The translations under genes were made by a program, and so were the position numbers. Below, piece by piece: positions 1 through 64,000 of a DNA stretch of 64,000 nt. The notes under the pieces are model-generated. The model was not told the DNA's origin and did not search any database. It saw only the letters and a list, made by a program, of their open reading frames with translations. The stretch comes from Escherichia phage W22. How positions within the stretch are numbered: the first letter of the stretch is position 1; each line of letters begins with the position of its first letter. The stretch lies in the sequence record PV159336. One strand, given 5' to 3'.

Positions 1-253
1 GAAGTAACCGACCTGCCATATCACTATATGCCTGATCTTTCTTATCAATACATGCTGCTATCATAGCTTTATGTAAATCACGAGTAGGCACACCGTCGTA
101 ACAACGTTTAACAGCTTCAAGTTCAATTTCAGACCAATTTAATTTACCAGCAGCAAACTCTGACCATTTACGAAGTTTTTCTGGATTAAATTCTTCTTTC
201 TTGCCGTTTGTTTTTGTTACATAACGGATAGATTTGCTTAGATACTGAGTCAC
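1..253 (-). CDS. nrdA: ribonucleotide reductase large subunit, N-terminal ATP-cone region (partial; rest of gene lies beyond window start)
   Basis: Manual minus-strand translation VTQYLSKSIRYVTKTNGKKEEFNPEKLRKWSEFAAGKLNWSEIELEAVKRCYDGVPTRDLHKAMIAACID matches the NrdA ATP-cone pattern (V.K.DG..E...K....AA.GL...S..EL....YDG..T.D.H..I.AA.D); GTG start at 251-253 after AGGAGAGG RBS. Confidence 0.6.
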   Translation of the reverse strand, partial: MTQYLSKSIRYVTKTNGKKEEFNPEKLRKWSEFAAGKLNWSEIELEAVKRCYDGVPTRDLHKAMIAACIDKKDQAYSDMAGRLL

Positions 254-264
254 TTCCTCTCCTA

Positions 265-525
265 TTAATTGTGCATGTTTAGAACATCTACATCATAACC
301 GCCACGCATCTCATTATATAAGCCATTTGCGTATAGAAAACCTTCAAAATGATCTATACCTTCAAAACCTTTTGCCTTTGCTTTGCGGTCTGCTTCTTGT
401 CTTTTTGGTGATAATCTTTTAGATGTATCAAGGATAACTGTTACATTGCAACCTAATGTTTCATCAAAATAGACTTCAATTTCACAGCCTTCATATTTAT
501 TACTTTCTGTCATTTGGCCTCTCAA
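265..525 (-). CDS. hypothetical protein (86 aa)
   Basis: ORF track; compact same-strand packing with neighbours. Confidence 0.4.
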   Translation of the reverse strand: MRGQMTESNKYEGCEIEVYFDETLGCNVTVILDTSKRLSPKRQEADRKAKAKGFEGIDHFEGFLYANGLYNEMRGGYDVDVLNMHN

Positions 526-936
526 TTAGAATTCAGAATCATCATCTCGTGATGGATCATGTTCATTTCCGAAGTCTTCCATTTTGATATGAGAGCTACC
601 CCAACCTGTAAAATCTTCTTCTCCAAAGTGCAAAATATCTACACCTTGATAGATTCGCTTATATTTATAGTCTTGTCGAACTGGGAAAGTATACAATGTA
701 GTATTTGCAAACACCACACGTCGATTGTTGTTACTACGAATATTAACACCACGTTCTACTGTATAATGTCCATCGGTAGACATACCAAGCATTACTAATG
801 CTGCTCGCAATGTGGTGTTATGATACTCGTGAGGAATTTTTCCTCCGTGCTTTTTAGCCATTTCTTTCCAGATCGGTGTAGCCTTAATGGTAGACATACT
901 TACGGTCGCCCAAATGGTTGTATTAATTAGTGACAT
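526..936 (-). CDS. hypothetical protein (136 aa)
   Basis: ORF track; abuts previous ORF with no gap. Confidence 0.4.
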   Translation of the reverse strand: MSLINTTIWATVSMSTIKATPIWKEMAKKHGGKIPHEYHNTTLRAALVMLGMSTDGHYTVERGVNIRSNNNRRVVFANTTLYTFPVRQDYKYKRIYQGVDILHFGEEDFTGWGSSHIKMEDFGNEHDPSRDDDSEF

Positions 937-1033
937 AAATTCTCCTTCTCTCTTTTAAGGAGAGCATAGCTCTCCTAACGTTAGCCTATACTACACGAAT
1001 CTCAATTAAAAGTCAACTATAATTTTAAGTTGA

Positions 1034-2005
1034 TCACCATTTTGTATGGTTCGTCAAAAGTTGACGATGTTGAATCCAACCACAGAAGTTTCCACTCCAC
1101 AAACGATGTTTACGATCCATATGTGTAATACCTTCTTCCCAGGAGGAAGGGAACGGAGGAATATTAATACCACCTTTCTGTTGTTTTAATCCTGACAAAT
1201 CCATTTCTTTCATTGGCGTTGCCTGGTGTTCAAACGGAGATGCATGTACCTTTTGTCCAGACAGCAAACGAGAATAGATATCCAATGCTTTATCTTTAGT
1301 ATCATTCAACTTACGATAACTTACCTGAGCGCAACAAGAAGCTGAAATAGCTTTTGCTTCGTCTTCTGTCAACATTTTCTCGTTGGAGAAGGTTTCACCC
1401 AAGAAATAACGGATCATACCAGTTTCTGGATCTCGATCACGATTAACGTAAGGTGTATGCCATTCCCCTGGGAAAAGAAGATATGGTTCAGAAGATTCAT
1501 ACAGTTTTTTAATTTCTTTAGCAAGAGCCTCAATAGTTGGATCTGCATCAGCATCTACGCGCAACCACAAGAAGTTTTCTAGCTCTGTAGTGGTTACTAC
1601 AGTCTTCATACGCTGAAATGGTTCTAGTAGGCGGTTTGCAACCTGTTTATGATAACCAGCAAGGGCAAACTCTTCTGCAAAACGTGCAGCACTTAGCGCA
1701 GCCAAGTCCCACCATTCTTTTGCAGTGTAACCTGCATCAATCAGGGCATCGTGATCTGTGCCTTTATCTTGCATACCTGGTTGGTTAGCACCAAAACGAT
1801 AAGGACGTGCTGGAGATTGCCGTACCATTTCAATCAGGGTTTTAACAGGGATAGCTCGACTTGATGCGGCATTACGAGAAAACAAACGATGCGTCATCAA
1901 TTCAGAGTGAATGATTCGAGGATATTCAAGTTCAAAGGTAACAATATCCTTACCTTCGGATGTTTGAGAGTGTGCAATAATTTTTGCTGAAATAGAATTT
2001 GTCAT
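1034..2005 (-). CDS. thyX: flavin-dependent thymidylate synthase ThyX
   Basis: 323 aa; ThyX signature RHR....S present as MTHRLFSRNAASSRAIP. Confidence 0.85.
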   Translation of the reverse strand: MTNSISAKIIAHSQTSEGKDIVTFELEYPRIIHSELMTHRLFSRNAASSRAIPVKTLIEMVRQSPARPYRFGANQPGMQDKGTDHDALIDAGYTAKEWWDLAALSAARFAEEFALAGYHKQVANRLLEPFQRMKTVVTTTELENFLWLRVDADADPTIEALAKEIKKLYESSEPYLLFPGEWHTPYVNRDRDPETGMIRYFLGETFSNEKMLTEDEAKAISASCCAQVSYRKLNDTKDKALDIYSRLLSGQKVHASPFEHQATPMKEMDLSGLKQQKGGINIPPFPSSWEEGITHMDRKHRLWSGNFCGWIQHRQLLTNHTKW

Positions 2006-2014
2006 TATTTCTCC

Positions 2015-2605
2015 TTAAGGTAGTAAAATACTTTCAATTTCTTCCCACTGATTATCTAAACCAGTGATAATTACATTAGGAAGTTTCTTTAACTCTTCCA
2101 AATATGGATCTTCGTAAATAGTGTTGAAATATATTTTCAACGTTTCATCTGGAAACAGGACAAGATTTTCAGCCCTATCGTCAATAGTTACATCGCAAGG
2201 TAATAAGTATTTTTCTTTTGTTGCGAAAAAACCATTACCAGATGTTCTACTAAAATCCACTTTATCTAAAGATCGTGTTACGTGTCTATATTTAGAACTA
2301 AGGTGTCCACCCTTAGTGTGACTCGCTATAGATATATTAGCTCCATTTGCAATTATACGATGAACAACATCTGTACTATTAGGTACTACTCCCATAGTAT
2401 CATATAGATGTTGGTTATCCCAAAAAGAGTAAGGATCTACACCAAATTGCTTTTTAAAATCAGGGAAATATTTCGTAATATCATAGTGCACAGTTTTATG
2501 TGTCTTATCAAATTTGATATTAGATCTACTTACCGCATTTAACCAATTTAACCATTCTATATCCGCTGGAGCTATTACTAAATCCCAATCACATACTAGA
2601 CGCAT
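2015..2605 (-). CDS. hypothetical protein in nucleotide-metabolism neighbourhood (start trimmed to internal ATG with AGGAG RBS)
   Basis: ORF track gives 2015..2719; the Met at 2603-2605 is preceded by ATAACAGGAGAAATA and removes most of the overlap with tdk. Confidence 0.45.
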   Translation of the reverse strand: MRLVCDWDLVIAPADIEWLNWLNAVSRSNIKFDKTHKTVHYDITKYFPDFKKQFGVDPYSFWDNQHLYDTMGVVPNSTDVVHRIIANGANISIASHTKGGHLSSKYRHVTRSLDKVDFSRTSGNGFFATKEKYLLPCDVTIDDRAENLVLFPDETLKIYFNTIYEDPYLEELKKLPNVIITGLDNQWEEIESILLP

Positions 2606-3152
2606 TATTTCTCCTGTTATAACATTTTCTACACATTGTTTCGTAAATGTCTTCTCCTCCAATAACAATCTGTTCTTTAGAGTCGATAAGTCTAGCATTG
2701 AAAATAGCTTTTCTTCCACATTTACAAATGCTTTTCAATTCTGTAATTGAATCTGCTATGGCTAATAACCGTTCAGAACCTTCAAACAATTCTGTAGCAA
2801 AATCTGTTTTAAGTCCATAGCAGAATACAGGAATATCGTAATTATCTACCACATCTCCAAGAATGTCAACCATATCTTTAGTTAGGAATTGTGATTCGTC
2901 CACAAATACTGCATCTACGGGATTTTCTTTAAGTTGTGTATAAATTTCCAGCATATCTTCTTTTGTTTTAACTGGTTTTGCTTCCTCTTTAATACCTATC
3001 CTGGAAGCAATAGCACCACCAGATCTGGTATCTAAAGCTGAAGTTAAAAGAAGAACTTTCATATTTCTTTCTTTATAGTTCCAAGCTGTTTGTAGAAGAT
3101 GTGTGCTTTTACCACTGTTCATCGGACTATATCGGAAATAAAGTTTAGCCAT
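2589..3152 (-). CDS. tdk: thymidine kinase
   Basis: 187 aa; P-loop MNSGKST near N-terminus; C-terminal Cys cluster CKCG...CRKC typical of Tdk zinc ribbon. Confidence 0.85.
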   Translation of the reverse strand: MAKLYFRYSPMNSGKSTHLLQTAWNYKERNMKVLLLTSALDTRSGGAIASRIGIKEEAKPVKTKEDMLEIYTQLKENPVDAVFVDESQFLTKDMVDILGDVVDNYDIPVFCYGLKTDFATELFEGSERLLAIADSITELKSICKCGRKAIFNARLIDSKEQIVIGGEDIYETMCRKCYNRRNNASSM

Positions 3153-3197
3153 ATTTTCTCCTCTAACGCTCCCGTTTGTGGGAGCGATAATACTTTA

Positions 3198-3773
3198 TTA
3201 TTTCTCTTCGTCAAGAAGAATTTTTACTATTTGTTTTCTTCGCTTACTTACTGTACTTTCTGGTGAAATTCCGCGCTTCGTTAGCCAATTTTTATCCTTT
3301 TTAGACTGGCATAAAGCTATCGCTTCCTTCTCCGCTTTTGCTTCCCTGAATGTCATATCGTGCTTGTCAGCATAAGCCAAGATAGCGTTACACTGCTTAC
3401 AAACTACACGCAGGTCGTCTTCTGTTACATACAATAGGCGTAAAACAAAACTTGGGATATCTTCATAACAGGTTAATGTACCTGCTGCATTAATATGGTC
3501 TACTTGAAAGTCTTTCATACCTCCTGTATGTCCACACAATTCACATTGACAATTCCAAACCTGTTTCGGTTTGCCTGTTTTCTTATCTAAAACTACATTG
3601 CCATCTTTATCCAACCTATCGGCTTTAAATCGTACAGATTGGATCTTTTTTATCTTATTCGGGTGTCTCACCCATGCTTTCCTTAAGCAGCCCCTTAAAT
3701 ATGTATAAAAGGCTGCTTGAGTTTTCCAAGGTGTTCCATCTCCCCAAATAACTTTAGGTTCTTTATTTTCCAA
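3198..3773 (-). CDS. HNH endonuclease
   Basis: 191 aa; CQCELCGH...FQVDHINAAG...CKQCN matches the HNH Zn-finger / DH catalytic motif arrangement. Confidence 0.6.
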   Translation of the reverse strand: MENKEPKVIWGDGTPWKTQAAFYTYLRGCLRKAWVRHPNKIKKIQSVRFKADRLDKDGNVVLDKKTGKPKQVWNCQCELCGHTGGMKDFQVDHINAAGTLTCYEDIPSFVLRLLYVTEDDLRVVCKQCNAILAYADKHDMTFREAKAEKEAIALCQSKKDKNWLTKRGISPESTVSKRRKQIVKILLDEEK

Positions 3774-3957
3774 TAGTGCTCACCTTTTTAGCTACATAAT
3801 CTCCAGGTGGAATGTTATATTTAAAGAAAAGCATACGGTCTAAACCAGCCTTACACATGTTTTCTGGGATTGTGATTGTATATAGGAGTTTATCTCCACG
3901 TTTATTGTATATTTTATATACTTCACCCTCTCCGTATTGTTTACCATGAGAAGCCAT
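3763..3957 (-). CDS. hypothetical protein (64 aa)
   Basis: ORF track. Confidence 0.35.
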   Translation of the reverse strand: MASHGKQYGEGEVYKIYNKRGDKLLYTITIPENMCKAGLDRMLFFKYNIPPGDYVAKKVSTIGK

Positions 3958-4342
3958 CTACACTCTCCTTCAATTGTTCAATAGCATCTGCTGCTTCAAT
4001 ATACTTACCTCTATACATTGCTTTTAAAGCCTTACGAACAAGATCATCGTCCGTGTATAAATCAATTAGCTGATTAGCTAACTCAATTTTTACAGGATTT
4101 TTTAAGTTAGGGTAGGCTTCATACAACATATTGTAATATTTATCACTCAATTCTTTTTCAATATGAATAACGTGAATTGCTTTGTTTAGGTTGATCACAC
4201 GATCACCTTTGTTTCGACAAGCATACTTAGCTAACTTAGTGAAACAAGGAGTTGCACCAATTAGATATGCAAGTTCCAAAGGTTGCATACGCATACGTTT
4301 GTAGTGATCACCATCAATTTGAATATCCAGTGCTGTAGTCAT
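3941..4342 (-). CDS. hypothetical protein (133 aa)
   Basis: ORF track; preceded by hairpin terminator of upstream gene. Confidence 0.4.
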   Translation of the reverse strand: MTTALDIQIDGDHYKRMRMQPLELAYLIGATPCFTKLAKYACRNKGDRVINLNKAIHVIHIEKELSDKYYNMLYEAYPNLKNPVKIELANQLIDLYTDDDLVRKALKAMYRGKYIEAADAIEQLKESVDGFSW

Positions 4343-4351
4343 AAATCCTCC

Positions 4352-4380
4352 AAAAATAAAGGGGCTTTCGCCCCTTTTTA
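4352..4380 (-). terminator. rho-independent terminator
   Basis: AAAGGGGC-TTTCG-CCCCTTTTTATT between exonuclease gene end and next gene. Confidence 0.5.
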
Positions 4381-5343
4381 TTAAATTCCAATAACAGTGT
4401 TTACACGCTTCTCTTTGCTACGTAAATTAACACGTCCACGAGACAGGCTATTACAGGATGTGCATCTTAGCACTTGGAATGTACTAACCGCTGTTGTGTA
4501 AACCTTACCAGGAACAACTTCAAGGTGCTCTTTACCGCAACGAGGACAACGAAGTTTTTCATCGTCATAGAATGCAGATACGTTAGGATGTTGTGGAATC
4601 CACGCACGAAGTTTGATGTAAAGATCTCTAAGAGAAACAACATCACCATCGTTGTATGTTTGCATACGGAAGAAGGCGTGTCTGTCTCCTTCACAACATG
4701 CTTTCCACAAAGGAAAACCTTCATTATCAAGTTTAAAGTTTTCTGTATCAAAATACAAACACATTTCTTTAAGCGCATTAGAAGGTAGTGCAAACTGCTT
4801 CTTAGCTGCCTTGAGTGTATCAATCACAACATAGTGTGATGGTGGCTCCATACCGTGAAAAGCAAAACGTTGGTTAATATAAGCCTTATCAAACTTAATA
4901 CCGTTGTGTGCGATCACAATATCTGCATCGTCAAGCAAGTGCCACAGATCTTGACATAATTCCCAATCATCTGTATGATCTATGTCAAACAGAGGGTAAT
5001 TGCTAAGGTTCTTACCTTCTACTTCTCCTGTTTCTAAATCAGCAGATGAATAGGAAAGCAAGTAACCTCGACGAATAACTTGTTCAGGTGCAATAAAGGC
5101 TTTGAAACGTGAGAAGCTATACACAATCTCCGGTGCTGTCTCTACGTCAATAATTTTAATTACTGGCCCACCTTTATCTTGCGGAGCACCGCGATGTGGT
5201 GAATTTACACGAGCTAAGTAATCATTTACTGTGCTCTTCTTAGTAGAACTTCCCAACACCTCTTGTGCAATCTTACGCGAAGAATAACCTTGTGCTTTCA
5301 TAGATACAATCAAGGCTTTCTGTTCGTCTGTTAATTTACTCAA
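4381..5343 (-). CDS. DnaQ-like (DEDD) 3'-5' exonuclease with N-terminal helix-turn-helix
   Basis: 320 aa; exo motifs IIDVETAP, HNGIKFDKAY, YNDGDV; C-terminal CPRCG...CTSCN zinc ribbon. Confidence 0.6.
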   Translation of the reverse strand: MSKLTDEQKALIVSMKAQGYSSRKIAQEVLGSSTKKSTVNDYLARVNSPHRGAPQDKGGPVIKIIDVETAPEIVYSFSRFKAFIAPEQVIRRGYLLSYSSADLETGEVEGKNLSNYPLFDIDHTDDWELCQDLWHLLDDADIVIAHNGIKFDKAYINQRFAFHGMEPPSHYVVIDTLKAAKKQFALPSNALKEMCLYFDTENFKLDNEGFPLWKACCEGDRHAFFRMQTYNDGDVVSLRDLYIKLRAWIPQHPNVSAFYDDEKLRCPRCGKEHLEVVPGKVYTTAVSTFQVLRCTSCNSLSRGRVNLRSKEKRVNTVIGI

Positions 5344-6374
5344 TGTTCCTCCTGCTCTGAAATATATGCTTGTAGCATACTTTCAAAAGTTGTTTCATCA
5401 TTCGCCCAACGTTTCATATATACCAACTGAAAAATTGTCTCTATCCATTCGTCAGTTGTCATCTCTACTTCTTCACCATCCCAAGAAGTAAATTTAACGC
5501 CATCTGGGAACCATTCATAATACTGATCTTTAACTGTCTGAAAAAGTTCAGCCTGTGTTTTACATTTGGAAATAAGATTAAAGCAAGTAATATCTCCAAA
5601 CTTAACATCGAAATCTTGGTAAGGTCGAATACTATCTGTCTTATCGCCCATTAACATTTGATAAGCTAACCAGTAACTACCCCAACCCTTAATTTCTTTT
5701 TTCTTACCTTTTTCTACGATCCAGATATCACCGATAGATTCATCAATCAGAATAATGCAAGGATTTTTATAAACACCATCCTCTTTATAAAAGTTAAAGA
5801 GTAAACTTGGTGTGTGCAAGCTATCTTTGTCGATAGATGCTACAATATGAGAAAACTTACCAGTTTCCTTGTAGGCTTTATACCCTGCATATCCATAGAT
5901 TTCTAAAGCATCATCTGCCTCAATACCAGTAACAACGTCACCGTTATGTTTTTCAACTAGATAATCTTTAGTATCTGATAAATGGATTGGTCTTAAATCT
6001 GATCGTTCTGATTTATATTCTTTTGGCATTTTGAAAGAATGCCGGAAGGTTTTTCCTACCCCGATGACACCGCAATACTTTTGAAGTTTTAGGTGATCCA
6101 TCATCTGGGTTATTTTTGTCTTTGCAGCTTGAAACGTAAAAGAAATATTATCTGGGACTATTTGAACATCTTTTATTTCAAAATCTTCTCTAGAGAACAA
6201 CTTCTTACCAGCAGCTTCGCGTTGCGCGTTAAGTGCTCCTAACCATCCTCCAATATTTTTTGAAGATTTACCCCAAAAATCTGTTCTTGTTTCAAACTCT
6301 TTTACATTACCGGAAGCCTTATGTACAGCGTGGATTTTTCTTTGTTCTAAAGCTGAAGATGCTTGGAACGCCAC
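5340..6374 (-). CDS. hypothetical protein (344 aa), possibly nuclease-like
   Basis: ORF track; Asp/Glu-rich patches (GIEADDALEIYGY, ILIDES) but no firm motif. Confidence 0.4.
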   Translation of the reverse strand: MAFQASSALEQRKIHAVHKASGNVKEFETRTDFWGKSSKNIGGWLGALNAQREAAGKKLFSREDFEIKDVQIVPDNISFTFQAAKTKITQMMDHLKLQKYCGVIGVGKTFRHSFKMPKEYKSERSDLRPIHLSDTKDYLVEKHNGDVVTGIEADDALEIYGYAGYKAYKETGKFSHIVASIDKDSLHTPSLLFNFYKEDGVYKNPCIILIDESIGDIWIVEKGKKKEIKGWGSYWLAYQMLMGDKTDSIRPYQDFDVKFGDITCFNLISKCKTQAELFQTVKDQYYEWFPDGVKFTSWDGEEVEMTTDEWIETIFQLVYMKRWANDETTFESMLQAYISEQEEH

Positions 6375-6466
6375 TTGATCGTAGTCTATTGCAAGAATTG
6401 TGTTCTCGTCAACATATTTGTGCAGGTCTTCCGGTTGGATTAAAATGTAACCGCTAATATTACCTC

Positions 6467-6679
6467 CTATTCATCATCTGAACTCTCTGTTGAGAATGTT
6501 CGTGTGTAGGGACACTGACGACTTGCAGAAACCTCTATAACCTTGTCGTACATACCGTTAGAGTAAAAACAGTATTTTGTACTTCCAGAAACTTGTTCTC
6601 CAGAATTAATTAAAGTTATTTGACCAGCATAAGAATAAGAACTGATTACTAAAAGTAAACCGACAAGAAGTTTTTTCAT
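6467..6679 (-). CDS. small secreted protein (signal peptide, 2 Cys)
   Basis: 70 aa; MKKLLVGLLLVISSYSYA|GQ looks like a Sec signal peptide with AxA-type cleavage site. Confidence 0.45.
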   Translation of the reverse strand: MKKLLVGLLLVISSYSYAGQITLINSGEQVSGSTKYCFYSNGMYDKVIEVSASRQCPYTRTFSTESSDDE

Positions 6680-6753
6680 GGTGTGTCTCCTTAAAAGCCC
6701 ACCTAACTAAGTAGGTAGGCATATTAACACATATTAAATTAGTAAGTCAAGTA

Positions 6754-7638
6754 TTATTTTTGAATAGTTGACTTGATAAGGTCTTGCATAATACCACGGA
6801 TTTCGTTAAAGCACAGAAGGACAGATGCTTCAAAAGATCCTTCTTCATCATTAAAGTATTTAGGGAATTTAATACCACTCAACTTAAATTCTTTATCAAC
6901 AATAAAGTTAACGAAACCGTCATATTCCAGGCCAATGGCAACAACGTGCTTACCATCTTCCATAAGTTCTACTGCACGAGATTCATAAAGGGACTCTTTA
7001 CTCCATACAACCACACCTTCCGAATCTTCAAGTTTAATATAATTACCCAGGGTCAGTCGTTCAGCCTCATGTTCTTCTAAGATGGTATCAAAACCTTTAA
7101 TAATGGCTTCTTCGTGTACACTAAACGGCAGAACTGGGAAAGTACCCAACACCTCACGAAGAAATACAGCAATATCTTCACTAATTTTCTTAGTACCATT
7201 AAGAACATAGGTAATACTGTTTTCAGTGTCTACAACAACATAGTTATAGAAATCATCTGCCTCTGTTTCTGGGAGCAGAGAAAACACAATATCAGCCTCA
7301 ATTGCTTTTTTGCTTTCTTTGTCCAAGAAGAACTCTTTAGTAGGATTTGCAGCAATAAACTCTTGTTCCATCTCCTGGAGTTTTTCATTAAGAATGCGTT
7401 TAACTTTCTTCTTATTAACTTTCTTAACAGACTGCCCTACTTTAATAACCTCTAAACCAGAAAACACTTTTACATAGGAACCATCATCTTCAAAACGAAC
7501 AAGACCAATGGTATGTGCTTGTTGCCCCTGTGCCACAACAAAATCCAGCGGTTTGTCTGTTACTGTGTTCAGTGCTGAAATAGACAGACCATCACCAGAA
7601 ATCAGGGTTACGCAAGATTTGAAATTTTTAGCAAACAT
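6754..7638 (-). CDS. rdgC: RdgC-like recombination-associated protein
   Basis: About 294 aa; central block SLLPETEADDFYNYVVVDTENSITYVLNG...FLREVLGTFPVLPFS parallels E. coli RdgC SLLPRAF..WIDTVNGLIMVD...LLRKSLGSLPVVPLS; start set at ATG 7636-7638 with GAGGAG RBS. Confidence 0.55.
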   Translation of the reverse strand: MFAKNFKSCVTLISGDGLSISALNTVTDKPLDFVVAQGQQAHTIGLVRFEDDGSYVKVFSGLEVIKVGQSVKKVNKKKVKRILNEKLQEMEQEFIAANPTKEFFLDKESKKAIEADIVFSLLPETEADDFYNYVVVDTENSITYVLNGTKKISEDIAVFLREVLGTFPVLPFSVHEEAIIKGFDTILEEHEAERLTLGNYIKLEDSEGVVVWSKESLYESRAVELMEDGKHVVAIGLEYDGFVNFIVDKEFKLSGIKFPKYFNDEEGSFEASVLLCFNEIRGIMQDLIKSTIQK

Positions 7639-7648
7639 AGTTTTCTCC

Positions 7649-7927
7649 TCAAATAACAACTACAAAATATTTTACACCATCATATTCGACAATATGATCA
7701 GGATATTTAAATCCTTTATAAGATTTACCAAACAGACTAACAGCTTCATTAGCTTTGTTTTGCGGATTACTCAACCACTGTTCTTCTGTGTAAAACTTAA
7801 ATTCTGTTCTCTTACCTTCTTTTTCTAAACCAACAATTTCCTGTGTGATATCTTCAATACCTGCATTCTTCAAGGATTTGATTACCTGACGCAAACCGTG
7901 TTTAAAGATATCTTCTGCTGTTAACAT
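7649..7927 (-). CDS. hypothetical protein (92 aa)
   Basis: ORF track. Confidence 0.4.
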   Translation of the reverse strand: MLTAEDIFKHGLRQVIKSLKNAGIEDITQEIVGLEKEGKRTEFKFYTEEQWLSNPQNKANEAVSLFGKSYKGFKYPDHIVEYDGVKYFVVVI

Positions 7928-7929
7928 AA

Positions 7930-7960
7930 TACCTCCAATAAGCCCCCGAAGGGGCTTTAT
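7930..7960 (-). terminator. hairpin terminator downstream of the MazG-like gene
   Basis: AGCCCC-CGAA-GGGGCT hairpin flanked by A/T. Confidence 0.45.
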
Positions 7961-7963
7961 TTC

Positions 7964-8686
7964 TTAAGCAATGATTGCTGCGATATTAGGTTTAACAAAG
8001 GTAGATGGTTTCATAATTTTACCTTTGTCATCAAAGAATACGTACACCTTTTGAACTTCGTTATATACAGCATGTACCCCAGTATAAGAACCTTCTGCAC
8101 GATCTTTGCTTCGCATCTCGATAGCATCACATTCTTTTTCAAGAGCTTCAATAATATCCTTAGTTTCCCAAATAGCCAGGAGTTGCTTTTTGGTAGGATA
8201 CTTGGACTCATTGCTATTCAACACTTCACGCATAACCTTCTTCTCGTTATAAACAGAACGCACCAAAGTATCTCGTGCCATACGTGTAAGTGTAAGAGAC
8301 ATTAGGGCAAATTGCAAGTCATTTTCTACCATTTTATCAAATTCAATGATAACATCGTAGATGTTTTCTGCCAGAACATCTCCTGTCGGCATTTCCAGAG
8401 CTTTATCAACACCTTCTTTACCAAAGAACATAAACGCCAGGTAGGATGCTACCACAAAAATATCTGCTGCTGCATCAAGTAATTCAACGTGATCATTTTC
8501 CTGTGCTGCTGCTTGGAACTCTTTTAGTTCTTCTCGTACAAAAGAAAGTTGAGCTTCAAACATCTCTTGAGTAAATTCTGGGGTTACGCCACCACGTGCC
8601 TTAGCATTCCAAGCAACAATTTGATCGGCAGCTTTGATAAAGAAGCTATTGTCCACTTTTACTTGTTTGAAAAAATTCTCGATCAT
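7964..8686 (-). CDS. MazG-like nucleoside triphosphate pyrophosphohydrolase
   Basis: 240 aa; EELKEFQAAAQENDHVELLDAAADIF matches the MazG E..E...E..D metal-binding helix pattern. Confidence 0.5.
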   Translation of the reverse strand: MIENFFKQVKVDNSFFIKAADQIVAWNAKARGGVTPEFTQEMFEAQLSFVREELKEFQAAAQENDHVELLDAAADIFVVASYLAFMFFGKEGVDKALEMPTGDVLAENIYDVIIEFDKMVENDLQFALMSLTLTRMARDTLVRSVYNEKKVMREVLNSNESKYPTKKQLLAIWETKDIIEALEKECDAIEMRSKDRAEGSYTGVHAVYNEVQKVYVFFDDKGKIMKPSTFVKPNIAAIIA

Positions 8687-8884
8687 TGTTTCTCCTTATT
8701 TAAAATATTGTTCTAACAAAACACTAATGCGAACTACCGATTCGCCCATATACGCCCCAGCACAGAGGAAAACAACAAATCTACAAAAATTGCAGTACCA
8801 TTTGTTCACTGGAAACGAGGCTAACATTATAATTGCAATAGCAATTAACATCATAAGAACTGTTACTAATACCATATTTACCTC

Positions 8885-10000
8885 TTACTCTGCTGGTTCC
8901 CAAGTACCTGGAATCATCTTACGTACACGTACCCCAACAGGCTTGGTAGGAATACCTTCGTCTGAAAATTCTTCGTACTCAATTTCAACAAATTGACCAA
9001 TAAGTGTCAAAGCATTTTCTTCTTTACGATAGTTAATGGTTTCATCTGAATCCTTACGCATCAGGAATTCGACTACTTTACCATTTTCCATCTCGCCTGT
9101 CAATACCCCGTCACCATTTTTATCACGCTTTGCACTTACCACCTTAACTTCAAGCGTCTGCCGTGGTTTACGTTTAATAACATCATAAGAACGTTTATCA
9201 AACTCGTAAACACCTTGTGCATTACGATACACCACACCTTCCGCTTTCTCACGCAGAGCTTTTGCATAGAATTCATCAAACTGCTCTTGGTTTTCAATGT
9301 ACTCTGTATGTACTACACAAATAAGTTCGTCTAAACCTTTATCTTGAACAACTTCTTTTAGAGCAGCCAAAACTTCAACCCTCTTCTCAAATGGTACAGA
9401 TGGCACAGGAACATCATATACATAGTATTTAAGAAGCGGAGTGTTAGCATTATGCTTTTTCCACGCACTATTAATTTGTTGAAGGCTAAGAACACCCAAA
9501 CCAGCAAAAACTTCACCATCAAGAGGATGACCAACTACTTCTTTAATGAAGGTTGGAATTTCTTTCCAGTGAGGTGGAAGTTTATATACTTCCCCAGCTT
9601 TAGATAAGCATTCACCTTGCATGTTAATCATTGAACGTAGACCATTCAATTTATACTGTGCATAACCTGGGAACAAAACACGATCAGCATAATCTTTATA
9701 ATCCTGACATTTCATGGGTGTGGAAGGAACATGGTTTTCAGCTTCCTCTTTTGTTTTATAATACCCATTCTTAAGTTGCTTTGTCCATTTGGCAAGAGCT
9801 TCTATTTCAGCTTGTTCTTCTGCTGTTGTTTCATTTGAGCGACCAATATTTTTAGGTTCTGCTGTATAAGATTTGCTAGTAATCTTTCCACCTAATTGAC
9901 CATGAGCAACAGTTACAACACTACCTTCGGTATAGACTGACCACTGTTTAATTTTACCTGTAGAAGTTTTACCATACAATGTAGGATTAGTTTGTTTCAT
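8885..10000 (-). CDS. ATP-dependent DNA ligase
   Basis: Nucleotidyltransferase motifs KLNGLR (I), LDGEVF (III), EGVVYR (IV), VIKRK (V) plus C-terminal OB-like region; start trimmed to ATG 9998-10000 with GGAGG RBS. Confidence 0.65.
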   Translation of the reverse strand: MKQTNPTLYGKTSTGKIKQWSVYTEGSVVTVAHGQLGGKITSKSYTAEPKNIGRSNETTAEEQAEIEALAKWTKQLKNGYYKTKEEAENHVPSTPMKCQDYKDYADRVLFPGYAQYKLNGLRSMINMQGECLSKAGEVYKLPPHWKEIPTFIKEVVGHPLDGEVFAGLGVLSLQQINSAWKKHNANTPLLKYYVYDVPVPSVPFEKRVEVLAALKEVVQDKGLDELICVVHTEYIENQEQFDEFYAKALREKAEGVVYRNAQGVYEFDKRSYDVIKRKPRQTLEVKVVSAKRDKNGDGVLTGEMENGKVVEFLMRKDSDETINYRKEENALTLIGQFVEIEYEEFSDEGIPTKPVGVRVRKMIPGTWEPAE

Positions 10001-10190
10001 CTTTAACCTCCAGTTGCGAAAGAACCCATTTAGCCATTTCAATTTCACCGTGTAGTCTGCCTAGTTCATAGGCATCATCAATATTACCACCAGTGTAATC
10101 ATCCACCATAAAGTAAGGATCTTCACTACTGTTAGGTGCGTTTGCAATTCTCGTTAGTTCTTCAATAAATGTCATAGTTACCCTTACCAA
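9987..10190 (-). CDS. hypothetical protein (67 aa)
   Basis: ORF track. Confidence 0.35.
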   Translation of the reverse strand: MVRVTMTFIEELTRIANAPNSSEDPYFMVDDYTGGNIDDAYELGRLHGEIEMAKWVLSQLEVKDETN

Positions 10191-10408
10191 TTATACACAA
10201 GAGTTTGAATCTCTTCCATCAAGTCTTCAAGATCTGTATCAACGTATTCAGAAGATGTTGCCATAAAGTATGTAATCATTGTGAACCCTTCCGAAGAAAG
10301 GGCATCAAGGATATCATTAAACATATCTTCCATTTCAGTATTCTCACCAAATGAGAATAACATTTGTTGATCTTCGCTTACACCTTTAACATAGATAGCT
10401 GTACTCAT
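10184..10408 (-). CDS. hypothetical acidic protein (74 aa)
   Basis: ORF track. Confidence 0.35.
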   Translation of the reverse strand: MSTAIYVKGVSEDQQMLFSFGENTEMEDMFNDILDALSSEGFTMITYFMATSSEYVDTDLEDLMEEIQTLVYNW

Positions 10409-10411
10409 ATA

Positions 10412-10732
10412 TTAATCCTTAAGACGTTCATTTAAATCTGCAATAACATCACCTAAATCTTCACATTCCAGTGTTAACTCTGAAACTTGTCCACTCAAAT
10501 AACAAACTTCTTCATTTAAATCTGAAATAATGTTTTCTAATGAATCTACTTGGTCATCATATGAACGTTTTGTTTCTTCAAGTTCTTCTGTAAGATCATT
10601 AATCAAACGGAGCAAAGATAAGATATAGCCGTCTCCTGTCTCGTTCCTCCACTCACTTCCGTAGCGATAAATAATAATTTCACCATTATCGACTACTGTA
10701 AAATACTTACCTTCACCAGAATAAATTTCCAT
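10412..10732 (-). CDS. hypothetical protein (106 aa)
   Basis: ORF track; acidic C-terminal half. Confidence 0.4.
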   Translation of the reverse strand: MEIYSGEGKYFTVVDNGEIIIYRYGSEWRNETGDGYILSLLRLINDLTEELEETKRSYDDQVDSLENIISDLNEEVCYLSGQVSELTLECEDLGDVIADLNERLKD

Positions 10733-10741
10733 ACACTCTCC

Positions 10742-11146
10742 TTATTGTAGCTTAAGTGAACTGCGAAGACGTTTCTCTTGCTGATCACGAATATGTTGTG
10801 GAACCTCATGAATTGAGTCGTTACCGTGCCTATTTTCAACAACTAAAGAGATAACTTGATAACCAAACTCTTCAGCAAGAGTAAAATAAGGTTTAAGTTC
10901 TTTCTCTGTGGTTGAAGTGTTAGAGACAATAATCTTTTTAATATTAGATGCCATAGCATCACGAACAATACTCTGACACCATGCGTGTGCTTTACCTACA
11001 TTCTCTGGCTTCCAATCGTAAACACCACTTTCTGTGTAATGATATTGATCTGCCTCACAGATAGGCCAATAACCTTCAGAAATAATTTCTGCTACTGTAG
11101 ATTTACCTGCACCTGAAACACCACGTAAGATGATAAGTTGTTTCAT
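10742..11146 (-). CDS. P-loop kinase, candidate polynucleotide 5'-kinase
   Basis: 134 aa; Walker A GVSGAGKST at residues 9-17; directly abuts the ligase-like gene. Confidence 0.5.
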   Translation of the reverse strand: MKQLIILRGVSGAGKSTVAEIISEGYWPICEADQYHYTESGVYDWKPENVGKAHAWCQSIVRDAMASNIKKIIVSNTSTTEKELKPYFTLAEEFGYQVISLVVENRHGNDSIHEVPQHIRDQQEKRLRSSLKLQ

Positions 11147-12079
11147 TTAGCCTCCAAAGAAGTTTTCTATTTCTTTACGTCGCTCTTGTGGATCTAAAGC
11201 AGCCCATTGAGTCTTAGTAAAGTTGTTTCGAAGCCATTCTAGCAAAGTATAATATTCTTCGTCAACAATTTGTTTAGCATTTTTTGGGTTGTCCCAAATC
11301 ATATCCCACTTCTTATTGCCACCACGCATAAGGAATTTCTTAGCAAGATAGTATGGTGACTTAATCTTTAACAGCAAGTTAAACGGATAGTTTGTTTCAC
11401 GAACAACAAACCCTTCGTGCTTACAATGTTTAGACATTTCAACAACATCTGAAAATTTAATCATCGGATAAACTTCAGGACGTTTAAATTTTGTAATAGA
11501 TGCAATCCCATCAAGCACACCTTCGGGTAGCATGAAACTTGTCCCATCAGGATTTTGAATCCTTGCTCCAATTAAGTATGCGCCTGGTTCTTCTTCAACA
11601 ATATGTGGATCAGAAGGATCACAGATTTCAAAAAGGAAAGTTGCTTTTGCACTTTCTGTCCACTTAATGAAATATTCTATGTCATCACACTCGGAAACAA
11701 TATGGTTCTTGGCAAGAATTGCAAAATCTGACTCTAGGCTCCCTGTTGTTGATACAATAAGTTGCCCTTTGTACACACCTACAGATGCCATAAAACCGTT
11801 TACTTTACGGACAGCATCTACAAGCTGGTCTGCTGGAAGATCTGTACCATTCTCAAAACGATTAAAGATTTTAGTAAAAGGCCAAATAACAACATTGTCT
11901 TCTGAGTCAACAACCAACCCACGACAATCTAGAAGGCGTTTGTCTACGTCCCACAAGTTATCCCAGAATACATTGTTTTTGTATTTAAGTACAGCAAGAC
12001 CAGCATACTCTCCAGATTTAACTTCTTTTTTATGCACTAAACCTTTTGCAATCAGGTCATCACAATTGAACTTAGCCAC
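11147..12079 (-). CDS. putative ATP-dependent RNA ligase (nucleotidyltransferase superfamily)
   Basis: 310 aa; candidate motif I KVNG (lysine nucleotidyltransferase), EGFVVRE (IV), LKIKSP (V); flanked with 0-1 nt gaps by kinase and phosphoesterase. Confidence 0.5.
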   Translation of the reverse strand: MAKFNCDDLIAKGLVHKKEVKSGEYAGLAVLKYKNNVFWDNLWDVDKRLLDCRGLVVDSEDNVVIWPFTKIFNRFENGTDLPADQLVDAVRKVNGFMASVGVYKGQLIVSTTGSLESDFAILAKNHIVSECDDIEYFIKWTESAKATFLFEICDPSDPHIVEEEPGAYLIGARIQNPDGTSFMLPEGVLDGIASITKFKRPEVYPMIKFSDVVEMSKHCKHEGFVVRETNYPFNLLLKIKSPYYLAKKFLMRGGNKKWDMIWDNPKNAKQIVDEEYYTLLEWLRNNFTKTQWAALDPQERRKEIENFFGG

Positions 12080-12080
12080 C

Positions 12081-12632
12081 TTAATCTCCTTTGATTATCT
12101 TATGATGGTCTACAACAACAATATCACGTTTATCCATAATAGAGATGATTTCGTCAAAATGCAAGATTTTTCCGTGTGCGTCCCAACCAACATCCAACAT
12201 TTTCCCATACAAATGATCAGGGAATGATCCGTGAGAGTGCCCGTGTAGCATGATTGATCCATGCCCTTGTTTATTCCAGGCAGCCATAGGGTAATGACTT
12301 AAGACGAAGAACAGTTTCTGATATTTCACTTCGTCATAATACACAACCTCACCATATTCTGCAAGCACTTCTCGGTGTTTGCTGTAATCATGGTTCCCAA
12401 CACAGTAAGTGATATCACCTTGAAGACGTGAAGCAATTTTACGGGTATCTTCTTCAGTCCCGAAACAGAAGTCCCCAAGATGGTACATCTTTACTCCTGG
12501 TGTTGTGGCACATTTATTCCATGCCTCGATCAGTGCTTCTGTCATATGCTCCATATCTTCCCACGGGCGATATTCAGGAGCAAACTCTCGGATACGTTTG
12601 TGCATAAAATGCAAATCACTTGTAATAAACAT
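12081..12632 (-). CDS. calcineurin-like metallophosphoesterase, candidate 2',3'-phosphatase
   Basis: 183 aa; DLHF, GDF..G, GNHD, GHSH metallophosphatase signature motifs. Confidence 0.7.
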   Translation of the reverse strand: MFITSDLHFMHKRIREFAPEYRPWEDMEHMTEALIEAWNKCATTPGVKMYHLGDFCFGTEEDTRKIASRLQGDITYCVGNHDYSKHREVLAEYGEVVYYDEVKYQKLFFVLSHYPMAAWNKQGHGSIMLHGHSHGSFPDHLYGKMLDVGWDAHGKILHFDEIISIMDKRDIVVVDHHKIIKGD

Positions 12633-12994
12633 TAGTATAATCCCTCGCTGAATAGTTCACTGTCGTGACCATTTCTTTCATAGTTAATTTGTTTGGCGTT
12701 ATCTGCAATGATATAAGCATCTTTGCGACTCCACCAGTTATAATACTGATCAATAAACCCTTGATTATCAGGTAAGCAAAACAGTTTATCAATCAATCCT
12801 GCATCTTTTAAAACATTAAGTTGTGCAGATAGTACAGGATTTGCATGCCTAACACAAGGAATAATTAACTCTTCGCCATTGTTGAGAATATACTTATTCG
12901 CAGCGCAGACTATAACACGTTGAGCATAGTGATCCTCACCAATCCAAGTAAGAGGTTGGTAACAAATATCATGTTGATTAGTAGCGCACATCAA
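12632..12994 (-). CDS. hypothetical protein (120 aa)
   Basis: ORF track; overlaps phosphoesterase start by 1 nt. Confidence 0.4.
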   Translation of the reverse strand: MMCATNQHDICYQPLTWIGEDHYAQRVIVCAANKYILNNGEELIIPCVRHANPVLSAQLNVLKDAGLIDKLFCLPDNQGFIDQYYNWWSRKDAYIIADNAKQINYERNGHDSELFSEGLY

Positions 12995-13139
12995 TTTTCT
13001 CCGTACTCTTTTAATCTATCAGCGAAAAAACTGTAATCAGGAAGTAAAAGATCATTACTCGTATCGTTACAGTTTTCTTCCTCTTTATAGATAAAACGCC
13101 CTTCATCCTCTTCTTGCTCTGACCAAACTGAATAATGCA
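12990..13139 (-). CDS. small hypothetical acidic protein (49 aa)
   Basis: Manual ORF (MHYSVWSEQEEDEG...) not in track; stop overlaps the next start as ATGA. Confidence 0.3.
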
Positions 13140-13149
13140 TAATACCTAC

Positions 13150-13524
13150 TTAATAGTTAACACGTTTAATTTCAACACCATAGGATGAAATAAAATTTTC
13201 CTTAGCTAACATATATTTACCAGCAGCAGAAGGATTTGATGTATGAACATAGATAGTTTTAAGAGCATCCCATTCACCAGCGTACAACATACATTCTACG
13301 TCTAAGAACGCATGATATCCTTCTTGATCTTCCCCAAGATCATTATCGAAGTGTATCTCTGAGATATTATTGAAATTATCTTCATCTGAAACAAAAGATA
13401 ACCAATCCTCAAAAGATTTTAACCAAATGGCATCCTCATAACCATAATCTTTAGGATCTCTTAAATCGTCTAACCAAAGAATTTTAGCCACTATCAACCC
13501 CCTTCCTGTTTCTCTTCTTTCCAA
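13150..13524 (-). CDS. hypothetical protein (124 aa)
   Basis: ORF track. Confidence 0.4.
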   Translation of the reverse strand: MERRETGRGLIVAKILWLDDLRDPKDYGYEDAIWLKSFEDWLSFVSDEDNFNNISEIHFDNDLGEDQEGYHAFLDVECMLYAGEWDALKTIYVHTSNPSAAGKYMLAKENFISSYGVEIKRVNY

Positions 13525-13685
13525 GTTTTACCATTATCTACCAACTTCTTAGAAACAGCAAATCTTTCTCCATTGATATAAAACAAATAAAGAATAAAGG
13601 ATTTTCCTATAGTTACAGTATCTACTACTTCTACACGCTTCACACCTTGCATGTATTTGGCTTTACCTGAATAAATAAGGAACAT
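13494..13685 (-). CDS. hypothetical protein (63 aa)
   Basis: ORF track. Confidence 0.3.
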   Translation of the reverse strand: MFLIYSGKAKYMQGVKRVEVVDTVTIGKSFILYLFYINGERFAVSKKLVDNGKTWKEEKQEGG

Positions 13686-13963
13686 TACTTATTCCTTTTG
13701 TTGTTGATCACATCTAAAGCTGTGTAAGGTTTGTTTGTACCGCTGTATTCAAGAATAATTGATACATATTCATAGACCAACTCAAAAGTACCATACATAG
13801 AATCTGCAACTGAAATAAGCATTTCAGTGCCTTTGTCGTTCTTAATTAATGAAAATCTTGCCCCTGGTTTATTGAGCACTTCATATTTCTTACCTGCTGT
13901 CAGCAAACCTGAATACCATTCATTTTGCACAACAGACAAACACTTCAGATAAGTTTTTCTCAT
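13685..13963 (-). CDS. hypothetical protein (92 aa)
   Basis: ORF track. Confidence 0.4.
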   Translation of the reverse strand: MRKTYLKCLSVVQNEWYSGLLTAGKKYEVLNKPGARFSLIKNDKGTEMLISVADSMYGTFELVYEYVSIILEYSGTNKPYTALDVINNKRNK

Positions 13964-14301
13964 TTCTTTTTGCTCCTTCTTTTAGGTTTCTCGTATAAAC
14001 CTAACACAGCCGACTCTTTTGCGCAAATAGGAACTGACTTCATTCCTCGTTTTTTAGCTTCTGGTAGATTCAAAACCCACCAGCCAAACCAGTACAATTC
14101 ATCTTCTGTGAAAGGATCTGCCATAGGATCTGCATCACGTGCTTCAAATTTAGCAAGAGCTTCTTCTATCTTTTCTATTGGAGTATCAAAGACAAAAGCC
14201 TCTGTGTCAAATTTTTGTTTCTTAGGAGCGGCTTTTGCCGCCCCATCTTTAGATGCGCGCTTTGTTACGGATCGCTTCTTCGGTGTTTTCGCCATCAACA
14301 A
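13960..14301 (-). CDS. hypothetical lysine-rich protein, possibly nucleic-acid binding
   Basis: 113 aa; basic N- and C-termini (KKRSVTKRASK, KPKRRSKKK). Confidence 0.4.
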   Translation of the reverse strand: MLMAKTPKKRSVTKRASKDGAAKAAPKKQKFDTEAFVFDTPIEKIEEALAKFEARDADPMADPFTEDELYWFGWWVLNLPEAKKRGMKSVPICAKESAVLGLYEKPKRRSKKK

Positions 14302-14488
14302 CCTCCATGCGGTGTAAGAAATCTTGCTGGAATCGCCAATACTGTTGACCAGTCCTTACATCTTCGTAGATCACAACAGGATCAAATACTTTAGATACAC
14401 CCGCTGGTTTAGGAAAGCCAACTACACGATATAAACCGCCTTTGCTAATACAAGAATATGTTACATCAGTTAAAATTTCTTTTTTCAT
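14249..14488 (-). CDS. hypothetical protein (79 aa)
   Basis: ORF track; overlaps neighbour in another frame. Confidence 0.3.
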   Translation of the reverse strand: MKKEILTDVTYSCISKGGLYRVVGFPKPAGVSKVFDPVVIYEDVRTGQQYWRFQQDFLHRMEVVDGENTEEAIRNKARI

Positions 14489-14682
14489 TTCTTAATAAAC
14501 TCCAATACAGGTACGTGATCAGCAGTTAAAGTTACACAATTGTAACTTACCTTTTCAACTTCAGAGAATGCTTCAACCCATAGCAAGAAATTCTCTTTAG
14601 CTTCTTCATAATTCAATGTTGACTTAACAACATGGAACTCACCAAGGATTACTCTATAGATTGTTTGCATAGTTTGATTCAT
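14485..14682 (-). CDS. hypothetical protein (65 aa)
   Basis: ORF track. Confidence 0.35.
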   Translation of the reverse strand: MNQTMQTIYRVILGEFHVVKSTLNYEEAKENFLLWVEAFSEVEKVSYNCVTLTADHVPVLEFIKK

Positions 14683-14748
14683 TTATTTTTCCTTTGTTTA
14701 AAATGTGTTAAACAATCGCAAATGCTTGTGACGCACTTTGTGATCCCA

Positions 14749-15117
14749 CTAATTAACGTCAGCACTATGATTGTTGAGAGTATAGGATACTCCATCGCCC
14801 AAGTCAACATGAATCTCAACTCCTAACTGTCTTTCTAATGGTAAACGTTTTGAGAATTGATAATTACAAAGTTTACAGTCTAAGTCAAGCAACTCATGTT
14901 TGCTTAAACCTGCAACGATAACTTTGCTTCCCACTGTCCACTCAATACCTTCAAAGTTATCTCTTCTTTTCAAAATGTCAAGTAAGAAAATGATTTGTTG
15001 CCATTCCGTAGACAAGTCTTCTTCATAGAATGCAGAACAAAAAGTTTTATCATCGTAGAAAGCATACATTATGCCTCCATCTATTGTTTCACTTCTAACG
15101 TAACGTGTGACCCTCAT
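14749..15117 (-). CDS. hypothetical protein, first gene of the minus-strand early operon
   Basis: ORF track 14749..15156; ATG at 15115-15117 preceded by AGGAGGG RBS chosen as start. Confidence 0.45.
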   Translation of the reverse strand: MRVTRYVRSETIDGGIMYAFYDDKTFCSAFYEEDLSTEWQQIIFLLDILKRRDNFEGIEWTVGSKVIVAGLSKHELLDLDCKLCNYQFSKRLPLERQLGVEIHVDLGDGVSYTLNNHSADVN

Positions 15118-15248
15118 TATTCCCTCCTGTATGGCTCTGTAACGAGCTAATAGCACCTAAGATATGCAATCACCTTACCTCACAGTAAAACTCGTTACAA
15201 TCGTTTTTAGGAGGTTTAGGTTGTACTTAAAAATAATCTAAAAAGGTG

Positions 15249-15277
15249 TTGACAAACGCAAAAAAGTATGCTACCCT
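15249..15277 (+). promoter_or_regulatory. sigma70-like promoter (TTGACA, 17 nt spacer, TGn-TACCCT)
   Basis: Consensus -35 hexamer with extended -10-like element in the divergent control region. Confidence 0.35.
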
Positions 15278-15459
15278 AACCCCCGAAAAACGCCGAGCGC
15301 AGCGAGGGGGGTGTTATCTAATCTTGTGATACATGATCTAACAGACAACTGAGTAGTCTACATATAGCACTATGTTATGTCTATAATACTAACATACATG
15401 CTCTATACTAACAATAGATTATTTATTAATTTTATTATTAATTAAATAATAAATATCTA

Positions 15460-15488
15460 TTGACTTTAGATCTATCTGTATGTAGATT
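15460..15488 (+). promoter_or_regulatory. sigma70-like promoter upstream of the PRPP-synthetase-like gene
   Basis: TTGACT, 17 nt, TAGATT about 40 nt upstream of the 15528 start. Confidence 0.45.
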
Positions 15489-15527
15489 AGAGAACATAAA
15501 GTCCTAACTCAACTAAGGAGATAAAGA

Positions 15528-16421
15528 ATGAAAGTTAGTATTCTGCATGGTGTTGACTGTTATGTTACTGATGTAGACGTTAAAGTGTTTACATTCTCTG
15601 GTGGAGAACAACATGTTCAATTAGATACGAATCTATCAGGTTTCAATCATGCTACAGACAGAATCTTACTCACTTTAGAAGTAAGATCTGCTAAAGACTT
15701 GATGACTTTGGTTATGACTAAGAATGCATTGGACAATATGCTATATCATAAACCATATTGTGTTGATTTACTCATGTTGTATGTGCCGTATGCACGACAA
15801 GACAGAGTGTGTGAGCCTGGGGAAGCATTCGGAGTTAAAGCATTTGCTTCTATAATTAATTCATTAAATTTCTCACGTGTTATCGTTGCTGATCCACATA
15901 GTGATGTTACTCCAGCAGTGTTTGACAGACTCTGTGTAATACCTCAAGAAGAGATTGCTTACGAAACTTTAAAGTGGAAGTTACGTATGGAGAATTTTGC
16001 TCTTGTTAGCCCTGATGGTGGTGCTCTTAAGAAAATATTTAAATTATCTAAGAAAATGTCTTTAGATGTGTTCTGTGCAGAGAAGGTTAGAGATACCGCA
16101 ACAGGTGCTATTGTTCGTACAGACATTTCTGTACAGGATTTCAATAAGCGTAACCTGATGATCGTAGATGATATCTGTGATGGTGGTAGAACTTTTATCG
16201 AATTGGCTAAAGTGCTACGTGCTCGTAACGCAGGTAAGATTGAGCTATATGTTACACACGGTATCTTTTCTAAAGGTCTTAAAGAGTTGAGTGAGCACTT
16301 TGACTGCATTCATTCTCTTAATGTGTGGGAAGATAACATCCAAGAAGATTCCGGTGTTCTTGTTAAGAATCAGTCAGATTTGCAACAACAAATTGTATCT
16401 CCATACGTGTGGAATTTTTAA
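15528..16421 (+). CDS. prs: ribose-phosphate pyrophosphokinase (PRPP synthetase)-like; possibly ADP-ribose pyrophosphokinase of an NAD+ reconstitution pathway
   Basis: 297 aa; PRPP-binding loop LMIVDDICDGGRTF; AGGAG RBS. Confidence 0.7.
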   Translation: MKVSILHGVDCYVTDVDVKVFTFSGGEQHVQLDTNLSGFNHATDRILLTLEVRSAKDLMTLVMTKNALDNMLYHKPYCVDLLMLYVPYARQDRVCEPGEAFGVKAFASIINSLNFSRVIVADPHSDVTPAVFDRLCVIPQEEIAYETLKWKLRMENFALVSPDGGALKKIFKLSKKMSLDVFCAEKVRDTATGAIVRTDISVQDFNKRNLMIVDDICDGGRTFIELAKVLRARNAGKIELYVTHGIFSKGLKELSEHFDCIHSLNVWEDNIQEDSGVLVKNQSDLQQQIVSPYVWNF

Positions 16422-16431
16422 ATAACAAGTG

Positions 16432-16460
16432 TTGACAATAGGGAGTATGCTTAGTAAGAT
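16432..16460 (+). promoter_or_regulatory. sigma70-like promoter (TTGACA, 17 nt, TAAGAT)
   Basis: Sequence match upstream of the 16493 start. Confidence 0.45.
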
Positions 16461-16492
16461 ACTCCCACACTAACAAACAAGGAGACATAACT

Positions 16493-18226
16493 ATGAATAT
16501 TTTTGCACCTTTTGCTACTGATTGGTACAAACCTGGTCACAAGCAGATGTACAATCAAAATACAAAACTCATTTTCTCTAATTTAACTCCTCGTAATGAT
16601 AAAAACTTTGCGCACTATGCAGATCGTGAAGCACGTGGTGTGATTGTTTTAGGTATTCGTCGAGCAGTCACTGATGCTCTTGTAACTATGTGGGATAGCT
16701 TCTTTAAAATGTCTCGTAGTGCAGCAGTAAATAAATTTTATCGTATGTCTAAAAATGCATTAGGTGCTTCTGCTCCTTCTGCTGAATGTTGGGGAGAATT
16801 GCACGATTTAGGTTATCTTCCGCTGGAAGTTCGATCTCTGCCAGAAGGTGTTTTGTGTCCTATTGGTGTTCCTGTGTTTACTGTGCATAATACTTTAGAA
16901 AAATTCTTTTGGTTAACTAACTATGTGGAAACACTGTTGTCAGATGAAACTTGGAAGACAATGACTAATGCCACAGCAGCTTTTCAGTATAAGCGTATCG
17001 CTATGGCATATGCGATGGCAACGTGTGATAATATTGATCACGTTAACTTCCAGTGTCATGATTTTAGCCTACGTGGTTTAAGTAATATCGAAGATGGTTA
17101 TAAGAGTGGTATCGCTCATTTAGCATCTTTCACAGGGACAGATAATATTCTGGCTATTGAAACTGTGCATGATTATTATGGTATTGATTATGATCAGTTT
17201 GTTGCAGGTTCTATTCCGGCAACAGAACATTCAGTAGCAACGACTAACATTGGAGCTATTGTTGAAGACCTGAAGAAACATTTCCCACATCTTAAAGATG
17301 ATGTAGATGGTCTTCGTTATGTAGCAGAGAAAGAGTTTCTTCGTCGTTATATTGAAGAAATTGTTCCAGAAGGTTTTTGTTCATATGTAGCAGATTCCTA
17401 TGATTACTGGGCTGTCTTGACTCGCATTCTGGTAGAATTGAAAGAATCCATTATGTCACGAAATGGTCGTCTTGTTATTCGTCCAGATTCAGGAGATCCG
17501 GTTAAAGTTGTTGCAGGATACAATGTTGAATCTTTTGATAACTATGAAGACCTTTTAAATAATGGTATTGCGACAGCCACTGAAGTAGTTCATTTGGCTG
17601 ATGTTAATAAGTATTACAATGTTCTTCAGGATTGCAGTGTTGCTGACTGTATTGATGAAACTTATGAGATTCCTTATTGTGAAGCAGTAGGTTCTATTCA
17701 AATCCTTTGGGAAGTGTTTGGTGGTACTATCAACCGAAAAGGCTACAAGGTTCTTGATCAGCATATCGGTATGATTTATGGTGATTCTATTACTGTTGAA
17801 CGAGAACACGAGATCTTACGCCGACTGAAGAAGAAAGGTTTTGCAGCTTCCAATATCGTATTTGGTGTTGGTAGTTATACTTATCAGTTCAATACACGAG
17901 ATACTTTCGGTTTTGCTGTTAAAGCAACAGGTAGTATCATCGGTGAACACGAAATTTTGGTAAGTAAGGAGCCTAAAACTGATCCTGGTAAACGCTCTGC
18001 AAAAGGTTTTATTAAGGTTGTTAAGGATACCAATGGTAATCTGTCTCTTGTAGATAATCTTTCTTTTAAAGATATCCAGGATGAAGACAATGAGTTACAA
18101 GTTATCTTCAAGGATGGTAAGGTTATTACACCACAAGTAGAAGGCCGTGATGAAACATTCACTGATATCCGCAACCGTGTTGACGTAGAGGTTCTTCGTA
18201 CTATGGGAACCATCCAGGTTGACTAA
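16493..18226 (+). CDS. nadV: nicotinamide phosphoribosyltransferase (NadV/NAMPT)-like
   Basis: 577 aa; N-terminal FATDWYKPGHKQMY and overall length typical of the NAMPT family. Confidence 0.7.
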   Translation: MNIFAPFATDWYKPGHKQMYNQNTKLIFSNLTPRNDKNFAHYADREARGVIVLGIRRAVTDALVTMWDSFFKMSRSAAVNKFYRMSKNALGASAPSAECWGELHDLGYLPLEVRSLPEGVLCPIGVPVFTVHNTLEKFFWLTNYVETLLSDETWKTMTNATAAFQYKRIAMAYAMATCDNIDHVNFQCHDFSLRGLSNIEDGYKSGIAHLASFTGTDNILAIETVHDYYGIDYDQFVAGSIPATEHSVATTNIGAIVEDLKKHFPHLKDDVDGLRYVAEKEFLRRYIEEIVPEGFCSYVADSYDYWAVLTRILVELKESIMSRNGRLVIRPDSGDPVKVVAGYNVESFDNYEDLLNNGIATATEVVHLADVNKYYNVLQDCSVADCIDETYEIPYCEAVGSIQILWEVFGGTINRKGYKVLDQHIGMIYGDSITVEREHEILRRLKKKGFAASNIVFGVGSYTYQFNTRDTFGFAVKATGSIIGEHEILVSKEPKTDPGKRSAKGFIKVVKDTNGNLSLVDNLSFKDIQDEDNELQVIFKDGKVITPQVEGRDETFTDIRNRVDVEVLRTMGTIQVD

Positions 18227-18297
18227 ATAAAAACTTCGTGATAAGATTAAGGTAAGGAGAGCCTACAACTGCCCTGGATGGGCTTCACGAAGGATTT

Positions 18298-18519
18298 ATG
18301 AAACAACATAATTTTTATTTTCGTTGCCGAGCCTGTAACAGACACTTGACTAATCACTCCCGTAGAGACAGGAATGGTAATATTCAAGAGTCGGATCTAT
18401 GCTCGATTTGTACAAGTTTGGCATTCGACGACAGTCCCGAAAGGGTTTATCAACATCAAAGTGTAACTGATCTTCTTCTAAATTACACAACACCAGAGGA
18501 GGAATTAGATTTCACATAA
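18298..18519 (+). CDS. small zinc-ribbon protein (73 aa)
   Basis: CRACNRH...CSIC pattern. Confidence 0.4.
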   Translation: MKQHNFYFRCRACNRHLTNHSRRDRNGNIQESDLCSICTSLAFDDSPERVYQHQSVTDLLLNYTTPEEELDFT

Positions 18520-18532
18520 TTAAGGAAACAGT

Positions 18533-18643
18533 ATGTCTACAGAAATTATTTTTGGCTTATCTGTTTTTATTGCTATTGTATCTTTTGTATGCGGTTATAC
18601 ACTAGGTTACAGATCAAGAAAAAATATTGTAAAAACTAGTTGA
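18533..18643 (+). CDS. small hydrophobic protein (36 aa, one predicted TM helix)
   Basis: Manual ORF MSTEIIFGLSVFIAIVSFVCGYTLGYRSRKNIVKTS after AAGGA RBS. Confidence 0.3.
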   Translation: MSTEIIFGLSVFIAIVSFVCGYTLGYRSRKNIVKTS

Positions 18644-18669
18644 CAACATAGCTAGTTATTTGCTAAGAT
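18640..18669 (+). promoter_or_regulatory. sigma70-like promoter (TTGACA, 18 nt, TGc-TAAGAT)
   Basis: Sequence match upstream of the 18700 start. Confidence 0.4.
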
Positions 18670-18699
18670 AAGCCCAAGTTAAACAAAAAGGAGAAAACT

Positions 18700-18966
18700 A
18701 TGACAGAACGTACTTATGGTAAAGAACTGATTGAGAAGCACGTATTGATTGATAATAAAGGTGGAGCAATCTTTATTTTTGAACCTGAATCAGTTCTTAC
18801 TGAAAACGAAAATGGTAGCGTTAGCCTTAAAACAGAAAGTTTGGTAATTGACTTCCTTGCTCTTCTGGATGAAATGGGGCTTCCTCACGAAGAAGAAGCA
18901 GCTATTGCTTTGATTACAGTTCTTCTGGAGAAACGCGAAGCTGGTGAAATGACCCAGTATGCTTAA
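18700..18966 (+). CDS. hypothetical acidic protein (88 aa)
   Basis: ORF track; GGAG RBS. Confidence 0.45.
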   Translation: MTERTYGKELIEKHVLIDNKGGAIFIFEPESVLTENENGSVSLKTESLVIDFLALLDEMGLPHEEEAAIALITVLLEKREAGEMTQYA

Positions 18967-18973
18967 TATTCAA

Positions 18974-19049
18974 GGTTCCATAGCTCACTGACGAGAGCGC
19001 ACACCTCATAAGTGTCGAGGGCAGGGATTGTAACCCTGGGGAACCACCA
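18974..19049 (+). tRNA. tRNA, anticodon CAT (Met or Ile2), atypical T-loop
   Basis: Manual fold: acceptor GGTTCC/GGAACC, anticodon loop CTCATAA, CCA encoded. Confidence 0.45.
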
Positions 19050-19080
19050 TTTAAAAGGAGGTGCTATGCATCTCCTATAT

Positions 19081-19166
19081 GCAAGTGTGGTGGAATTGGT
19101 GATACACATTGTGCTTAAAACGCAACGCTTAAATGCTTGAGGGTTCGAATCCCTCCACTTGCACCA
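19081..19166 (+). tRNA. tRNA-Leu (anticodon TAA)
   Basis: Manual fold: acceptor GCAAGTG/CACTTGC, loop CTTAAAA, long variable arm, T-loop GGTTCGAATCC, CCA. Confidence 0.6.
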
Positions 19167-19168
19167 AC

Positions 19169-19273
19169 GCCTAGTAGGGTATTTGGTAATTCCGAGGCCA
19201 TCAAAGCCTGAAAAATATGTTAGACCGCTTTGTCTAACTAAATACGAAATATGGTTCGATTCCATAACTAGGC
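19169..19273 (+). ncRNA. atypical tRNA-like element (about 105 nt; possible UCA anticodon; no CCA)
   Basis: Perfect 7-bp acceptor GCCTAGT/ACTAGGC, T-arm TATGG-TTCGATT-CCATA, anticodon-like hairpin with loop CATCAAA, 7-bp extra arm GTTAGAC/GTCTAAC. Confidence 0.3.
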
Positions 19274-19306
19274 TTCAATTTAAATAATAATTTTAGTAAA
19301 AATATC

Positions 19307-19335
19307 TTGACATTCACTTAGTTTTTTGTTATAGT
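19307..19335 (+). promoter_or_regulatory. sigma70-like promoter (TTGACA, 17 nt, TGt-TATAGT)
   Basis: Near-consensus promoter inside the tRNA cluster. Confidence 0.5.
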
Positions 19336-19345
19336 TACTGTGAAA

Positions 19346-19427
19346 ACGGGGTGTATCTCACCTGACTTCTAATCAGGCGTTAACCGAGTAATTGGAGTAT
19401 GCAGGTTCGAATCCTGTCACCCCGACC
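19346..19427 (+). ncRNA. atypical tRNA-like element (anticodon-like loop CTTCTAA, no recognisable D-arm)
   Basis: Perfect acceptor CGGGGTG/CACCCCG plus ACCA, T-arm GCAGG-TTCGAAT-CCTGT, hairpin CCTGA-CTTCTAA-TCAGG only 7 nt after the acceptor. Confidence 0.35.
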
Positions 19428-19446
19428 AAAAAGTTTTTAAAAACTA

Positions 19447-19475
19447 CTTGACAAGCAAGATAGTTTTATGTTAGA
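19447..19475 (+). promoter_or_regulatory. sigma70-like promoter (TTGACA, 17 nt, TGt-TAGATT)
   Basis: Sequence match inside the tRNA cluster. Confidence 0.45.
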
Positions 19476-19491
19476 TTTAAAGTATGATAAC

Positions 19492-19581
19492 GGGAAGGTA
19501 GGGCGCAGCGGTGCGCAACCAGGTTTGAACCCTGGCCCATTGTAGCGATACGGTGATGGTTCGACTCCATTATCTTCCTCC
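19492..19581 (+). tRNA. tRNA-Ser (anticodon TGA)
   Basis: Manual fold: acceptor GGAAGGT/ATCTTCC, stem CCAGG/CCTGG with loop TTTGAAC, long variable arm, CCA. Confidence 0.55.
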
Positions 19582-19600
19582 AAATTCAACTAGGAGCTTT

Positions 19601-19753
19601 ATGAATTATAAAACTATTGGACAGGTTGTTACCGGAGTTAAGATTGTAGATAATAAAGTTGTTTATGAGTATTCTAATCTTCAACAATCTGAAGATGGTA
19701 AGAATATTCGTATGGTAAAAGCAGAACAAAAAGATTCCGGTTGTTTTGAATAA
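19601..19753 (+). CDS. small hypothetical protein (50 aa)
   Basis: ORF track 19553..19753 overlaps tRNA-Ser; internal ATG after AGGAG RBS chosen. Confidence 0.35.
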   Translation: MNYKTIGQVVTGVKIVDNKVVYEYSNLQQSEDGKNIRMVKAEQKDSGCFE

Positions 19754-19761
19754 TTAAGAAC

Positions 19762-19847
19762 GGTAGATTGGTGAAATGGTAGCCACAACAGTTTGCTAAA
19801 CTGTCGTCGGAAACGGCGTGTAGGTTCAAGTCCTACATCTACCGCCA
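19762..19847 (+). tRNA. tRNA-Ser (anticodon GCT)
   Basis: Manual fold: acceptor GGTAGAT/ATCTACC, stem ACAGT/ACTGT loop TTGCTAA, long variable arm, discriminator G, CCA. Confidence 0.6.
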
Positions 19848-19974
19848 AGTTATCTTTAATGTAGCTTGTAATCTTACTTTAATAGAGTAAACTTTCGGCA
19901 GATGGCCCCCCACCATCTTACCGATATCCCATAGTCAAGTGCCGCAAACACTGGCTATTTTAAAGATAATTTAT

Positions 19975-20050
19975 ACATCGTTAGCTTAGTTGGTAGAGCA
20001 AGGGGCTTTTAACTCCAAGGTCGAAGGTTCGAATCCTTCACGATGTACCA
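19975..20050 (+). tRNA. tRNA-Lys (anticodon TTT)
   Basis: Manual fold: acceptor ACATCGT/ACGATGT, D-arm GCTTAGTTGGTAGAGC, loop CTTTTAA, T-loop GGTTCGAATCC, CCA. Confidence 0.6.
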
Positions 20051-20055
20051 AACAC

Positions 20056-20142
20056 GTAGGTATCGCATAGCGGCAATTGCTGGAGACTGTAAATCTCTTG
20101 CCCTTCGGGGCTTCGTTGGTTCGAGTCCAACTACCTGCACCA
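20056..20142 (+). tRNA. tRNA-Tyr (anticodon GTA)
   Basis: Manual fold: acceptor GTAGGTA/TACCTGC, stem GGAGA/TCTCT loop CTGTAAA, long variable arm, CCA. Confidence 0.6.
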
Positions 20143-20149
20143 AATTAAA

Positions 20150-20234
20150 GATGGATTGGCCTAGTGGTTGGGCGACGGACTGTTAATCCGTGAACGAAAG
20201 TTCTAGCAAGGTTCAAATCCTTGATCCATCGCCA
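20150..20234 (+). tRNA. tRNA with Asn anticodon GTT on a class-II (long variable arm) scaffold
   Basis: Manual fold: acceptor GATGGAT/ATCCATC, stem ACGGA/TCCGT loop CTGTTAA, 15-nt variable arm GAAC-GAAA-GTTC, discriminator G, CCA. Confidence 0.45.
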
Positions 20235-20241
20235 GAATTAT

Positions 20242-20318
20242 GGACTTGTAGAGTTAAGGTAAACCTCCAGTCGCCAAGAGGCTTCTGGAATTGCAGGTAT
20301 CGAATCCTGCCGAGTCCA
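20242..20318 (+). ncRNA. atypical tRNA-like element (anticodon unresolved, 8-nt T-loop, no CCA)
   Basis: 7-bp acceptor GGACTTG/CGAGTCC and T-arm GCAGG-TATCGAAT-CCTGC; no clean anticodon arm found. Confidence 0.3.
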
Positions 20319-20324
20319 AGTATT

Positions 20325-20399
20325 GCTCCTATCGTATAACGGCTATTACGGTTGCCTTGTAAGCAACTTATCAGGGTTCGAGTCCTTGTGGGAGCACCA
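20325..20399 (+). tRNA. tRNA-Thr (anticodon TGT)
   Basis: Manual fold: acceptor GCTCCTA/TGGGAGC, stem GTTGC/GCAAC loop CTTGTAA, CCA. Confidence 0.6.
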
Positions 20400-20416
20400 A
20401 TTTTAACTCTAAAGGA

Positions 20417-20746
20417 GTGTATGTGACAGAAAAAGAGTTAGAGAAATATTTTAATATCAATGTTTTCGATGGTTTTGATGATATTGAAGATGTTGAAAGA
20501 TATTATGAAGTAGAGTTAGATAAGGATAACATTGTAATTCTTTCTGCCACTTATGATTGTGCATATTATGAAGGTGAATCTCACGTTTATTTTTATGATA
20601 TGAAAACATCTTTGTTTTATGAAGTACACGCATATCATTGTTCTTGTTATGGCTTAGAAGGTCAGTGGGAACCTGAAGAAATAGGTGATTTGGACTTTAC
20701 TATTGCATATCTAAACAGACGTGGTGCATCTACTATTTTAAAATAA
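20417..20746 (+). CDS. hypothetical Cys/His-containing protein inside the tRNA cluster
   Basis: ORF track (109 aa); GTG start region after AAGGAG RBS; motif HAYHCSCYG. Confidence 0.45.
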   Translation: MYVTEKELEKYFNINVFDGFDDIEDVERYYEVELDKDNIVILSATYDCAYYEGESHVYFYDMKTSLFYEVHAYHCSCYGLEGQWEPEEIGDLDFTIAYLNRRGASTILK

Positions 20747-20760
20747 ATATCAAAAGCCTC

Positions 20761-20789
20761 TTGACAAAGGGGCTAATAATATGTTAGAG
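20761..20789 (+). promoter_or_regulatory. sigma70-like promoter (TTGACA, 17 nt, TGt-TAGAGT)
   Basis: Sequence match upstream of tRNA-Gly. Confidence 0.45.
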
Positions 20790-20801
20790 TAATATTGTTA
20801 A

Positions 20802-20876
20802 GCGGGTATAGTGTTAATGGTAGCATATGAGGTTTCCACCCTCCAGGTGCAGGTTCAAGTCCTGTTACTCGCTCCA
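20802..20876 (+). tRNA. tRNA-Gly (anticodon TCC)
   Basis: Manual fold: acceptor GCGGGTA/TACTCGC, loop TTTCCAC, T-loop GGTTCAAGTCC, CCA. Confidence 0.55.
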
Positions 20877-20975
20877 AGATTATTTAAATGGAATCGCTAG
20901 AGAAAATTTCTCTTTTCGCTCATGGTTTTCTCCTTCAAACTCTAGCGGTTCTTTTTAAGTGATTTTTAGTTTTAT

Positions 20976-21050
20976 TGGAGATTAGCCTAGTGGGAAGGCA
21001 ACGGCCTTTGAAGTCGTGATGACTAGGTTCGATTCCTAGATCTCCAGCCA
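20976..21050 (+). tRNA. tRNA-Gln (anticodon TTG)
   Basis: Manual fold: acceptor TGGAGAT/ATCTCCA, stem ACGGC/GTCGT loop CTTTGAA, T-loop GGTTCGATTCC, CCA. Confidence 0.55.
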
Positions 21051-21057
21051 GTATTTA

Positions 21058-21133
21058 CAGTGCGTAGCGCAGTTGGTAGCGTGGGAGCTTTGGATGCTTC
21101 GGGTCGCAGGTTCGAGTCCTGCCGCACTGACCA
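21058..21133 (+). tRNA. tRNA-Pro (anticodon TGG)
   Basis: Manual fold: acceptor CAGTGCG/CGCACTG, D-arm GCGCAGTTGGTAGCG, loop TTTGGAT, T-loop GGTTCGAGTCC, CCA. Confidence 0.55.
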
Positions 21134-21138
21134 AATTT

Positions 21139-21213
21139 GCAGAGATAGCTGAGACGGATTAGTGCTACCCTGAAAAGGTAGAAAGGATGGATCGTTACCA
21201 TCTCTCTGCACCA
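21139..21213 (+). tRNA. tRNA-Phe (anticodon GAA), atypical T-loop
   Basis: Manual fold: acceptor GCAGAGA/TCTCTGC, stem CTACC/GGTAG loop CTGAAAA, CCA. Confidence 0.5.
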
Positions 21214-21289
21214 AATAACACCATCCAAGGAGTAGACTTGGTTAACTGTCAATAGCACATTGAGGCTTCTTACAGTGGTGTATTTTTAT

Positions 21290-21374
21290 GGCTAAGTGGT
21301 GGAATGGTATACACGATACGCTTAGAACGTATTGCCCCAAGGGATTGTGAGTTCGAGTCTCACCTTAGCTACCA
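21290..21374 (+). tRNA. tRNA-Leu (anticodon TAG)
   Basis: Manual fold: acceptor GGCTAAG/CTTAGCT, stem ATACG/CGTAT loop CTTAGAA, long variable arm, CCA. Confidence 0.6.
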
Positions 21375-21462
21375 TATCTAAGAGATATCATAGGGTTTGC
21401 AACGGATATCTACCGTCCTGTTAAGGATACCACGCCAAGACGGGTTATAAAGGGTTAGCCAT

Positions 21463-21538
21463 TGATAGTGTGAAGCTGGCGTTTCGAGTGCTTTCATAAG
21501 GCATTGCGAGAAGAGTTCGATTCTCTTACTATCAACCA
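21463..21538 (+). tRNA. tRNA, anticodon CAT (Met, fMet or Ile2)
   Basis: Manual fold, 76 nt: acceptor TGATAGT/ACTATCA, loop TTCATAA, T-arm AAGAG-TTCGATT-CTCTT, CCA. Confidence 0.55.
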
Positions 21539-21553
21539 AATTACTACAGATTG

Positions 21554-21632
21554 CGCGGGATAGAGGAGTCTGGTCGTCCTCGCCAGTTTCATATGCTGGA
21601 GATCGTAGGTTCAAATCCTACTCCCGCCTCCA
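21554..21632 (+). tRNA. tRNA, anticodon CAT (Met, fMet or Ile2)
   Basis: Manual fold: D-stem GAGG/CCTC, stem CCAGT/GCTGG loop TTCATAT, T-loop GGTTCAAATCC, CCA; one acceptor mismatch. Confidence 0.45.
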
Positions 21633-21697
21633 ATAAATACCTCCCTTCTGGTGTAATGATTAAGTTACATTGACACTTCAAGGAACTTATAGCCGGG

Positions 21698-21773
21698 TAG
21701 ATTTAAAAGAGTATGGTACTCAATATGGCTCCAAACCATAGATCAAGGGGTTCGATTCCTCACCTTGCTGCCA
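21698..21773 (+). ncRNA. tRNA-Trp-like element (anticodon-like loop CTCCAAA) with unpaired acceptor
   Basis: Perfect stem TATGG/CCATA with loop CTCCAAA, T-arm with TTCGATT loop, 3' CCA; no complementary 5' acceptor strand found. Confidence 0.3.
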
Positions 21774-21778
21774 ATTAT

Positions 21779-21854
21779 TGTGGTATCGTACAGATGGTTA
21801 GTACACTCGACCGATAATCGAGAAACAACGGTTCGACTCCGTTTACCACGACCA
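21779..21854 (+). tRNA. tRNA-Ile (anticodon GAT)
   Basis: Manual fold: acceptor TGTGGTA/TACCACG, D-arm GTACAGATGGTTAGTAC, stem CTCGA/TCGAG loop CCGATAA, T-loop GGTTCGACTCC, CCA. Confidence 0.55.
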
Positions 21855-21965
21855 AACTCCGTGCCAGCGGTGTCTTCGAAGAACAAGCCTAGTTCCTTCT
21901 GAGATGGAGGGGTGCGACTCCTTAACGCACATACCACTACTACTAAATACTTATCAGGAGATATT

Positions 21966-22235
21966 ATGTATACTTTAAAAGTAATTCGCAAGTTTCCTCA
22001 AGAAGAGGAAGTAAGAATTTATAACACTGTACCATTCGTAGTAAATGAAGAAGAATTCTTTTATTGCTTAGAAGATGAAGTAATTATTCAATATCATTGG
22101 GAAGGTTACGACAGACAAGATGGTGTTGTAGCTTCTGTGATTGCTGGTGAAAGAGTGTTATTCATTCACAAAACTGAATCAGCATATTTAATGAATGATA
22201 AAGGACAAACTGTTAAAGTAATTAACAGACCATAA
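21966..22235 (+). CDS. hypothetical protein (89 aa)
   Basis: ORF track 21912..22235 trimmed to the ATG after CAGGAG RBS; followed by an intrinsic terminator. Confidence 0.45.
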   Translation: MYTLKVIRKFPQEEEVRIYNTVPFVVNEEEFFYCLEDEVIIQYHWEGYDRQDGVVASVIAGERVLFIHKTESAYLMNDKGQTVKVINRP

Positions 22236-22246
22236 AGAATTTTATA

Positions 22247-22275
22247 AAAGCCTCCTTTTTGGAGGTTTTTTATTA
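22247..22275 (+). terminator. rho-independent terminator
   Basis: AAAGCCTCC-TTTTT-GGAGGTTTTTT hairpin with U-tract. Confidence 0.6.
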
Positions 22276-22292
22276 TCTGTAAAATAAAGATC

Positions 22293-22321
22293 TTTACAAA
22301 ACGTATAAAATATGTTATCCT
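22293..22321 (+). promoter_or_regulatory. sigma70-like promoter (TTTACA, 17 nt, TGt-TATCCT)
   Basis: Sequence match at the start of the late region. Confidence 0.35.
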
Positions 22322-22341
22322 TAAGTAAGGAGGTGCATATT

Positions 22342-22632
22342 ATGCCTAAATTGAAAAGAGGTCGAGGTAGACCTACAGCCGAAATGCAACAGATCTATGC
22401 TATGGATGCTGCACAGGCGCAAGTAAAAGAAATTTTTGCTGGTCGTTATTTAGATGCTATGCGTTACATTGCAGATCTTGTTGTAGATGAAAAGGCTTCT
22501 GCTAATATCAAGTTGACTGCTTCTAAGATCATCAAAGAACAAGTAGAAGAATGGCTGGAAGAACATTATGAATCTATGGAAGAAGAAGATATTCTTCCAG
22601 AAAATTCTCCCCCTCAAAAAATCGTTATCTAA
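22342..22632 (+). CDS. DNA-binding protein with AT-hook-like KRGRGRP; possible terminase small subunit
   Basis: ORF track trimmed to ATG after AAGGAGG RBS; position ahead of the large terminase. Confidence 0.4.
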   Translation: MPKLKRGRGRPTAEMQQIYAMDAAQAQVKEIFAGRYLDAMRYIADLVVDEKASANIKLTASKIIKEQVEEWLEEHYESMEEEDILPENSPPQKIVI

Positions 22633-22769
22633 TTCTCCTCTCTTGGGAACTTTGTTCCCCCTCTCCTTGTTAATTAACACCCCTTTCCGAAAGGTTAGGG
22701 GGTTTTTTATTTATACCTATTGCTTTTATATATGTTTTTATGATATGATTAATACAGGAGGACTATAAA

Positions 22770-22943
22770 ATGAGAAACTATGTAGCTAAACACGATTTCA
22801 ATAGGGCTTCTTATCACAGAGATAAGAAGAACAGTTATTCGCGTAAATGGGATCTGGAGGAAGAGTTAGACTATGATTACAGAAGAACAATGGAAGGAGA
22901 TTTTGGAGAATGCACAACCGATGGTAGTGAAGAAGATAGTTAA
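22770..22943 (+). CDS. small hypothetical protein (57 aa)
   Basis: Manual ORF MRNYVAKHDFNRASYHRDKK... after ACAGGAGGA RBS. Confidence 0.35.
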   Translation: MRNYVAKHDFNRASYHRDKKNSYSRKWDLEEELDYDYRRTMEGDFGECTTDGSEEDS

Positions 22944-22978
22944 TAATTCACCAAGTCTCCCTAAAGTAAAATTTAAAG

Positions 22979-33147: not shown

Positions 33148-34554
33148 ATGGCAACTTTTCGTGATAAGGTAGTTTCCGTAACCCTTACCTACGGTGCTAC
33201 TTCAATTAGTGAAACACAGTTTGATATCCCTCTAATTCTTACAGGGCATAATGTTACTGGCAATCTTGTAGATTATTTCACTTCTTCAGACGCACTTCTG
33301 CAAGCAGGTTTTGGCACTGCCGATCCAGCTTATAAAATGGCAAAACTACTATTTGACGGTCTGTTCGCACCAGAACAAGTTATCGTCGGTAAGCGTGATG
33401 TTTCTAAAACAACTCTAACTCCAGTAGTTGAATATAGTGCAACTTACGTTATCACTATTAAAGCAAATTCAAAAAGCAAGGACTTCAAGTTTGTTGCCGA
33501 TGATACTGCAACTGCTCAAGAGATTGTTGTTGGTTTAACAGAAATGATCAACGCAGACATGGTGTATAAAGAATTCTTCACTGTGTCAAACGATGGTAGT
33601 GTTATCACTGTAACCCCAGTTGCAGGTAAATACGCTACTATGGATAGTTCAGGATTCACAACTAAAGTAGAATATGCAAATGATATCTTAGAAGATATTG
33701 CTAAAATTGCAGATTATGAAAACAGTTGGTTCTGGTTACTATCTGATTCTCACGCAGAACAAGATATTATCGATCTAGCAGGTTATGTAGAAGAGCACGA
33801 TAAAGTGTATTTCTTCTCTACCTCGCAACCAGGTGTTCTAACTAAAGAAGAAGATAACATTCTAGAACGCTTAGGTGATATGGGCTACAATAACACTTGT
33901 ATGGCATTGTGGATGACTAACGCTGATACAGTGTTCCCAGAGGCTGCTGTAGTTGGTTCTATCTGCTCTGCAACACCAGGTACTACTACCCTGCATGGTA
34001 AAACCCTTGTTGGTATCGAGATTGAAAAACTTGGTCAGACAGCAGAAAACTTTATCGTTCAACAGAATGGTAATATTTACCGTAAAGAACACGGTGTTCT
34101 GTTCTACCGTGATGGTTTCATGGTTAGTGGTTTCTATGTTGACTATGTGGTACACGCTCTGTGGTTCAAAGCTCGTGTAGAAGAATCTCTGTTCGCTCTA
34201 TTTAAACAGCAATCTATGCTTGGTAGTGGTGTTAGAGCAACTTCTGCTGGTCTTGCTTTGATTCGTCAGGCTGTTACTGCAAACCCAATCCAAGTAGGTA
34301 TTAACAATGGTTCTATTGCCAATGAGGTAGTAACTTCAGAGGAAACAGGACTTCTGGTAAGCCTTAAACCTACTATCTATATCCCATCTCGTGCAGATAT
34401 GACTGATGCTCAAATCAATGCACGTTTGGTTGATGGTATGGTTATTGAATACGTATATGCTGGATTCTTCCACTATGTTAAAGTGCAGGTAAACGTTCTG
34501 ACGAACCGCACTGCAAATAGCCAGAATTCCAATAGCTCTACTGTATCTTCATAA
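33148..34554 (+). CDS. tail sheath protein
   Basis: 468 aa; precedes the tube gene, followed by a hairpin; biased codon usage. Confidence 0.45.
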   Translation: MATFRDKVVSVTLTYGATSISETQFDIPLILTGHNVTGNLVDYFTSSDALLQAGFGTADPAYKMAKLLFDGLFAPEQVIVGKRDVSKTTLTPVVEYSATYVITIKANSKSKDFKFVADDTATAQEIVVGLTEMINADMVYKEFFTVSNDGSVITVTPVAGKYATMDSSGFTTKVEYANDILEDIAKIADYENSWFWLLSDSHAEQDIIDLAGYVEEHDKVYFFSTSQPGVLTKEEDNILERLGDMGYNNTCMALWMTNADTVFPEAAVVGSICSATPGTTTLHGKTLVGIEIEKLGQTAENFIVQQNGNIYRKEHGVLFYRDGFMVSGFYVDYVVHALWFKARVEESLFALFKQQSMLGSGVRATSAGLALIRQAVTANPIQVGINNGSIANEVVTSEETGLLVSLKPTIYIPSRADMTDAQINARLVDGMVIEYVYAGFFHYVKVQVNVLTNRTANSQNSNSSTVSS

Positions 34555-34612
34555 TTAAAAGCAGCGGGGGAAACCCCGCTTATATGAAAAGTAGTATAAA
34601 AGGAGATCCACT

Positions 34613-35092
34613 TTGGATAAAATGCTTACTGGCGTAATGGCCTATGATCCTTCTCAAGTAATCCTGTCTTTGGGTGGTTGGGAACCTTGGGGTTTCGCCG
34701 CAGATACCAAAATTGTTATTAACAAAACTAACGATATCATCAACCCATATTCAGGTACTGATGGTGACGTTTCCTTGGCGCTTAGTCGTAACCGTTTAGG
34801 TACGCTAACAATGTCACTGCAACGTACTTCTCCAGCAAACGAAGTTCTTGCTGCTTATGCACAAACGATGTATTCTACTCGTCAAGTAGCATTTAGCGTA
34901 TATCTGGAAGACCCTCGCGGATATTATATCAGCACAATTGGTTGGATTCAAAGCCAACCGGACGATACTATTGGTGAAACTATTCAAGAAAACCAATGGG
35001 TAATTGGTCTTAAAGATGCAAGCCTACTTCGTTCTACTGTAGGTGTTGGTGTTAACGCACTTAACTCTATTAGTGCTCTAACTATTCAGTAA
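34613..35092 (+). CDS. tail tube protein
   Basis: 159 aa directly after the sheath gene and before the chaperone/tape measure; terminator follows. Confidence 0.45.
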   Translation: MDKMLTGVMAYDPSQVILSLGGWEPWGFAADTKIVINKTNDIINPYSGTDGDVSLALSRNRLGTLTMSLQRTSPANEVLAAYAQTMYSTRQVAFSVYLEDPRGYYISTIGWIQSQPDDTIGETIQENQWVIGLKDASLLRSTVGVGVNALNSISALTIQ

Positions 35093-35093
35093 T

Positions 35094-35121
35094 AAAAAGG
35101 GCAGAAATGCCCTTTATTTTT
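35094..35121 (+). terminator. rho-independent terminator
   Basis: AAAAAGGGCAGAAATGCCCTTTATTTTT. Confidence 0.55.
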
Positions 35122-35135
35122 AAAGAGAGGAAATA

Positions 35136-35618
35136 ATGGAACAACAAAAAGATAATACTATTGCAAAATTTGCTCGTCCAGAAGTAATGGTTGAAATTGA
35201 TCTGGATGAAGGACGCAGTGTAAAATTTAGAGTTCTCAAGTGGAGTCCAACTAAAGTTTTTGAAAGGATTCCAGAACTAGGTAGTGTACTGGCTGTTCCT
35301 ATGACAATGTATAATACTGCTCTTATGTCAGCAGACGAAGATCTAGAAGCTCGTATTGCTATGGCACTGATCCAATTATTCAGTGGTCTGGAAGAAAAAA
35401 ACTTAGCCGCATTCTTACGTAAAATTTTAGATGAAGTTTACACAGAAGCAGGACACAGTGTTTCCGATAATTTTGATGAATTGTTTTTTGCTCACCCAGA
35501 ATTAGTTGTTGACTTAGCTGCAAAAGTTCTTGAGGTGAACTATGCCCCTTTTTTCAAACGAGGTTTCGGAAAACTGTTGACCCAATTTCAAGGAATAGAG
35601 ACTCTAGCGAAGAGTTAA
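35136..35618 (+). CDS. tail assembly chaperone (zero-frame product)
   Basis: 160 aa; position directly upstream of the tape measure gene. Confidence 0.5.
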   Translation: MEQQKDNTIAKFARPEVMVEIDLDEGRSVKFRVLKWSPTKVFERIPELGSVLAVPMTMYNTALMSADEDLEARIAMALIQLFSGLEEKNLAAFLRKILDEVYTEAGHSVSDNFDELFFAHPELVVDLAAKVLEVNYAPFFKRGFGKLLTQFQGIETLAKS

Positions 35619-35893
35619 GTCCGGCAATTAAATCAGCAATTGAAATTGCCTCACAAACCCTTAGCTTGACATGGTATGAAGTAATTCTTTGTAAGGTAAT
35701 TAAGAATACCTCCGAAACCTTGTCCTCGTTAGATAATTATGGTGTAGATTATCTACTTAAAATTTATGAATATTTAACATTTGAAGACTATGTACAAGAT
35801 CTTCACGTTAAAGATGCGGATATTAAACGTGGTCAACAGAGAACAATAAGAGAACTGGATACGGCTATGAAAAAATTAATTCCAGATTCATAA
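35136..35893 (+). CDS. tail assembly chaperone, predicted -1 frameshift fusion product
   Basis: Slippery heptamer T_TTT_TTC at 35549-35555; the -1 frame is open from 35534 to 35893 and contains the 75-aa ORF 35666..35893. Confidence 0.4.
35549..35555 (+). other. candidate -1 programmed ribosomal frameshift slippery site (TTTTTTC)
   Basis: X_XXY_YYZ heptamer in the chaperone reading frame, 61 nt before its stop. Confidence 0.4.
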
Positions 35894-35912
35894 GTAATAC
35901 GGAGGATTACCC

Positions 35913-37892
35913 TTGTTAGAAATTAACACTTCCAAGATTAAGAATACAGTAACGTTTACTGTAGATAAAGACAGTTTAAAAAATACTAAAGACGCAATTA
36001 AAAACCTTAAAACTTTTACAGAATCTATTGAACCATCTTTAAATATGACTAAAATGCGTCGTCAATTTAAAAGTATGGAAGAGTATGCTAAAAGAATAAG
36101 GCAGCAAATGTCAGGTCTTGGCGGCGGTAATCCTCCACCAATCCCACCAACCGGAGGTTCAAGAGGTGGTGGAAAAGGAGGAAGTGGTAGAGGTGGTTCT
36201 GGATCTTCTGGAGGACGTAAAACACCAGAGGAAAGAGCCGCAGAAGCCGCCGCTAAACGTGCAGCACTTGCTAATATGAAGCAAGACGATTTTAGTTTTA
36301 AAGCTATGCCTTTTACAAAAGCAGACAGCAGAATTCTAGAAAAATCTAAAAAGATTGTAGAAGAAACTGTTGAACTTTATCGTAAAGGTGTAATCACTAG
36401 CCAACAAATGAATAATACTTTGGCTAGACAGTTAGAAGAACTACGAAGATCTCATAGAGAGAAGAATGCACAACTTCTTGATGAAGAGAGAGCTAGACGT
36501 AGAATTGCCCGTCTGCAAGAAGCAGAAGATAAAAGAAGACAGCGTATCCGAGAAAGAGAAAGAAAGGATTTCGAACGTCAGCAAAGAAGAGAGAAAGAAG
36601 CAAGACAACGAGATAGACAACGTAAGCTATCTGGTGTAGGTAATGCTGCTATTGCTCTTAACCCTGCTATGTTTGGTGCTGCTCTTTTAGGTGCTGGTTT
36701 ATATCAAGGTATAAGCAAAATAGCTGAAAATATTACAGCGGCGGCAGAACGTATTAATATGGTTAGTAAAGGTGGTCAGAACGTACAGGTAAACCCTAAC
36801 GCAATTTTAACAATGCGTACTTGGGGTGAAATGAACGGTGTAGACTCTGCCAGCATTATTAAAGCCATTGACAATATTAAAGACGTTCGTGAACGTTTAG
36901 GTAATACTGTACTCCACTCTGAATTTGATGAAAAATCAGGTAAATGGAAAGGTGGAGACAGTGGTATTAATGAAATCATGAACCAATTTGGTTGGTCGAA
37001 AGAAGATGTTGCTAAATTCCAGAACAGACCTCTAGACTTTGTTCAAGCACTTGTTAATGAAGGTCAAAAAAGAGGAATGAACTCCGCGCAAATTGGTCGT
37101 TTGATGGAAAACCTTGGTGATGACTTAATGCACTACCAACGTATGTTTTTGGATAACGGTAAAGAGTATATGAAAGTCTTGGATATGTTAAAAAATTCAG
37201 GAGCAACTCTTAACGATGAAAACATCAAAGCAGCACAAGATTTTGTTAAACTAAGAGCAGAAATTAGTGCAGCAGGAGAAGGTTTTACCAATAACTTACT
37301 TGTAGGTTTTATGGATGGTTTAAAATCTGCACCAGATTTTGCAGAAAATATGAAAACTTTCCAAGAAGCTGCTCGTGGTCTTGGTGAAATGTCTGGTAGT
37401 ATTGTAAGTAGCCTTGCAAAAATTGCAAAATATTTCCTTGATTTTTCCAATAAGGTTGGGCCAAAAAACAATACTAAAGAAGCTGTAAGAGATTATTATA
37501 ATGGTACGCAGTATGGGTACGATGCACAGGTTGGTGGTAATCCTTGGGCTTATTGGCCTATTGGAAGAGATCAACATAAACCTGAAAATCAACCTTTAGG
37601 TGACTTTGATAGTAGTTTCTTAACTAGCGCCTTAAATCCAAGTGCTTCTAGTATTGGTTACAACAGACCTGATTTAACAGCATCTATGCTAACACCACGC
37701 CAAGGTGTTCCAGTACCGTTAAGTCTAGAGAATACGGTTGTTATCCCAGACAACGCATTCCAGATTAATGTTATTCCAGATGGTTATGGTTTTAGTAATT
37801 ATCTAGATGCGACAATGAATACCAGTTTTAGTAACTTCTCACAAGGTTTAACTCTTCAGTTAAGCAGTGGACAATCTTCTACTGGTGGTTAA
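35913..37892 (+). CDS. tail tape measure protein
   Basis: 659 aa; Gly-rich low-complexity stretch, Arg/Glu-rich coiled-coil region; TTG start after GGAGG. Confidence 0.55.
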   Translation: MLEINTSKIKNTVTFTVDKDSLKNTKDAIKNLKTFTESIEPSLNMTKMRRQFKSMEEYAKRIRQQMSGLGGGNPPPIPPTGGSRGGGKGGSGRGGSGSSGGRKTPEERAAEAAAKRAALANMKQDDFSFKAMPFTKADSRILEKSKKIVEETVELYRKGVITSQQMNNTLARQLEELRRSHREKNAQLLDEERARRRIARLQEAEDKRRQRIRERERKDFERQQRREKEARQRDRQRKLSGVGNAAIALNPAMFGAALLGAGLYQGISKIAENITAAAERINMVSKGGQNVQVNPNAILTMRTWGEMNGVDSASIIKAIDNIKDVRERLGNTVLHSEFDEKSGKWKGGDSGINEIMNQFGWSKEDVAKFQNRPLDFVQALVNEGQKRGMNSAQIGRLMENLGDDLMHYQRMFLDNGKEYMKVLDMLKNSGATLNDENIKAAQDFVKLRAEISAAGEGFTNNLLVGFMDGLKSAPDFAENMKTFQEAARGLGEMSGSIVSSLAKIAKYFLDFSNKVGPKNNTKEAVRDYYNGTQYGYDAQVGGNPWAYWPIGRDQHKPENQPLGDFDSSFLTSALNPSASSIGYNRPDLTASMLTPRQGVPVPLSLENTVVIPDNAFQINVIPDGYGFSNYLDATMNTSFSNFSQGLTLQLSSGQSSTGG

Positions 37893-37897
37893 TGCAT

Positions 37898-37928
37898 AAA
37901 GCCTCGCTTCGGCGGGGCTTTTTATTTG
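37898..37928 (+). terminator. rho-independent terminator
   Basis: AAAGCCTCGC-TTCG-GCGGGGCTTTTTATTT. Confidence 0.6.
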
Positions 37929-37930
37929 TC

Positions 37931-37959
37931 TTGACAAAGAGTTGTTTTTCGTGATAAAA
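37931..37959 (+). promoter_or_regulatory. sigma70-like promoter (TTGACA, 17 nt, TGa-TAAAAT)
   Basis: Near-consensus promoter right after the terminator. Confidence 0.5.
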
Positions 37960-38007
37960 TGAGTGATAAGGGAGAATGTTTCTTATCACATTAAGAGGTA
38001 AAATTAT

Positions 38008-38718
38008 ATGGCAGCAAACACTCCAGAACAACACGTTCAAGCGGTTTATAAAGCGGAACAAGATATAAATTCTACAAAAAACACAAATAACTCTGCCTCT
38101 ACTGTGAAAGGGGAGAATGGTTTTTGTATTTTAGCAAGTGTTTACAATAGTGCAAGTGATCAATATATTCAAAACTACCAGGCTATAGTTTTTGATGCTG
38201 TGCCAAATATCGGTGTAAAACGCCAAGCAGATGTTACTAGCTATCCTGTAGAAAATGGTGCTAATGTATCGGATCACGTTCAAGTTAAAAATAATACTTT
38301 CTCTTTATCAGGAATGATTACAGAGACACCTGTAAGATTGATGCGAGATATGCTATATAGTGCTGGTGTTAACGGTACTCGTATCAGTCAAGCAATTACT
38401 TATTTAGATAAAATATTTGATGAAAGACAGCCTATCATTTTAATAACAGAACATAAGGTGTATGAGAATGTTATTTTGAAAGGCATATCATATGAATATC
38501 AAACAGAATATGCAATGCAATTTGACTTGGAATTTGAACAAGTAAGATTAGTTTCCTACGGGGAAACAAATGCTATTGCACTTAAGACAAAACCAAATAA
38601 GAATACAGGTGTTAAAAACAAGAAAGGTACTAGTCCAGATGCTGATTTGGATGCAAGAACAGGGAAAGCAACTGGTACAGAACATCTTAGTGATCACAGT
38701 GCAGATGGTAAAAAATAA
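38008..38718 (+). CDS. baseplate / tail structural protein
   Basis: ORF track 236 aa; position after the tape measure. Confidence 0.4.
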   Translation: MAANTPEQHVQAVYKAEQDINSTKNTNNSASTVKGENGFCILASVYNSASDQYIQNYQAIVFDAVPNIGVKRQADVTSYPVENGANVSDHVQVKNNTFSLSGMITETPVRLMRDMLYSAGVNGTRISQAITYLDKIFDERQPIILITEHKVYENVILKGISYEYQTEYAMQFDLEFEQVRLVSYGETNAIALKTKPNKNTGVKNKKGTSPDADLDARTGKATGTEHLSDHSADGKK

Positions 38719-38729
38719 GGAGAAAATTT

Positions 38730-39149
38730 TTGGCTATTTCATCTTATTCAAAGATCAGTAGAAGCACATCTAATAGTGGCTACAATGCAGTATTTATTGA
38801 TCGAAATTTAGGTTATTATTCTTGGTACTTACCTACAGAACAGTACCCAGACCAAACATATACGGTAACTCTCGATGGAGTAGATTATGATATACGTTTG
38901 AGATGGAATACAAGAGATCAAGCGTGGCAAATGCAATTAGGATTATCAGGAGACAATCCTAGTGTAACTTTTAAAGTAACTAATGGTTTAGATCTTCTAG
39001 AACCATATAAGTATATAGAATCTGTACCGGATGGTCAACTCTATTTGGTAGATACTGTTAAAATAAACGGTAGACCTAATTACTATGACACAGGTGTAGA
39101 TAAAAGATTTGCTTTGGTTTATATCGACGCTCTTCCATATCAAGCATGA
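38730..39149 (+). CDS. baseplate / tail structural protein
   Basis: ORF track 139 aa (TTG start). Confidence 0.35.
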   Translation: MAISSYSKISRSTSNSGYNAVFIDRNLGYYSWYLPTEQYPDQTYTVTLDGVDYDIRLRWNTRDQAWQMQLGLSGDNPSVTFKVTNGLDLLEPYKYIESVPDGQLYLVDTVKINGRPNYYDTGVDKRFALVYIDALPYQA

Positions 39150-39165
39150 TAAAAGGAGTTTTTAA

Positions 39166-40176
39166 ATGGCAGAAGAAAGAAATTACACAAAAGCTCCTGC
39201 ACCAAATCTAAACAGAGCATACAAACTGTTAATAGGTACAGCTACTAATACTAAAGAAAAAAGGACAAAAAATTCCTCTTTCAAATCTACAGTAGACTTA
39301 GATACTAAACTAGGGGATGCTAAAAAATCAACCCCTAATTTGTATGTTATTACGGAGCACCAAATATCTTTCACAATAAGAAAAGATAATAATAAAGATC
39401 CTAATCAAGCCGAGATAACTATTTATAACCTAAGTGATGATACTGTTAATTATATTAACAAAGGTATTCGTAACAACTTGGCTGTTGCTTTGGCAGTAGG
39501 TTATGAAGGTCAAGAGTTAATTATGATCTTTAAGGGAACGGTGCAGTGGGTGAGTGATACCTTTAACAATACAGACAGACGTACAGTGTTACATTGTCTG
39601 GATGGTGGTATTAACATCTCCGAAGCAAGGACAAGCAGAAGTTATCCGAAAGGTACAAAAGTAAGTAAGGTTGTTAAAGATTTAGTTAAAGATTTAGGTA
39701 CTACAGAAGGTAATATTCACGTAGATACAGAGAAAACTTTATCATCTGCAACAGCTATGTGTGGGAACACATCACATTACTTAGAAAGTATCTGTAAAGG
39801 TATTGATCATAATGTGTCAATACAAGACGGATCTGTTTACGTGACACCAAGATCACAAATGTCTAGTGCAAGATGTGCATATATTAGCGCAGAAACAGGT
39901 TTAATTGGTAGTCCAGAACCTTTCCACAATGATATTAAACCGACACAAAAAGTAACCAAATCTTCTAAGAAAGCTAAAAAGCCTACAGATGGTGTTAAGT
40001 TCAGATGTGAGATGAACGGTGCTATTTTACCAGAAAAAACTGTTTGGCTCAAGAGCCATAACTACGATGGTGGTTTTAAGGTGGTGTCTGTTGTTCATAC
40101 AGGCGATAGGGAAGGTAAAGACTGGACAACTGAAGTAGAGTCTGTATCTGTATCTGCAATTATTAAGAAGGGCTAG
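39166..40176 (+). CDS. baseplate / tail structural protein (possibly late-control gpD-like)
   Basis: ORF track 336 aa; position. Confidence 0.4.
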   Translation: MAEERNYTKAPAPNLNRAYKLLIGTATNTKEKRTKNSSFKSTVDLDTKLGDAKKSTPNLYVITEHQISFTIRKDNNKDPNQAEITIYNLSDDTVNYINKGIRNNLAVALAVGYEGQELIMIFKGTVQWVSDTFNNTDRRTVLHCLDGGINISEARTSRSYPKGTKVSKVVKDLVKDLGTTEGNIHVDTEKTLSSATAMCGNTSHYLESICKGIDHNVSIQDGSVYVTPRSQMSSARCAYISAETGLIGSPEPFHNDIKPTQKVTKSSKKAKKPTDGVKFRCEMNGAILPEKTVWLKSHNYDGGFKVVSVVHTGDREGKDWTTEVESVSVSAIIKKG

Positions 40177-40178
40177 AA

Positions 40179-40916
40179 ATGGATGCTTTAAATTTTGTAA
40201 CAGCAATCCGTGGATTAATCAACGAGCAAGTTGCGGAAGTACATACATCTTTACCTGTAAGGGTAATTGGTGTAGATTATGGATCTAAGACAGTAACTTT
40301 AGAATCTATCGTAAAGAATACCAGATCTACTGAAGATGAAATAGATTACCCAACATTCCACGATGTTCCTTTTATGGTAAATGGTGGTGGTACAGGTAGA
40401 ATTTCATTTCCAATTAAAGCAGGAGATATTGGTGTTGTTGTCTTTTCAGAAAGAGATCCGTCGAATGCTTTCCAGACAGACGGAGATACAGCCAGTAGCG
40501 GAACATTAATTCAACCTTGTGGTTTGTATCCAGCCTGTTTTATTCCTAAGATAGCAACAGCTACGGATTCTTCTGAAGAAGTAGATTCTGAAAAAGTTGT
40601 TATCTCAAATAATAAGCAAACTTACGCTTCGTTTGATCCTAACGGTAATATATCTGTGTACAACACACAAGGTATGAAAATAGATATGACACCAGACAGT
40701 ATCGTTCTTACTGATGCAGGAGGAGGAAAACTTACACTGCAAGGTGGGACTATGACATATAAAGGTGGTACTGTAAATTTAAACGGTTTAACAATCACAC
40801 CTGACGGTCGTATGAAAGATAGTGGTGGCATTGGTTTACACACACATACACACCCTGTACGCGGTGTTGAAACTGGTGGTAGCACTGTTACTTCCGACAA
40901 ACCAAATGGAGGTTAA
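40179..40916 (+). CDS. baseplate central spike protein (gpV-like)
   Basis: 245 aa; size and position; Gly-rich C-terminus (TGGSTVTSDKPNGG). Confidence 0.4.
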   Translation: MDALNFVTAIRGLINEQVAEVHTSLPVRVIGVDYGSKTVTLESIVKNTRSTEDEIDYPTFHDVPFMVNGGGTGRISFPIKAGDIGVVVFSERDPSNAFQTDGDTASSGTLIQPCGLYPACFIPKIATATDSSEEVDSEKVVISNNKQTYASFDPNGNISVYNTQGMKIDMTPDSIVLTDAGGGKLTLQGGTMTYKGGTVNLNGLTITPDGRMKDSGGIGLHTHTHPVRGVETGGSTVTSDKPNGG

Positions 40917-40919
40917 CAG

Positions 40920-41555
40920 ATGGGAATACCATTTGATTTAAAACTTGATGGTTCTAACGATTTAGTAATGGTGGATGGTGATTTAACACTAACCACAACT
41001 AAAAGTGAAATTGCAGCACAGACGCTTGGAATAACACTTAGAACTTTCCGTGGAGAATGGTTCCTCAATTCTAATTTTGGGGTTCCATATCTGCAAGAGA
41101 TTATTGGTGTTGCCAAGAAGAAAGAGATTGTTGATCGCATTTTCTTATCAACTATCGCAAGTAATGTTTATATAGATAATATTAATTCCTACACATCCTC
41201 TTATGATAGAGATGATAGGTATTACTCAATGAACGTTACTGTTACAGTTGGTGAACAAGTTGTTAGTGCGCTGTTCAGTACACAGCCGTCTGAAGAATAT
41301 ATCTATCCAGAAGCTGGTGATGATAATGCAGCAATCACTTGTGAAGCATTTGAAATTGTTGAATCTGCAAATAGACTCTATCGCTTTATTAACATTGTTG
41401 GTCTTCCTAGAAATACTTATTCTACTTGGTGGAATGAGTGGTCTAACGAGGCATTGATTGAAAAATACCTTGTTAACGAAGCCAATAAAGGTCTTGCAAC
41501 CAATTACAACTATGCTATAACAGCAACAATGGGAGCTACAAACAATAATGGCTGA
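40920..41555 (+). CDS. baseplate wedge protein (gpW/gp25-like)
   Basis: 211 aa; position immediately after the spike gene. Confidence 0.35.
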   Translation: MGIPFDLKLDGSNDLVMVDGDLTLTTTKSEIAAQTLGITLRTFRGEWFLNSNFGVPYLQEIIGVAKKKEIVDRIFLSTIASNVYIDNINSYTSSYDRDDRYYSMNVTVTVGEQVVSALFSTQPSEEYIYPEAGDDNAAITCEAFEIVESANRLYRFINIVGLPRNTYSTWWNEWSNEALIEKYLVNEANKGLATNYNYAITATMGATNNNG

Positions 41556-42021
41556 TTTAACTACAATCAAGGTGTCTGATCTACCTGTAACAACATCTGT
41601 TTCAGACACAGATTATTTTGTAACAGATCAATCGGGCATCACTAAGAAAACATCATTACGTGTTCTTCTTGCGGGTGCTGGTGTTACACGAAATCGTCTT
41701 TCTGCAAGGGGTACTGTTACAAACACCCTAGCTTTAGATATTAGTACGGCAGAGTATTTCTCTGCCACTTTATCTAGTCCAACTTGCAGTATTTCATTTA
41801 GTAATGTTCCAGTTACAACTAACATTGTTCAAAACTTTACTCTATCCCTACGTCAAGGAAGTGGAGCAAATAAAGTAACGTGGCCTCAATCTGTTAAATG
41901 GAGTTTTGGTCGCGCTCCTGTTTTGAGTTATAAACAGGGAGCTACAGATATTTTTGAATTTGTTAGTTATGATAATGGAGCTACCTGGATAGGTAGTTTA
42001 GTGATGGCAGGAGTGATTTAA
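41548..42021 (+). CDS. tail protein with fibre-type N-terminal anchor motif
   Basis: 157 aa; N-terminus IKVSDLPVTTSVSDTDYFVTDQSGITKKTS resembles that of ORF 47074. Confidence 0.4.
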   Translation: MADLTTIKVSDLPVTTSVSDTDYFVTDQSGITKKTSLRVLLAGAGVTRNRLSARGTVTNTLALDISTAEYFSATLSSPTCSISFSNVPVTTNIVQNFTLSLRQGSGANKVTWPQSVKWSFGRAPVLSYKQGATDIFEFVSYDNGATWIGSLVMAGVI

Positions 42022-44897
42022 TGTCAAGAATTAAGCACAGAATTGACAATGTTTTTCAACTGATCGATGGACATATTCAGTTCTTAGATCGTAATACAGG
42101 TTTAACTGTAGATCCTACAGTGCAACACTATGTATTAAACCCACAAAACGTTCTAGCTAATAACAGACACTTTATAAACTGGACTGCTCAAGAAGGGCAA
42201 CCAAACGGGGATGCTACAACAGAAGGTCAATCCGTGCTTATTCTTGGTTGCGCTTATGCATACCTAGCTTCCGGCGATACAAAGTATTTAGACTCTGCTA
42301 AAAAATATTGGCAAGCCTATATAGATTACTTCTTTGGTGGTCAGCCTATTCCAGATCCGCCAGCAAAATATCGCCCTAACTGGATTATTAACGGTAAAGA
42401 ACCACGTCTTGCGCACTATCCTCTTACAGATGATGGCTACCCTACACACGGAGGTTTTAAGGGTAGCTTAATGACGTGGACTAACGGTAGAACAGTTATT
42501 CCTCATGGTGCTCCACATTGGGGAGAATACCTTGACAAAGCATGGTTTGCTTTTAATGGTAATCTAGGATGGAACTCTGTAAACGCTACAGTATATGCTG
42601 TTAATGCAGATGGAACAACAGATTGGTCTAAGAATGGAGATCAATGGGATGTTGATTGGATCATTGATCGTCTAGGACGTAAAGTTGATTGGGATGGAAA
42701 TATCTTAGAAGAAGGTTTTCCAACATCTCAATACGGAACAGTTCAACTAAAAAATACTTCTGTAAACGGTACATATAAATTTAACTACGCGACTTGTAAC
42801 CCTGTTGAACACGGTGGTTATTTAATGGAGCGTAACACTATGTGGCATAACAGACCAGTTAACGTTCCGGTAGAAATGGGCTTTCAGGATAATGCGTCAG
42901 ATGCCGAAACTTGGTGGTGTGATGCTAATTACCTGATGTACCAAATTACAGGAGAAAGAAAATATTGGCTATGCTGGCAGTCTTCACTGTTAGTGTGTCA
43001 AGATTACTCAAACATTGATATGTTTGATAAATTCTTCCGTAAATCTACATATGCAACTATTCCGTTTACAGATGGCATCTCTTACGATTATTCGTATCCA
43101 TCTACAGCAATACCTAAATATTCAAGAGATACTTTAGGTTATATTGTTATTAGACAAGATGTTGCTGCTCAAACAACATTAGAACAGCAAGCCATTTGGT
43201 TTAAAGTGGATCAGAACTCTAAGTTACGAGTTCAGTTTCAAGGTGTAGATGACGCAGGACATGGTATTCTTTTCCGTCCAGAGTTGGAACTAAGTAAGAC
43301 CAAAGATGAAAATAACACAGTAACTTACCGTTGTGGCTTACCACTGGGTACAGCTAGTATGACAAGCATGGATATTCCATTATCCAGCTTTATGAGAAGC
43401 ACCCCTCCGAATGGTGGAACATATATTATCGCAGATCCGCGAATTATTGTTGACTGGGGTGGCAATACTGTGGTACAATTTAAGTATGTAACAGGTATTG
43501 CTGGAACTAATAATGACCAGATTGTTACTGCATCAATGGATACGGATGGTGGTATTACTGTTGGTTTTTGGTTAACTCCTACATCAAAAGCTAATGTTAA
43601 GTCTATTACATATAGAACATATGAAGATGACTTTAACATGACTATCACGGATGCTCAAGGTTGGAGATGGTGGGCTATGCTTCCTAAAACGCAAGGGGCA
43701 TGGAGTACGAAGACTTTATCAGCTTCTGATTTTAAGTTAAGTGCTTACCAGCCTAATCATCCAGAAACAGATCCTAAACCTTCAGCAATAAATCTTACTG
43801 CGGTAGACCAGGTAAATTTAGTTCTCGATACGGCTCCTGTCAATGGTTTAACAGGAACAATAGATTTCTATTGTATTAACGATGTACCTGAAAGATATTC
43901 GTCATCTTCTGGTGATGATTATACCATGTACTTCCGTATCACTGTACAGGCTTCAAGTCCTCATACTGCTAAATTAGGTGATTGTACTATTATTGACTAT
44001 AAGTTAAATAGTCTTAATTACACACCAGGAATAATTCCATTCTCTAATATCAGTGACCCAAACACTGCATTGTATGATGGCTGGCGTGGTATTCCATACC
44101 CAGGATACCAATACCCTTCCTTATACTGTTTTGCAGGTAGAGATATTGATTGGACGCGTTTAAATAACAGTATCAATTTCTTGTATGATGCTCAAATGTG
44201 GTTTTATAACACGTTTGATCCTGTGATGCCTGGGCCTATGGCACAAGCATATGTGTGGGATCGTTGGGATGCAAGAAAATACGGTGAACCTAATACGTTT
44301 ACAATGAAACACTGGAATGAAAAAGCGTGGGATGGTTATGAAGCTCGTGCATTCTACTGTGCTTGTCATGCTGTATACGAACTTGTACAAAGAGGAGAAA
44401 CACCTCCTGAAAAACTAGTAACTGTTTGTAAAAATTGGATCAACTACCTTAAATGGTTCCAAGACAATAATGATGGAAGAACACCAACTATCTTTAACCC
44501 AGATGGTACAGTTCTTGCACCTATAGATGACTTTACTAGTCATATGTCTGCACTGTTTATGGCGGGTTGTTCAATCATGGGCTTGGCAGGTTATGATTCA
44601 CAAATTCCAAACATTGGTATTGTAGCAGACAGATGTTTTGATCTGATTCAGCAAAACTATATTGTGCTTTCCCCTAACCATCCGATGAATGGTTCCTGGA
44701 GTGTTGCACCACGCCCAGATTCAGATAACGGAATGTTCTTTGGTTTCCATGCTGGAGAACTATTACGTGGTTTTGGTTTATATGCCTTGTATCGTAAACT
44801 AAACCCTCAAAACGCTTTACCAATTTTGGATAATAGTAACATACCAACACTAACTGTTCTAACTATGAATGATATTAGTGTTGATGTAACCAAATAA
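42021..44897 (+). CDS. large tail / baseplate-associated structural protein
   Basis: 958 aa ORF; Trp/aromatic-rich. Confidence 0.4.
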   Translation: MSRIKHRIDNVFQLIDGHIQFLDRNTGLTVDPTVQHYVLNPQNVLANNRHFINWTAQEGQPNGDATTEGQSVLILGCAYAYLASGDTKYLDSAKKYWQAYIDYFFGGQPIPDPPAKYRPNWIINGKEPRLAHYPLTDDGYPTHGGFKGSLMTWTNGRTVIPHGAPHWGEYLDKAWFAFNGNLGWNSVNATVYAVNADGTTDWSKNGDQWDVDWIIDRLGRKVDWDGNILEEGFPTSQYGTVQLKNTSVNGTYKFNYATCNPVEHGGYLMERNTMWHNRPVNVPVEMGFQDNASDAETWWCDANYLMYQITGERKYWLCWQSSLLVCQDYSNIDMFDKFFRKSTYATIPFTDGISYDYSYPSTAIPKYSRDTLGYIVIRQDVAAQTTLEQQAIWFKVDQNSKLRVQFQGVDDAGHGILFRPELELSKTKDENNTVTYRCGLPLGTASMTSMDIPLSSFMRSTPPNGGTYIIADPRIIVDWGGNTVVQFKYVTGIAGTNNDQIVTASMDTDGGITVGFWLTPTSKANVKSITYRTYEDDFNMTITDAQGWRWWAMLPKTQGAWSTKTLSASDFKLSAYQPNHPETDPKPSAINLTAVDQVNLVLDTAPVNGLTGTIDFYCINDVPERYSSSSGDDYTMYFRITVQASSPHTAKLGDCTIIDYKLNSLNYTPGIIPFSNISDPNTALYDGWRGIPYPGYQYPSLYCFAGRDIDWTRLNNSINFLYDAQMWFYNTFDPVMPGPMAQAYVWDRWDARKYGEPNTFTMKHWNEKAWDGYEARAFYCACHAVYELVQRGETPPEKLVTVCKNWINYLKWFQDNNDGRTPTIFNPDGTVLAPIDDFTSHMSALFMAGCSIMGLAGYDSQIPNIGIVADRCFDLIQQNYIVLSPNHPMNGSWSVAPRPDSDNGMFFGFHAGELLRGFGLYALYRKLNPQNALPILDNSNIPTLTVLTMNDISVDVTK

Positions 44898-44905
44898 GGA
44901 AAATA

Positions 44906-47065
44906 ATGAAACAGGCTATTTTTACTGTAACTCGAAATACGAGAGTAAATGCCAGTTCATTCAGCTATAAGACCGTCGATGGAACGGCGGTCGCTGGTAG
45001 AGATTATGTAGCTAAACAGGGAACAGTAACGTTCCCTTCTGATGCAGATTCTGCTACTGTAGTGGTTGATGTATATGAACGTCCGGCAAACTCTTTAGAT
45101 CTTTATTTTACTCTTGAGATTACTAGCATAAGTCAAAATAACATGATGATCAACGAAGAAATTCGTTGTGTTATTACGACTGATCAATCGAATACAACCC
45201 CGCTAACTTGGCCTGTTGTGAAGTCTAGAATGTTTGATCCTAAGTTTTGGACAATAGATTCTCAAGCAACAGAAAGTTGTTCTATTATCTCTAATGGTGA
45301 TTCTTTCACAGCAAGAATGGTTAATAGGACAGTGGCTGGTCTTGCTGGGATTATTTGGTCAACTTACGATAAATATGATCACAAAGGATTAGGCTACCAA
45401 GAACATTCTGACTTAAGTAAAGAGAAACTTTGGTTTAAAATGGAACTTAGTCAAGGTGTTCCTGGATTAAAAGAAGAAAAATTAATACCATCCTTAACAG
45501 TGACACTGAAGGATGAAACAGTTCATTATGTATCTCTAAACTTTTATGCAGAAGAAGTTTCAGAGGATGGTAAAACAGCAACAATCAAACTAGATTTCTC
45601 AAATTTAAAATCTGGGCCAGAAAATGATATTGTTGTTGACACTACACAGATAGATAATATGTTCTTCTCCTTGATCTCAACGAGGTATCAAGAAATTGAA
45701 GATATTATTCCTGTAGACAATGAGGATCTTTCCTTTAAGTTTACCATACTGGAGCCTGATACTGGTTACAGTATGATGAATATGGGTAATTTAAATGTTC
45801 CAGCACACACCATAAGAATGTGTACATCTTATGATGATATGTATAACCTGACCCCAGAGCGAGTTATTTCTAACACCTACAGATTAGGTTATAGGGATAT
45901 GATTAACCACTATAATGGTATGTCACACTATTATCAGTTTAGTTGGGATGCTGGTTCTAATAAATGGGCTTTGAATAGAACAGAATATTTAAACCCAGCA
46001 ACAGAAGCATGGTTTGATAATTTCCACGCTAATGCAAAAGCTATGGGCTACACAGTAATGAATTCCTTAAGTTTTGAACTTATGAGTACAGTGTGTCCTG
46101 TAGAATGGGTACAACATACTTGGAATGATAATCTTGCTGCTACAGGTTATGAGCCACCAAGTTATGTTTTATCTCCTTCAATTGATGAAGGGATGAATTA
46201 TTTACAAGGTGTAATAAATAAGATAGCTTCTATATCCGCTGCTAATGATCTTCCGGTTATTATTCAGGTTGGTGAACCGTGGTGGTGGTATAACACAGCT
46301 ACCAATCTACCGTGTATTTATGATTATACAACCAAAGTTGCATTTAATAATGAAACTGGATTGTATGCACAAGATGTTGGTACAGTTAAAAATTATAAAA
46401 CTGGTACACCATATGATGAATATTATGCATTCCTATCTAAAACATTAGGACTGCGTGTTGCTAAATTTGCAACAGATACCAGATTAGCATATCCTGGAGC
46501 TAAAGTTACATTGTTACCATTTGTGCCATCCATTTTGGGTAACGGTATGATGGAATTTGTTAACTTCCCTAAAGATTATTATATCCCAGAAAACTTTGAC
46601 TTTTATTGTTCAGAATGTTATGATTGGTTGTTGGAAGGTAAGATGGAAAGATCTTTCGACGCTATCACAATACCTAATGAGCAACTAGGTTTTAGTTATG
46701 ATAAGATACATTATCTTGCAGGGTTTGTTCCAGATGCAACTCTAGCACCATTATATGGCTTTGATCCTGAATCAGACTACAGAACATATTTGTGGAAAAT
46801 GATTATAGGTAATATTGTATTGAATGACCAGAAGTTTGTTGGTTTATATCAATACATATGGGCTTATCCACAAATAATGCATGATTCAATAACTGTTCTT
46901 AATTCAAAATCCCAAGTTTTTTATATGGGTAATGTGCCTTTGAATTGCTATTTGCAAGATATCACTCTTAAACAGGTAAATGTTACGATTGCTACTATAA
47001 GCGGAATTACATTAGCCACTAAATCTGGAGAAGATTTAGTAACAACACAAAAATTTTATATATAG
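44906..47065 (+). CDS. tail-associated structural protein
   Basis: 719 aa ORF. Confidence 0.4.
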   Translation: MKQAIFTVTRNTRVNASSFSYKTVDGTAVAGRDYVAKQGTVTFPSDADSATVVVDVYERPANSLDLYFTLEITSISQNNMMINEEIRCVITTDQSNTTPLTWPVVKSRMFDPKFWTIDSQATESCSIISNGDSFTARMVNRTVAGLAGIIWSTYDKYDHKGLGYQEHSDLSKEKLWFKMELSQGVPGLKEEKLIPSLTVTLKDETVHYVSLNFYAEEVSEDGKTATIKLDFSNLKSGPENDIVVDTTQIDNMFFSLISTRYQEIEDIIPVDNEDLSFKFTILEPDTGYSMMNMGNLNVPAHTIRMCTSYDDMYNLTPERVISNTYRLGYRDMINHYNGMSHYYQFSWDAGSNKWALNRTEYLNPATEAWFDNFHANAKAMGYTVMNSLSFELMSTVCPVEWVQHTWNDNLAATGYEPPSYVLSPSIDEGMNYLQGVINKIASISAANDLPVIIQVGEPWWWYNTATNLPCIYDYTTKVAFNNETGLYAQDVGTVKNYKTGTPYDEYYAFLSKTLGLRVAKFATDTRLAYPGAKVTLLPFVPSILGNGMMEFVNFPKDYYIPENFDFYCSECYDWLLEGKMERSFDAITIPNEQLGFSYDKIHYLAGFVPDATLAPLYGFDPESDYRTYLWKMIIGNIVLNDQKFVGLYQYIWAYPQIMHDSITVLNSKSQVFYMGNVPLNCYLQDITLKQVNVTIATISGITLATKSGEDLVTTQKFYI

Positions 47066-47073
47066 GAGTAAAA

Positions 47074-47988
47074 ATGTCAACTACAATTACTAATTTACCC
47101 GAAACATCAAAAGTTAATGGTTCAGATTACCTGGTTTTAGATCAATCTGATAAAACTGTTAAAAGCACAGTTTCCAACTTTCTTACTGACACTGGGGTGG
47201 TTAAAGATTACACTCGTCCTAATATCCGTCAGTTGATCCGCGACCGTGAGGAAGCATTGATCGGAAACAAGGTTCGCTTTGTAACATGGAACACTCAAGG
47301 ATATAACAGTGTGTACAAGTATTATGGAAAAGACTTCGCTAACCAACAACGTGTAACAGACTTGACAGAGTGGTTCCTTCGCATAGGGGCTGATTTTGTG
47401 GGATCACAAGAAGTCTGGTCTGTGCCAGATCAACCGGATAGATTCTTCGCACAATATCCGTATATTTCTGCTTTCCAGTCTATCTCTCTTTGGGAATCAT
47501 CGCTAGGACGCCGCTACGGAAACCTGGCAGTAGCTACACGCGCTTTGAACAACAGTACGTTTAAGATTTATGACTCTCAGCCTATCCCTGGTGACACCGA
47601 TAAGGAACTCCGTTCATATATCCGAACGGAAATGACGGTAGCAGGAACGACCATCGCAATCTACGTCACACACTTGTCTCTTAATCAGACACGCATAAAT
47701 GAAGAGATTGCCGAGTTGGGGCTGGCAATGCAGAACGACACAGCGACGCACATCGTTGTCATGGGGGACTGGAACACTAACACTGATACTGACTTCGCGC
47801 CGTTCACCGATCATGGATTCACTATGGTGAACAGGTTCGGTGAATTTAACACCAACAACGTTGGCAATACCTGGTATCTCGACCGAATTTTCTACAAAGG
47901 TTTCTCGGCTGAAGATGATCGCGGGGTCTTTGATACTCCTGTGTCACTTGGCGACCACAAGGCTCTCTATGTAGATCTGGTAATTTAA
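47074..47988 (+). CDS. tail-anchored endonuclease/exonuclease/phosphatase (EEP) family hydrolase
   Basis: 304 aa; fibre-type N-terminus then EEP-like motifs WNTQGY, SQEVW, GDWNTN, SLGDHKALY; GC content visibly higher than flanks. Confidence 0.5.
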   Translation: MSTTITNLPETSKVNGSDYLVLDQSDKTVKSTVSNFLTDTGVVKDYTRPNIRQLIRDREEALIGNKVRFVTWNTQGYNSVYKYYGKDFANQQRVTDLTEWFLRIGADFVGSQEVWSVPDQPDRFFAQYPYISAFQSISLWESSLGRRYGNLAVATRALNNSTFKIYDSQPIPGDTDKELRSYIRTEMTVAGTTIAIYVTHLSLNQTRINEEIAELGLAMQNDTATHIVVMGDWNTNTDTDFAPFTDHGFTMVNRFGEFNTNNVGNTWYLDRIFYKGFSAEDDRGVFDTPVSLGDHKALYVDLVI

Positions 47989-48000
47989 GGGGAAAGGAAA

Positions 48001-49308
48001 ATGAATTTACATACAATTGACGCAAACATACTTGACATGCAGGGGCTGCCTTTGGATCTCCGCATCAACAAGATGCTGTCAGACATCAACCGCCTGTATC
48101 AACGAGGGCAGGTTATACTGCTTACTAAGTTTGCTGATTTAGGTCTTGCTGACACCGAAGCTACAATGGCAAATGTGTTCGCTCGTATGCCTAATAACAC
48201 CATCTTTATGACTGAAGTTTACCGTGGTGTTCACACCAATTTCGACATGCCGACACTAATCAACGGTGCGAGATTATCTGGACGGTTGATTGTCTATGGT
48301 TCGTCCGAGTCAAGTAACAAATTGACTGCATACTTTCAGCAAGAAACAGGTTTGTGGACACGCCACCTGAACAAAGGTGCTGCCACAAATTATACCGATA
48401 CGGGATGGCATAAGATTGAAGTTCATGGTTTGCAAGAGGATCTAACCACAAGCTCTGTGACTAATCTTGAAAACAAGCTGTCAAACCTAAAAACGCCAGG
48501 CATCTATTACATAGCTGGTAGCATAATGTCACAATTCACAGACGTGCCCACAACAGGTTCAGGAGCATCACTGTGTGAAGTGACCTATATTCACCATCTG
48601 GCTGACACAATACAGACTTTGCGTACCAACGGGGTTGCTCAGACCGGGTGGCGTAGACAAATTTCTAACAATGGAACTGTTGGGGAATGGAAACAGGAGT
48701 TTGTTAGTGGCTCTCCTATGAATAGTTCGTCTACTATAAGTTTCGCCGGGGGAACTGTTTCTGGGACATTAACTACAAGGACGCTCCAACCTGAAAAAAC
48801 AGCAACCCACAACATCGGTTATGCTTCTGCTGCATACAATCAAGCGTATTTTCAGAATGCGCCCACAGTTGTTTCTGATGTGAATTATAAACTATTCATA
48901 GACGATATTCCTGACGATGTTTTGGATGCGTGGAGCACGGTTAACTACTATCAGTGGAAAATGAAAACTGCTGTTGCGGAGAAAGGTGAGGAAAAAGCGC
49001 GCCTTCATGTAGGTGTCCTTGCACAAGAAATCAAAGAGAAGTTTGAAGCTGCTGGTTTGGATGCAACCAAGTATGGCATTCTTATCTATGATTGTTGGGA
49101 AGCTGTTGAGGCTGTTGAATATAAACCTGCTGTATACGATCCAGATACTAACGAATTAATCTCTGAAGAAGTTCAGGCTGTTGAAGGACGTGAAGCAGGT
49201 GAGATCTGGATGGTGCGAATGGAAGAGTGTCTTGCTTTAGAAGCGGCACTGATGCGCCGGACTACAAAACGACTGGAAGATCGCATGGCTGCTCTGGAAG
49301 GCAAGTAA
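48001..49308 (+). CDS. tail fibre protein with C-terminal chaperone-like domain
   Basis: 435 aa; C-terminal region rich in LE..R..ALE repeats; shares the GC shift of 47074. Confidence 0.4.
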   Translation: MNLHTIDANILDMQGLPLDLRINKMLSDINRLYQRGQVILLTKFADLGLADTEATMANVFARMPNNTIFMTEVYRGVHTNFDMPTLINGARLSGRLIVYGSSESSNKLTAYFQQETGLWTRHLNKGAATNYTDTGWHKIEVHGLQEDLTTSSVTNLENKLSNLKTPGIYYIAGSIMSQFTDVPTTGSGASLCEVTYIHHLADTIQTLRTNGVAQTGWRRQISNNGTVGEWKQEFVSGSPMNSSSTISFAGGTVSGTLTTRTLQPEKTATHNIGYASAAYNQAYFQNAPTVVSDVNYKLFIDDIPDDVLDAWSTVNYYQWKMKTAVAEKGEEKARLHVGVLAQEIKEKFEAAGLDATKYGILIYDCWEAVEAVEYKPAVYDPDTNELISEEVQAVEGREAGEIWMVRMEECLALEAALMRRTTKRLEDRMAALEGK

Positions 49309-49310
49309 AT

Positions 49311-49335
49311 AAAGCCCCGCTTCGGCGGGGAATTA
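49311..49335 (+). terminator. hairpin terminator
   Basis: AAAGCCCCGC-TTCG-GCGGGG hairpin with weak U-tract. Confidence 0.45.
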
Positions 49336-49539
49336 TAAAGGTACTATCATGGTCTTCATTACGATTCACACAAACTATGTCCTGCAAGCGCATGTCATCG
49401 CCATGTGATAAAATGATGAAAACATATCGTAGCAGGGTTAATCTTGTCTTTAGTTACTATCGTACTAACTCAAAATGTTGTCACTACCACTGCAAACCCC
49501 TCCAAAGAGGGGCTTACTTAGAAAAACAAAGAGGTTGTT

Positions 49540-49689
49540 ATGAACGAAATGTTCTCCCAAGGCGGTATTGCCCCAGGTACTACTGCCATTAGTCTTAGTG
49601 CTGCTGTACTTGTGCATTCAGCGGGTTCTGTAGACCTTGGGGAATTAGCTGTATATCGTGATTTAAAAAGTAATGAGAACGCACTATGA
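49540..49689 (+). CDS. small hypothetical protein (49 aa)
   Basis: Manual ORF MNEMFSQGGIAPGTTAISLSAAVLVHSAG... after AAAGAGG RBS; stop overlaps the next start as ATGA. Confidence 0.3.
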   Translation: MNEMFSQGGIAPGTTAISLSAAVLVHSAGSVDLGELAVYRDLKSNENAL

Positions 49690-49931
49690 GAAAATTTTTA
49701 ATAGGTATGTTCTGTACATATCCTGATAATAAAGTCAGTTCTACTAAAGTTTGGAATGCTATTGGTATGATTGTTATGTCCAGTATGTTTATTTATTTGG
49801 GAATTGATAAAGAAATTCCTGAATGGATGGGCTGGGCTTTTGTTTTTATGATCACACCATCTAGACTAATGAAGAATTTAATAGATTTACGTTGGGGCAG
49901 ATCACCTGCCCCTGATAAGGAGGATAACTAA
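49686..49931 (+). CDS. small membrane protein (two predicted TM helices), holin-like candidate
   Basis: 81 aa; hydrophobic segments AIGMIVMSSMFIYLGI and WMGWAFVFMI. Confidence 0.35.
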   Translation: MRKFLIGMFCTYPDNKVSSTKVWNAIGMIVMSSMFIYLGIDKEIPEWMGWAFVFMITPSRLMKNLIDLRWGRSPAPDKEDN

Positions 49932-51418
49932 TGGCAGATTATGGTTTAACAGATGCTGGTTTTGTCATTCCAACATTTGATGATATTCTAAATAATTATA
50001 TGACAGCATTGAAAAACACTTTCGGTGCAGATACAGCTACATCTGAAGATACTGTCTTTGGTCAACTGTTTCGTATTATTGCATATACAGATTACACCCT
50101 TTGGGAAGGTATGCAAGGTGTTTACAATACCCAAACCTTAGATGGTGCAGAAGGTATTTACCTTGATGAAATCTTCTCTAAAAGAGGTTTTTATCGTAAA
50201 GCTGCTTCTGCTGGTAGTGGTTATGCTTATGTTAAATCTAACAATAAGGCAGCTTGGACTTATGAACTAAGCACAGATGTTTATTTTAATGCCGATAACG
50301 ATTTGACATATTATGTCAGTGCACCAACAATGTTGAATGCTAAGATTGGAGCATATACCATTTCTAAAGCAAACGCAACAGCTTCTGGTGAAACTTCTAT
50401 TACTTTCTACATTCAAAGTGCTATTGATGGTGGTCTTAACAGTAAAACACTAAGTCCTAGCAATACAAACTTTATTGTAGATCTCACGAATTTCATTAAA
50501 GCTAACGTATCAACAACAGATCGTGCTTTAGTATGGAATGATGCTAGTAATGTTTACATGGGTTATAATCCAGAAGATAATGTTAACCCAATAGGTCTAG
50601 TAACACCAGTGAAATTTTATGCATCCATTGCAATTGGTACAAAATGGAGTGAAATTCCAGTTACGTGTTCAGACGTTGGTTATAATCCAGTAGGTACAGA
50701 AAGTATTACAGGTATTTCTTCAACGTTTACAGGCTTTTTAGATACAGGTAACTTCTATCCGTTCTCTCCAGGTACAGATGTTGAAACAGATGCAGAATTC
50801 CGTTCTCGTTTCAATGATAATATGGATGAAGCTAATGCTGCTACTCGTGCTGCTATTGTTAAAGCTCTATTACTGACAGATGGTGTGACAAAGGTTAAGA
50901 TTTATGATAACCCTACACTACACGATCAGGAACATGCTCCAGCTATGACATTCCAGACTATTGTGTATGGTGGTACAGCAGAAGAAGTTGCACAGGTTAT
51001 TTATAATACTAAGCCTATTAACACCTTAACTTATGGTACGACAGCAATTACTATCATAACAGAAGATGGTGGTCAAGAAGTAATTCGTTTTTCTCCTGGT
51101 GATAATGCGGAATACTCACTTAAACTGGTATATCAAACTGGCAATGGTAGTGTGTTAAGTACAACAGAAAGGGAAAATATTGTTTCTGCTCTTGCAAACT
51201 TACAGGCTTACTTTGAATTAGGCTCAACAGTAACTAACGATCAGATAAAAGGTGTAATTTATTCTGCACTTGCGTTCGGACGCTTGACTTCTCTCCGTGT
51301 TTATGTTAAACTTAATACTGAGGATGACAGTAAATATAATGAGGGAGATATTACTCCAGCGTACAATGTTGTACCATCCTTTGACCTTGATAATATTTCC
51401 TACGAGTACGGAGTCTAA
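49931..51418 (+). CDS. baseplate protein J-like
   Basis: 495 aa; size and position before gpI-like and fibre genes. Confidence 0.4.
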   Translation: MADYGLTDAGFVIPTFDDILNNYMTALKNTFGADTATSEDTVFGQLFRIIAYTDYTLWEGMQGVYNTQTLDGAEGIYLDEIFSKRGFYRKAASAGSGYAYVKSNNKAAWTYELSTDVYFNADNDLTYYVSAPTMLNAKIGAYTISKANATASGETSITFYIQSAIDGGLNSKTLSPSNTNFIVDLTNFIKANVSTTDRALVWNDASNVYMGYNPEDNVNPIGLVTPVKFYASIAIGTKWSEIPVTCSDVGYNPVGTESITGISSTFTGFLDTGNFYPFSPGTDVETDAEFRSRFNDNMDEANAATRAAIVKALLLTDGVTKVKIYDNPTLHDQEHAPAMTFQTIVYGGTAEEVAQVIYNTKPINTLTYGTTAITIITEDGGQEVIRFSPGDNAEYSLKLVYQTGNGSVLSTTERENIVSALANLQAYFELGSTVTNDQIKGVIYSALAFGRLTSLRVYVKLNTEDDSKYNEGDITPAYNVVPSFDLDNISYEYGV

Positions 51419-51420
51419 AA

Positions 51421-52050
51421 ATGGCAGTGAGTGTTGACCATGTGACAACGTGGGATAGTATCAATGAAGATGTTAAAGACCTACTGATTGAAGATTTTAA
51501 ATCTTCTCCGAACATTGTCAAACTACTCTATATCATTTCTAGCGAAAAACAAAAGATAGATCAGGCAATGATCTATCTTGCCAAACACCGCTTAATCTCT
51601 ACTGCAACTGGTAAGTATTTAGATCTTATTGGTGAAGAGATGGGGATGGAAAGAAATGGTGCTACGGATGAAGAGTATCGTACAATATTAAAAATCAGGG
51701 CTTATCGTGTTGCGTCTTCTGGTACGCGAGATGATATCATTGATATGTTCGCTCGTTTTACAGGAACAGAAAAAGAAACGATTAATACATACGTTGGATT
51801 AAATAAAACATTCGACGTATTCTTTTATAATTTGTGTCTACAATCCGATCAGGCAGTAGCACAGTTACTTAACGTTTTCCCGATCCTAAGTAGTTATCGC
51901 TTAGGTGCGAAAGCGGGTGCAGCCTTTGGTTTCACTTCCTACTATGCCACAAAGCCACCTCATGGTATAGGTGGTTTAGGTTCTCTTTACACAGAGGCTG
52001 AAGGAGATGATACAGGGCGAATGACTATGCTGATAGCTCAAATAGAATAA
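51421..52050 (+). CDS. tail protein I-like (baseplate)
   Basis: 209 aa; position after the J-like gene. Confidence 0.35.
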   Translation: MAVSVDHVTTWDSINEDVKDLLIEDFKSSPNIVKLLYIISSEKQKIDQAMIYLAKHRLISTATGKYLDLIGEEMGMERNGATDEEYRTILKIRAYRVASSGTRDDIIDMFARFTGTEKETINTYVGLNKTFDVFFYNLCLQSDQAVAQLLNVFPILSSYRLGAKAGAAFGFTSYYATKPPHGIGGLGSLYTEAEGDDTGRMTMLIAQIE

Positions 52051-52063
52051 GGAGTTACCCTTA

Positions 52064-53044
52064 ATGGCAAAGCCACAATACTACCCTGACTGGGCGACAC
52101 AAACAGTAACCCTCCCAGGAACGGGAAACACAAACAAGATTAGACCAAAAGAAACCATCCGTAATGTTGGTATGGACTTTGGTCAGATTATGACTTGTGA
52201 AGAAATGAACTGGATCTTAAACAATATTGGGTCTTGGATTCGCTATATGCAAGATGAATTCTTCCCAACATTGCCTACTACATATCTTCCTATAGTCGGT
52301 ACTAAAATTACAATGGCAGGTGATGCTACAGGTGAAGTTACATGGAATGGTAATGCTGCTGTAACATTATCTATTCAAGTCGTAGATAACAGCCATAATC
52401 ACTTATCAGCTAACATTACAGACGCAACATCAAACCAAGTTGTAGGGAATGTCCTTGTTAAACGTGATAATGGTGGTGCTATCTATGCAGGTGATATTTA
52501 CACTTGTGGTACAGGTGCTACAGATCCTGCAACATTATTTTTTAGAAACTATAATGGACAAACAGTAGGCAATATGTCTTCTGAACCAGGTGCAGGTGGT
52601 CAACTCTATATTTATAGAATAAATCCATCTACTGGAGGAACATCTTGTGGAGTTCGTTTGTATGATGCAGGTTATGTTTTAATAGACAACCCTCGCTCTA
52701 ATTCTGGTCAAGATACTGGCAATGGTAATGCTCTTGTAAGATTAGATTATCTTAACTCAAGACTAAACTCATTGCAAAGCACACTGCAAAATAACATTAA
52801 CAACGTTAATAGTAACTTGCAAGGCCAAATTAATAACATTAACAATAGAGTTTCTTCTGTTGTGTCTTCTATCCGTCTAGGTACACGTATTAAAGCTGGT
52901 GTATCTGAATCTCCTTTCTATGCTGGTCACGTGATCACAGGCTGGGGTTTTGGTGATAAGAAAGAACTTCGTGGTGCTTGGTATTGGTCTGCTCCGCTAC
53001 AATATTACATTAATGGTAGGTGGATAACAGTAACCAACGTTTAG
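52064..53044 (+). CDS. tail fibre protein
   Basis: 326 aa; Gly/Asn/Thr-rich with repeat NNINNVNSNLQGQINNINN. Confidence 0.45.
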   Translation: MAKPQYYPDWATQTVTLPGTGNTNKIRPKETIRNVGMDFGQIMTCEEMNWILNNIGSWIRYMQDEFFPTLPTTYLPIVGTKITMAGDATGEVTWNGNAAVTLSIQVVDNSHNHLSANITDATSNQVVGNVLVKRDNGGAIYAGDIYTCGTGATDPATLFFRNYNGQTVGNMSSEPGAGGQLYIYRINPSTGGTSCGVRLYDAGYVLIDNPRSNSGQDTGNGNALVRLDYLNSRLNSLQSTLQNNINNVNSNLQGQINNINNRVSSVVSSIRLGTRIKAGVSESPFYAGHVITGWGFGDKKELRGAWYWSAPLQYYINGRWITVTNV

Positions 53045-53056
53045 TAAGGAGAACAC

Positions 53057-53608
53057 ATGAAAAAAGATGTTATTTACACTGGCTTTGAACTATATCAACC
53101 AGAATTGACAGAAGAAAATGTCATGTATCTTTCAATAGGTGCTGGTTTTCTTAAAGATAAAGATGGTAATGATTGGTACGAAATTCAGAAATATTTATCC
53201 AAAAATTACCCTGATGCCTATTTCTTAACTCTAGATCACAACAATGTAGTTGTTGCAGTTACGAAAGATGTTTCTACATATTTTCCTGCTGGTCTTACTG
53301 TTCTTGTAACGTATAATGTTCCAGATAAAATAGAAGAAGAAAGCAATCTAGGATCGTGGAAATATGATAATGGTAAGTTTATTTCTTATAATGGGTTTGC
53401 AATAGAAGATGCCAACCTTAAAATGGAAAAAGAATTAACTTGGGCCACAAATCAAATATCTGCAATGCAAGATTTAGAGGAATTACAAGGTTTATCTGAA
53501 GAACAAAAAGATTGGTTAGGAAAAGTTAAACTATATCGTGCAACACTGATTCAAATTAACGTTGAAGATGCACCTAATATAACTTGGCCTACAAGACCTA
53601 AGAAATAG
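53057..53608 (+). CDS. tail fibre assembly protein (chaperone)
   Basis: 183 aa directly downstream of the fibre gene. Confidence 0.4.
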   Translation: MKKDVIYTGFELYQPELTEENVMYLSIGAGFLKDKDGNDWYEIQKYLSKNYPDAYFLTLDHNNVVVAVTKDVSTYFPAGLTVLVTYNVPDKIEEESNLGSWKYDNGKFISYNGFAIEDANLKMEKELTWATNQISAMQDLEELQGLSEEQKDWLGKVKLYRATLIQINVEDAPNITWPTRPKK

Positions 53609-53617
53609 GGGTAATGT

Positions 53618-53959
53618 ATGGAGCTAACAGAAGTATGGGATATCGCTAAAGAGGCGATTATCCCTCTTATTGGTGTAATCTGGGTGGTCTTCAAACAGAA
53701 GATAGATGATATGGCAAGTGATTTGGATAAAATGGAAGACAAATACCGTGAACTAGAAAAGAAGTTGGTGTTTGTTGAATCCACTTATGCTACCAAAGCA
53801 GAACTTGCTCAAATGCTTAACCAGATCAACTCTACATTAATGGCAAATAATACTGCCTTAGAACAGAAGATTGAAAAAATAATGGATTTAAAAAATGCTC
53901 CTGTTCAATTAATGCTAGAGGAGATTACGAAGCGCACACAAAGTAAGGACAAAAATTAA
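53618..53959 (+). CDS. small protein with N-terminal TM helix and coiled coil
   Basis: 113 aa; AIIPLIGVIWVVF then a helical Lys/Glu-rich region. Confidence 0.35.
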   Translation: MELTEVWDIAKEAIIPLIGVIWVVFKQKIDDMASDLDKMEDKYRELEKKLVFVESTYATKAELAQMLNQINSTLMANNTALEQKIEKIMDLKNAPVQLMLEEITKRTQSKDKN

Positions 53960-56373
53960 TGGCGAATTTTCCAACATATCCTGCTACGACACTAGAACAA
54001 GGTGTTGATCTGGTTATATTCTCGTCTAACCAGATGCATGATGTTATTAACGGGGATGCTACAGCAACTGTAGAAACCGAAACAGGTTTAATACCTACAC
54101 TGCGTAAAGCACTTGTTGATAACTTCTTCTTTAAGAGTCCTGTTGCTTGGTCAGCAGGATCAACTGAAACTGTATTTAACCAGTTACGTTATTTTGAAAA
54201 CGGTATCTTGAGTGGGTACTACTATGCCCCATCTGCCACTACTGCGAACCCTGTACCTATGCAGGGTACACCTGTAGGAGACAGTAACTGGACTCTGTAC
54301 GCTCTTAAAACTGAACAGTTAGCTTCAGATGTGTATCCTTGGTATTTTAAAGGTGCTACAGGATATGAAACAGAAATCAGTCCTCCTTATATCTTTGATA
54401 ATGCTATTGTCACCATTAACGGTGTAATTCAGATTCAAGGTGAAGCATTTACTATCAAAGATAGTAAAATTATTCTGGCAGAACCATTAGGTTTAGATCC
54501 GTCTACTGGGCTACCTAACAAATTGTTTGCTTTTATTGGTAAAACAACAGCCTCTACTTCTTACGTAGAGAAAAACCTTTTGTCATCTACCACTGGTGCA
54601 GCAATGGTTGGTCTTCCATCTGGAGGCAACCTGTTACAAGCTCAATACTTTGTAACGCCTGAACAGTTTGGTGCAATTGGTGATGGAGTTACCGATGATA
54701 CTCAAGCAATTTTAAAAACCATTACTTTCGCTAACACGAATAACATTCAAGTACGTGCAGATAAGAATTATAGATTCACAAGCTCAATTGCTATGTCTGG
54801 TATTCGTTGGTATGGTGGTACATTCACTGGTAACGGTGGAACAATGATTTCTACTGTGTCCTGTTGGATTGAAAACGTTCGCTTTGAAAAATGTTATGTT
54901 AAGATGTTAGGTGGGGATTGCCGATTCTATCGTAATATCTTCTCCAACGCAACATCTACAGCAGCATTCTTAATGCAAGCGATGACAAGTGAAGGTACGT
55001 TGGACTTCAGTTACAACGAAATGTATGGTTGTAAATATGCGATCCTGCAACAAGGTACTGGAGAAGTAATGACCTATGGGCGTTACTCTAACAACTACAT
55101 TCACGATATCAAAGGTGATGCTATTGAACTTAACGTAGTTCAAAAACACTACACTGAAGGTTTGATCATCGAGAATAACCACATTGCTAACGTAGATGCT
55201 TCTGGACAAGGGGCAAACTGGGGTATTGGTATTGGTGTAGCAGGTAGTGGCCCATATGGTGTTGATGCTCCTGATTCACAATATGTACGTAACTTCAGTA
55301 TCGTTGGGAATAGGGTTTACAATTGCCGTCAATGTTTACACGTTGAAATGGGTAAAAACTTTACGATACGTGATAATGAAGTTTATCCTAACACAGCAGT
55401 TTCAACAGGTACAGGTTTAACTACTTGTGGTGTTGCATTATACGGATGCCAAGACTTTGAAGTTGATGGTTTAACTGGTTATCTGCTTAATGATCCGTCT
55501 GTTTCAACACGCATGGTCTTTATTGACTGGGGTGTTAACAGTGGAAGATATGCGGGGCCACCAATTAACTTTACAATTAAGAATTTGGATATTCCAGAAT
55601 CTTCAATTGAAATTGCAACGGCTGGATCAGATGCCTGGGAAAACTCTACAATTGTTAGTAACATCAATTGTAATGTTTTTAAATGGCGTGGACTACCATC
55701 TAGCTCTACCTTTAATAATATTCGTTGCCGTAGTATTGACTTTATTGGTCAACACGGAAGCGGAGAAGGAAGTGGTGGCGGTTTCTATACTCGCAGCCAA
55801 TTCACTTATATGAAGTGGGTAGGATGTACAGCACTTAGCGGAGATGAAACAACAGTTTCTTTTGCTAAAATCTACACGGATCGTTGCGATCAGGTTGGAA
55901 ATAACTTTGGTGTTCCAACTGCTGTTGATGGTACAGGTCATCGTGGGCCAGTCTTAACCACTATTTCTGAACAATATTTTACAGATTATGATGAATTCCC
56001 AGGTGGGCGTGACTTCCCTACTGGAACAGTTATTCATTGTGCAAGCGGTAAAAAACACGTTGTTACAGTAGGTGGTGCTTTCTTTAGTAATAATGAGAAA
56101 ATAAAAGCAACTGTTACAGGTCAAACCTATCTACAGTCTAATGCTTTAAACTGGGCTAGTAATGGCTACGCTAAAGCGGCAGGTACTAAGATTGTTATTC
56201 CAGGTGCAGGAGCAAATGGTGGCGATCTTGTGACAACTATAGCACGTGCTACGTATGTGACAAATAGTTTGTACACAATAGATATTGCAGATCCAATTGT
56301 AACACCTACAGCAGAGAATACACAAATTAAAGCTCTGAACCCTGTTACTTTTGTTACTGTCAATAATGCTTAA
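53959..56373 (+). CDS. tailspike protein with right-handed beta-helix (pectate-lyase-like) domain
   Basis: 804 aa; repeated NN.I.N / G.G.G motifs (NNYIHDIKGDAIELN, NNHIANVDASGQGANWGIGIG) typical of parallel beta-helix depolymerases. Confidence 0.5.
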   Translation: MANFPTYPATTLEQGVDLVIFSSNQMHDVINGDATATVETETGLIPTLRKALVDNFFFKSPVAWSAGSTETVFNQLRYFENGILSGYYYAPSATTANPVPMQGTPVGDSNWTLYALKTEQLASDVYPWYFKGATGYETEISPPYIFDNAIVTINGVIQIQGEAFTIKDSKIILAEPLGLDPSTGLPNKLFAFIGKTTASTSYVEKNLLSSTTGAAMVGLPSGGNLLQAQYFVTPEQFGAIGDGVTDDTQAILKTITFANTNNIQVRADKNYRFTSSIAMSGIRWYGGTFTGNGGTMISTVSCWIENVRFEKCYVKMLGGDCRFYRNIFSNATSTAAFLMQAMTSEGTLDFSYNEMYGCKYAILQQGTGEVMTYGRYSNNYIHDIKGDAIELNVVQKHYTEGLIIENNHIANVDASGQGANWGIGIGVAGSGPYGVDAPDSQYVRNFSIVGNRVYNCRQCLHVEMGKNFTIRDNEVYPNTAVSTGTGLTTCGVALYGCQDFEVDGLTGYLLNDPSVSTRMVFIDWGVNSGRYAGPPINFTIKNLDIPESSIEIATAGSDAWENSTIVSNINCNVFKWRGLPSSSTFNNIRCRSIDFIGQHGSGEGSGGGFYTRSQFTYMKWVGCTALSGDETTVSFAKIYTDRCDQVGNNFGVPTAVDGTGHRGPVLTTISEQYFTDYDEFPGGRDFPTGTVIHCASGKKHVVTVGGAFFSNNEKIKATVTGQTYLQSNALNWASNGYAKAAGTKIVIPGAGANGGDLVTTIARATYVTNSLYTIDIADPIVTPTAENTQIKALNPVTFVTVNNA

Positions 56374-56400
56374 TTAAAAGGGGCGAAAGCCCCTTTATAA
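56374..56400 (+). terminator. hairpin terminator
   Basis: AAAAGGGGCGAAAGCCCCTTT. Confidence 0.5.
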
Positions 56401-56413
56401 AAGGAGTAGTAAA

Positions 56414-58375
56414 GTGATTTTAACACGTCCAAATAGTGCCATTGCAGACATGGTAGAGTCTCGCTATAGAAAGCGTAGAAGTTTTGCAAGTGGTTTTACC
56501 TTAAGAGATGCTCGTGAAGCATTGCTCTTTGAAGCTGACGGTAACTACTATCAGTGGAAAGGCTCTCTACCTAAAGTTGTACCTGCTAACTCTACTCCTA
56601 CATCTACTGGAGGGATTTCAGATACAGCTTGGAAAAATGTGGGTAATGCAGATGACATTGCTCAAATAGAATCAGAATTAGATGCTATTGAAGCTGAAAT
56701 TGAAGATCTTAGAGAATCCATCCCAGAAGCTGGTAAATCAGCTTACCAGATTGCCGTAGACAATGGTTTCCAAGGTACTGAGACACAGTGGTTGGCTTCT
56801 TTAAAAGGTGATCCAGGTGCTCCATTAAAGCTATTAGGGACACTATCTAATACCAACCAATTACCTACAAGTGGAAACAATGCAGGGGATGCATGGATTG
56901 TAGGCGAGAATATGTATGCTTGGGATGGTACTGCTTGGAGAAAAGTAAACTCACAGGGGCCAGAAGGTAAATCTGCTTATGAAGTATGGCTTGCAGCAGG
57001 AAATGAAGGTACAGAACTAGATTATCTTGCTTCAATTAAAGGTGATAAAGGGGAGCCTGGCCCAGAGGGGCCACAAGGTGTGCCAGGTAATAATGCTAAT
57101 GGTTTTGATTACCAAGGCGCAGCTAATTCCGTTTCAGATCTTCCTTCTGCATCTCATGGAAACACATCTCAAGCATGGAGTGTTGGTACATATCTATACG
57201 TGTCAAACGGTGTAGAATGGATCAATATGGGTGCTATAGTGGGGCCAAAAGGAGATAAAGGCGACAAAGGTGATAAGGGTAACACTGGTGATTCAGCTTA
57301 TCAAGTCTGGTTAAATGCTGGTAACGTTGGTACTATTGATGAATATATTGCCTCTCTGAAAGGAGAAAAAGGTGATAAGGGAGACAAGGGTGATCAAGGT
57401 GCACAGGGTATACAAGGCTTGACGGGGCCAACTGGTGCAGGGTTGACCATTATTGACATTCTTACTAGCACTTCTGAACTACCACAAACTGGAGAAGAGG
57501 GTGATGGTTATCTAATCAATAATGAACTTTGGGTCTGGTTGCAAGGAGCCACAGAGTGGACAAATGTTGGTCGTTTAGCTGGTACTCCAATCACTGCAAA
57601 AGGACACGTTGCGTCTGCAAGTGCACTTCCTCCTACAGCTAATTACGGTGATGCTTATCTGACGGAAGATACAGGTCATCTTTACATTTACACCTATGAT
57701 GAACAAACTCAAACTGCTGAATATGTAGATATGGGTAGTTTGAAAGGTGATAAGGGTGAAAAAGGTGACGCTGGTACTAACGGTACAGACGGTGCAACTT
57801 GGATTGTTAAAACAACAGATCCAATCTCTAGTGATGGTAAACAAGGTGATTATGCCTTTAATATCTCCACTGGCGAGGTGTTCTTAAAAACATCTGCAAC
57901 TGTCTGGACTTCTCAAGGTACACTACCTAGTATCACAGATGCACCTAGTGATGGTAAGACTTATGCTCGTAAAGATGGGGCATGGGAAGAACTCACTAAT
58001 TCTGTAGATGGTCAAGATATAGTTCCAACAAAAGTAACAACTAATTTTATAGAGGTTACAGCATATACCAACAATTCTGTTACAGGCGACTGGACACCTC
58101 CAGGAACACATAACATGAATGTGTTGAATCTTACTGGTAACTCTACTATAAAAGCATGGCCTGGTGTCGAAGATAGCACAAAACCTAAACCATTCTCTGC
58201 AATAGTTTATCTTATCCAAGATGCCACTGGAGGTCATACTGTTACTTTAGATCCATCTTACAAAGTAATTGGTTCTAGTGATATTAATACAGATCCTAAC
58301 GGAGTAACAATACTACAACTAACATATTGTGGTGTTGGCGATTACGTGGATGCTATTGTTGCTAAACGCACATAA
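56414..58375 (+). CDS. tail fibre protein with collagen-like Gly-X-Y repeats
   Basis: 653 aa; GDKGEPGPEGPQGVPG, GPKGDKGDKGDKGNTGDS, GEKGDKGDKGDQGAQGIQGLTGPTGAG. Confidence 0.55.
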   Translation: MILTRPNSAIADMVESRYRKRRSFASGFTLRDAREALLFEADGNYYQWKGSLPKVVPANSTPTSTGGISDTAWKNVGNADDIAQIESELDAIEAEIEDLRESIPEAGKSAYQIAVDNGFQGTETQWLASLKGDPGAPLKLLGTLSNTNQLPTSGNNAGDAWIVGENMYAWDGTAWRKVNSQGPEGKSAYEVWLAAGNEGTELDYLASIKGDKGEPGPEGPQGVPGNNANGFDYQGAANSVSDLPSASHGNTSQAWSVGTYLYVSNGVEWINMGAIVGPKGDKGDKGDKGNTGDSAYQVWLNAGNVGTIDEYIASLKGEKGDKGDKGDQGAQGIQGLTGPTGAGLTIIDILTSTSELPQTGEEGDGYLINNELWVWLQGATEWTNVGRLAGTPITAKGHVASASALPPTANYGDAYLTEDTGHLYIYTYDEQTQTAEYVDMGSLKGDKGEKGDAGTNGTDGATWIVKTTDPISSDGKQGDYAFNISTGEVFLKTSATVWTSQGTLPSITDAPSDGKTYARKDGAWEELTNSVDGQDIVPTKVTTNFIEVTAYTNNSVTGDWTPPGTHNMNVLNLTGNSTIKAWPGVEDSTKPKPFSAIVYLIQDATGGHTVTLDPSYKVIGSSDINTDPNGVTILQLTYCGVGDYVDAIVAKRT

Positions 58376-58400
58376 TCAAAGCCCCTTCGGGGGCTTATTA
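58376..58400 (+). terminator. hairpin terminator
   Basis: AAAGCCCC-TTCG-GGGGCTT. Confidence 0.5.
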
Positions 58401-58414
58401 TTTAAGGAGATTAA

Positions 58415-61234
58415 ATGTATCCTATTCCTTTATTTATGTCAACAACATCAGCTTCAGTAGTAACAGCTACATCTATAACCACTTCCTCTATTGGTATTGC
58501 AATAGTTGGTAGTAAAAAGCAACTGACATACACAGTTTCACCGGAAGATGGTGCGTTATTTGATATAGCTTTTTCATCTTCAGATAATACCAAAATGGTT
58601 ATAGATAATAACGGTATGATGGAGTTTGTTGCTGAAGGCGGTTTTGATGCAATAATGACAGCTAAAAATAATTTAGGTGCTGTCTTAACTGATCAGTCTG
58701 GTGGCTATGCTTCAGAATTAAGTGTGTACACTGAAAGTCTGTCTGCTATGGATGCAGGAACTACTCAACAATTGGTTGCTACAATCAGTCCAGAAGGTGC
58801 TAAAGACCTTCCAGACATGGTAATTACGTACACCACAACAGATCCAGAAGTAGCTACTGTAAGCCCTACAGGATTAATAACTGCTCTTAAAGATGGCAGT
58901 TGCCGTATAGGTTGCACTGCAACTTATCAAGGAACAGTGGTGGCCTCTGATAGTTCTTATTTAGGTGTTAATGCTGTTCCTGTTATTTCTAATGTAACAG
59001 CCGTGGCAAACAGCTATGGAGACATTCGTGTTGCTTGGGATGTAGCTGATCCGCTAGATGGTGATACTTATACTGTAGAAGTATTAGATTTAAGTAATAA
59101 CAGTGTCCAGTGGACTACAACAACCACGAATACTTACGCCTACTTTGATATCTCTGACTCTATTCCTCTTTATGGGTTTGCTCCAACATACCTTAAAATT
59201 AGCGTTAAGAGCACCAAAGCAGCAGCCGTTATCTTTAATAACTCAATAGCTACAGATGATTCATTCATTAAAGAAGTTATTGTCTTTGCTGGACAAGATA
59301 ACGTAAATGCACACTTTACAGAACTATCTGGTGCAAATAAAGCAGCAATGAGTAGCACAACAGCCCGTAATGCATATGCTACGCAACGTGGTTTAGCAAA
59401 TGCTGAAGTTCTCCCGTTAAATACAGCTTCTGGATCATCAGCAGCAGATAAATATGCAGATGATAAAGCCGGAACAGGTACACCAGACAACTACTGGTAT
59501 GATCTGGATAACACAGCAGATGGGCCATGCTTAACTAACTTTATCACTAAAGTCACACCTTATGCAAGTAAGGTTAAAGCAATTATTTGGGGACAAGGTG
59601 AAAATGATGCTGTATCAGCATCTTCGACTGTTGCAGGAAGATACAGTAACACTACACGTTACCATGATGCTACGATAGCTATCTTTGATAAGATGCGTAC
59701 AATAGTTCCTGCTTCTCAAGCAAAAATTGTTTGGCAGATCCTAGGACGTTCTTATCTGTATGGTGTAGAAGTTAATGGTGTGGATTGGCAGAAATACAGA
59801 AATGTACAAAGAACCATCTCTACAGCACGTGACGATGTTATCATTGGTTCTTGGGTAGATGGTGCTGAACGTTACAGTGGTTATGTTTATGAAGAAGGTA
59901 TTGATGGTCGTATCCATTATATTTCTTCTGTATACCAGACAGCAGCTACAAAACTTGCTAAATCAGCAGCAGACGGTACAGACCTAACATCAACGTCACC
60001 TGTTTGGGTTGATATGGCTGTTCCAACTGGAGCAACAGCTACTTCCCAACCTAATCAAGATACAATCTTAGCATGGGATGCTCAAGGTTATAGTAAACAC
60101 TACTTCCGTAATATTAACGTCTTAACAGCATCTGTATTAACTGAACAAACGCTTAATACGAACAGTTATACGTTTACCTATGCAGATCAAGTAGAACAAT
60201 ATGGTTTTGCAGCAGGTACTACGATATTTGATGTTGCATATTATGACGAAGCAAATGATGTGTTATCTCCTTTAGTACGTTTTAATGTTAGCGTTACAGC
60301 AGGAAAAGTAGAAGATAAACCTGTCGTGATGGACTATGATTTGACGCAAGAAACTCTCCCATCAGATGTTAAGGTTAATGGTGGAAACTCTTTTGCTCGT
60401 GCTTCTGGAGATACACTTGTAGCCACTAACACCTTGGTTGCTCCGTTGGAGTATGTTGGCACTACCCCTGTAGGTAGACGTGTAACAGCTAACACAGCTA
60501 CACAAATTTTTGTCAACAACGCCTTAACAAGCGCAAGCCCGTGGGTAAAGACCAACTTAACTGTTGCAGCTTCATCTGATAAATCTCCGGCTGGAACTAC
60601 TGCTAATGTATTCAAATTAACTCCGACTACAACCTCTGGTAGTCATATCTTAACTGCAACATATACTAACGCGTACAACATATCTGCCGGACGTAACTGG
60701 TCTGCCTCTGTTTTCTTGAAAGCGAACGGGATTACTAAGGCCAAACTAAGATTAAAAGCAGGGACTGAAGTTAATGAAGGTACTTTTGATTTAGCAGCAG
60801 GTACATTCACAGGAAGTGAAGCTAATATTATATCTATGGGCAACGGTTGGTATCGTGCTATTCTGCATAAAACAGGGATAGCCAAACAGTCCTCCATAAG
60901 TTTTGAAATAATTGCCTTGGATGCTACTGGTGCGGAGATTTTCGCTGGGGATGGTACTAGTAACCTTGCAGTTTGGTTGCCACAGCTTGAAGGTGCTTCT
61001 ACAGGAGAAACATCAAAAGCTGGATCGCCTTATGTCTGCACATATCCTGGAAATTTAGGAGGAGTATCCTTCACTATACCAAGGAACGGACATACTGGTG
61101 TGGATGTTTACTATTCCAACGGAGACGTTGTTCGTGACGTATTCTCTGGTACGGCATCTACTTGGACAATAAACTACTCCAGCTTGTACGATTGGGGATC
61201 AGTCTTTATTACAGGTTTGAAATATTACGACTAA
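58415..61234 (+). CDS. large tail fibre / side-tail protein with Ig-like region and putative SGNH-type esterase domain
   Basis: 939 aa; Ser/Thr-rich beta-rich N-terminal region; central VIVFAGQDN...IIWGQGENDA resembles SGNH/carbohydrate-esterase catalytic blocks. Confidence 0.45.
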   Translation: MYPIPLFMSTTSASVVTATSITTSSIGIAIVGSKKQLTYTVSPEDGALFDIAFSSSDNTKMVIDNNGMMEFVAEGGFDAIMTAKNNLGAVLTDQSGGYASELSVYTESLSAMDAGTTQQLVATISPEGAKDLPDMVITYTTTDPEVATVSPTGLITALKDGSCRIGCTATYQGTVVASDSSYLGVNAVPVISNVTAVANSYGDIRVAWDVADPLDGDTYTVEVLDLSNNSVQWTTTTTNTYAYFDISDSIPLYGFAPTYLKISVKSTKAAAVIFNNSIATDDSFIKEVIVFAGQDNVNAHFTELSGANKAAMSSTTARNAYATQRGLANAEVLPLNTASGSSAADKYADDKAGTGTPDNYWYDLDNTADGPCLTNFITKVTPYASKVKAIIWGQGENDAVSASSTVAGRYSNTTRYHDATIAIFDKMRTIVPASQAKIVWQILGRSYLYGVEVNGVDWQKYRNVQRTISTARDDVIIGSWVDGAERYSGYVYEEGIDGRIHYISSVYQTAATKLAKSAADGTDLTSTSPVWVDMAVPTGATATSQPNQDTILAWDAQGYSKHYFRNINVLTASVLTEQTLNTNSYTFTYADQVEQYGFAAGTTIFDVAYYDEANDVLSPLVRFNVSVTAGKVEDKPVVMDYDLTQETLPSDVKVNGGNSFARASGDTLVATNTLVAPLEYVGTTPVGRRVTANTATQIFVNNALTSASPWVKTNLTVAASSDKSPAGTTANVFKLTPTTTSGSHILTATYTNAYNISAGRNWSASVFLKANGITKAKLRLKAGTEVNEGTFDLAAGTFTGSEANIISMGNGWYRAILHKTGIAKQSSISFEIIALDATGAEIFAGDGTSNLAVWLPQLEGASTGETSKAGSPYVCTYPGNLGGVSFTIPRNGHTGVDVYYSNGDVVRDVFSGTASTWTINYSSLYDWGSVFITGLKYYD

Positions 61235-61235
61235 T

Positions 61236-61266
61236 AAAAAAGGAGCCATTAGGCTCCTTTTCTTTT
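61236..61266. terminator. bidirectional hairpin terminator at the convergence of plus and minus gene blocks
   Basis: AAAAAGGAGCC-ATTA-GGCTCCTTTTCTTTT with A/T tracts on both sides. Confidence 0.6.
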
Positions 61267-61269
61267 ATC

Positions 61270-61701
61270 TTAATCAGTGAAAATTACGCTCACATCTTCT
61301 TTAGAGAAGAGTTTATGATCTTCGCCTTTTGTCTCAAGAGTTTCATACAGGTTAAGAAGTTCTGAAACATCTTTCTCTACCAGTTTCTTCAATGTTGCAA
61401 TTTTCTGTTTGCGACTCTTAATACGTTCAGCTACAACCTTACGTTGGTATCCAGCAGTACGATAACCTGAGAAAGTTACACCAGTAAGACTTGCAGTTAC
61501 AGGATCGTAGTGACGTTCAATCTGAAATTTATTAAAAGGTACAGCGTCATCACGAATAATCTTACCGCCATTACTTACTTGACGAAGACCAGTAACTTGT
61601 TCCAGTCGTGCCATAGAAATCTTTGGAGACAGACCAGAGTCCAAATTCATACCGTTGTTAATCAGTGCTTTCAGGGTGATTTTGCTGTTCATTGTACTCA
61701 T
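61270..61701 (-). CDS. hypothetical protein (143 aa)
   Basis: ORF track; overlaps the methyltransferase 3' end. Confidence 0.4.
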   Translation of the reverse strand: MSTMNSKITLKALINNGMNLDSGLSPKISMARLEQVTGLRQVSNGGKIIRDDAVPFNKFQIERHYDPVTASLTGVTFSGYRTAGYQRKVVAERIKSRKQKIATLKKLVEKDVSELLNLYETLETKGEDHKLFSKEDVSVIFTD

Positions 61702-62389
61702 TTAGTCGTTCCTCCGCTTGCTTAAAAATATTTACATCGGCTTCACAGCCTAAGTATTCTCTACCTGTTAAAAGTGCCGCAACTTGTGTTGTTGCACTTC
61801 CAGAGAAGAAGTCTAAGACTACATCTCCTTCGTTGGTATGTATATTAATAAGGTCACAAAACAAAGTCAAGTGTTTTTGTGTTGGATGAAAACGATCTGC
61901 TCCTTGATAGATAGGATACTCAAACACACCCTTATGGTAGGAAGCATTGAAGGTTGGCTTCGAACCTTTAACACAAACAATAGCCATCTCTTTAGCGTTA
62001 CTAAGGTAGTTAACACCACTGTTGATGGGTACAGGGTTTGTTTTAATCCATTCAATAGTACGGAACATACGAAAACCAAGCGGTTCAAGGATTTCACGTA
62101 GCTCCTGGATCTTCCAGATATCATACCAAACTATGCAAGTACCACCTTTTCTAAGCACCCTATAGGCTTCTTTGAATACTTCTTTAAAGTAAGGAATATC
62201 TACAACGTCCCAGTCACCAAAGTTGTAAGATACACGGAATCTATCCGTATCTTTTCCAGTAGGCTCTCCAGATTGAAAATTTGTGTCACGAGAAATAGCA
62301 TATGGTGGGTCAGTAAGAATCAAATCTACACTATTGCTTTCGAGGGTTTGCAGGTAGTTTAATGCAGTGTTGTTTACAAATTCGCTCAT
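61658..62389 (-). CDS. DNA N6-adenine methyltransferase (amino-MTase, DPPY motif)
   Basis: 243 aa; motif IV DLILTDPPYAIS near N-terminus and AdoMet motif VLDFFSGSATT near C-terminus (beta-class order). Confidence 0.7.
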   Translation of the reverse strand: MSEFVNNTALNYLQTLESNSVDLILTDPPYAISRDTNFQSGEPTGKDTDRFRVSYNFGDWDVVDIPYFKEVFKEAYRVLRKGGTCIVWYDIWKIQELREILEPLGFRMFRTIEWIKTNPVPINSGVNYLSNAKEMAIVCVKGSKPTFNASYHKGVFEYPIYQGADRFHPTQKHLTLFCDLINIHTNEGDVVLDFFSGSATTQVAALLTGREYLGCEADVNIFKQAEERLNEYNEQQNHPESTD

Positions 62390-62394
62390 TATAT

Positions 62395-62430
62395 CTCCTT
62401 CAAAGAAAAGGAGCCGTTAGGCTCCTTATA
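62395..62430 (-). terminator. hairpin terminator downstream of the SSB-like gene
   Basis: AAAGGAGCC-GTTA-GGCTCCTT hairpin. Confidence 0.45.
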
Positions 62431-62449
62431 TTCACACAATATTTAACTA

Positions 62450-63397
62450 TTAGAAACAGTGCAGGAAGTTTCGACCATATTGCAAACCAATAGGAGCAAA
62501 CGGGATATCATCATCGAAATCTTGAACAACAGGTTCTGGTTCTTTCGGTGCTGGCTCTTTCTTCTCTACTTTTTTAGTTTCTTTCTTAACATCTTGTACT
62601 GGAGTAGACATTCCACGGATAGCAGCAGCTACTTTATCAGACAAAGCAAGAACTTCACGAGCAGCTTCAATAATCTCTTCTGCCGTTACAGTTTTACCTG
62701 TATGATCACGACAAGCGTTAAGAATTGCGTGTCCAACTGAAGCACCAAGATCATAGTCAGTCACATCAACACCACGATCTTTAGCAATTTCAGCTTTCAG
62801 AGTAACAGTTGCAGATTGTACCACACCAGCCAAATCGAAAGCATCACCTTTCACACCAGCACGTAGAAGCTCCAGAGCGCCGTTTACAGCGTGTCCTGTT
62901 TCAATCCCTACGGTATCACGTTTTTTGTAGTTAGGCTTGTTACCGTCATTATTAGATGGCTTATTTCCACCTTTTGAAGAGGATTGCGCTTGCTGAACAC
63001 CTTCTGTTGAAAGAATAGTGATTTTACCTTTAGAGGAGTTGTAGTATGTTTTACCATTCCATTCGGAAGGTTTAACATCCATAGTTAGTTCTACGCCTTT
63101 TTCGATAGTAACCCACTTATCACCATCTTTAACTTGCAGGTTTTCATGTTCTGGGTGCAGTTTAACTTCACCTAGGCTAACCCAAACACCTTTATCATCA
63201 GCACCAGCACCTTTCTCTTTAATAAGCAGAGATGCTTTGTGAGTTGATTCAATTTTCTTATCTGGCTGACCTGCAACCTTAATATAAGAGACTTTCATTT
63301 CATCAAACTTATCTAGCTTGACATATTCGACAATACCTTCAGCCCAGAATGCTTCTTTTTTAGTACGACGGTCGATTTCAGAATTAATTACTGGCAT
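62450..63397 (-). CDS. ssb: single-stranded DNA-binding protein-like
   Basis: 315 aa; C-terminus ...VQDFDDDIPF matches the acidic DDDIPF tip of bacterial SSB; Gly/Asn/Lys-rich linker. Confidence 0.55.
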   Translation of the reverse strand: MPVINSEIDRRTKKEAFWAEGIVEYVKLDKFDEMKVSYIKVAGQPDKKIESTHKASLLIKEKGAGADDKGVWVSLGEVKLHPEHENLQVKDGDKWVTIEKGVELTMDVKPSEWNGKTYYNSSKGKITILSTEGVQQAQSSSKGGNKPSNNDGNKPNYKKRDTVGIETGHAVNGALELLRAGVKGDAFDLAGVVQSATVTLKAEIAKDRGVDVTDYDLGASVGHAILNACRDHTGKTVTAEEIIEAAREVLALSDKVAAAIRGMSTPVQDVKKETKKVEKKEPAPKEPEPVVQDFDDDIPFAPIGLQYGRNFLHCF

Positions 63398-63413
63398 AAA
63401 TTCTCCTCTATAA

Positions 63414-63812
63414 TTACATTACTTTAACACAAAACTCTCGTAAAAGAGTAGCGTCAGTTTCTTCCAACAGGTATTTACCAAGACCAATACCAAATCCTAT
63501 TTCACCACTTTCAAAATGGAGAATTTGTATCTTTTCTCCACCAAGGTTAATTACTTTTGCTTTTCCAGGATTGTCCAAAACATCTCGTATTGTGTCCTGT
63601 AGTAGCATTAGTTCACGTTTTGTGATAGTGGTTTCAGATATCTCTTTGTCTTCTACCCGCACTGTTAAACGGTTGTATCCACCAAAGAGACATAGTATTT
63701 GAATAAAAAAGGTATTATCTTGAGGTTCAACATCTTTTTTAGTTAGTTCAAGACGATTAGTTTCTCTACTGTAGAACGTCTCGACTAAGATTTTAGAACG
63801 ATTGTCTGTCAT
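63414..63812 (-). CDS. hypothetical protein (132 aa)
   Basis: ORF track. Confidence 0.4.
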   Translation of the reverse strand: MTDNRSKILVETFYSRETNRLELTKKDVEPQDNTFFIQILCLFGGYNRLTVRVEDKEISETTITKRELMLLQDTIRDVLDNPGKAKVINLGGEKIQILHFESGEIGFGIGLGKYLLEETDATLLREFCVKVM

Positions 63813-63855
63813 TCAAGTCCTCATAATAACACATAATTGTAAGGTTTGTCAACAC

Positions 63856-64000
63856 TTAAATCTTAAATTCTTCGTTGTTAAATGAATCCAGTGTACGTAC
63901 TTCTGGTTCTTTGGGAATGAAAACGTCTTTTACAAAGCGGAACATAGGGAAACGTTCTGCCATTTTACGGACGTGTGCTTCTTTACCTGTGTATCGGTGA
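63856..64000 (-). CDS. hypothetical protein, C-terminal fragment (gene starts beyond window end)
   Basis: Manual minus-strand translation ...AHVRKMAERFPMFRFVKDVFIPKEPEVRTLDSFNNEEFKI ending at TAA 63856-63858. Confidence 0.3.
   Translation of the reverse strand, partial: HRYTGKEAHVRKMAERFPMFRFVKDVFIPKEPEVRTLDSFNNEEFKI

What the first reader, a model, noticed from the sequence alone, without database searches (positions are those of the whole stretch)
41548..49931. About 8 kb insertion of receptor-binding genes between the gpW-like and gpJ-like baseplate genes
The usual spike-wedge-J-I baseplate order is interrupted after the wedge-like gene (40920-41555) by five genes before the J-like gene at 49931. 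Two of them (41548 and 47074) begin with a similar anchor motif (I..L P.T..V...DY.V.DQS..T.K.S). This looks like modular accretion of extra receptor-binding proteins at a recombination hotspot in the baseplate operon.
Basis: inference. Interest (0 to 1): 0.45.

Follow-up and report, generated by a model that had tools for sequence, protein, structure and literature searches.

The report
Swappable receptor-binding slot in phi92-like baseplate operon
The block of tail-fibre genes that splits the baseplate genes is a known, conserved feature of phi92-like E. coli phages; what is new in this phage is the content of its one swappable slot, a two-gene fibre module borrowed from unrelated phages.

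Summary
The window is a phi92-like myovirus (Justusliebigvirus, about 97-98% nt identity to phi92). The products of 41548 and 47074 share a ~43-residue N-terminal motif (E=3e-6), the only such pair in the window.

It is not a recent 8 kb insertion. The gp140/141/142 part of the W-[receptor-binding genes]-J order is conserved in Justusliebigvirus and Phapecoctavirus. Equivalents sit in the same place in Vequintavirus and Seunavirus. In the outgroup Ounavirinae, W and J are adjacent.

Only one slot varies, 46962-49685. It is empty in about 23 phage records and holds a different gene body in nearly every occupied relative. Here codons 1-43 of the resident anchor are fused in frame to a foreign cassette, 47203-49330, with GC 45% against 37-38% in the flanks. 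The cassette encodes an EEP-family phosphodiesterase body and a Peptidase_S74 fibre. It is 91% nt identical to a 55%-GC Aeromonas-ST4-like phage and ends in a shared terminator hairpin.

The EEP+S74 gene pair travels together in 7 of 7 phage contexts. gp140+gp141 form a similar pair. I infer an adaptor-plus-cargo design for both.

Anchor/receptor-domain swapping in this genus is already published; this slot allele is not in any deposited phage.

The parts
40920..41555 (+). gp139-like sheath initiator (gpW / T4 gp25-like), the left border of the block
   Evidence: PDB 21vq_L Phi92_gp139 E=1e-138, plus other 'sheath initiator' chains. phrog_120 baseplate wedge subunit.
41548..42021 (+). gp140-like small protein: N-terminal anchor (about residues 1-45) plus a widespread ~100-aa C-terminal beta-domain. 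Proposed adaptor for gp141.
42021..44897 (+). gp141-like large conserved tail protein (958 aa). Its start overlaps the gp140 stop. Proposed cargo of gp140.
   Evidence: phrog_2871 tail protein. A gp141-like gene follows a gp140-like gene in 9 of 10 contexts examined.
44906..47065 (+). gp142-like protein with Calx-beta, NCTSP_N and NCTSP TIM-barrel domains (N4 gp64/gp65-like). The last ~35 codons (46962-47065) are present only in phages whose slot is occupied.
   Evidence: Pfam. PDB 9lc0 Gp64 / non-contractile tail sheath. Breakpoint at 46961 and alternative C-termini.
47074..47202 (+). Resident 43-codon anchor of the variable slot gene (MSTTITNLPETSKVNGSDYLVLDQSDKTVKSTVSNFLTDTGVV)
   Evidence: At least 95% identical in 8 of 8 slot alleles compared. 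DNA homology to all occupied-slot relatives stops exactly at 47202. 79 phage records carry it.
47203..47988 (+). Foreign body of the slot gene: endonuclease/exonuclease/phosphatase (EEP) phosphodiesterase domain
   Evidence: PF03372, 46.7 bits against a cut-off of 24.5. Candidate catalytic positions invariant in 9 homologues. Foldseek hits Tdp2, neutral sphingomyelinase and nocturnin.
48001..49308 (+). Partner fibre protein (435 aa) with a C-terminal Peptidase_S74 intramolecular chaperone
   Evidence: PF13884. PDB 9vvr, 3gud, 3gw6 and 4uw8 match residues 257-435. Full-length homologue directly follows the EEP gene in 7 of 7 contexts.
47203..49330 (+). Horizontally acquired two-gene cassette
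   Evidence: 90.9% nt identity over 2128 bp to Logan contigs L014/L015, whose flanks are 56% GC. Cassette GC 45.3% against 37-38% in the window flanks. No Stephanstirmvirinae record in the phage collection contains it.
49315..49330 (+). CCCCGC-UUCG-GCGGGG hairpin: terminator stem and right-hand crossover point of the cassette
   Evidence: Folds at -15.1 kcal/mol, z=-2.5. The same or a near-identical hairpin follows the slot gene in phi92, PaulScherrer, PD114, TSP7_1, UAB_1, rV5 ORF37 and L014.
49540..49689 (+). 49-aa relic of a Kuttervirus/Gamaleyavirus-type tailspike N-terminus
   Evidence: PHROG hits to internal or N-terminal parts of tailspikes. It is an in-frame shortened copy, lacking about 53 codons, of the 102-aa ORF of PD114, which is about 90% identical to the first 94 aa of Kuttervirus tailspikes.
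49686..49931 (+). gp144-like small membrane protein, conserved to the right of the slot
   Evidence: phrog_1322 membrane protein, E=5e-27. Present in empty-slot and occupied-slot relatives.
49931..51418 (+). gp145-like baseplate wedge protein (gpJ / T4 gp6-like), the right border of the block
   Evidence: PF04865 Baseplate_J. phi92 gp145 was modelled as the wedge, with fibres attached to its C-terminal domain (PMC13450770).

Best explanation
The region is the conserved peripheral receptor-binding gene block of a phi92-like myovirus. It sits between the sheath-initiator gene and the wedge gene.

**Components**
1. A conserved module, gp140 plus gp141.
2. The conserved gp142, whose domains resemble phage N4 gp64/gp65.
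3. One exchangeable slot.
4. A decayed tailspike fragment.
5. A small membrane protein.

**The anchor.** gp140 and the slot protein both begin with the same ~43-residue motif. The gp140 model folds it as a beta-hairpin plus a short helix. I infer that this motif plugs a trimeric fibre into the baseplate periphery.

**The slot in this phage.** Everything after codon 43 has been replaced by a foreign two-gene cassette. The first product is an EEP-family phosphodiesterase body, now fused to the resident anchor. The second is a short fibre with a self-cleaving S74 chaperone domain. The right-hand crossover lies in a terminator hairpin shared by many receptor-binding cassettes. The left junction is an in-frame join with no detectable homology.

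**Proposed mode of action (inferred).** Both anchor-bearing proteins act as adaptors. gp140 would carry gp141, and the EEP protein would carry the S74 fibre. The EEP domain probably cleaves a phosphodiester-linked surface glycan.

**Shown versus inferred.** Shown: gene identities, synteny, breakpoints, cassette homology, GC contrast and co-occurrence of the gene pairs. Inferred: the docking role of the anchor, the adaptor-cargo contacts and the enzyme substrate.
For: **Identity and synteny.** establish the phage type and the conserved gene order. gp139 is the sheath initiator and gp145 carries Baseplate_J.

**Anchor.** Pairwise E=3e-6. It is the only reciprocal pair among 564 ORFs. The profile also matches rV5 ORF43 and ORF41 and Seunavirus gp052c and gp050c, that is, two anchor-bearing genes per W-J block in three lineages.

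**Slot.**
- Eight alleles share residues 1-43 and then diverge.
- The DNA breakpoint is at 47202 in all seven occupied-slot relatives compared.
- Right-hand breakpoints are nested at 49307, 49367, 49493, 49566 and 49691.
- The slot is empty, with breakpoints 46961 and 49685, in JohannJBalmer and phAPEC8_ev052. The same junction occurs in 23 records.

**Cassette.**
- 2128 bp at 90.9% identity to L014/L015, starting at codon 44 and ending at the hairpin stem.
- L014 carries a TerL 88.8% identical to Aeromonas phage ST4.
- The same body is joined at the same residue (K44) to Tail_spike_N or Head_binding N-termini.
- GC is 45% against 37-38% in the flanks.
- The hairpin is shared by many alleles and by rV5.

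**Gene pairs.**
- EEP plus S74 are adjacent, 7-12 nt apart, in 7 of 7 contexts. The S74 protein aligns from residue 1-6, whereas the EEP protein aligns only from residue 20-50.
- gp140-like plus gp141-like are adjacent in 9 of 10 contexts, and the small protein's N-terminus differs between unrelated lineages, including a P2 gpH-type one.

**Chemistry.** EEP candidate catalytic positions are invariant. The S74 Ser...Lys motif VVSDVNYK aligns with VVSDARDK of 9vvr.

**Not an assembly artefact.** The allele occurs on several independent contigs.
Against: - No structure shows where gp140-gp143 sit. The 2026 phi92 cryo-EM study could not resolve or assign fibres I and II, and its gp140 model did not fit the fibre II density (PMC13450770).
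- The gp140 C-domain also ends many long fibres of up to 2036 aa. It could be a distal tip rather than a docking platform.
- One of three randomly chosen gp140-like genes has no gp141-like neighbour (L027).
- The EEP model is poor over residues 1-147 (pLDDT below 50), and no substrate can be deduced from it.
- Gene adjacency can reflect co-transfer without physical contact.
Confidence: 0.78

Rival explanations
1. The whole ~8 kb is a recent insertion or accretion specific to this phage.
For: Relative to P2-type phages and to Ounavirinae, W and J are indeed separated.
Against: 41548-46961 is syntenic and 97-98% identical in all Justusliebigvirus examined and 74-84% identical in Phapecoctavirus. 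gp140/gp141 homologues occupy the same position in rV5 and Seunavirus. Only 47203-49330 is foreign.
Confidence: 0.04
2. The two anchor-bearing proteins are self-sufficient receptor-binding proteins. The downstream genes (gp141 and the S74 fibre) attach elsewhere by themselves. On this view the pairs are linked only because they are transferred together.
For: The gp140 C-domain is a common C-terminal end of long fibres. L027 lacks a gp141-like neighbour. No interaction data exist.
Against: The N-termini of the second proteins stay conserved across unrelated phage morphotypes, while only the first proteins change their N-termini. A protein that docks directly on seven different virions would be expected to vary at its attachment end.
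Confidence: 0.25
3. The EEP domain is a catalytically irrelevant structural connector. Receptor recognition lies only in the S74 fibre.
For: The S74 partner is always present. No EEP-type depolymerase was found in the searchable literature.
Against: Residues at positions that fit the EEP catalytic motifs by eye (N73, E113, H200, D232, N234, D294, H295) are invariant across homologues down to 47% identity. Another allele of the same slot carries a GDPD phosphodiesterase domain (P0035).
Confidence: 0.15
4. The N-terminal similarity is chance or low-complexity, or the in-frame fusion is a metagenome assembly chimera.
For: The motif is short (about 40 aa) and the window comes from an assembled contig.
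Against: E-values of 3e-6 to 1e-5 with no other hit among 564 ORFs. The profile gives E=2e-20. The same fusion protein occurs in three sequence variants in one 90%-identity cluster, seen on several contigs from Logan and ENA assemblies. The Logan contig L016 is 99.5% identical to the window across the junction.
Confidence: 0.02

Closest known systems
Phage phi92 gp139-gp145 locus, the 'multivalent adsorption apparatus' (Schwarzer et al. 2012, cited in PMC8594841; cryo-EM PMC13450770)
   Same: Same genus. Gene order is identical and the DNA is about 98% identical outside the slot. gp139 is the sheath initiator and gp145/gp146 the wedge. The gp143 slot gene begins with the same 43 residues.
   Different: phi92 carries endosialidase endoN92 (918 aa, one gene) in the slot. 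This phage carries an EEP-domain protein (304 aa) plus a separate 435-aa S74 fibre, and retains a 49-aa relic that phi92 lacks.
Anchor/receptor-domain modular tailspikes with cross-genus horizontal transfer (Pas et al. 2023, PMC10408124, which includes Justusliebigvirus)
   Same: A conserved genus-specific N-terminal anchor and an exchangeable distal part shared with unrelated genera. A conserved terminator-like motif lies downstream of the cassette.
   Different: The junction here is at residue 43, upstream of the Tail_spike_N domain that other alleles keep. The exchanged unit is two genes, not one receptor domain. The paper's motif sequences were not compared directly.
Branched or adaptor-mediated receptor-binding complexes: CBA120 TSP1-4, G7C gp66/gp63.1, K1-5/SP6 adaptor (my own knowledge; also summarised in PMC10408124)
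   Different: No sequence homology to T4 gp10-like domains was detected. The interactions are inferred from gene-pair conservation only.
Two-gene lateral tail fibre locus of Drexlerviridae (BEK2/BEK3), with T5-type fibres ending in an S74 chaperone
   Same: The same EEP-then-S74 gene pair in the same order, at 57% aa identity for both proteins.
   Different: In BEK2 the first protein has a 250-aa N-terminal part with Tail_spike_N. The locus lies between replication genes of a siphovirus, not in a baseplate operon.
P2/Mu-type baseplate gene order V-W-J-I-H-G (my own knowledge)
   Same: Homologous spike, W-like, J-like and I-like genes in the same relative order, followed by a Mu gpS-like short fibre and its chaperone.
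   Different: W and J are separated by 8.4 kb of receptor-binding genes.

Membership tests
phi92-like (Justusliebigvirus) peripheral receptor-binding locus | Synteny and high nucleotide identity with phi92 gp135-gp149 | tested here: met
   84-86% of 38000-54000 aligns at 97-98% identity to phi92 and more than 50 relatives. The uncovered part is the slot.
phi92-like (Justusliebigvirus) peripheral receptor-binding locus | Slot gene begins with the conserved gp143 N-terminus | tested here: met
   Residues 1-43 are at least 95% identical to phi92 gp143 and six other alleles.
phi92-like (Justusliebigvirus) peripheral receptor-binding locus | Endosialidase in the slot (a property of phi92 itself, not of the genus) | tested here: not met
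   The slot holds EEP and S74 genes. The only similarity to endosialidase is the S74 chaperone domain.
Modular anchor/receptor-domain tailspike exchange (Pas et al. 2023) | Anchor follows phage taxonomy while the distal part is shared with unrelated phages | tested here: met
   The anchor is shared within Stephanstirmvirinae. The body is 91% nt identical to an ST4-like phage and is also found in six other contexts.
Modular anchor/receptor-domain tailspike exchange (Pas et al. 2023) | Conserved DNA motifs flanking the receptor domain (motif 1/2 at the anchor end, motif 3 as terminator) | tested here: inconclusive
   A conserved terminator hairpin is present at the right junction. The left junction lies upstream of where motif 1 is described.
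Endonuclease/exonuclease/phosphatase superfamily (PF03372) | Profile match above the curated threshold | tested here: met
   46.7 bits against a cut-off of 24.5, covering profile positions 1-225 of 225.
Endonuclease/exonuclease/phosphatase superfamily (PF03372) | Conserved catalytic and metal-binding residues | tested here: met
   N73, E113, H200, D232, N234, D294 and H295 are invariant in 9 homologues. Their assignment to the canonical roles was made by motif inspection (WN, QE, TH, DWN, DH), not by structural superposition.
Endonuclease/exonuclease/phosphatase superfamily (PF03372) | Phosphodiesterase activity and its substrate | not testable with these tools
   The fold search returns generic EEP enzymes (Tdp2, sphingomyelinase, nocturnin) at 13-18% identity.
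Peptidase_S74 intramolecular chaperone fibres | Profile match and Ser...Lys cleavage motif | tested here: met
   PF13884, 43.6 bits against a cut-off of 22. VVSDVNYK aligns with VVSDARDK of tailspike 9vvr. Matches also to 3gw6 (endoNF chaperone) and 4uw8 (T5 pb1).
Branched receptor-binding complexes with T4 gp10-like docking domains (CBA120, G7C) | A T4 gp10-like docking domain in the carrier protein | tested here: inconclusive
Branched receptor-binding complexes with T4 gp10-like docking domains (CBA120, G7C) | Physical attachment of one receptor-binding protein to another | not testable with these tools
   Only gene-pair conservation is available.
P2-type contiguous baseplate cluster V-W-J-I | W and J genes adjacent | tested here: not met
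   8.4 kb and seven ORFs lie between them. They are adjacent in the Ounavirinae outgroup.

The most novel reading that the evidence does not exclude
Two separate 'adaptor plus cargo' gene pairs (gp140+gp141 and EEP+S74) are portable units that move among very different phages. Only the first ~40-130 residues of the first protein are replaced at each move. In phi92-like phages a 43-residue plug is sufficient for attachment. This would assign gp140/gp141 and the slot proteins to the still unassigned fibres I and II of phi92. It would also define a new class of phosphodiesterase (EEP) receptor-destroying tail protein.
Probability: 0.4. Interest if true: 0.55.

Novelty: new member of a known kind. 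Interest (0 to 1): 0.36.

Why it matters
phi92-like phages are candidates for therapy because of their very broad host range. Which genes build which fibre is still an open point (PMC8594841; PMC13450770).

This locus gives a natural experiment on that question. A 43-codon anchor fused directly to a foreign body marks the minimal attachment module and a usable engineering junction. The conserved gene pairs yield testable assignments of adaptor and cargo. The EEP domain, together with a GDPD-carrying sister allele, points to phosphodiester-linked glycans as a receptor class not yet studied for these phages.

The general principle, conserved anchor with swapped receptor domain, is not new.

Tried and rejected
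**Searches that found nothing**
- PDB sequence searches for gp140, gp141 and the EEP protein gave no hits.
- The Schwarzer 2012 phi92 paper is not held.
- A full-text search for EEP-domain tail fibres found nothing; an earlier attempt was rejected on term syntax.

**Scans at or near chance level, so no claim is made from them**
- Promoter-like sites: 51 found against 57.7 expected.
- Terminator-like sites: 12 found against 9.3 expected.
- The only terminator I use is the hairpin supported by comparative data.

**Weak structural results**
- The AF2 model of the EEP protein was poor for residues 1-147. It was used only to confirm the fold class.
- Foldseek of the gp140 model gave one marginal hit.

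**Ideas considered and rejected**
- That further tail proteins in the window (gp141, gp142, gp150, gp151, the 939-aa protein) share the anchor. Neither phmmer nor the profile finds it in them.
- That the cassette came directly from Drexlerviridae. BEK2 is only 57% aa and 65% nt identical, whereas an ST4-like contig is 91% nt identical.

Full report
**1. What the window is**

Region 38000-54000 aligns at 97-98% nucleotide identity to phage phi92 and more than 50 other Justusliebigvirus genomes (Stephanstirmvirinae). Only 84-86% of it is covered. The annotated phi92 and PaulScherrer records give a one-to-one gene map:

| Window coordinates | phi92 equivalent | Identity |
|---|---|---|
| 39166 | gp137 | hub |
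| 40179 | gp138 | central spike |
| 40920-41555 | gp139 | sheath initiator |
| 41548 | gp140 | small tail fibre-like protein |
| 42021 | gp141 | large tail protein |
| 44906 | gp142 | tail protein |
| 47074-49308 | position of gp143 | variable slot |
| 49686 | gp144 | small membrane protein |
| 49931 | gp145 | wedge |
| 51421 | gp146 | wedge |
| 52064 | gp147 | short fibre |
| 53057 | gp148 | fibre chaperone |

The gp139 homologue matches chain 21vq_L (Phi92_gp139) and other sheath-initiator chains. The gp145 homologue hits Baseplate_J. A 2026 cryo-EM study of phi92 modelled gp139 as the sheath initiator and gp145/gp146 as the wedge. It could not resolve or assign fibres I and II (PMC13450770).

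**2. Checking the observation**

All coordinates are right. Besides the five large ORFs there are two small ones: 49540-49689 (49 aa) and 49686-49931 (81 aa).

The N-terminal similarity between the 41548 and 47074 products is significant. BLASTP gives E=3e-6. Each N-terminus is the other's only hit among 564 six-frame ORFs. A profile built from anchors of several lineages hits only these two ORFs in the window.

**3. Not a recent insertion**

The same order, W-like, gp140, gp141, gp142, then J-like, is found in Phapecoctavirus at 74-84% identity. In rV5 the W-J interval holds ORF43 (gp140-like), ORF42 (gp141-like) and further fibre genes. In Seunavirus it holds gp140-like, gp141-like and a colanidase-type gene.

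In the Ounavirinae outgroup (phage ST-3) the W-like and J-like genes are adjacent. There the gp140-like/gp141-like pair lies after the baseplate genes. The interruption is therefore a shared, old feature of the Vequintavirinae and Stephanstirmvirinae lineage. That these phages have large orthologous fibre loci with a few variable alleles is already published (PMC8594841).

**4. The real hotspot**

Pairwise blastn places the left end of homology with seven occupied-slot relatives at exactly 47202, the end of codon 43 of the slot gene. Right ends are nested at 49307, 49367, 49493, 49566 and 49691.

Eight slot proteins share residues 1-43 and then differ:
- endosialidase in phi92;
- bodies of 556 to 705 aa in five others, three of which still share their first ~90 residues;
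- an 82-aa truncation in ESCO9;
- the EEP body here.

In JohannJBalmer and phAPEC8_ev052 the slot is empty, with breakpoints at 46961 and 49685. gp142 then ends 28 residues earlier. The empty junction occurs in 23 records. The anchor occurs in 79 records.

Downstream, the 49-aa ORF is an in-frame shortened copy, lacking about 53 codons, of a 102-aa ORF of PD114. That ORF is about 90% identical to the first 94 residues of Kuttervirus and Gamaleyavirus tailspikes. I read it as debris from earlier exchanges.

**5. The cassette in this phage**

No record in the 50,697-phage collection covers more than 29% of 47000-49950. The two proteins exist only in small clusters of unnamed metagenome-derived sequences.

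One cluster member, P0003, has the same body from K44 onward but a different 129-aa N-terminus containing Tail_spike_N. Its contigs, L014 and L015, align to the window over exactly 47203-49330 at 90.9% identity. Their flanks are 56% GC. Their large terminase is 88.8% identical to that of Aeromonas phage ST4.

The cassette is 45% GC in a 37-38% GC neighbourhood. The right end of homology is the last base of a CCCCGC-UUCG-GCGGGG hairpin. A T-tract follows it in L014 but not in the window. The same or near-identical hairpin follows the slot gene in five other alleles and follows rV5 ORF37. This fits the terminator motif that Pas et al. proposed as a recombination site (PMC10408124). The left junction shows no homology between donor and recipient.

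**6. What the cassette encodes**

The 304-aa protein is the anchor plus an EEP domain (PF03372). Seven positions that fit the EEP catalytic motifs by eye are invariant across nine homologues. The fold search returns only generic EEP phosphodiesterases.

The 435-aa protein ends in a Peptidase_S74 chaperone with a Ser...Lys motif.

In 7 of 7 genomic contexts the EEP gene is followed 7-12 nt later by a full-length homologue of the 435-aa protein. In each case the EEP protein is homologous only from residue 20-50 onward. The seven contexts are:
- this phage;
- the ST4-like contig;
- Drexlerviridae BEK2;
- a 131-kb contig;
- an SU10-like podovirus;
- two smaller contigs.

Because only the first protein changes its attachment end, I infer that the second protein rides on the first.

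**7. gp140 and gp141**

The gp140 C-terminal domain is very widespread, with 5968 representative proteins, nearly all matching a C-terminal domain. A gp140-like small gene directly precedes a gp141-like large gene in 9 of 10 contexts examined:
- Justusliebigvirus (this window);
- Phapecoctavirus;
- Vequintavirus;
- two Seunavirus phages;
- Ounavirinae;
- a Vibrio Ackermannviridae phage;
- a P2-like contig, where the pair follows gpI and the small protein has a P2 gpH-type N-terminus;
- one further contig.

The exception is contig L027. The gp141-like identity of the EC152 neighbour rests on annotation and synteny only.

**8. Verdict**

The kind of system is known. The allele, the two-gene nature of the exchanged unit and the adaptor-cargo reading of gp140/gp141 are new details of moderate interest.

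Noticed in passing
window 58415-61234: A 939-aa protein with Big_2 domains ends the second fibre gene block. PaulScherrer has the same gene, but phi92 has two short genes there (gp152, gp153). This may be a second variable position.
   Followed up: partly
window 46962-47065: gp142 carries a 28-residue C-terminal extension in all 8 occupied-slot phages compared and lacks it in both empty-slot phages. It could be the docking partner of the anchor, or simply part of one old indel.
   Followed up: partly
P0035: Another allele of the same slot (same 43-aa anchor) carries Tail_spike_N plus a GDPD glycerophosphodiester phosphodiesterase domain. This is a second phosphodiesterase-type body at this position.
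   Followed up: no
L020 7223-8170 and L021 7201-8403: In two smaller phage contigs an Acyl_transf_3 gene lies on the opposite strand directly after the EEP+S74 pair. This hints that the module's receptor is a surface polysaccharide that the phage can modify.
   Followed up: no
phage collection records MG0656xx: Several records labelled 'Campylobacter phage' with host C. jejuni are 100% identical to E. coli Justusliebigvirus or Vequintavirus sequences at this locus. They are probably mislabelled or contaminant genomes.
   Followed up: no
window 18974-21854: A cluster of 16 tRNA genes on the + strand. It coincides with the GC peak at 21-22 kb.
   Followed up: no
window 49390-49489: A stretch of about 100 nt in the intergenic region after the cassette is absent from the otherwise 99.5% identical Logan contig L016.
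   Followed up: no
L007 22082-22351 against window 49686-49931: The gp144-like membrane protein sits after the fibre-assembly genes in Seunavirus rather than before the J-like gene, so its position is not fixed across the wider group.
   Followed up: no
A2 members: Many metagenomic gp140-like proteins begin with a looser version of the same motif (K-[IV]-[ST]-x-L ... D ... T-K-K ... L). The anchor may belong to a broad N-terminal tail-fibre motif; Pfam returned no family for gp140.
   Followed up: partly

Follow-up and report, generated by a model that had tools for sequence, protein, structure and literature searches.

Organization and Composition of the Locus

The region under study lies in a 64,000-nt window of Escherichia phage W22 (sequence record PV159336; the window is the whole stretch that was analysed) and holds two plus-strand open reading frames (ORFs), gene 1 (positions 47,074-47,988; 304 aa) and gene 2 (48,001-49,308; 435 aa), at exactly the coordinates given in an initial annotation of this DNA. 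Read directly from the sequence, the ribosome-binding region of gene 1 (TAGGAGTAAAA ahead of the ATG; 47,063-47,073, plus strand) is backbone sequence common to phi92-like relatives, and the phi92 annotation places an AGGAG ribosome-binding site at the same position. The same direct reading places the gene 2 ribosome-binding site (GGGGAAAGGAAA) in a 12-nt spacer between the genes (47,989-48,000, plus strand). The corresponding gap in homologs is 7-12 nt in long-form pairs, while the genes of short-form pairs abut or overlap by a few bases. The two genes are in the same frame here, 12 nt apart, and a read-through fusion was considered and rejected: the frame relation differs in homologs L008, L011, L012 and BEK2, and since it is not kept, no such fusion is expected.

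The cassette had been described as richer in G+C than its surroundings, and a sliding-window analysis (400-bp windows) bears out this discontinuity, with a G+C content of 0.44-0.485 across 47,200-49,600 versus 0.31-0.39 on either side. Taken as a single 2,235-bp block, the cassette has a G+C content of 0.446 and is the top block in the window (z = 3.7, measured against all non-overlapping blocks of 2,235 bp; mean 0.380, sd 0.018). Only two other spots in the window are elevated, a 16-tRNA array (18,974-21,854) and the head-decoration and major-head genes (29,117-30,532), each of which has an ordinary cause. Codon usage also differs, with a third-position G+C content (GC3) of 0.44 in the cassette (696 codons) versus 0.26 in six flanking late genes (2,790 codons; Fisher p = 6e-20), and with different choices for Leu (p = 4e-5), Arg (p = 6e-6) and Gly (p = 2e-4). 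Among the three codons originally named as frequent, CTG (14/56 versus 16/194) and CGC (14/36 versus 7/93) are indeed enriched, but GGC is not clearly so (6/48 versus 20/206), as the Gly shift is toward GGG and GGA instead. The compositional shift begins at approximately 47,200, within gene 1 and not at its ATG, and codons 1-43 of this gene have backbone composition (GC 0.34, GC3 0.23). At the other end, raised G+C runs beyond gene 2 to approximately 49,690, into a spacer common to relatives.

A Resident Anchor and an Imported Module

The cassette sits between the homologs of gp142 and gp144, in the slot that is occupied by the endosialidase gp143 in the myovirus phi92, and its flanks share about 98% identity with phi92, PD114 and PD06. 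Codons 1-43 of gene 1 (47,074-47,202, plus strand) encode the baseplate anchor peptide of this slot, as recognized by composition and by identity to gp143; the tail-type N-terminal anchor originally proposed is thus confirmed, with 40 of 43 residues (93%) identical to phi92 gp143 (endoN92) and all 43 identical in UAB_1, KMB37 and ESCO8. Gene 1 therefore has both hallmarks of a gp143-slot protein of Justusliebigvirus, its position between the gp142 and gp144 homologs and the conserved N-terminal anchor, while departing from the single gp143-type polypeptide of anchor, enzyme body and C-terminal chaperone, in that enzyme and chaperone are carried on separate ORFs. Matches to AV126 and KKP_3264 that reach residue 135 were set aside as anchor-only similarity with a spurious extension, the protein there being a different, 668-aa spike. 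A search for a solved structure covering the gene 1 anchor or the phi92 baseplate returned none.

In megablast comparisons, similarity to phi92-like relatives is lost at 47,202 and regained at approximately 49,307, so that the imported DNA begins at gene 1 codon 44; similarity to L008 starts at 47,201. The intervening segment, 47,202 to approximately 49,307, has 86.5% identity to a module of an unrelated phage contig (131 kb), where it stands behind a P22 head-binding anchor. The suggestion of horizontal acquisition is upheld by this combination of broken homology to relatives and a closely similar module on a different anchor elsewhere. Both ends of the exchange can be placed exactly, at codon 43/44 on the left and at a conserved hairpin (49,315-49,330) on the right, and the sialidase tailspike of a phi92-like phage has been replaced by a horizontally acquired two-gene unit.

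The right-hand hairpin, CCCCGC-TTCG-GCGGGG (plus strand), lies directly 3′ of gene 2 and is kept in relatives, its core being identical in PD114, while phi92 has a shorter 5-bp stem with the same TTCG loop. Its folding free energy is -15.1 kcal/mol (z = -3.15), and a terminator scan flags it in the opposite orientation, the stem being followed by a T-run on the minus strand; it may serve as a terminator or as a stability element. Beyond it lies a non-coding spacer (49,331-49,685, plus strand) that falls outside the new import and is 95-99% identical in PD114, ZCKP1, UP17 and others. This spacer is missing in phi92, and likewise in two other carriers of the cassette, L014 and L016. It contains a second hairpin (49,497-49,512) and a 49-aa ORF (49,540-49,689), the remains of an orphan tail-fibre anchor gene that has lost 159 nt in frame relative to the 102-aa ORF of PD114.

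The EEP Domain of Gene 1

The remainder of gene 1 (codons 44-304 and stop; 47,203-47,988, plus strand) encodes a linker helix followed by a domain assigned by Pfam, phrog and Foldseek to the endonuclease/exonuclease/phosphatase (EEP) fold. The initial annotation had proposed such a domain from four motifs, WNTQGY, SQEVW, GDWNTN and SLGDHKALY, all of which are found in the translation, and the proposal holds on every count: the Pfam family is scored above its gathering threshold, Foldseek gives a probability of 1.0, and the catalytic residues are all kept. The match to PF03372 (Exo_endo_phos) reaches 46.7 bits (cut-off 24.5; E = 4.3e-12) and spans profile positions 1-225 of 225; this family is also matched by all 39 gene 1 relatives, and phrog_34101 and phrog_31166 are matched by gene 1. 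An AlphaFold2 model of moderate confidence (pTM 0.67, pLDDT 62, residues 75-134 poor) retrieves TDP2, Bacteroides EEP proteins, neutral sphingomyelinase and nocturnin in Foldseek, with E-values down to 5e-12, the best matches by structure being the TDP2 nucleic-acid phosphodiesterases (TDP2-DNA complexes, E = 5e-12). In this model, the body of gene 1 has the EEP four-layer alpha/beta-sandwich fold.

The predicted catalytic and metal-binding residues, N73, E113, H200, D232, N234, D270, D294 and H295, fit the EEP signature of Asn, Glu, His, Asp-x-Asn, Asp and Asp-His, and form the sole invariant columns among 39 family members of 24-58% identity. That no other positions are invariant points to selection on catalysis, not on the scaffold. 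With its predicted active site intact and uniquely conserved, the domain is probably a catalytically competent, metal-dependent phosphoesterase.

When the 39-sequence family profile is compared with characterized and uncharacterized enzymes, uncharacterized bacterial EEPs score best (E = 1e-12), followed by sphingomyelinase C and beta-hemolysin (E = 3e-7 to 4e-5), with ExoIII, APE and TDP2 far behind (E = 0.2-1.4). Judged by these profile scores, the domain appears closer to sphingomyelinase-type phosphodiesterases than to nucleases, the similarity to sphingomyelinase C being remote (E = 3e-7 over about 185 profile positions). EEP matches in the PDB emerge only with the 39-sequence profile; searches of the PDB with the single gene 1 sequence and with an 8-sequence profile gave no meaningful match. 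Neither gene matched an NCBIfam subfamily, and no pectate-lyase, sialidase or other glycosidase Pfam family was found in gene 1 or gene 2. Classical depolymerases have a parallel beta-helix or beta-propeller catalytic domain; that of gene 1 is of the EEP fold. The isoelectric points of the EEP domains range from 4.7 to 6.3, which was judged not to discriminate between substrates.

The Partner Protein Encoded by Gene 2

Gene 2 encodes a three-part protein. Residues 1-225 (48,001-48,675, plus strand) form an N-domain matching phrog_22156 (E = 1e-16), which is homologous to CR44b gp17.01, CrRp3 cds9 and Se-J gp099, and for which a structural search gives no recognizable fold. Residues 226-291 (48,676-48,873, plus strand), recognized by alignment and by phrog tail-fibre C-terminal matches that start at about residue 227, make up a short stalk or tip at the C-terminus of the mature protein and are presumably trimerized by the chaperone; the low pLDDT of this segment is what one expects when a trimeric region is modelled as a monomer. 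The last portion, residues 292-435 and stop (48,874-49,308, plus strand), is an intramolecular chaperone of the Peptidase_S74 type with a predicted S292/K297 autocleavage dyad. The C-terminal chaperone-like module noted originally is well founded, with a Peptidase_S74 match that exceeds the cut-off (E = 4e-11), an invariant Ser/Lys dyad and structural matches to 3gw6 and 3gud; S292, D293, N295 and K297 at the predicted cleavage site are invariant among 10 homologs. While the chaperone stands, to call gene 2 a fibre was an overstatement, as the mature product of about 291 aa would consist of a globular N-domain and a short stalk.

A Two-Gene Unit Shared Across Phages

In an HMM search, every EEP ORF has the partner ORF directly after it and in the same orientation (21 of 21 loci). 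These loci span myo-, sipho- and podoviruses with at least five different anchors, and belong to Stephanstirmvirinae, Drexlerviridae, Studiervirinae, Molineuxvirinae, Slopekvirinae and Ackermannviridae, with further examples in temperate-like contigs and in a contig whose adaptor and portal genes are SU10-type (kuravirus). The EEP and partner N-domains co-diverge (pairwise identities, r = 0.90; Mantel p <= 2e-4). The EEP and phrog_22156 genes are one obligate, co-transferred unit, a linkage that is new here and was missed in the earlier description. The anchors recognized among the 39 aligned EEP members are Tail_spike_N (13), the T7 tail-fibre N domain (5) and the P22 head-binding domain (2), and the EEP domain is C-terminal in nearly all of the best matches (E <= 1e-10).

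The unit is rare. An EEP enzyme on a virion tail had been called unusual, and this is substantiated by the finding that only 42 of 1.84 billion cluster representatives match (E <= 1e-10); our literature search found no paper on EEP domains in tail fibres and none describing an enzyme of the EEP fold on a phage tail. A scan of IMG/VR with a 9-sequence alignment yielded only three loci, and a search of 5,426 complete E. coli genomes (megablast with the temperate-like L011 and L012 modules; blastn with the cassette module) turned up no prophage copy. In two temperate-like contigs, the unit is adjoined by an Acyl_transf_3 gene, from a family that includes the O-antigen acetylases of seroconverting phages. 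Three unrelated Citrobacter rodentium podophages, CR8, CR44b and CrRp3, carry the unit, while the hosts of other isolated carriers are Salmonella, Cronobacter, Proteus, P. aeruginosa and an E. coli host designated K514; for the glycans of these latter hosts, no link to phosphodiester backbones was found.

Relation to Known Systems

The closest positional counterpart is phi92 gp143, or endoN92, the endosialidase tailspike of the phi92 'Swiss-army-knife' adsorption apparatus, which shares the slot, the 43-residue anchor and an S74 chaperone at the 3′ end of the cassette. However, gp143 is one 918-aa polypeptide in which a sialidase domain precedes the chaperone, whereas here there are two genes, the enzyme is an EEP phosphoesterase and not a glycosidase, and the chaperone resides on the second protein. 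Among isolated phages, the closest homologs of both genes (57% and 57.5% identity) are found in Drexlerviridae BEK2 and BEK3, as a 'tail fibers protein' and an adjacent hypothetical protein in the same order and with a long-form, chaperone-bearing partner, but on a Tail_spike_N (PF18668) anchor at a siphovirus lateral-fibre locus. The remark in the BEK record that the protein 'binds polymannose O-antigen' appears to be copied from the L-shaped tail fibre of phage T5, to which the structural match of gene 2 is confined to the chaperone-bearing C-terminal region. A literature search on BEK2/BEK3 and on O152-specific tailspikes found nothing. The C. rodentium podophage pairs (CR44b/CR8 gp17 and gp17.01, CrRp3 cds10 and cds9) likewise have a C-terminal EEP domain on an anchored protein (36-39% identity) and a phrog_22156 partner directly after it (about 22-26% identity), but use T7-type or other podovirus anchors and a short partner (about 275 aa) that lacks the S74 chaperone. 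The CR44b partner is annotated as a virion protein by mass spectrometry; its authors named it a putative tailspike and made no mention of the EEP domain (PMC4038870).

Tail-borne GDPD enzymes are virion phosphodiesterases directed at phosphodiester-linked surface polymers, and one is found on the same anchor in the same slot of a sister phi92-like contig (P0011/L018), but GDPD is a TIM barrel as opposed to the EEP alpha/beta sandwich. A 255-aa gene downstream of this GDPD gene was considered as a relative of the partner, and no relationship was found. Tail GDPD enzymes are discussed for enterococcal phages targeting teichoic acids (PMC10194240). Sphingomyelinase C and S. aureus beta-hemolysin, the best-scoring characterized EEPs, share the catalytic residues and cleave a non-nucleotide phosphodiester, but at very low identity, and they are secreted monomeric membrane-lipid toxins with neither anchor nor partner gene. 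An architectural precedent is offered by the RBP1/RBP2 complexes of Klebsiella KP32-type phages and by TSP1-4 of the Ackermannviridae, in which an anchored first protein carries an anchorless second one and cassettes are swapped at domain boundaries (PMC6872550, PMC11414711). Docking in those complexes is by short conserved peptides or dedicated branching domains, whereas here the sole candidate platform on which gene 2 would dock is the enzyme domain. The Kuttervirus phage Se-J carries the EEP unit itself at its tailspike locus.

Proposed Function and Alternative Explanations

The cassette is a real and rare tail depolymerase/receptor-binding cassette with a putative activity. The reading we consider probable, with due reserve, is that of a two-protein host-recognition unit, exchanged in one piece into the hypervariable gp143 slot, in which the EEP enzyme hydrolyses phosphodiester bridges in a surface glycan and gene 2 docks on it. 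Gene 1 would plug into the baseplate through the resident 43-residue anchor and carry the imported phosphoesterase domain. Gene 2, which has no virion anchor of its own, would fold and trimerize by means of its C-terminal intramolecular chaperone, a trimer being the stoichiometry we infer for it; the chaperone would then cut itself off at Ser292, leaving the mature product of about 291 aa to dock on the EEP protein via its conserved N-domain as a binding or specificity subunit. The target would be an O-antigen or capsule whose backbone contains sugar-1-phosphate or alditol-phosphate links, the hydrolysis of which would thin the glycan layer and allow the phage to reach the outer membrane. For the substrate, the GDPD phosphodiesterase in the same slot of the sister contig, the sphingomyelinase-type profile scores and the Acyl_transf_3 neighbour in two temperate-like contigs are counted as circumstantial support. 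An O152-type O-antigen is a further circumstantial candidate, by association across the three C. rodentium phages: the C. rodentium O-antigen is E. coli O152-like (bioRxiv 10.1101/2025.03.14.643335), O152 contains alpha-GlcNAc-(1->P->6)-alpha-Glc (PMC3989065), and such sugar-P-sugar links occur in only 6 of 182 E. coli serogroups (PMC9912281). C. rodentium is also a widely used mouse model.

The same catalytic domain might instead act on a small phosphoester of the outer membrane and not on a polymer, unmasking a receptor or locally weakening the membrane while gene 2 serves as the binding subunit. The substrate could then be a phosphate, pyrophosphate or phosphoethanolamine substituent of the LPS core or lipid A, or else a phospholipid head group attacked in the manner of a sphingomyelinase or phospholipase C. 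The LPS cores of P. aeruginosa and Proteus are heavily phosphorylated, and the presence of the unit in phages of these hosts would suit such a target, as would the nearest characterized profile relatives, the lipid phosphodiesterases sphingomyelinase C and beta-hemolysin, and the neutral sphingomyelinase among the fold-search matches. Resistance to Eifel2, a C. rodentium phage other than the three carriers named above, also maps to the LPS core rather than to the O-antigen (PMC12892995). We nevertheless regard a small phosphoester as an unlikely target, since the slot otherwise holds glycan depolymerases such as the endosialidase, an Acyl_transf_3 gene adjoins the temperate-like versions, identity to the sphingomyelinases is low, and a polymer fits better with the enrichment of the unit among phages whose host has a phosphodiester-bridged O-antigen.

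Less probable again is a virion-borne nuclease, which would either digest the extracellular DNA of a biofilm matrix, giving the phage access to cells, or introduce nicks into nucleic acid on the cell surface. DNase I, ExoIII, APE1 and TDP2 all belong to the EEP superfamily, nucleases use the same catalytic set, and TDP2-DNA complexes head the Foldseek list. Yet in profile comparisons the ExoIII/APE (E = 0.2-0.6) and TDP2 (E = 1.3) nucleases score far worse than the sphingomyelinase type (E = 3e-7), and Pfam gives no DNA-binding domain in gene 1, gene 2 or the 39 relatives; moreover, a general extracellular DNase would need no co-evolving specificity partner, nor would one expect it to drift as far as 27% identity in parallel with host range. 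That the EEP protein has no catalytic role, and is purely a structural adaptor docking gene 2, the true receptor-binding protein, to the anchor, seems very improbable indeed. Such a role would accord with a gene 2 that lacks its own anchor and is always adjacent, and branched receptor-binding complexes with adaptor domains are described for other phages (PMC6872550, PMC11414711), but strict invariance confined to the eight catalytic and metal-binding residues, in 39 sequences down to 24% identity, argues against it.

Implications for Phage Depolymerases

To our knowledge, the virion enzymes that act on surface glycans are glycosidases, lyases and esterases/deacetylases, together with GDPD phosphodiesterases that act on Gram-positive teichoic acids. 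Returning to a glycan phosphodiester as the favoured substrate, we tentatively raise the possibility that this unit gives phage depolymerases a new catalytic class, of which it would be the first recognized member: a tail-borne EEP phosphodiesterase of two subunits, which would cut the sugar-1-phosphate (or alditol-phosphate) bridges of O-antigens or capsules, for instance those of E. coli O152 and C. rodentium, with an obligate partner supplying glycan recognition, and portable across myo-, sipho- and podovirus tails. If the enzyme does cut phosphodiester-bridged O-antigens or capsules, a catalytic class would be added to the depolymerase repertoire, and the way in which phages handle the rare phosphate-bridged serogroups O152, O173, O84, O160, O172 and O181, as well as C. 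rodentium, would be explained. The unit would also provide a compact, portable pair of enzyme and partner for host-range engineering and for glycan cleavage in vaccine or diagnostic work. The breakpoints, at codon 43/44 and at the hairpin after the second gene, offer a worked example of spike swapping in the multivalent phages of the phi92 type.

A horizontally acquired cassette in the gp143 slot

The window is part of the genome of a phi92-like myovirus (Justusliebigvirus/Phapecoctavirus, Stephanstirmvirinae), one of a group known to co-express multiple spikes and fibres (PMC11984140), and its flanks are ~98% identical to PD114, PD06, phi92 and many other relatives. The slot where phi92 has the endosialidase tailspike gp143 (endoN92), bounded by the gp142 and gp144 homologs, contains a cassette of two ORFs, gene 1 (47074-47988, 304 aa) and gene 2 (48001-49308, 435 aa), whose limits agree exactly with the initial annotation. 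The G+C shift proposed there is genuine, at 0.44-0.485 over ~47,200-49,600 vs 0.31-0.39 on either side (400-bp windows). No other block of 2.2 kb in the window is as G+C-rich as the cassette (0.446, window mean 0.380, sd 0.018, z=3.7), whose GC3 is 0.44 compared with 0.26 for six flanking late genes (p=6e-20). Of three codons said to be frequent, CTG and CGC are enriched, while enrichment of GGC is not clear. The remaining G+C peaks in the window, a 16-tRNA array and the head-decoration and major-head genes, coincide with no homology break. The array (18974-21854), which accounts for the local peak near 21 kb, includes three tRNA-Met genes as well as Leu-TAA and Leu-TAG, which read AT-rich codons. 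The gp142 homolog (44906-47065) has a Calx-beta domain and 'non-contractile tail sheath' N-terminal and TIM-barrel domains (PF23844, PF23845), and matches the PDB 9lc0 chains Gp64 and 'Non-contractile tail sheath'; its labels in relatives are inconsistent (tail fiber, capsid and scaffold, tail assembly).

On the left, the last position homologous to relatives is 47,202, the end of gene 1 codon 43, and composition changes at the same point (codons 1-43 have a GC3 of 0.23). Residues 1-43 are 40/43 identical to endoN92 and 100% identical in several relatives, and by sequence are the resident anchor. L008, a 131-kb contig from another type of phage, is similar to the T4-like phage JSE only over a short flank stretch; its homology to the window starts at 47,201 and runs to 49,284 at 86.5% nucleotide identity, with the module carried there behind a P22-type head-binding anchor. 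A GC-rich hairpin directly after gene 2 (49,315-49,330, -15.1 kcal/mol, z=-3.15) coincides with the right-hand recombination boundary. Because this hairpin is common to PD114 and phi92, the latter keeping the TTCG loop on a shorter stem, the imported piece spans 47,203 to about 49,310. A second GC-rich hairpin (49497-49512) is weaker (z=-1.4).

The ~370 nt after the import are somewhat G+C-rich, yet common to many relatives. Within this shared spacer (49331-49685) begins a plus-strand 49-aa ORF (MNEMFSQGG..., 49540-49689), preceded by an AAAGAGG ribosome-binding site and overlapping the start of the gp144 homolog. This ORF equals a 102-aa ORF of PD114 minus 159 nt, an in-frame deletion, and PD114 and vB_Ec-G1 label the 102-aa counterpart 'tailspike protein'. 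The N-termini of the 49-aa ORF and of P0003 match; P0003 is an EEP (endonuclease/exonuclease/phosphatase) homolog whose contig carries SU10-type adaptor and portal genes. The ORF looks like an older recombination remnant, an orphan anchor from an earlier spike exchange. The cassette occurs in four metagenomic phi92-like contigs (96-98% identity), while its body is absent from every isolated phage in a 50,697-record collection. Two of these contigs (L014 and L016, 96% nucleotide identity) lack the spacer, with 67 nt from gene 2 to the gp144 homolog, so carriers differ in their right-hand junction. Across close relatives the module keeps a G+C of 0.42-0.46 regardless of flank G+C (0.37-0.51), a constancy that fits transfer not yet ameliorated to the phi92-type backbone.

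A tail-borne EEP domain and its partner protein

Residues 70-295 of gene 1 match Pfam Exo_endo_phos (E=4e-12), and the motifs first noticed as EEP-like (WNTQGY, SQEVW, GDWNTN, SLGDHKALY) are all found in the translation. The structure models of both genes are of modest quality. That of gene 1 (AlphaFold2, eight input sequences) is moderate overall (pLDDT 62, pTM 0.67) with a good C-terminal half, and matches EEP structures with probability 1.0, at only 13-18% identity, including TDP2, Bacteroides EEP proteins with the mannose-6-phosphatase Bt3783, neutral sphingomyelinase and nocturnin. Searched exhaustively with HMMER, 1.84 billion cluster representatives yielded 134 relatives, 42 at E<=1e-10, with the domain C-terminal in nearly all best matches. 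An alignment of 39 of them (24-58% identity) has just eight columns without variation, N73, E113, H200, D232, N234, D270, D294 and H295. These make up the canonical catalytic set of EEP enzymes, which argues strongly for a working enzyme. Since tail anchors are recognised among these relatives (Tail_spike_N in 13, T7 tail-fibre N in five, P22 head-binding in two), the gene 1 domain is assigned to a tail-borne EEP clade.

Gene 2 matches phrog_22156 over residues 7-223 and the S74 intramolecular chaperone over residues 292-353, with S292, D293, N295 and K297 invariant. Its homolog P0023 is strongly diverged up to about residue 200 (63% identity across residues 1-260) and near-identical from ~residue 201 to ~415, a mosaic that implies a recombination event between N-domain and stalk/chaperone part.

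The pair recurs in other phage backgrounds, with order kept and ORFs abutting: BEK2/BEK3 (Drexlerviridae, 57% identity for both genes), CR44b, CR8 and Cronobacter phage B1 (Kayfunavirus), CrRp3 (Vectrevirus), Proteus phage PM116 (Acadevirus), Pseudomonas phage PA28 (Novosibovirus), Salmonella phage Se-J (Kuttervirus), an SU10-like contig, two temperate-like contigs (L011 and L012) and L008. With HMMs for both domains, the partner ORF directly follows the EEP ORF in 21/21 loci, and the two domains diverge in step (correlation of pairwise identities, r=0.90, Mantel p<=2e-4). The frame relation of the ORFs differs among homologs, so the genes encode separate proteins. The CR44b partner is annotated in its record as virion-detected by mass spectrometry, and was termed a putative tailspike by the phage's authors (PMC4038870). 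As gene 2 has no recognisable virion anchor, we infer that its product rides on the EEP protein. Prophage copies of the unit were absent from 5,426 complete E. coli genomes (megablast/blastn).

Candidate substrates

Several observations together favour a putative surface-glycan phosphodiesterase. The unit is present in three unrelated C. rodentium podophages (CR8, CR44b, CrRp3), whose host has an E. coli O152-like O-antigen (bioRxiv 10.1101/2025.03.14.643335), and O152 contains alpha-GlcNAc-(1->P->6)-alpha-Glc (PMC3989065); such sugar-phosphate-sugar links occur in only 6/182 E. coli serogroups, with alditol-phosphate links in eleven more (PMC9912281). In a sister phi92-like contig of 151 kb (L018, NCBI GCA_024672275.1), the gp143 slot (4001-6078) encodes a GDPD glycerophosphodiester phosphodiesterase (PF03009, E=6e-21) together with the same anchor and a Tail_spike_N domain, and the uncharacterised 255-aa protein that follows has no relationship to gene 2. 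The slot has thus recruited a phosphodiesterase a second time, independently. In the two temperate-like contigs, which have holin/lysozyme and Bro-N neighbours, an Acyl_transf_3 gene, possibly a seroconversion-type O-antigen acetyltransferase, comes directly after the unit in convergent orientation (L011 6223-7170 and L012 6201-7403, both minus strand). Finally, the family profile scores best against uncharacterised bacterial EEPs (1e-12), then sphingomyelinase C and beta-hemolysin (3e-7 to 4e-5). A possible but rather unlikely alternative is that the enzyme acts on phosphoesters of the LPS core or of lipids. ExoIII/APE (0.2-0.6) and TDP2 (1.3) score far worse, and we consider action on DNA improbable, TDP2 being nonetheless among the structural matches. 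A purely structural role is made very unlikely by the conserved active site.

No account of an EEP domain on a phage tail came up in full-text literature searches, and PHROGs groups the proteins but leaves their function unassigned (phrog_31166 'tail fiber protein'; phrog_34101 and phrog_22156 'unknown function'). The cassette is of an already known kind, the depolymerase/receptor-binding modules that are exchanged in a hypervariable tailspike slot. New in it are the EEP catalytic fold, the obligate two-protein organisation and the breadth of tails bearing the unit.

What the first reader, a model, noticed from the sequence alone, without database searches (positions are those of the whole stretch)
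53959..61234. Three consecutive distinct receptor-binding or depolymerase proteins
Consecutive genes encode a right-handed beta-helix tailspike-like protein, a fibre with collagen-like Gly-X-Y triplet runs, and a 939-aa fibre whose central region resembles an SGNH-type carbohydrate esterase. With the EEP protein and the 52064 fibre, this phage appears to carry at least five different host-surface-interacting proteins, which would give it broad or multi-receptor adsorption.
Basis: partly seen in the sequence, partly recalled or inferred. Interest (0 to 1): 0.5.

Follow-up and report, generated by a model that had tools for sequence, protein, structure and literature searches.

The report
Known phi92-type multi-fibre host-recognition genes
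These three neighbouring genes are the already described colanic-acid-cutting tailspike, collagen-like fibre and a modular sugar-binding tail protein of phi92-like E. coli phages, so the finding is correct but ordinary, except that the "esterase" domain has lost its catalytic serine.

Summary
The three ORFs are at 53959-56373, 56414-58375 and 58415-61234 (+). The window is a Justusliebigvirus (phi92-like myovirus), and the region is 98.9% identical to phage SD2.

- **Gene 1** is phi92 gp150, the colanidase tailspike. It shows 8 differences in 625 residues against crystal structure 6E0V.
- **Gene 2** is phi92 gp151. It has an N-terminal tailspike-docking domain, four Gly-X-Y runs (27 triplets against about 3.5 by chance), a foldon-like motif and a tip domain.
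- **Gene 3** (939 aa) reads Ig-like domains, then FN3–SGNH fold–FN3, then a lectin-like C-terminal domain.
  - The central module is modelled with high confidence (pLDDT 93.7). It matches the phage N4 sheath protein gp65 and SGNH esterases.
  - At the nucleophile position it has Asp295, where 47 of 66 homologous domains have Ser. I therefore read it as a binding module, not a conventional esterase.
  - The C-terminal domain is related to the capsule-binding RcGTA head-spike fibre.

Multivalent "Swiss army knife" adsorption by these phages has been published since 2012, so novelty is low. Where the three proteins sit on the virion, and what gene 3 does, are not established.

The parts
53959..56373 (+). 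Gene 1: colanidase tailspike, orthologue of phi92 gp150 (804 aa)
   Evidence: PDB 6E0V, E=0, aa 180-804, 8 differences in 625. phrog_6117 'colanic acid degradation', 2e-270. Syntenic with PHI92_gene_150.
53959..54498 (+). Gene 1 N-terminal ~180 aa: particle-attachment region, not in the crystal structure
   Evidence: aa 12-126 match the baseplate-bound N-terminus of the phiTE long tail fibre (9CUY_g, E 9e-18). In phiTE, residues 14-171 were modelled in the baseplate (PMC11972413).
56068..56334 (+). Gene 1 C-terminal TSP_Ig-like domain (aa 704-792)
   Evidence: Pfam PF20745, 53.7 bits, cut-off 27.9.
56414..58375 (+). Gene 2: collagen-like tail fibre, orthologue of phi92 gp151 (653 aa, GTG start)
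   Evidence: phrog_15437, full length, E=0. Same length and position as PHI92_gene_151.
56444..56644 (+). Gene 2 Tail_spike_N docking domain (aa 11-77)
   Evidence: Pfam PF18668, 75.2 bits. PDB matches to the N-terminal parts of CBA120-type tailspikes and Sf11 gp13.
57041..57094 (+). Gly-X-Y run 1 (aa 210-227, 6 triplets)
57242..57295 (+). Gly-X-Y run 2 (aa 277-294, 6 triplets)
57362..57442 (+). Gly-X-Y run 3 (aa 317-343, 9 triplets); site of the Pfam Collagen match
57746..57799 (+). Gly-X-Y run 4 (aa 445-462, 6 triplets)
57929..57985 (+). Foldon-like trimerisation motif (aa 506-524, ITDAPSDGKTYARKDGAW)
   Evidence: Local alignment to the T4 fibritin foldon scores 67, against 25.6 +/- 3.8 (maximum 45) in shuffles. 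Pfam Fibritin_C, 19.3 bits, below its cut-off of 21. PDB matches to fibritin and foldon fusion proteins.
58037..58372 (+). Gene 2 C-terminal tip domain (aa ~542-653)
   Evidence: Matches the C-terminus (aa 686-790) of the phiTE long tail fibre, 9CUY_g, E 6e-8. About 50% identical to the tail-fibre C-termini of phages annotated as Escherichia and 'Campylobacter' phages of about 137-140 kb, e.g. phage nomo.
58415..61234 (+). Gene 3: 939-aa modular tail protein (Ig-like x2, FN3, SGNH fold, FN3, lectin-like C-terminal domain)
58487..58984 (+). Gene 3 Big_2 Ig-like region (aa ~25-190)
   Evidence: Pfam Big_2, 51.9 bits, two stretches. phrog_215 and phrog_28902.
58997..60334 (+). Gene 3 central module (aa 195-640): FN3, SGNH fold, FN3. 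Homologous to a module of the phage N4 sheath protein gp65
   Evidence: AF2 pLDDT 93.7. Foldseek to 9LC0/9YF5, TM 0.79, E 1e-32. Family profile against N4 gp65, E 4e-148.
59297..59299 (+). Codon GAT = Asp295, at the position of the SGNH/SASA serine nucleophile (FAGQDN; family consensus GQSN)
60335..61231 (+). Gene 3 C-terminal domain (aa 641-939), lectin-like and present in only some alleles
   Evidence: NCBIfam GTA_spike_fiber, 70.1 bits, cut-off 36. PDB sequence matches to Sf11 gp17 C-terminal appendage (E 1e-19) and the RcGTA head spike fibre Rcc01080 (E 4e-14). Absent from the 628-aa allele of VEcB.
61238..61261 (+). GC-rich hairpin plus T-run at the convergence with the minus-strand genes; probable terminator closing the module
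   Evidence: Similar hairpins follow gene 1 (~56380-56393) and gene 2 (58379-58396).

Best explanation
The three genes are the last part of the tail-fibre module of a phi92-like myovirus (genus Justusliebigvirus). They encode three different surface-glycan-directed proteins.

Gene 1 is the colanidase tailspike. By homology it is a trimeric beta-helix enzyme that cuts colanic acid, the common enterobacterial slime polysaccharide. Its first ~180 residues probably fix it to the baseplate periphery.

Gene 2 is a non-enzymatic trimeric fibre with these parts:
- an N-terminal docking domain of the kind that tailspikes use to attach to other tail proteins;
- a short coiled coil;
- four short collagen-like triple-helix segments that alternate with small beta modules;
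- a foldon-like clamp;
- a C-terminal tip that binds a still unknown receptor.

Gene 3 is probably a monomeric string of domains that acts as an accessory adhesin. Its N4-gp65-like SGNH domain has lost the serine nucleophile (Asp295). I therefore propose that it holds a surface glycan instead of deacetylating it. Its C-terminal domain, related to the capsule-binding head-spike fibre of RcGTA, would bind polysaccharide.

Together with the upstream fibre genes, these proteins let the virion engage several glycans before the short fibres (gp147 homologue) commit it to infection.

Shown here: identities, domain architecture, the SGNH fold and the missing serine. Inferred: oligomeric states, position on the virion, binding as opposed to catalysis for gene 3, and all receptor assignments except colanic acid, which rests on published work on phi92 gp150.
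For: - Synteny and identity: 98.9% DNA identity over the whole region to phage SD2, and 52 phage records cover at least 80% of it. Gene order is the same as phi92 gp141-gp153.
- Gene 2: Tail_spike_N, Collagen and Fibritin_C matches, Gly-X-Y statistics, foldon-like motif, tip similar to the phiTE long-fibre tip.
- Gene 3: confident model, fold matches and a profile match to N4 gp65.
- Active site: family consensus is GQSN / W.QGE.D / ..H, against GQDN here.
- Gene 3 C-terminal domain: homologous to the RcGTA head spike fibre, which binds capsule experimentally (PMC10218006).
- Published model: multivalent adsorption in this genus (PMC8594841; PMC11984140).
Against: - No experiment on this phage.
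- The recent phi92 cryo-EM work could not fit gp150 or gp151 into the unassigned fibre II density, so their place on the virion is unknown (PMC13450770).
- The phi92 reference genome carries a disrupted copy of gene 3, and other relatives lack its C-terminal domain. Gene 3 is therefore dispensable at least for some hosts.
- Asp295 is conserved in two clades only about 48% identical to each other. This could mean altered catalysis and not simple loss of activity.
- The model of the C-terminal domain is poor (pLDDT 54.5).
Confidence: 0.8

Rival explanations
1. Gene 3 is an active carbohydrate esterase (deacetylase) fibre. It would work like the SGNH esterase tailspike gp63.1 of phage G7C, which deacetylates O-antigen during adsorption.
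For: - SGNH fold predicted with high confidence.
- Blocks II and III (GSS, GQGEND) and His501 are retained.
- Public records already name the gene 'tail carbohydrate esterase' (ALITA, KMB37).
- Asp at the nucleophile position is conserved in a second clade, so the site is under selection.
- Unconventional triads exist in carbohydrate deacetylases (PDB 9H4U title).
Against: - The nucleophile Ser is Asp295, whereas 47 of 66 homologous domains keep Ser.
- The Asp of the DxxH block is not in register (D497 is at H-4).
- His is Gln in 2 of the 5 closest Asp-bearing relatives.
- The protein scores below the Pfam SASA cut-off.
- N4 gp65 itself carries a degenerate second copy (GINQ), which shows that non-catalytic copies are common in this family.
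Confidence: 0.2
2. Gene 3 is not a host-receptor protein. It would be an accessory decoration that binds environmental glycans such as mucus or biofilm matrix through Ig-like and lectin-like domains, or a dispensable remnant.
For: - N-terminal Big_2 Ig-like domains are shared with the Ig-like ends of siphophage major tail proteins.
- The gene is disrupted in the phi92 reference, lacks its C-terminal domain in VEcB/ECGD1 and is split in the ALITA record.
- No trimerisation or baseplate-docking motif was found.
Against: - It sits at the end of the tail-fibre module, directly after two fibre genes.
- It is intact in 26 records with at least 80% coverage.
- Its C-terminal domain shows allelic replacement typical of receptor-binding tips (86% identity or absent).
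- Its central module is homologous to part of the N4 receptor-binding sheath.
Confidence: 0.15
3. Not all three proteins are displayed together. The locus would be a store of alternative or partly redundant cassettes, of which only some are assembled on a given virion.
For: - phi92 cryo-EM resolves only three fibre types. Neither gp150 nor gp151 models fit fibre II (PMC13450770).
- Each gene is followed by its own hairpin and T-run and has its own ribosome-binding site, so expression could differ between genes.
Against: - The literature describes the fibres of phi92-like phages as co-expressed (PMC8594841; PMC11984140).
- All three genes are conserved at 95-99% identity in dozens of isolates.
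- Flexible distal parts are routinely invisible in cryo-EM.
Confidence: 0.1

Closest known systems
Phage phi92 multivalent adsorption apparatus (gp141-gp153; Schwarzer et al. 2012; genus Justusliebigvirus)
   Same: Same gene order and near-identical proteins for gp150 and gp151. The same concept of several co-displayed fibres and spikes (PMC8594841, PMC13450770).
   Different: The gp143 endosialidase slot holds a different two-gene cassette here. Gene 3 is intact and carries an extra C-terminal domain, whereas the phi92 reference has a 225-bp deletion and frame changes that split it into 'gp152' and 'gp153'.
phi92 gp150 colanidase tailspike (PDB 6E0V/6E0W)
   Same: 8 differences in 625 residues across the crystallised part.
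   Different: None of note. The N-terminal 179 residues are not in the crystal structure.
Phage N4 non-contractile sheath gp65 with gp64 (PDB 9LC0, 9YF4/5)
   Same: Gene 3 aa 195-640 share the FN3-SGNH-FN3 module (profile E 4e-148, TM 0.79). The upstream gp142 homologue matches N4 gp64 and another gp65 segment. Both phage groups depend on the NGR glycan pathway on E. coli K-12 (PMC8669472).
   Different: Gene 3 lacks the NCTSP_N and TIM-barrel parts and the plug-binding C-terminal domains. It belongs to a contractile-tailed phage and cannot be a sheath. It shares about 20% identity.
SGNH esterase tailspike gp63.1 of phage G7C, and the SASA/CE-family acetylesterases
   Same: SGNH fold on a phage tail protein. 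The family consensus blocks GQSN, QGE.D and H are of the SASA type.
   Different: Serine nucleophile replaced by Asp295. Below the Pfam SASA cut-off. No sequence match to G7C gp63.1 was seen. The comparison with G7C rests on my knowledge of Prokhorov et al. 2017, cited in PMC11640937.
RcGTA head spike fibre Rcc01080, and the C-terminal appendage of the Sf11 distal tail protein gp17
   Same: Gene 3 aa 641-939 match both by sequence (E 4e-14 and 1e-19) and pass the NCBIfam GTA_spike_fiber cut-off. The RcGTA protein binds capsule (PMC10218006).
   Different: Here the domain is fused to the end of a long tail protein, not to a head spike or a distal tail protein. In neither of the two PDB entries was this domain modelled (PMC12724387, PMC10218006).
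Collagen-like phage tail fibres with a T4 fibritin-type foldon
   Same: Short Gly-X-Y runs interrupted by globular modules, and a foldon-like motif.
   Different: The runs are short (6-9 triplets). Triple-helix formation was not tested.

Membership tests
phi92-type tail-fibre module (Justusliebigvirus) | Synteny with phi92 gp141-gp153 and high nucleotide identity to genus members | tested here: met
   98.9% identity over 7276 bp to SD2, with 52 records covering at least 80%. Gene-by-gene correspondence with NC_023693.
Colanidase tailspike (phi92 gp150) | Sequence identity to the crystallised enzyme | tested here: met
   6E0V, E=0, 8 differences in 625 residues.
Colanidase tailspike (phi92 gp150) | Right-handed beta-helix fold | not tested
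The fold is inferred from near-identity to 6E0V, a partial WcaM match and a weak PF12708 match (E 0.017).
Colanidase tailspike (phi92 gp150) | Hydrolysis of colanic acid | not testable with these tools
   Reported for phi92 gp150 (PMC13450770).
Collagen-like triple-helix repeat (Pfam PF01391) | Uninterrupted Gly-X-Y runs scoring above the Pfam cut-off and above chance | tested here: met
   33.1 bits against a cut-off of 27.2. 27 triplets in runs of 6-9 against 3.5 expected.
Collagen-like triple-helix repeat (Pfam PF01391) | Formation of a trimeric triple helix | not testable with these tools
   Indirect support only: foldon-like motif and homology of the docking domain to trimeric tailspikes.
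SGNH / SASA carbohydrate esterase | SGNH (flavodoxin-like alpha/beta/alpha) fold | tested here: met
   AF2 pLDDT 93.7. Foldseek matches to CE2, CE20, PatB, GDSL esterases and PAF-AH, probability 1.0, TM 0.55-0.66.
SGNH / SASA carbohydrate esterase | Block I serine nucleophile (GQSN/GDS) | tested here: not met
   FAGQD295N. 47 of 66 homologous domains have Ser and 6 have Asp. Codon GAT confirmed.
SGNH / SASA carbohydrate esterase | Block III (QGE.D/N) and block V histidine | tested here: met
   W392-GQGENDA and H501 are present. The Asp of DxxH is out of register.
SGNH / SASA carbohydrate esterase | Score above the Pfam SASA gathering cut-off | tested here: not met
   14.2-17.1 bits against 24.8. 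16 of 26 relatives do match.
N4 gp65 non-contractile tail sheath (Pfam NCTSP families) | NCTSP_N and TIM-barrel_NCTSP domains | tested here: not met
   Absent from gene 3. They are present in the upstream gp142 homologue, 44906-47065. Gene 3 shares only the FN3-SGNH-FN3 module.
GTA head-spike-fibre domain (NCBIfam NF048003) | Score above the curated cut-off | tested here: met
   70.1 bits against 36, aa 694-863. Rcc01080 E 4e-14.

The most novel reading that the evidence does not exclude
The Asp295-bearing SGNH module of gene 3 would be a re-tooled glycan-recognition (or unusual catalytic) domain, not a dead relic. With the gp142 homologue it would reconstitute, on a contractile-tailed phage, the receptor-recognition modules of the N4 sheath heterodimer gp64/gp65. 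It would be the determinant of the dependence of phi92-like phages on the N4 glycan receptor (NGR).
Probability: 0.15. Interest if true: 0.5.

Novelty: already known. Interest (0 to 1): 0.22.

Why it matters
The locus explains, by homology, why phages of this genus plate on many encapsulated and non-encapsulated enterobacteria. That property makes them candidates for therapy and a source of glycan-degrading enzymes. All of this is already in the literature.

What this check adds is small.
- The "carbohydrate esterase" label that automated annotation gives to gene 3 is probably wrong for function, because the catalytic serine is missing.
- Gene 3 is a mosaic whose central module comes from the same stock as the N4 receptor-binding sheath.
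- The phi92 reference carries a broken copy of gene 3.

These points matter for anyone who engineers host range from these genes or assigns densities in phi92-type baseplate maps.

Tried and rejected
- **Word-indexed homologue search, central module:** it gave only 6 proteins. The exhaustive representative search (73 proteins) was needed.
- **Word-indexed homologue search, C-terminal domain:** it gave 4 proteins. The resulting 5-row alignment produced a poor model (pLDDT 54.5). Its Foldseek matches (Pa193/E217 baseplate chains, CBM61, CBM22, lectins) are only a hint of a beta-sandwich, carbohydrate-binding-like fold and are not used as evidence.
- **Corrected assumption about phi92:** I first took phi92 gp153 to correspond to the C-terminal domain of gene 3. 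Translating and aligning the phi92 DNA showed instead that gp152 and gp153 are fragments of a disrupted 628-aa-type allele.
- **Direct Pfam evidence for a beta-helix in gene 1:** only a sub-threshold PF12708 match was found.
- **Schwarzer et al. 2012 (PMC3457257):** the paper is not held, so its virion mass-spectrometry data could not be checked.
- **Virion proteomics of relatives:** the search found nothing usable.
- **Promoter-like sites:** not enriched over shuffles (18 against 22.3).
- **Chance or low complexity as the source of the Gly-X-Y runs:** rejected on the shuffle test.
Full report
**What is there.** The region holds three plus-strand ORFs at exactly the coordinates given: 53959-56373 (804 aa), 56414-58375 (653 aa, GTG start) and 58415-61234 (939 aa).
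- Each ORF is preceded by a Shine-Dalgarno sequence and followed by a GC-rich hairpin with a T-run.
- The last hairpin lies where transcription converges with minus-strand genes.
- The whole 7.3-kb stretch is 98.9% identical to Escherichia phage SD2. It is at least 95% identical in 55 phage records, almost all of them Justusliebigvirus, the phi92-like myoviruses of the Stephanstirmvirinae.

Comparison with the phi92 reference genome gives a gene-by-gene correspondence.

| Window coordinates | phi92 counterpart |
|---|---|
| 42021-44897 | gp141 |
| 44906-47065 | gp142 |
| 47074-49308 | a different cassette in the slot of the gp143 endosialidase |
| 49931-52050 | wedge proteins gp145/146 |
| 52064-53044 | short fibre gp147 |
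| 53057-53608 | fibre chaperone gp148 |
| 53618-53959 | lipoprotein gp149 |
| 53959-56373 | gp150 |
| 56414-58375 | gp151 |
| 58415-61234 | the region annotated as gp152/gp153 |

**Gene 1.**
- Residues 180-804 match the crystallised phi92 gp150 (PDB 6E0V/6E0W) with E=0. I count 8 differences in 625 residues.
- PHROGs files it under colanic acid degradation (2e-270).
- Residues 358-552 resemble WcaM of the colanic acid operon.
- phi92 gp150 is reported to hydrolyse the beta-1,4 glucose-fucose bond of colanic acid (PMC13450770). Others use it as the reference colanidase tailspike (PMC11126041; PMC11640937).
- I did not predict the fold. The beta-helix claim rests on this near-identity, on the depositors' note in the phi92 record and on a weak pectate-lyase-like Pfam match.
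- The first ~180 residues are outside the crystal structure. Residues 12-126 match the N-terminus of the phiTE long tail fibre, which was modelled bound to that phage's baseplate (PMC11972413). This is probably the attachment region.

**Gene 2.** This is phi92 gp151. Its parts, in order:
- a Tail_spike_N domain (aa 11-77, 75 bits), the N-terminal docking domain of CBA120-type and Sf11 tailspikes;
- an acidic heptad-like stretch (aa ~80-105);
- three copies of a 24-residue motif (SAY...SLKG), each leading into a Gly-X-Y run, plus a fourth run. The runs are 6, 6, 9 and 6 triplets, 27 in all. Shuffled sequences give a mean of 3.5 and never a run longer than 6. Pfam Collagen is above its cut-off;
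- small aromatic-rich modules of the type G[DQ].[YW]...W...G between the runs;
- a foldon-like motif at aa 506-524, ITDAPSDGKTYARKDGAW. It aligns to the T4 fibritin foldon with a score about 11 standard deviations above shuffles. It also retrieves fibritin and dozens of foldon-fusion constructs from the PDB. This supports a trimer;
- a C-terminal ~110-residue tip that matches the C-terminal end of the same phiTE long fibre (E 6e-8) and the tips of tail fibres of other large coliphages.

No enzymatic domain was found. I read gene 2 as a non-enzymatic trimeric fibre with a distal receptor-binding tip.

**Gene 3 architecture.** This is the least characterised of the three.
- Residues ~25-190 are Big_2 Ig-like domains.
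- An exhaustive search with residues 195-640 found 73 representative relatives, many with the unit repeated inside very long proteins.
- A 26-row alignment gave a confident AlphaFold2 model (pLDDT 93.7, pTM 0.90) with three domains: beta-sandwich, alpha/beta/alpha, beta-sandwich.
- The best Foldseek matches are the non-contractile sheath protein gp65 of phage N4 (9LC0, 9YF5; TM 0.79, E about 1e-32). After these come SGNH/GDSL esterases and acyltransferases, with probability 1.0 and TM 0.55-0.66 on the target.
- The family profile matches N4 gp65 at E 4e-148 across several gp65 segments. It matches SASA-type esterases only weakly (2APJ, 1ZMB, 9H4U).
- Sixteen of 26 family members match Pfam SASA (best 1e-12), but the window protein does not reach the cut-off.

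**Gene 3 active site.** The active site is not intact.
- In an alignment of 66 homologous domain copies the consensus blocks are GQSN, GGS, W.QGE.D and (D)..H.
- The window protein reads FAGQD295N. It has Asp where 47 of 66 copies have Ser.
- It keeps GQGEND and His501.
- The nearest other clade (Av-05-like, about 48% identical) reads GGDN, and two of its five members also replace the His with Gln.
- N4 gp65 itself contains one Ser-bearing copy and one degenerate copy.
- I therefore consider a conventional serine esterase unlikely. I propose a glycan-binding role. The conservation of Asp leaves room for altered chemistry.

**Gene 3 C-terminal domain.**
- Residues 641-939 pass the NCBIfam cut-off for the GTA head-spike-fibre domain.
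- They match the RcGTA head spike fibre Rcc01080 and the unexplained C-terminal appendage of the Sf11 distal tail protein (PMC12724387).
- The RcGTA protein binds capsular polysaccharide in experiments (PMC10218006).
- My model of this domain is of low confidence. Its fold matches are only suggestive.

**Gene 3 alleles.** The gene is modular across relatives.

| Form | Where found | Evidence |
|---|---|---|
| 939-aa form | 26 records with at least 80% coverage | |
| 628-aa form without the C-terminal domain | VEcB, ECGD1 | |
| Ig-like domains plus C-terminal domain, no central module | Phapecoctavirus | |
| Broken 628-aa-type allele (225-bp deletion and two frame changes) | phi92 reference, annotated 'gp152' and 'gp153' | |

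None of its modules comes from a trimeric shaft, and no docking or trimerisation motif was found. "Fibre" is therefore unproven, and a monomeric string of domains is more likely.

**Context and interpretation.**
- That phi92-like phages carry several co-displayed spikes and fibres, and owe their broad host range to them, has been the standard description since 2012. It is repeated in later work (PMC8594841; PMC11984140; PMC12210895; PMC13450770).
- This window adds further candidates upstream. The gp142 homologue matches N4 gp64 and gp65. An EEP-fold protein and a fibre with an S74 chaperone replace the endosialidase. The count of "at least five" is thus conservative.
- Which protein forms which fibre is still open. 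The 2026 phi92 cryo-EM study could not fit gp150 or gp151 into fibre II.
- Both N4 and phi92-like phages need the NGR glycan pathway on K-12 (PMC8669472), and both carry modules of the gp64/gp65 type. This suggests, but does not show, that gene 3 or the gp142 homologue takes part in NGR recognition.

**Verdict.** The system is already known. Interest is low. The one loose end worth an experiment is the Asp-for-Ser SGNH module shared with the N4 sheath.

Noticed in passing
window 47074-49308: A two-gene cassette occupies the slot of the phi92 gp143 endosialidase: a 304-aa protein with an endonuclease/exonuclease/phosphatase fold and a 435-aa fibre with a Peptidase_S74 chaperone. No phage record has a near DNA match (at most 21% coverage, flanks only). 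The best protein relatives (57% identity) are an adjacent gene pair in siphophages BEK2/BEK3. Only the first ~50 aa are shared with other Justusliebigvirus.
   Followed up: partly
window 44906-47065: The phi92 gp142 homologue (Calx-beta, NCTSP_N, TIM-barrel_NCTSP) matches N4 gp64 (E 1e-26) and N4 gp65 (E 2e-11). With the gp65-like module of gene 3, the parts of the N4 sheath heterodimer are spread over two proteins of this myovirus.
   Followed up: partly
L003 16321-17983 (phi92 NC_023693 91320-92982): phi92 'gp152' and 'gp153' are fragments of one disrupted gene. It is a 628-aa-type allele of gene 3 with a 225-bp deletion and two frame changes. These are either real mutations or sequencing errors in the reference.
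   Followed up: yes
L001 17458-20277 (phage ALITA): In the ALITA record the gene 3 orthologue is annotated as two CDS: 'tail carbohydrate esterase' of 720 aa and 'tail protein' of 172 aa. The record therefore has a break in the gene. It also shows that automated annotation already assigns an esterase function that the missing serine makes doubtful.
   Followed up: no
window 53959-54340 and 58037-58372: The phiTE long tail fibre (PDB 9CUY chain g, 793 aa) resembles gene 1 at its N-terminus (aa 15-130) and gene 2 at its C-terminus (aa 686-790). The anchor and the tip of one fibre in phiTE are on two separate proteins here.
   Followed up: partly
window ~56380-56393, 58379-58396, 61238-61261: Each of the three genes is followed by a GC-rich hairpin and a T-run, and then (for the first two) an AAGGAG ribosome-binding site. 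These are possible attenuators or RNA-stabilising elements that delimit the gene cassettes. Terminator-like sites are only mildly above shuffles overall (7 against 4.7).
   Followed up: no
L006 356-4531 (Achromobacter phage phiAxp-2): The FN3-SGNH-FN3 unit of gene 3 also occurs in very long 'tail sheath and receptor binding' proteins. These come from a siphovirus-type Achromobacter phage (Casjensviridae) and from many metagenomic proteins, and the unit is often present in two or more tandem copies with and without the serine.
   Followed up: partly
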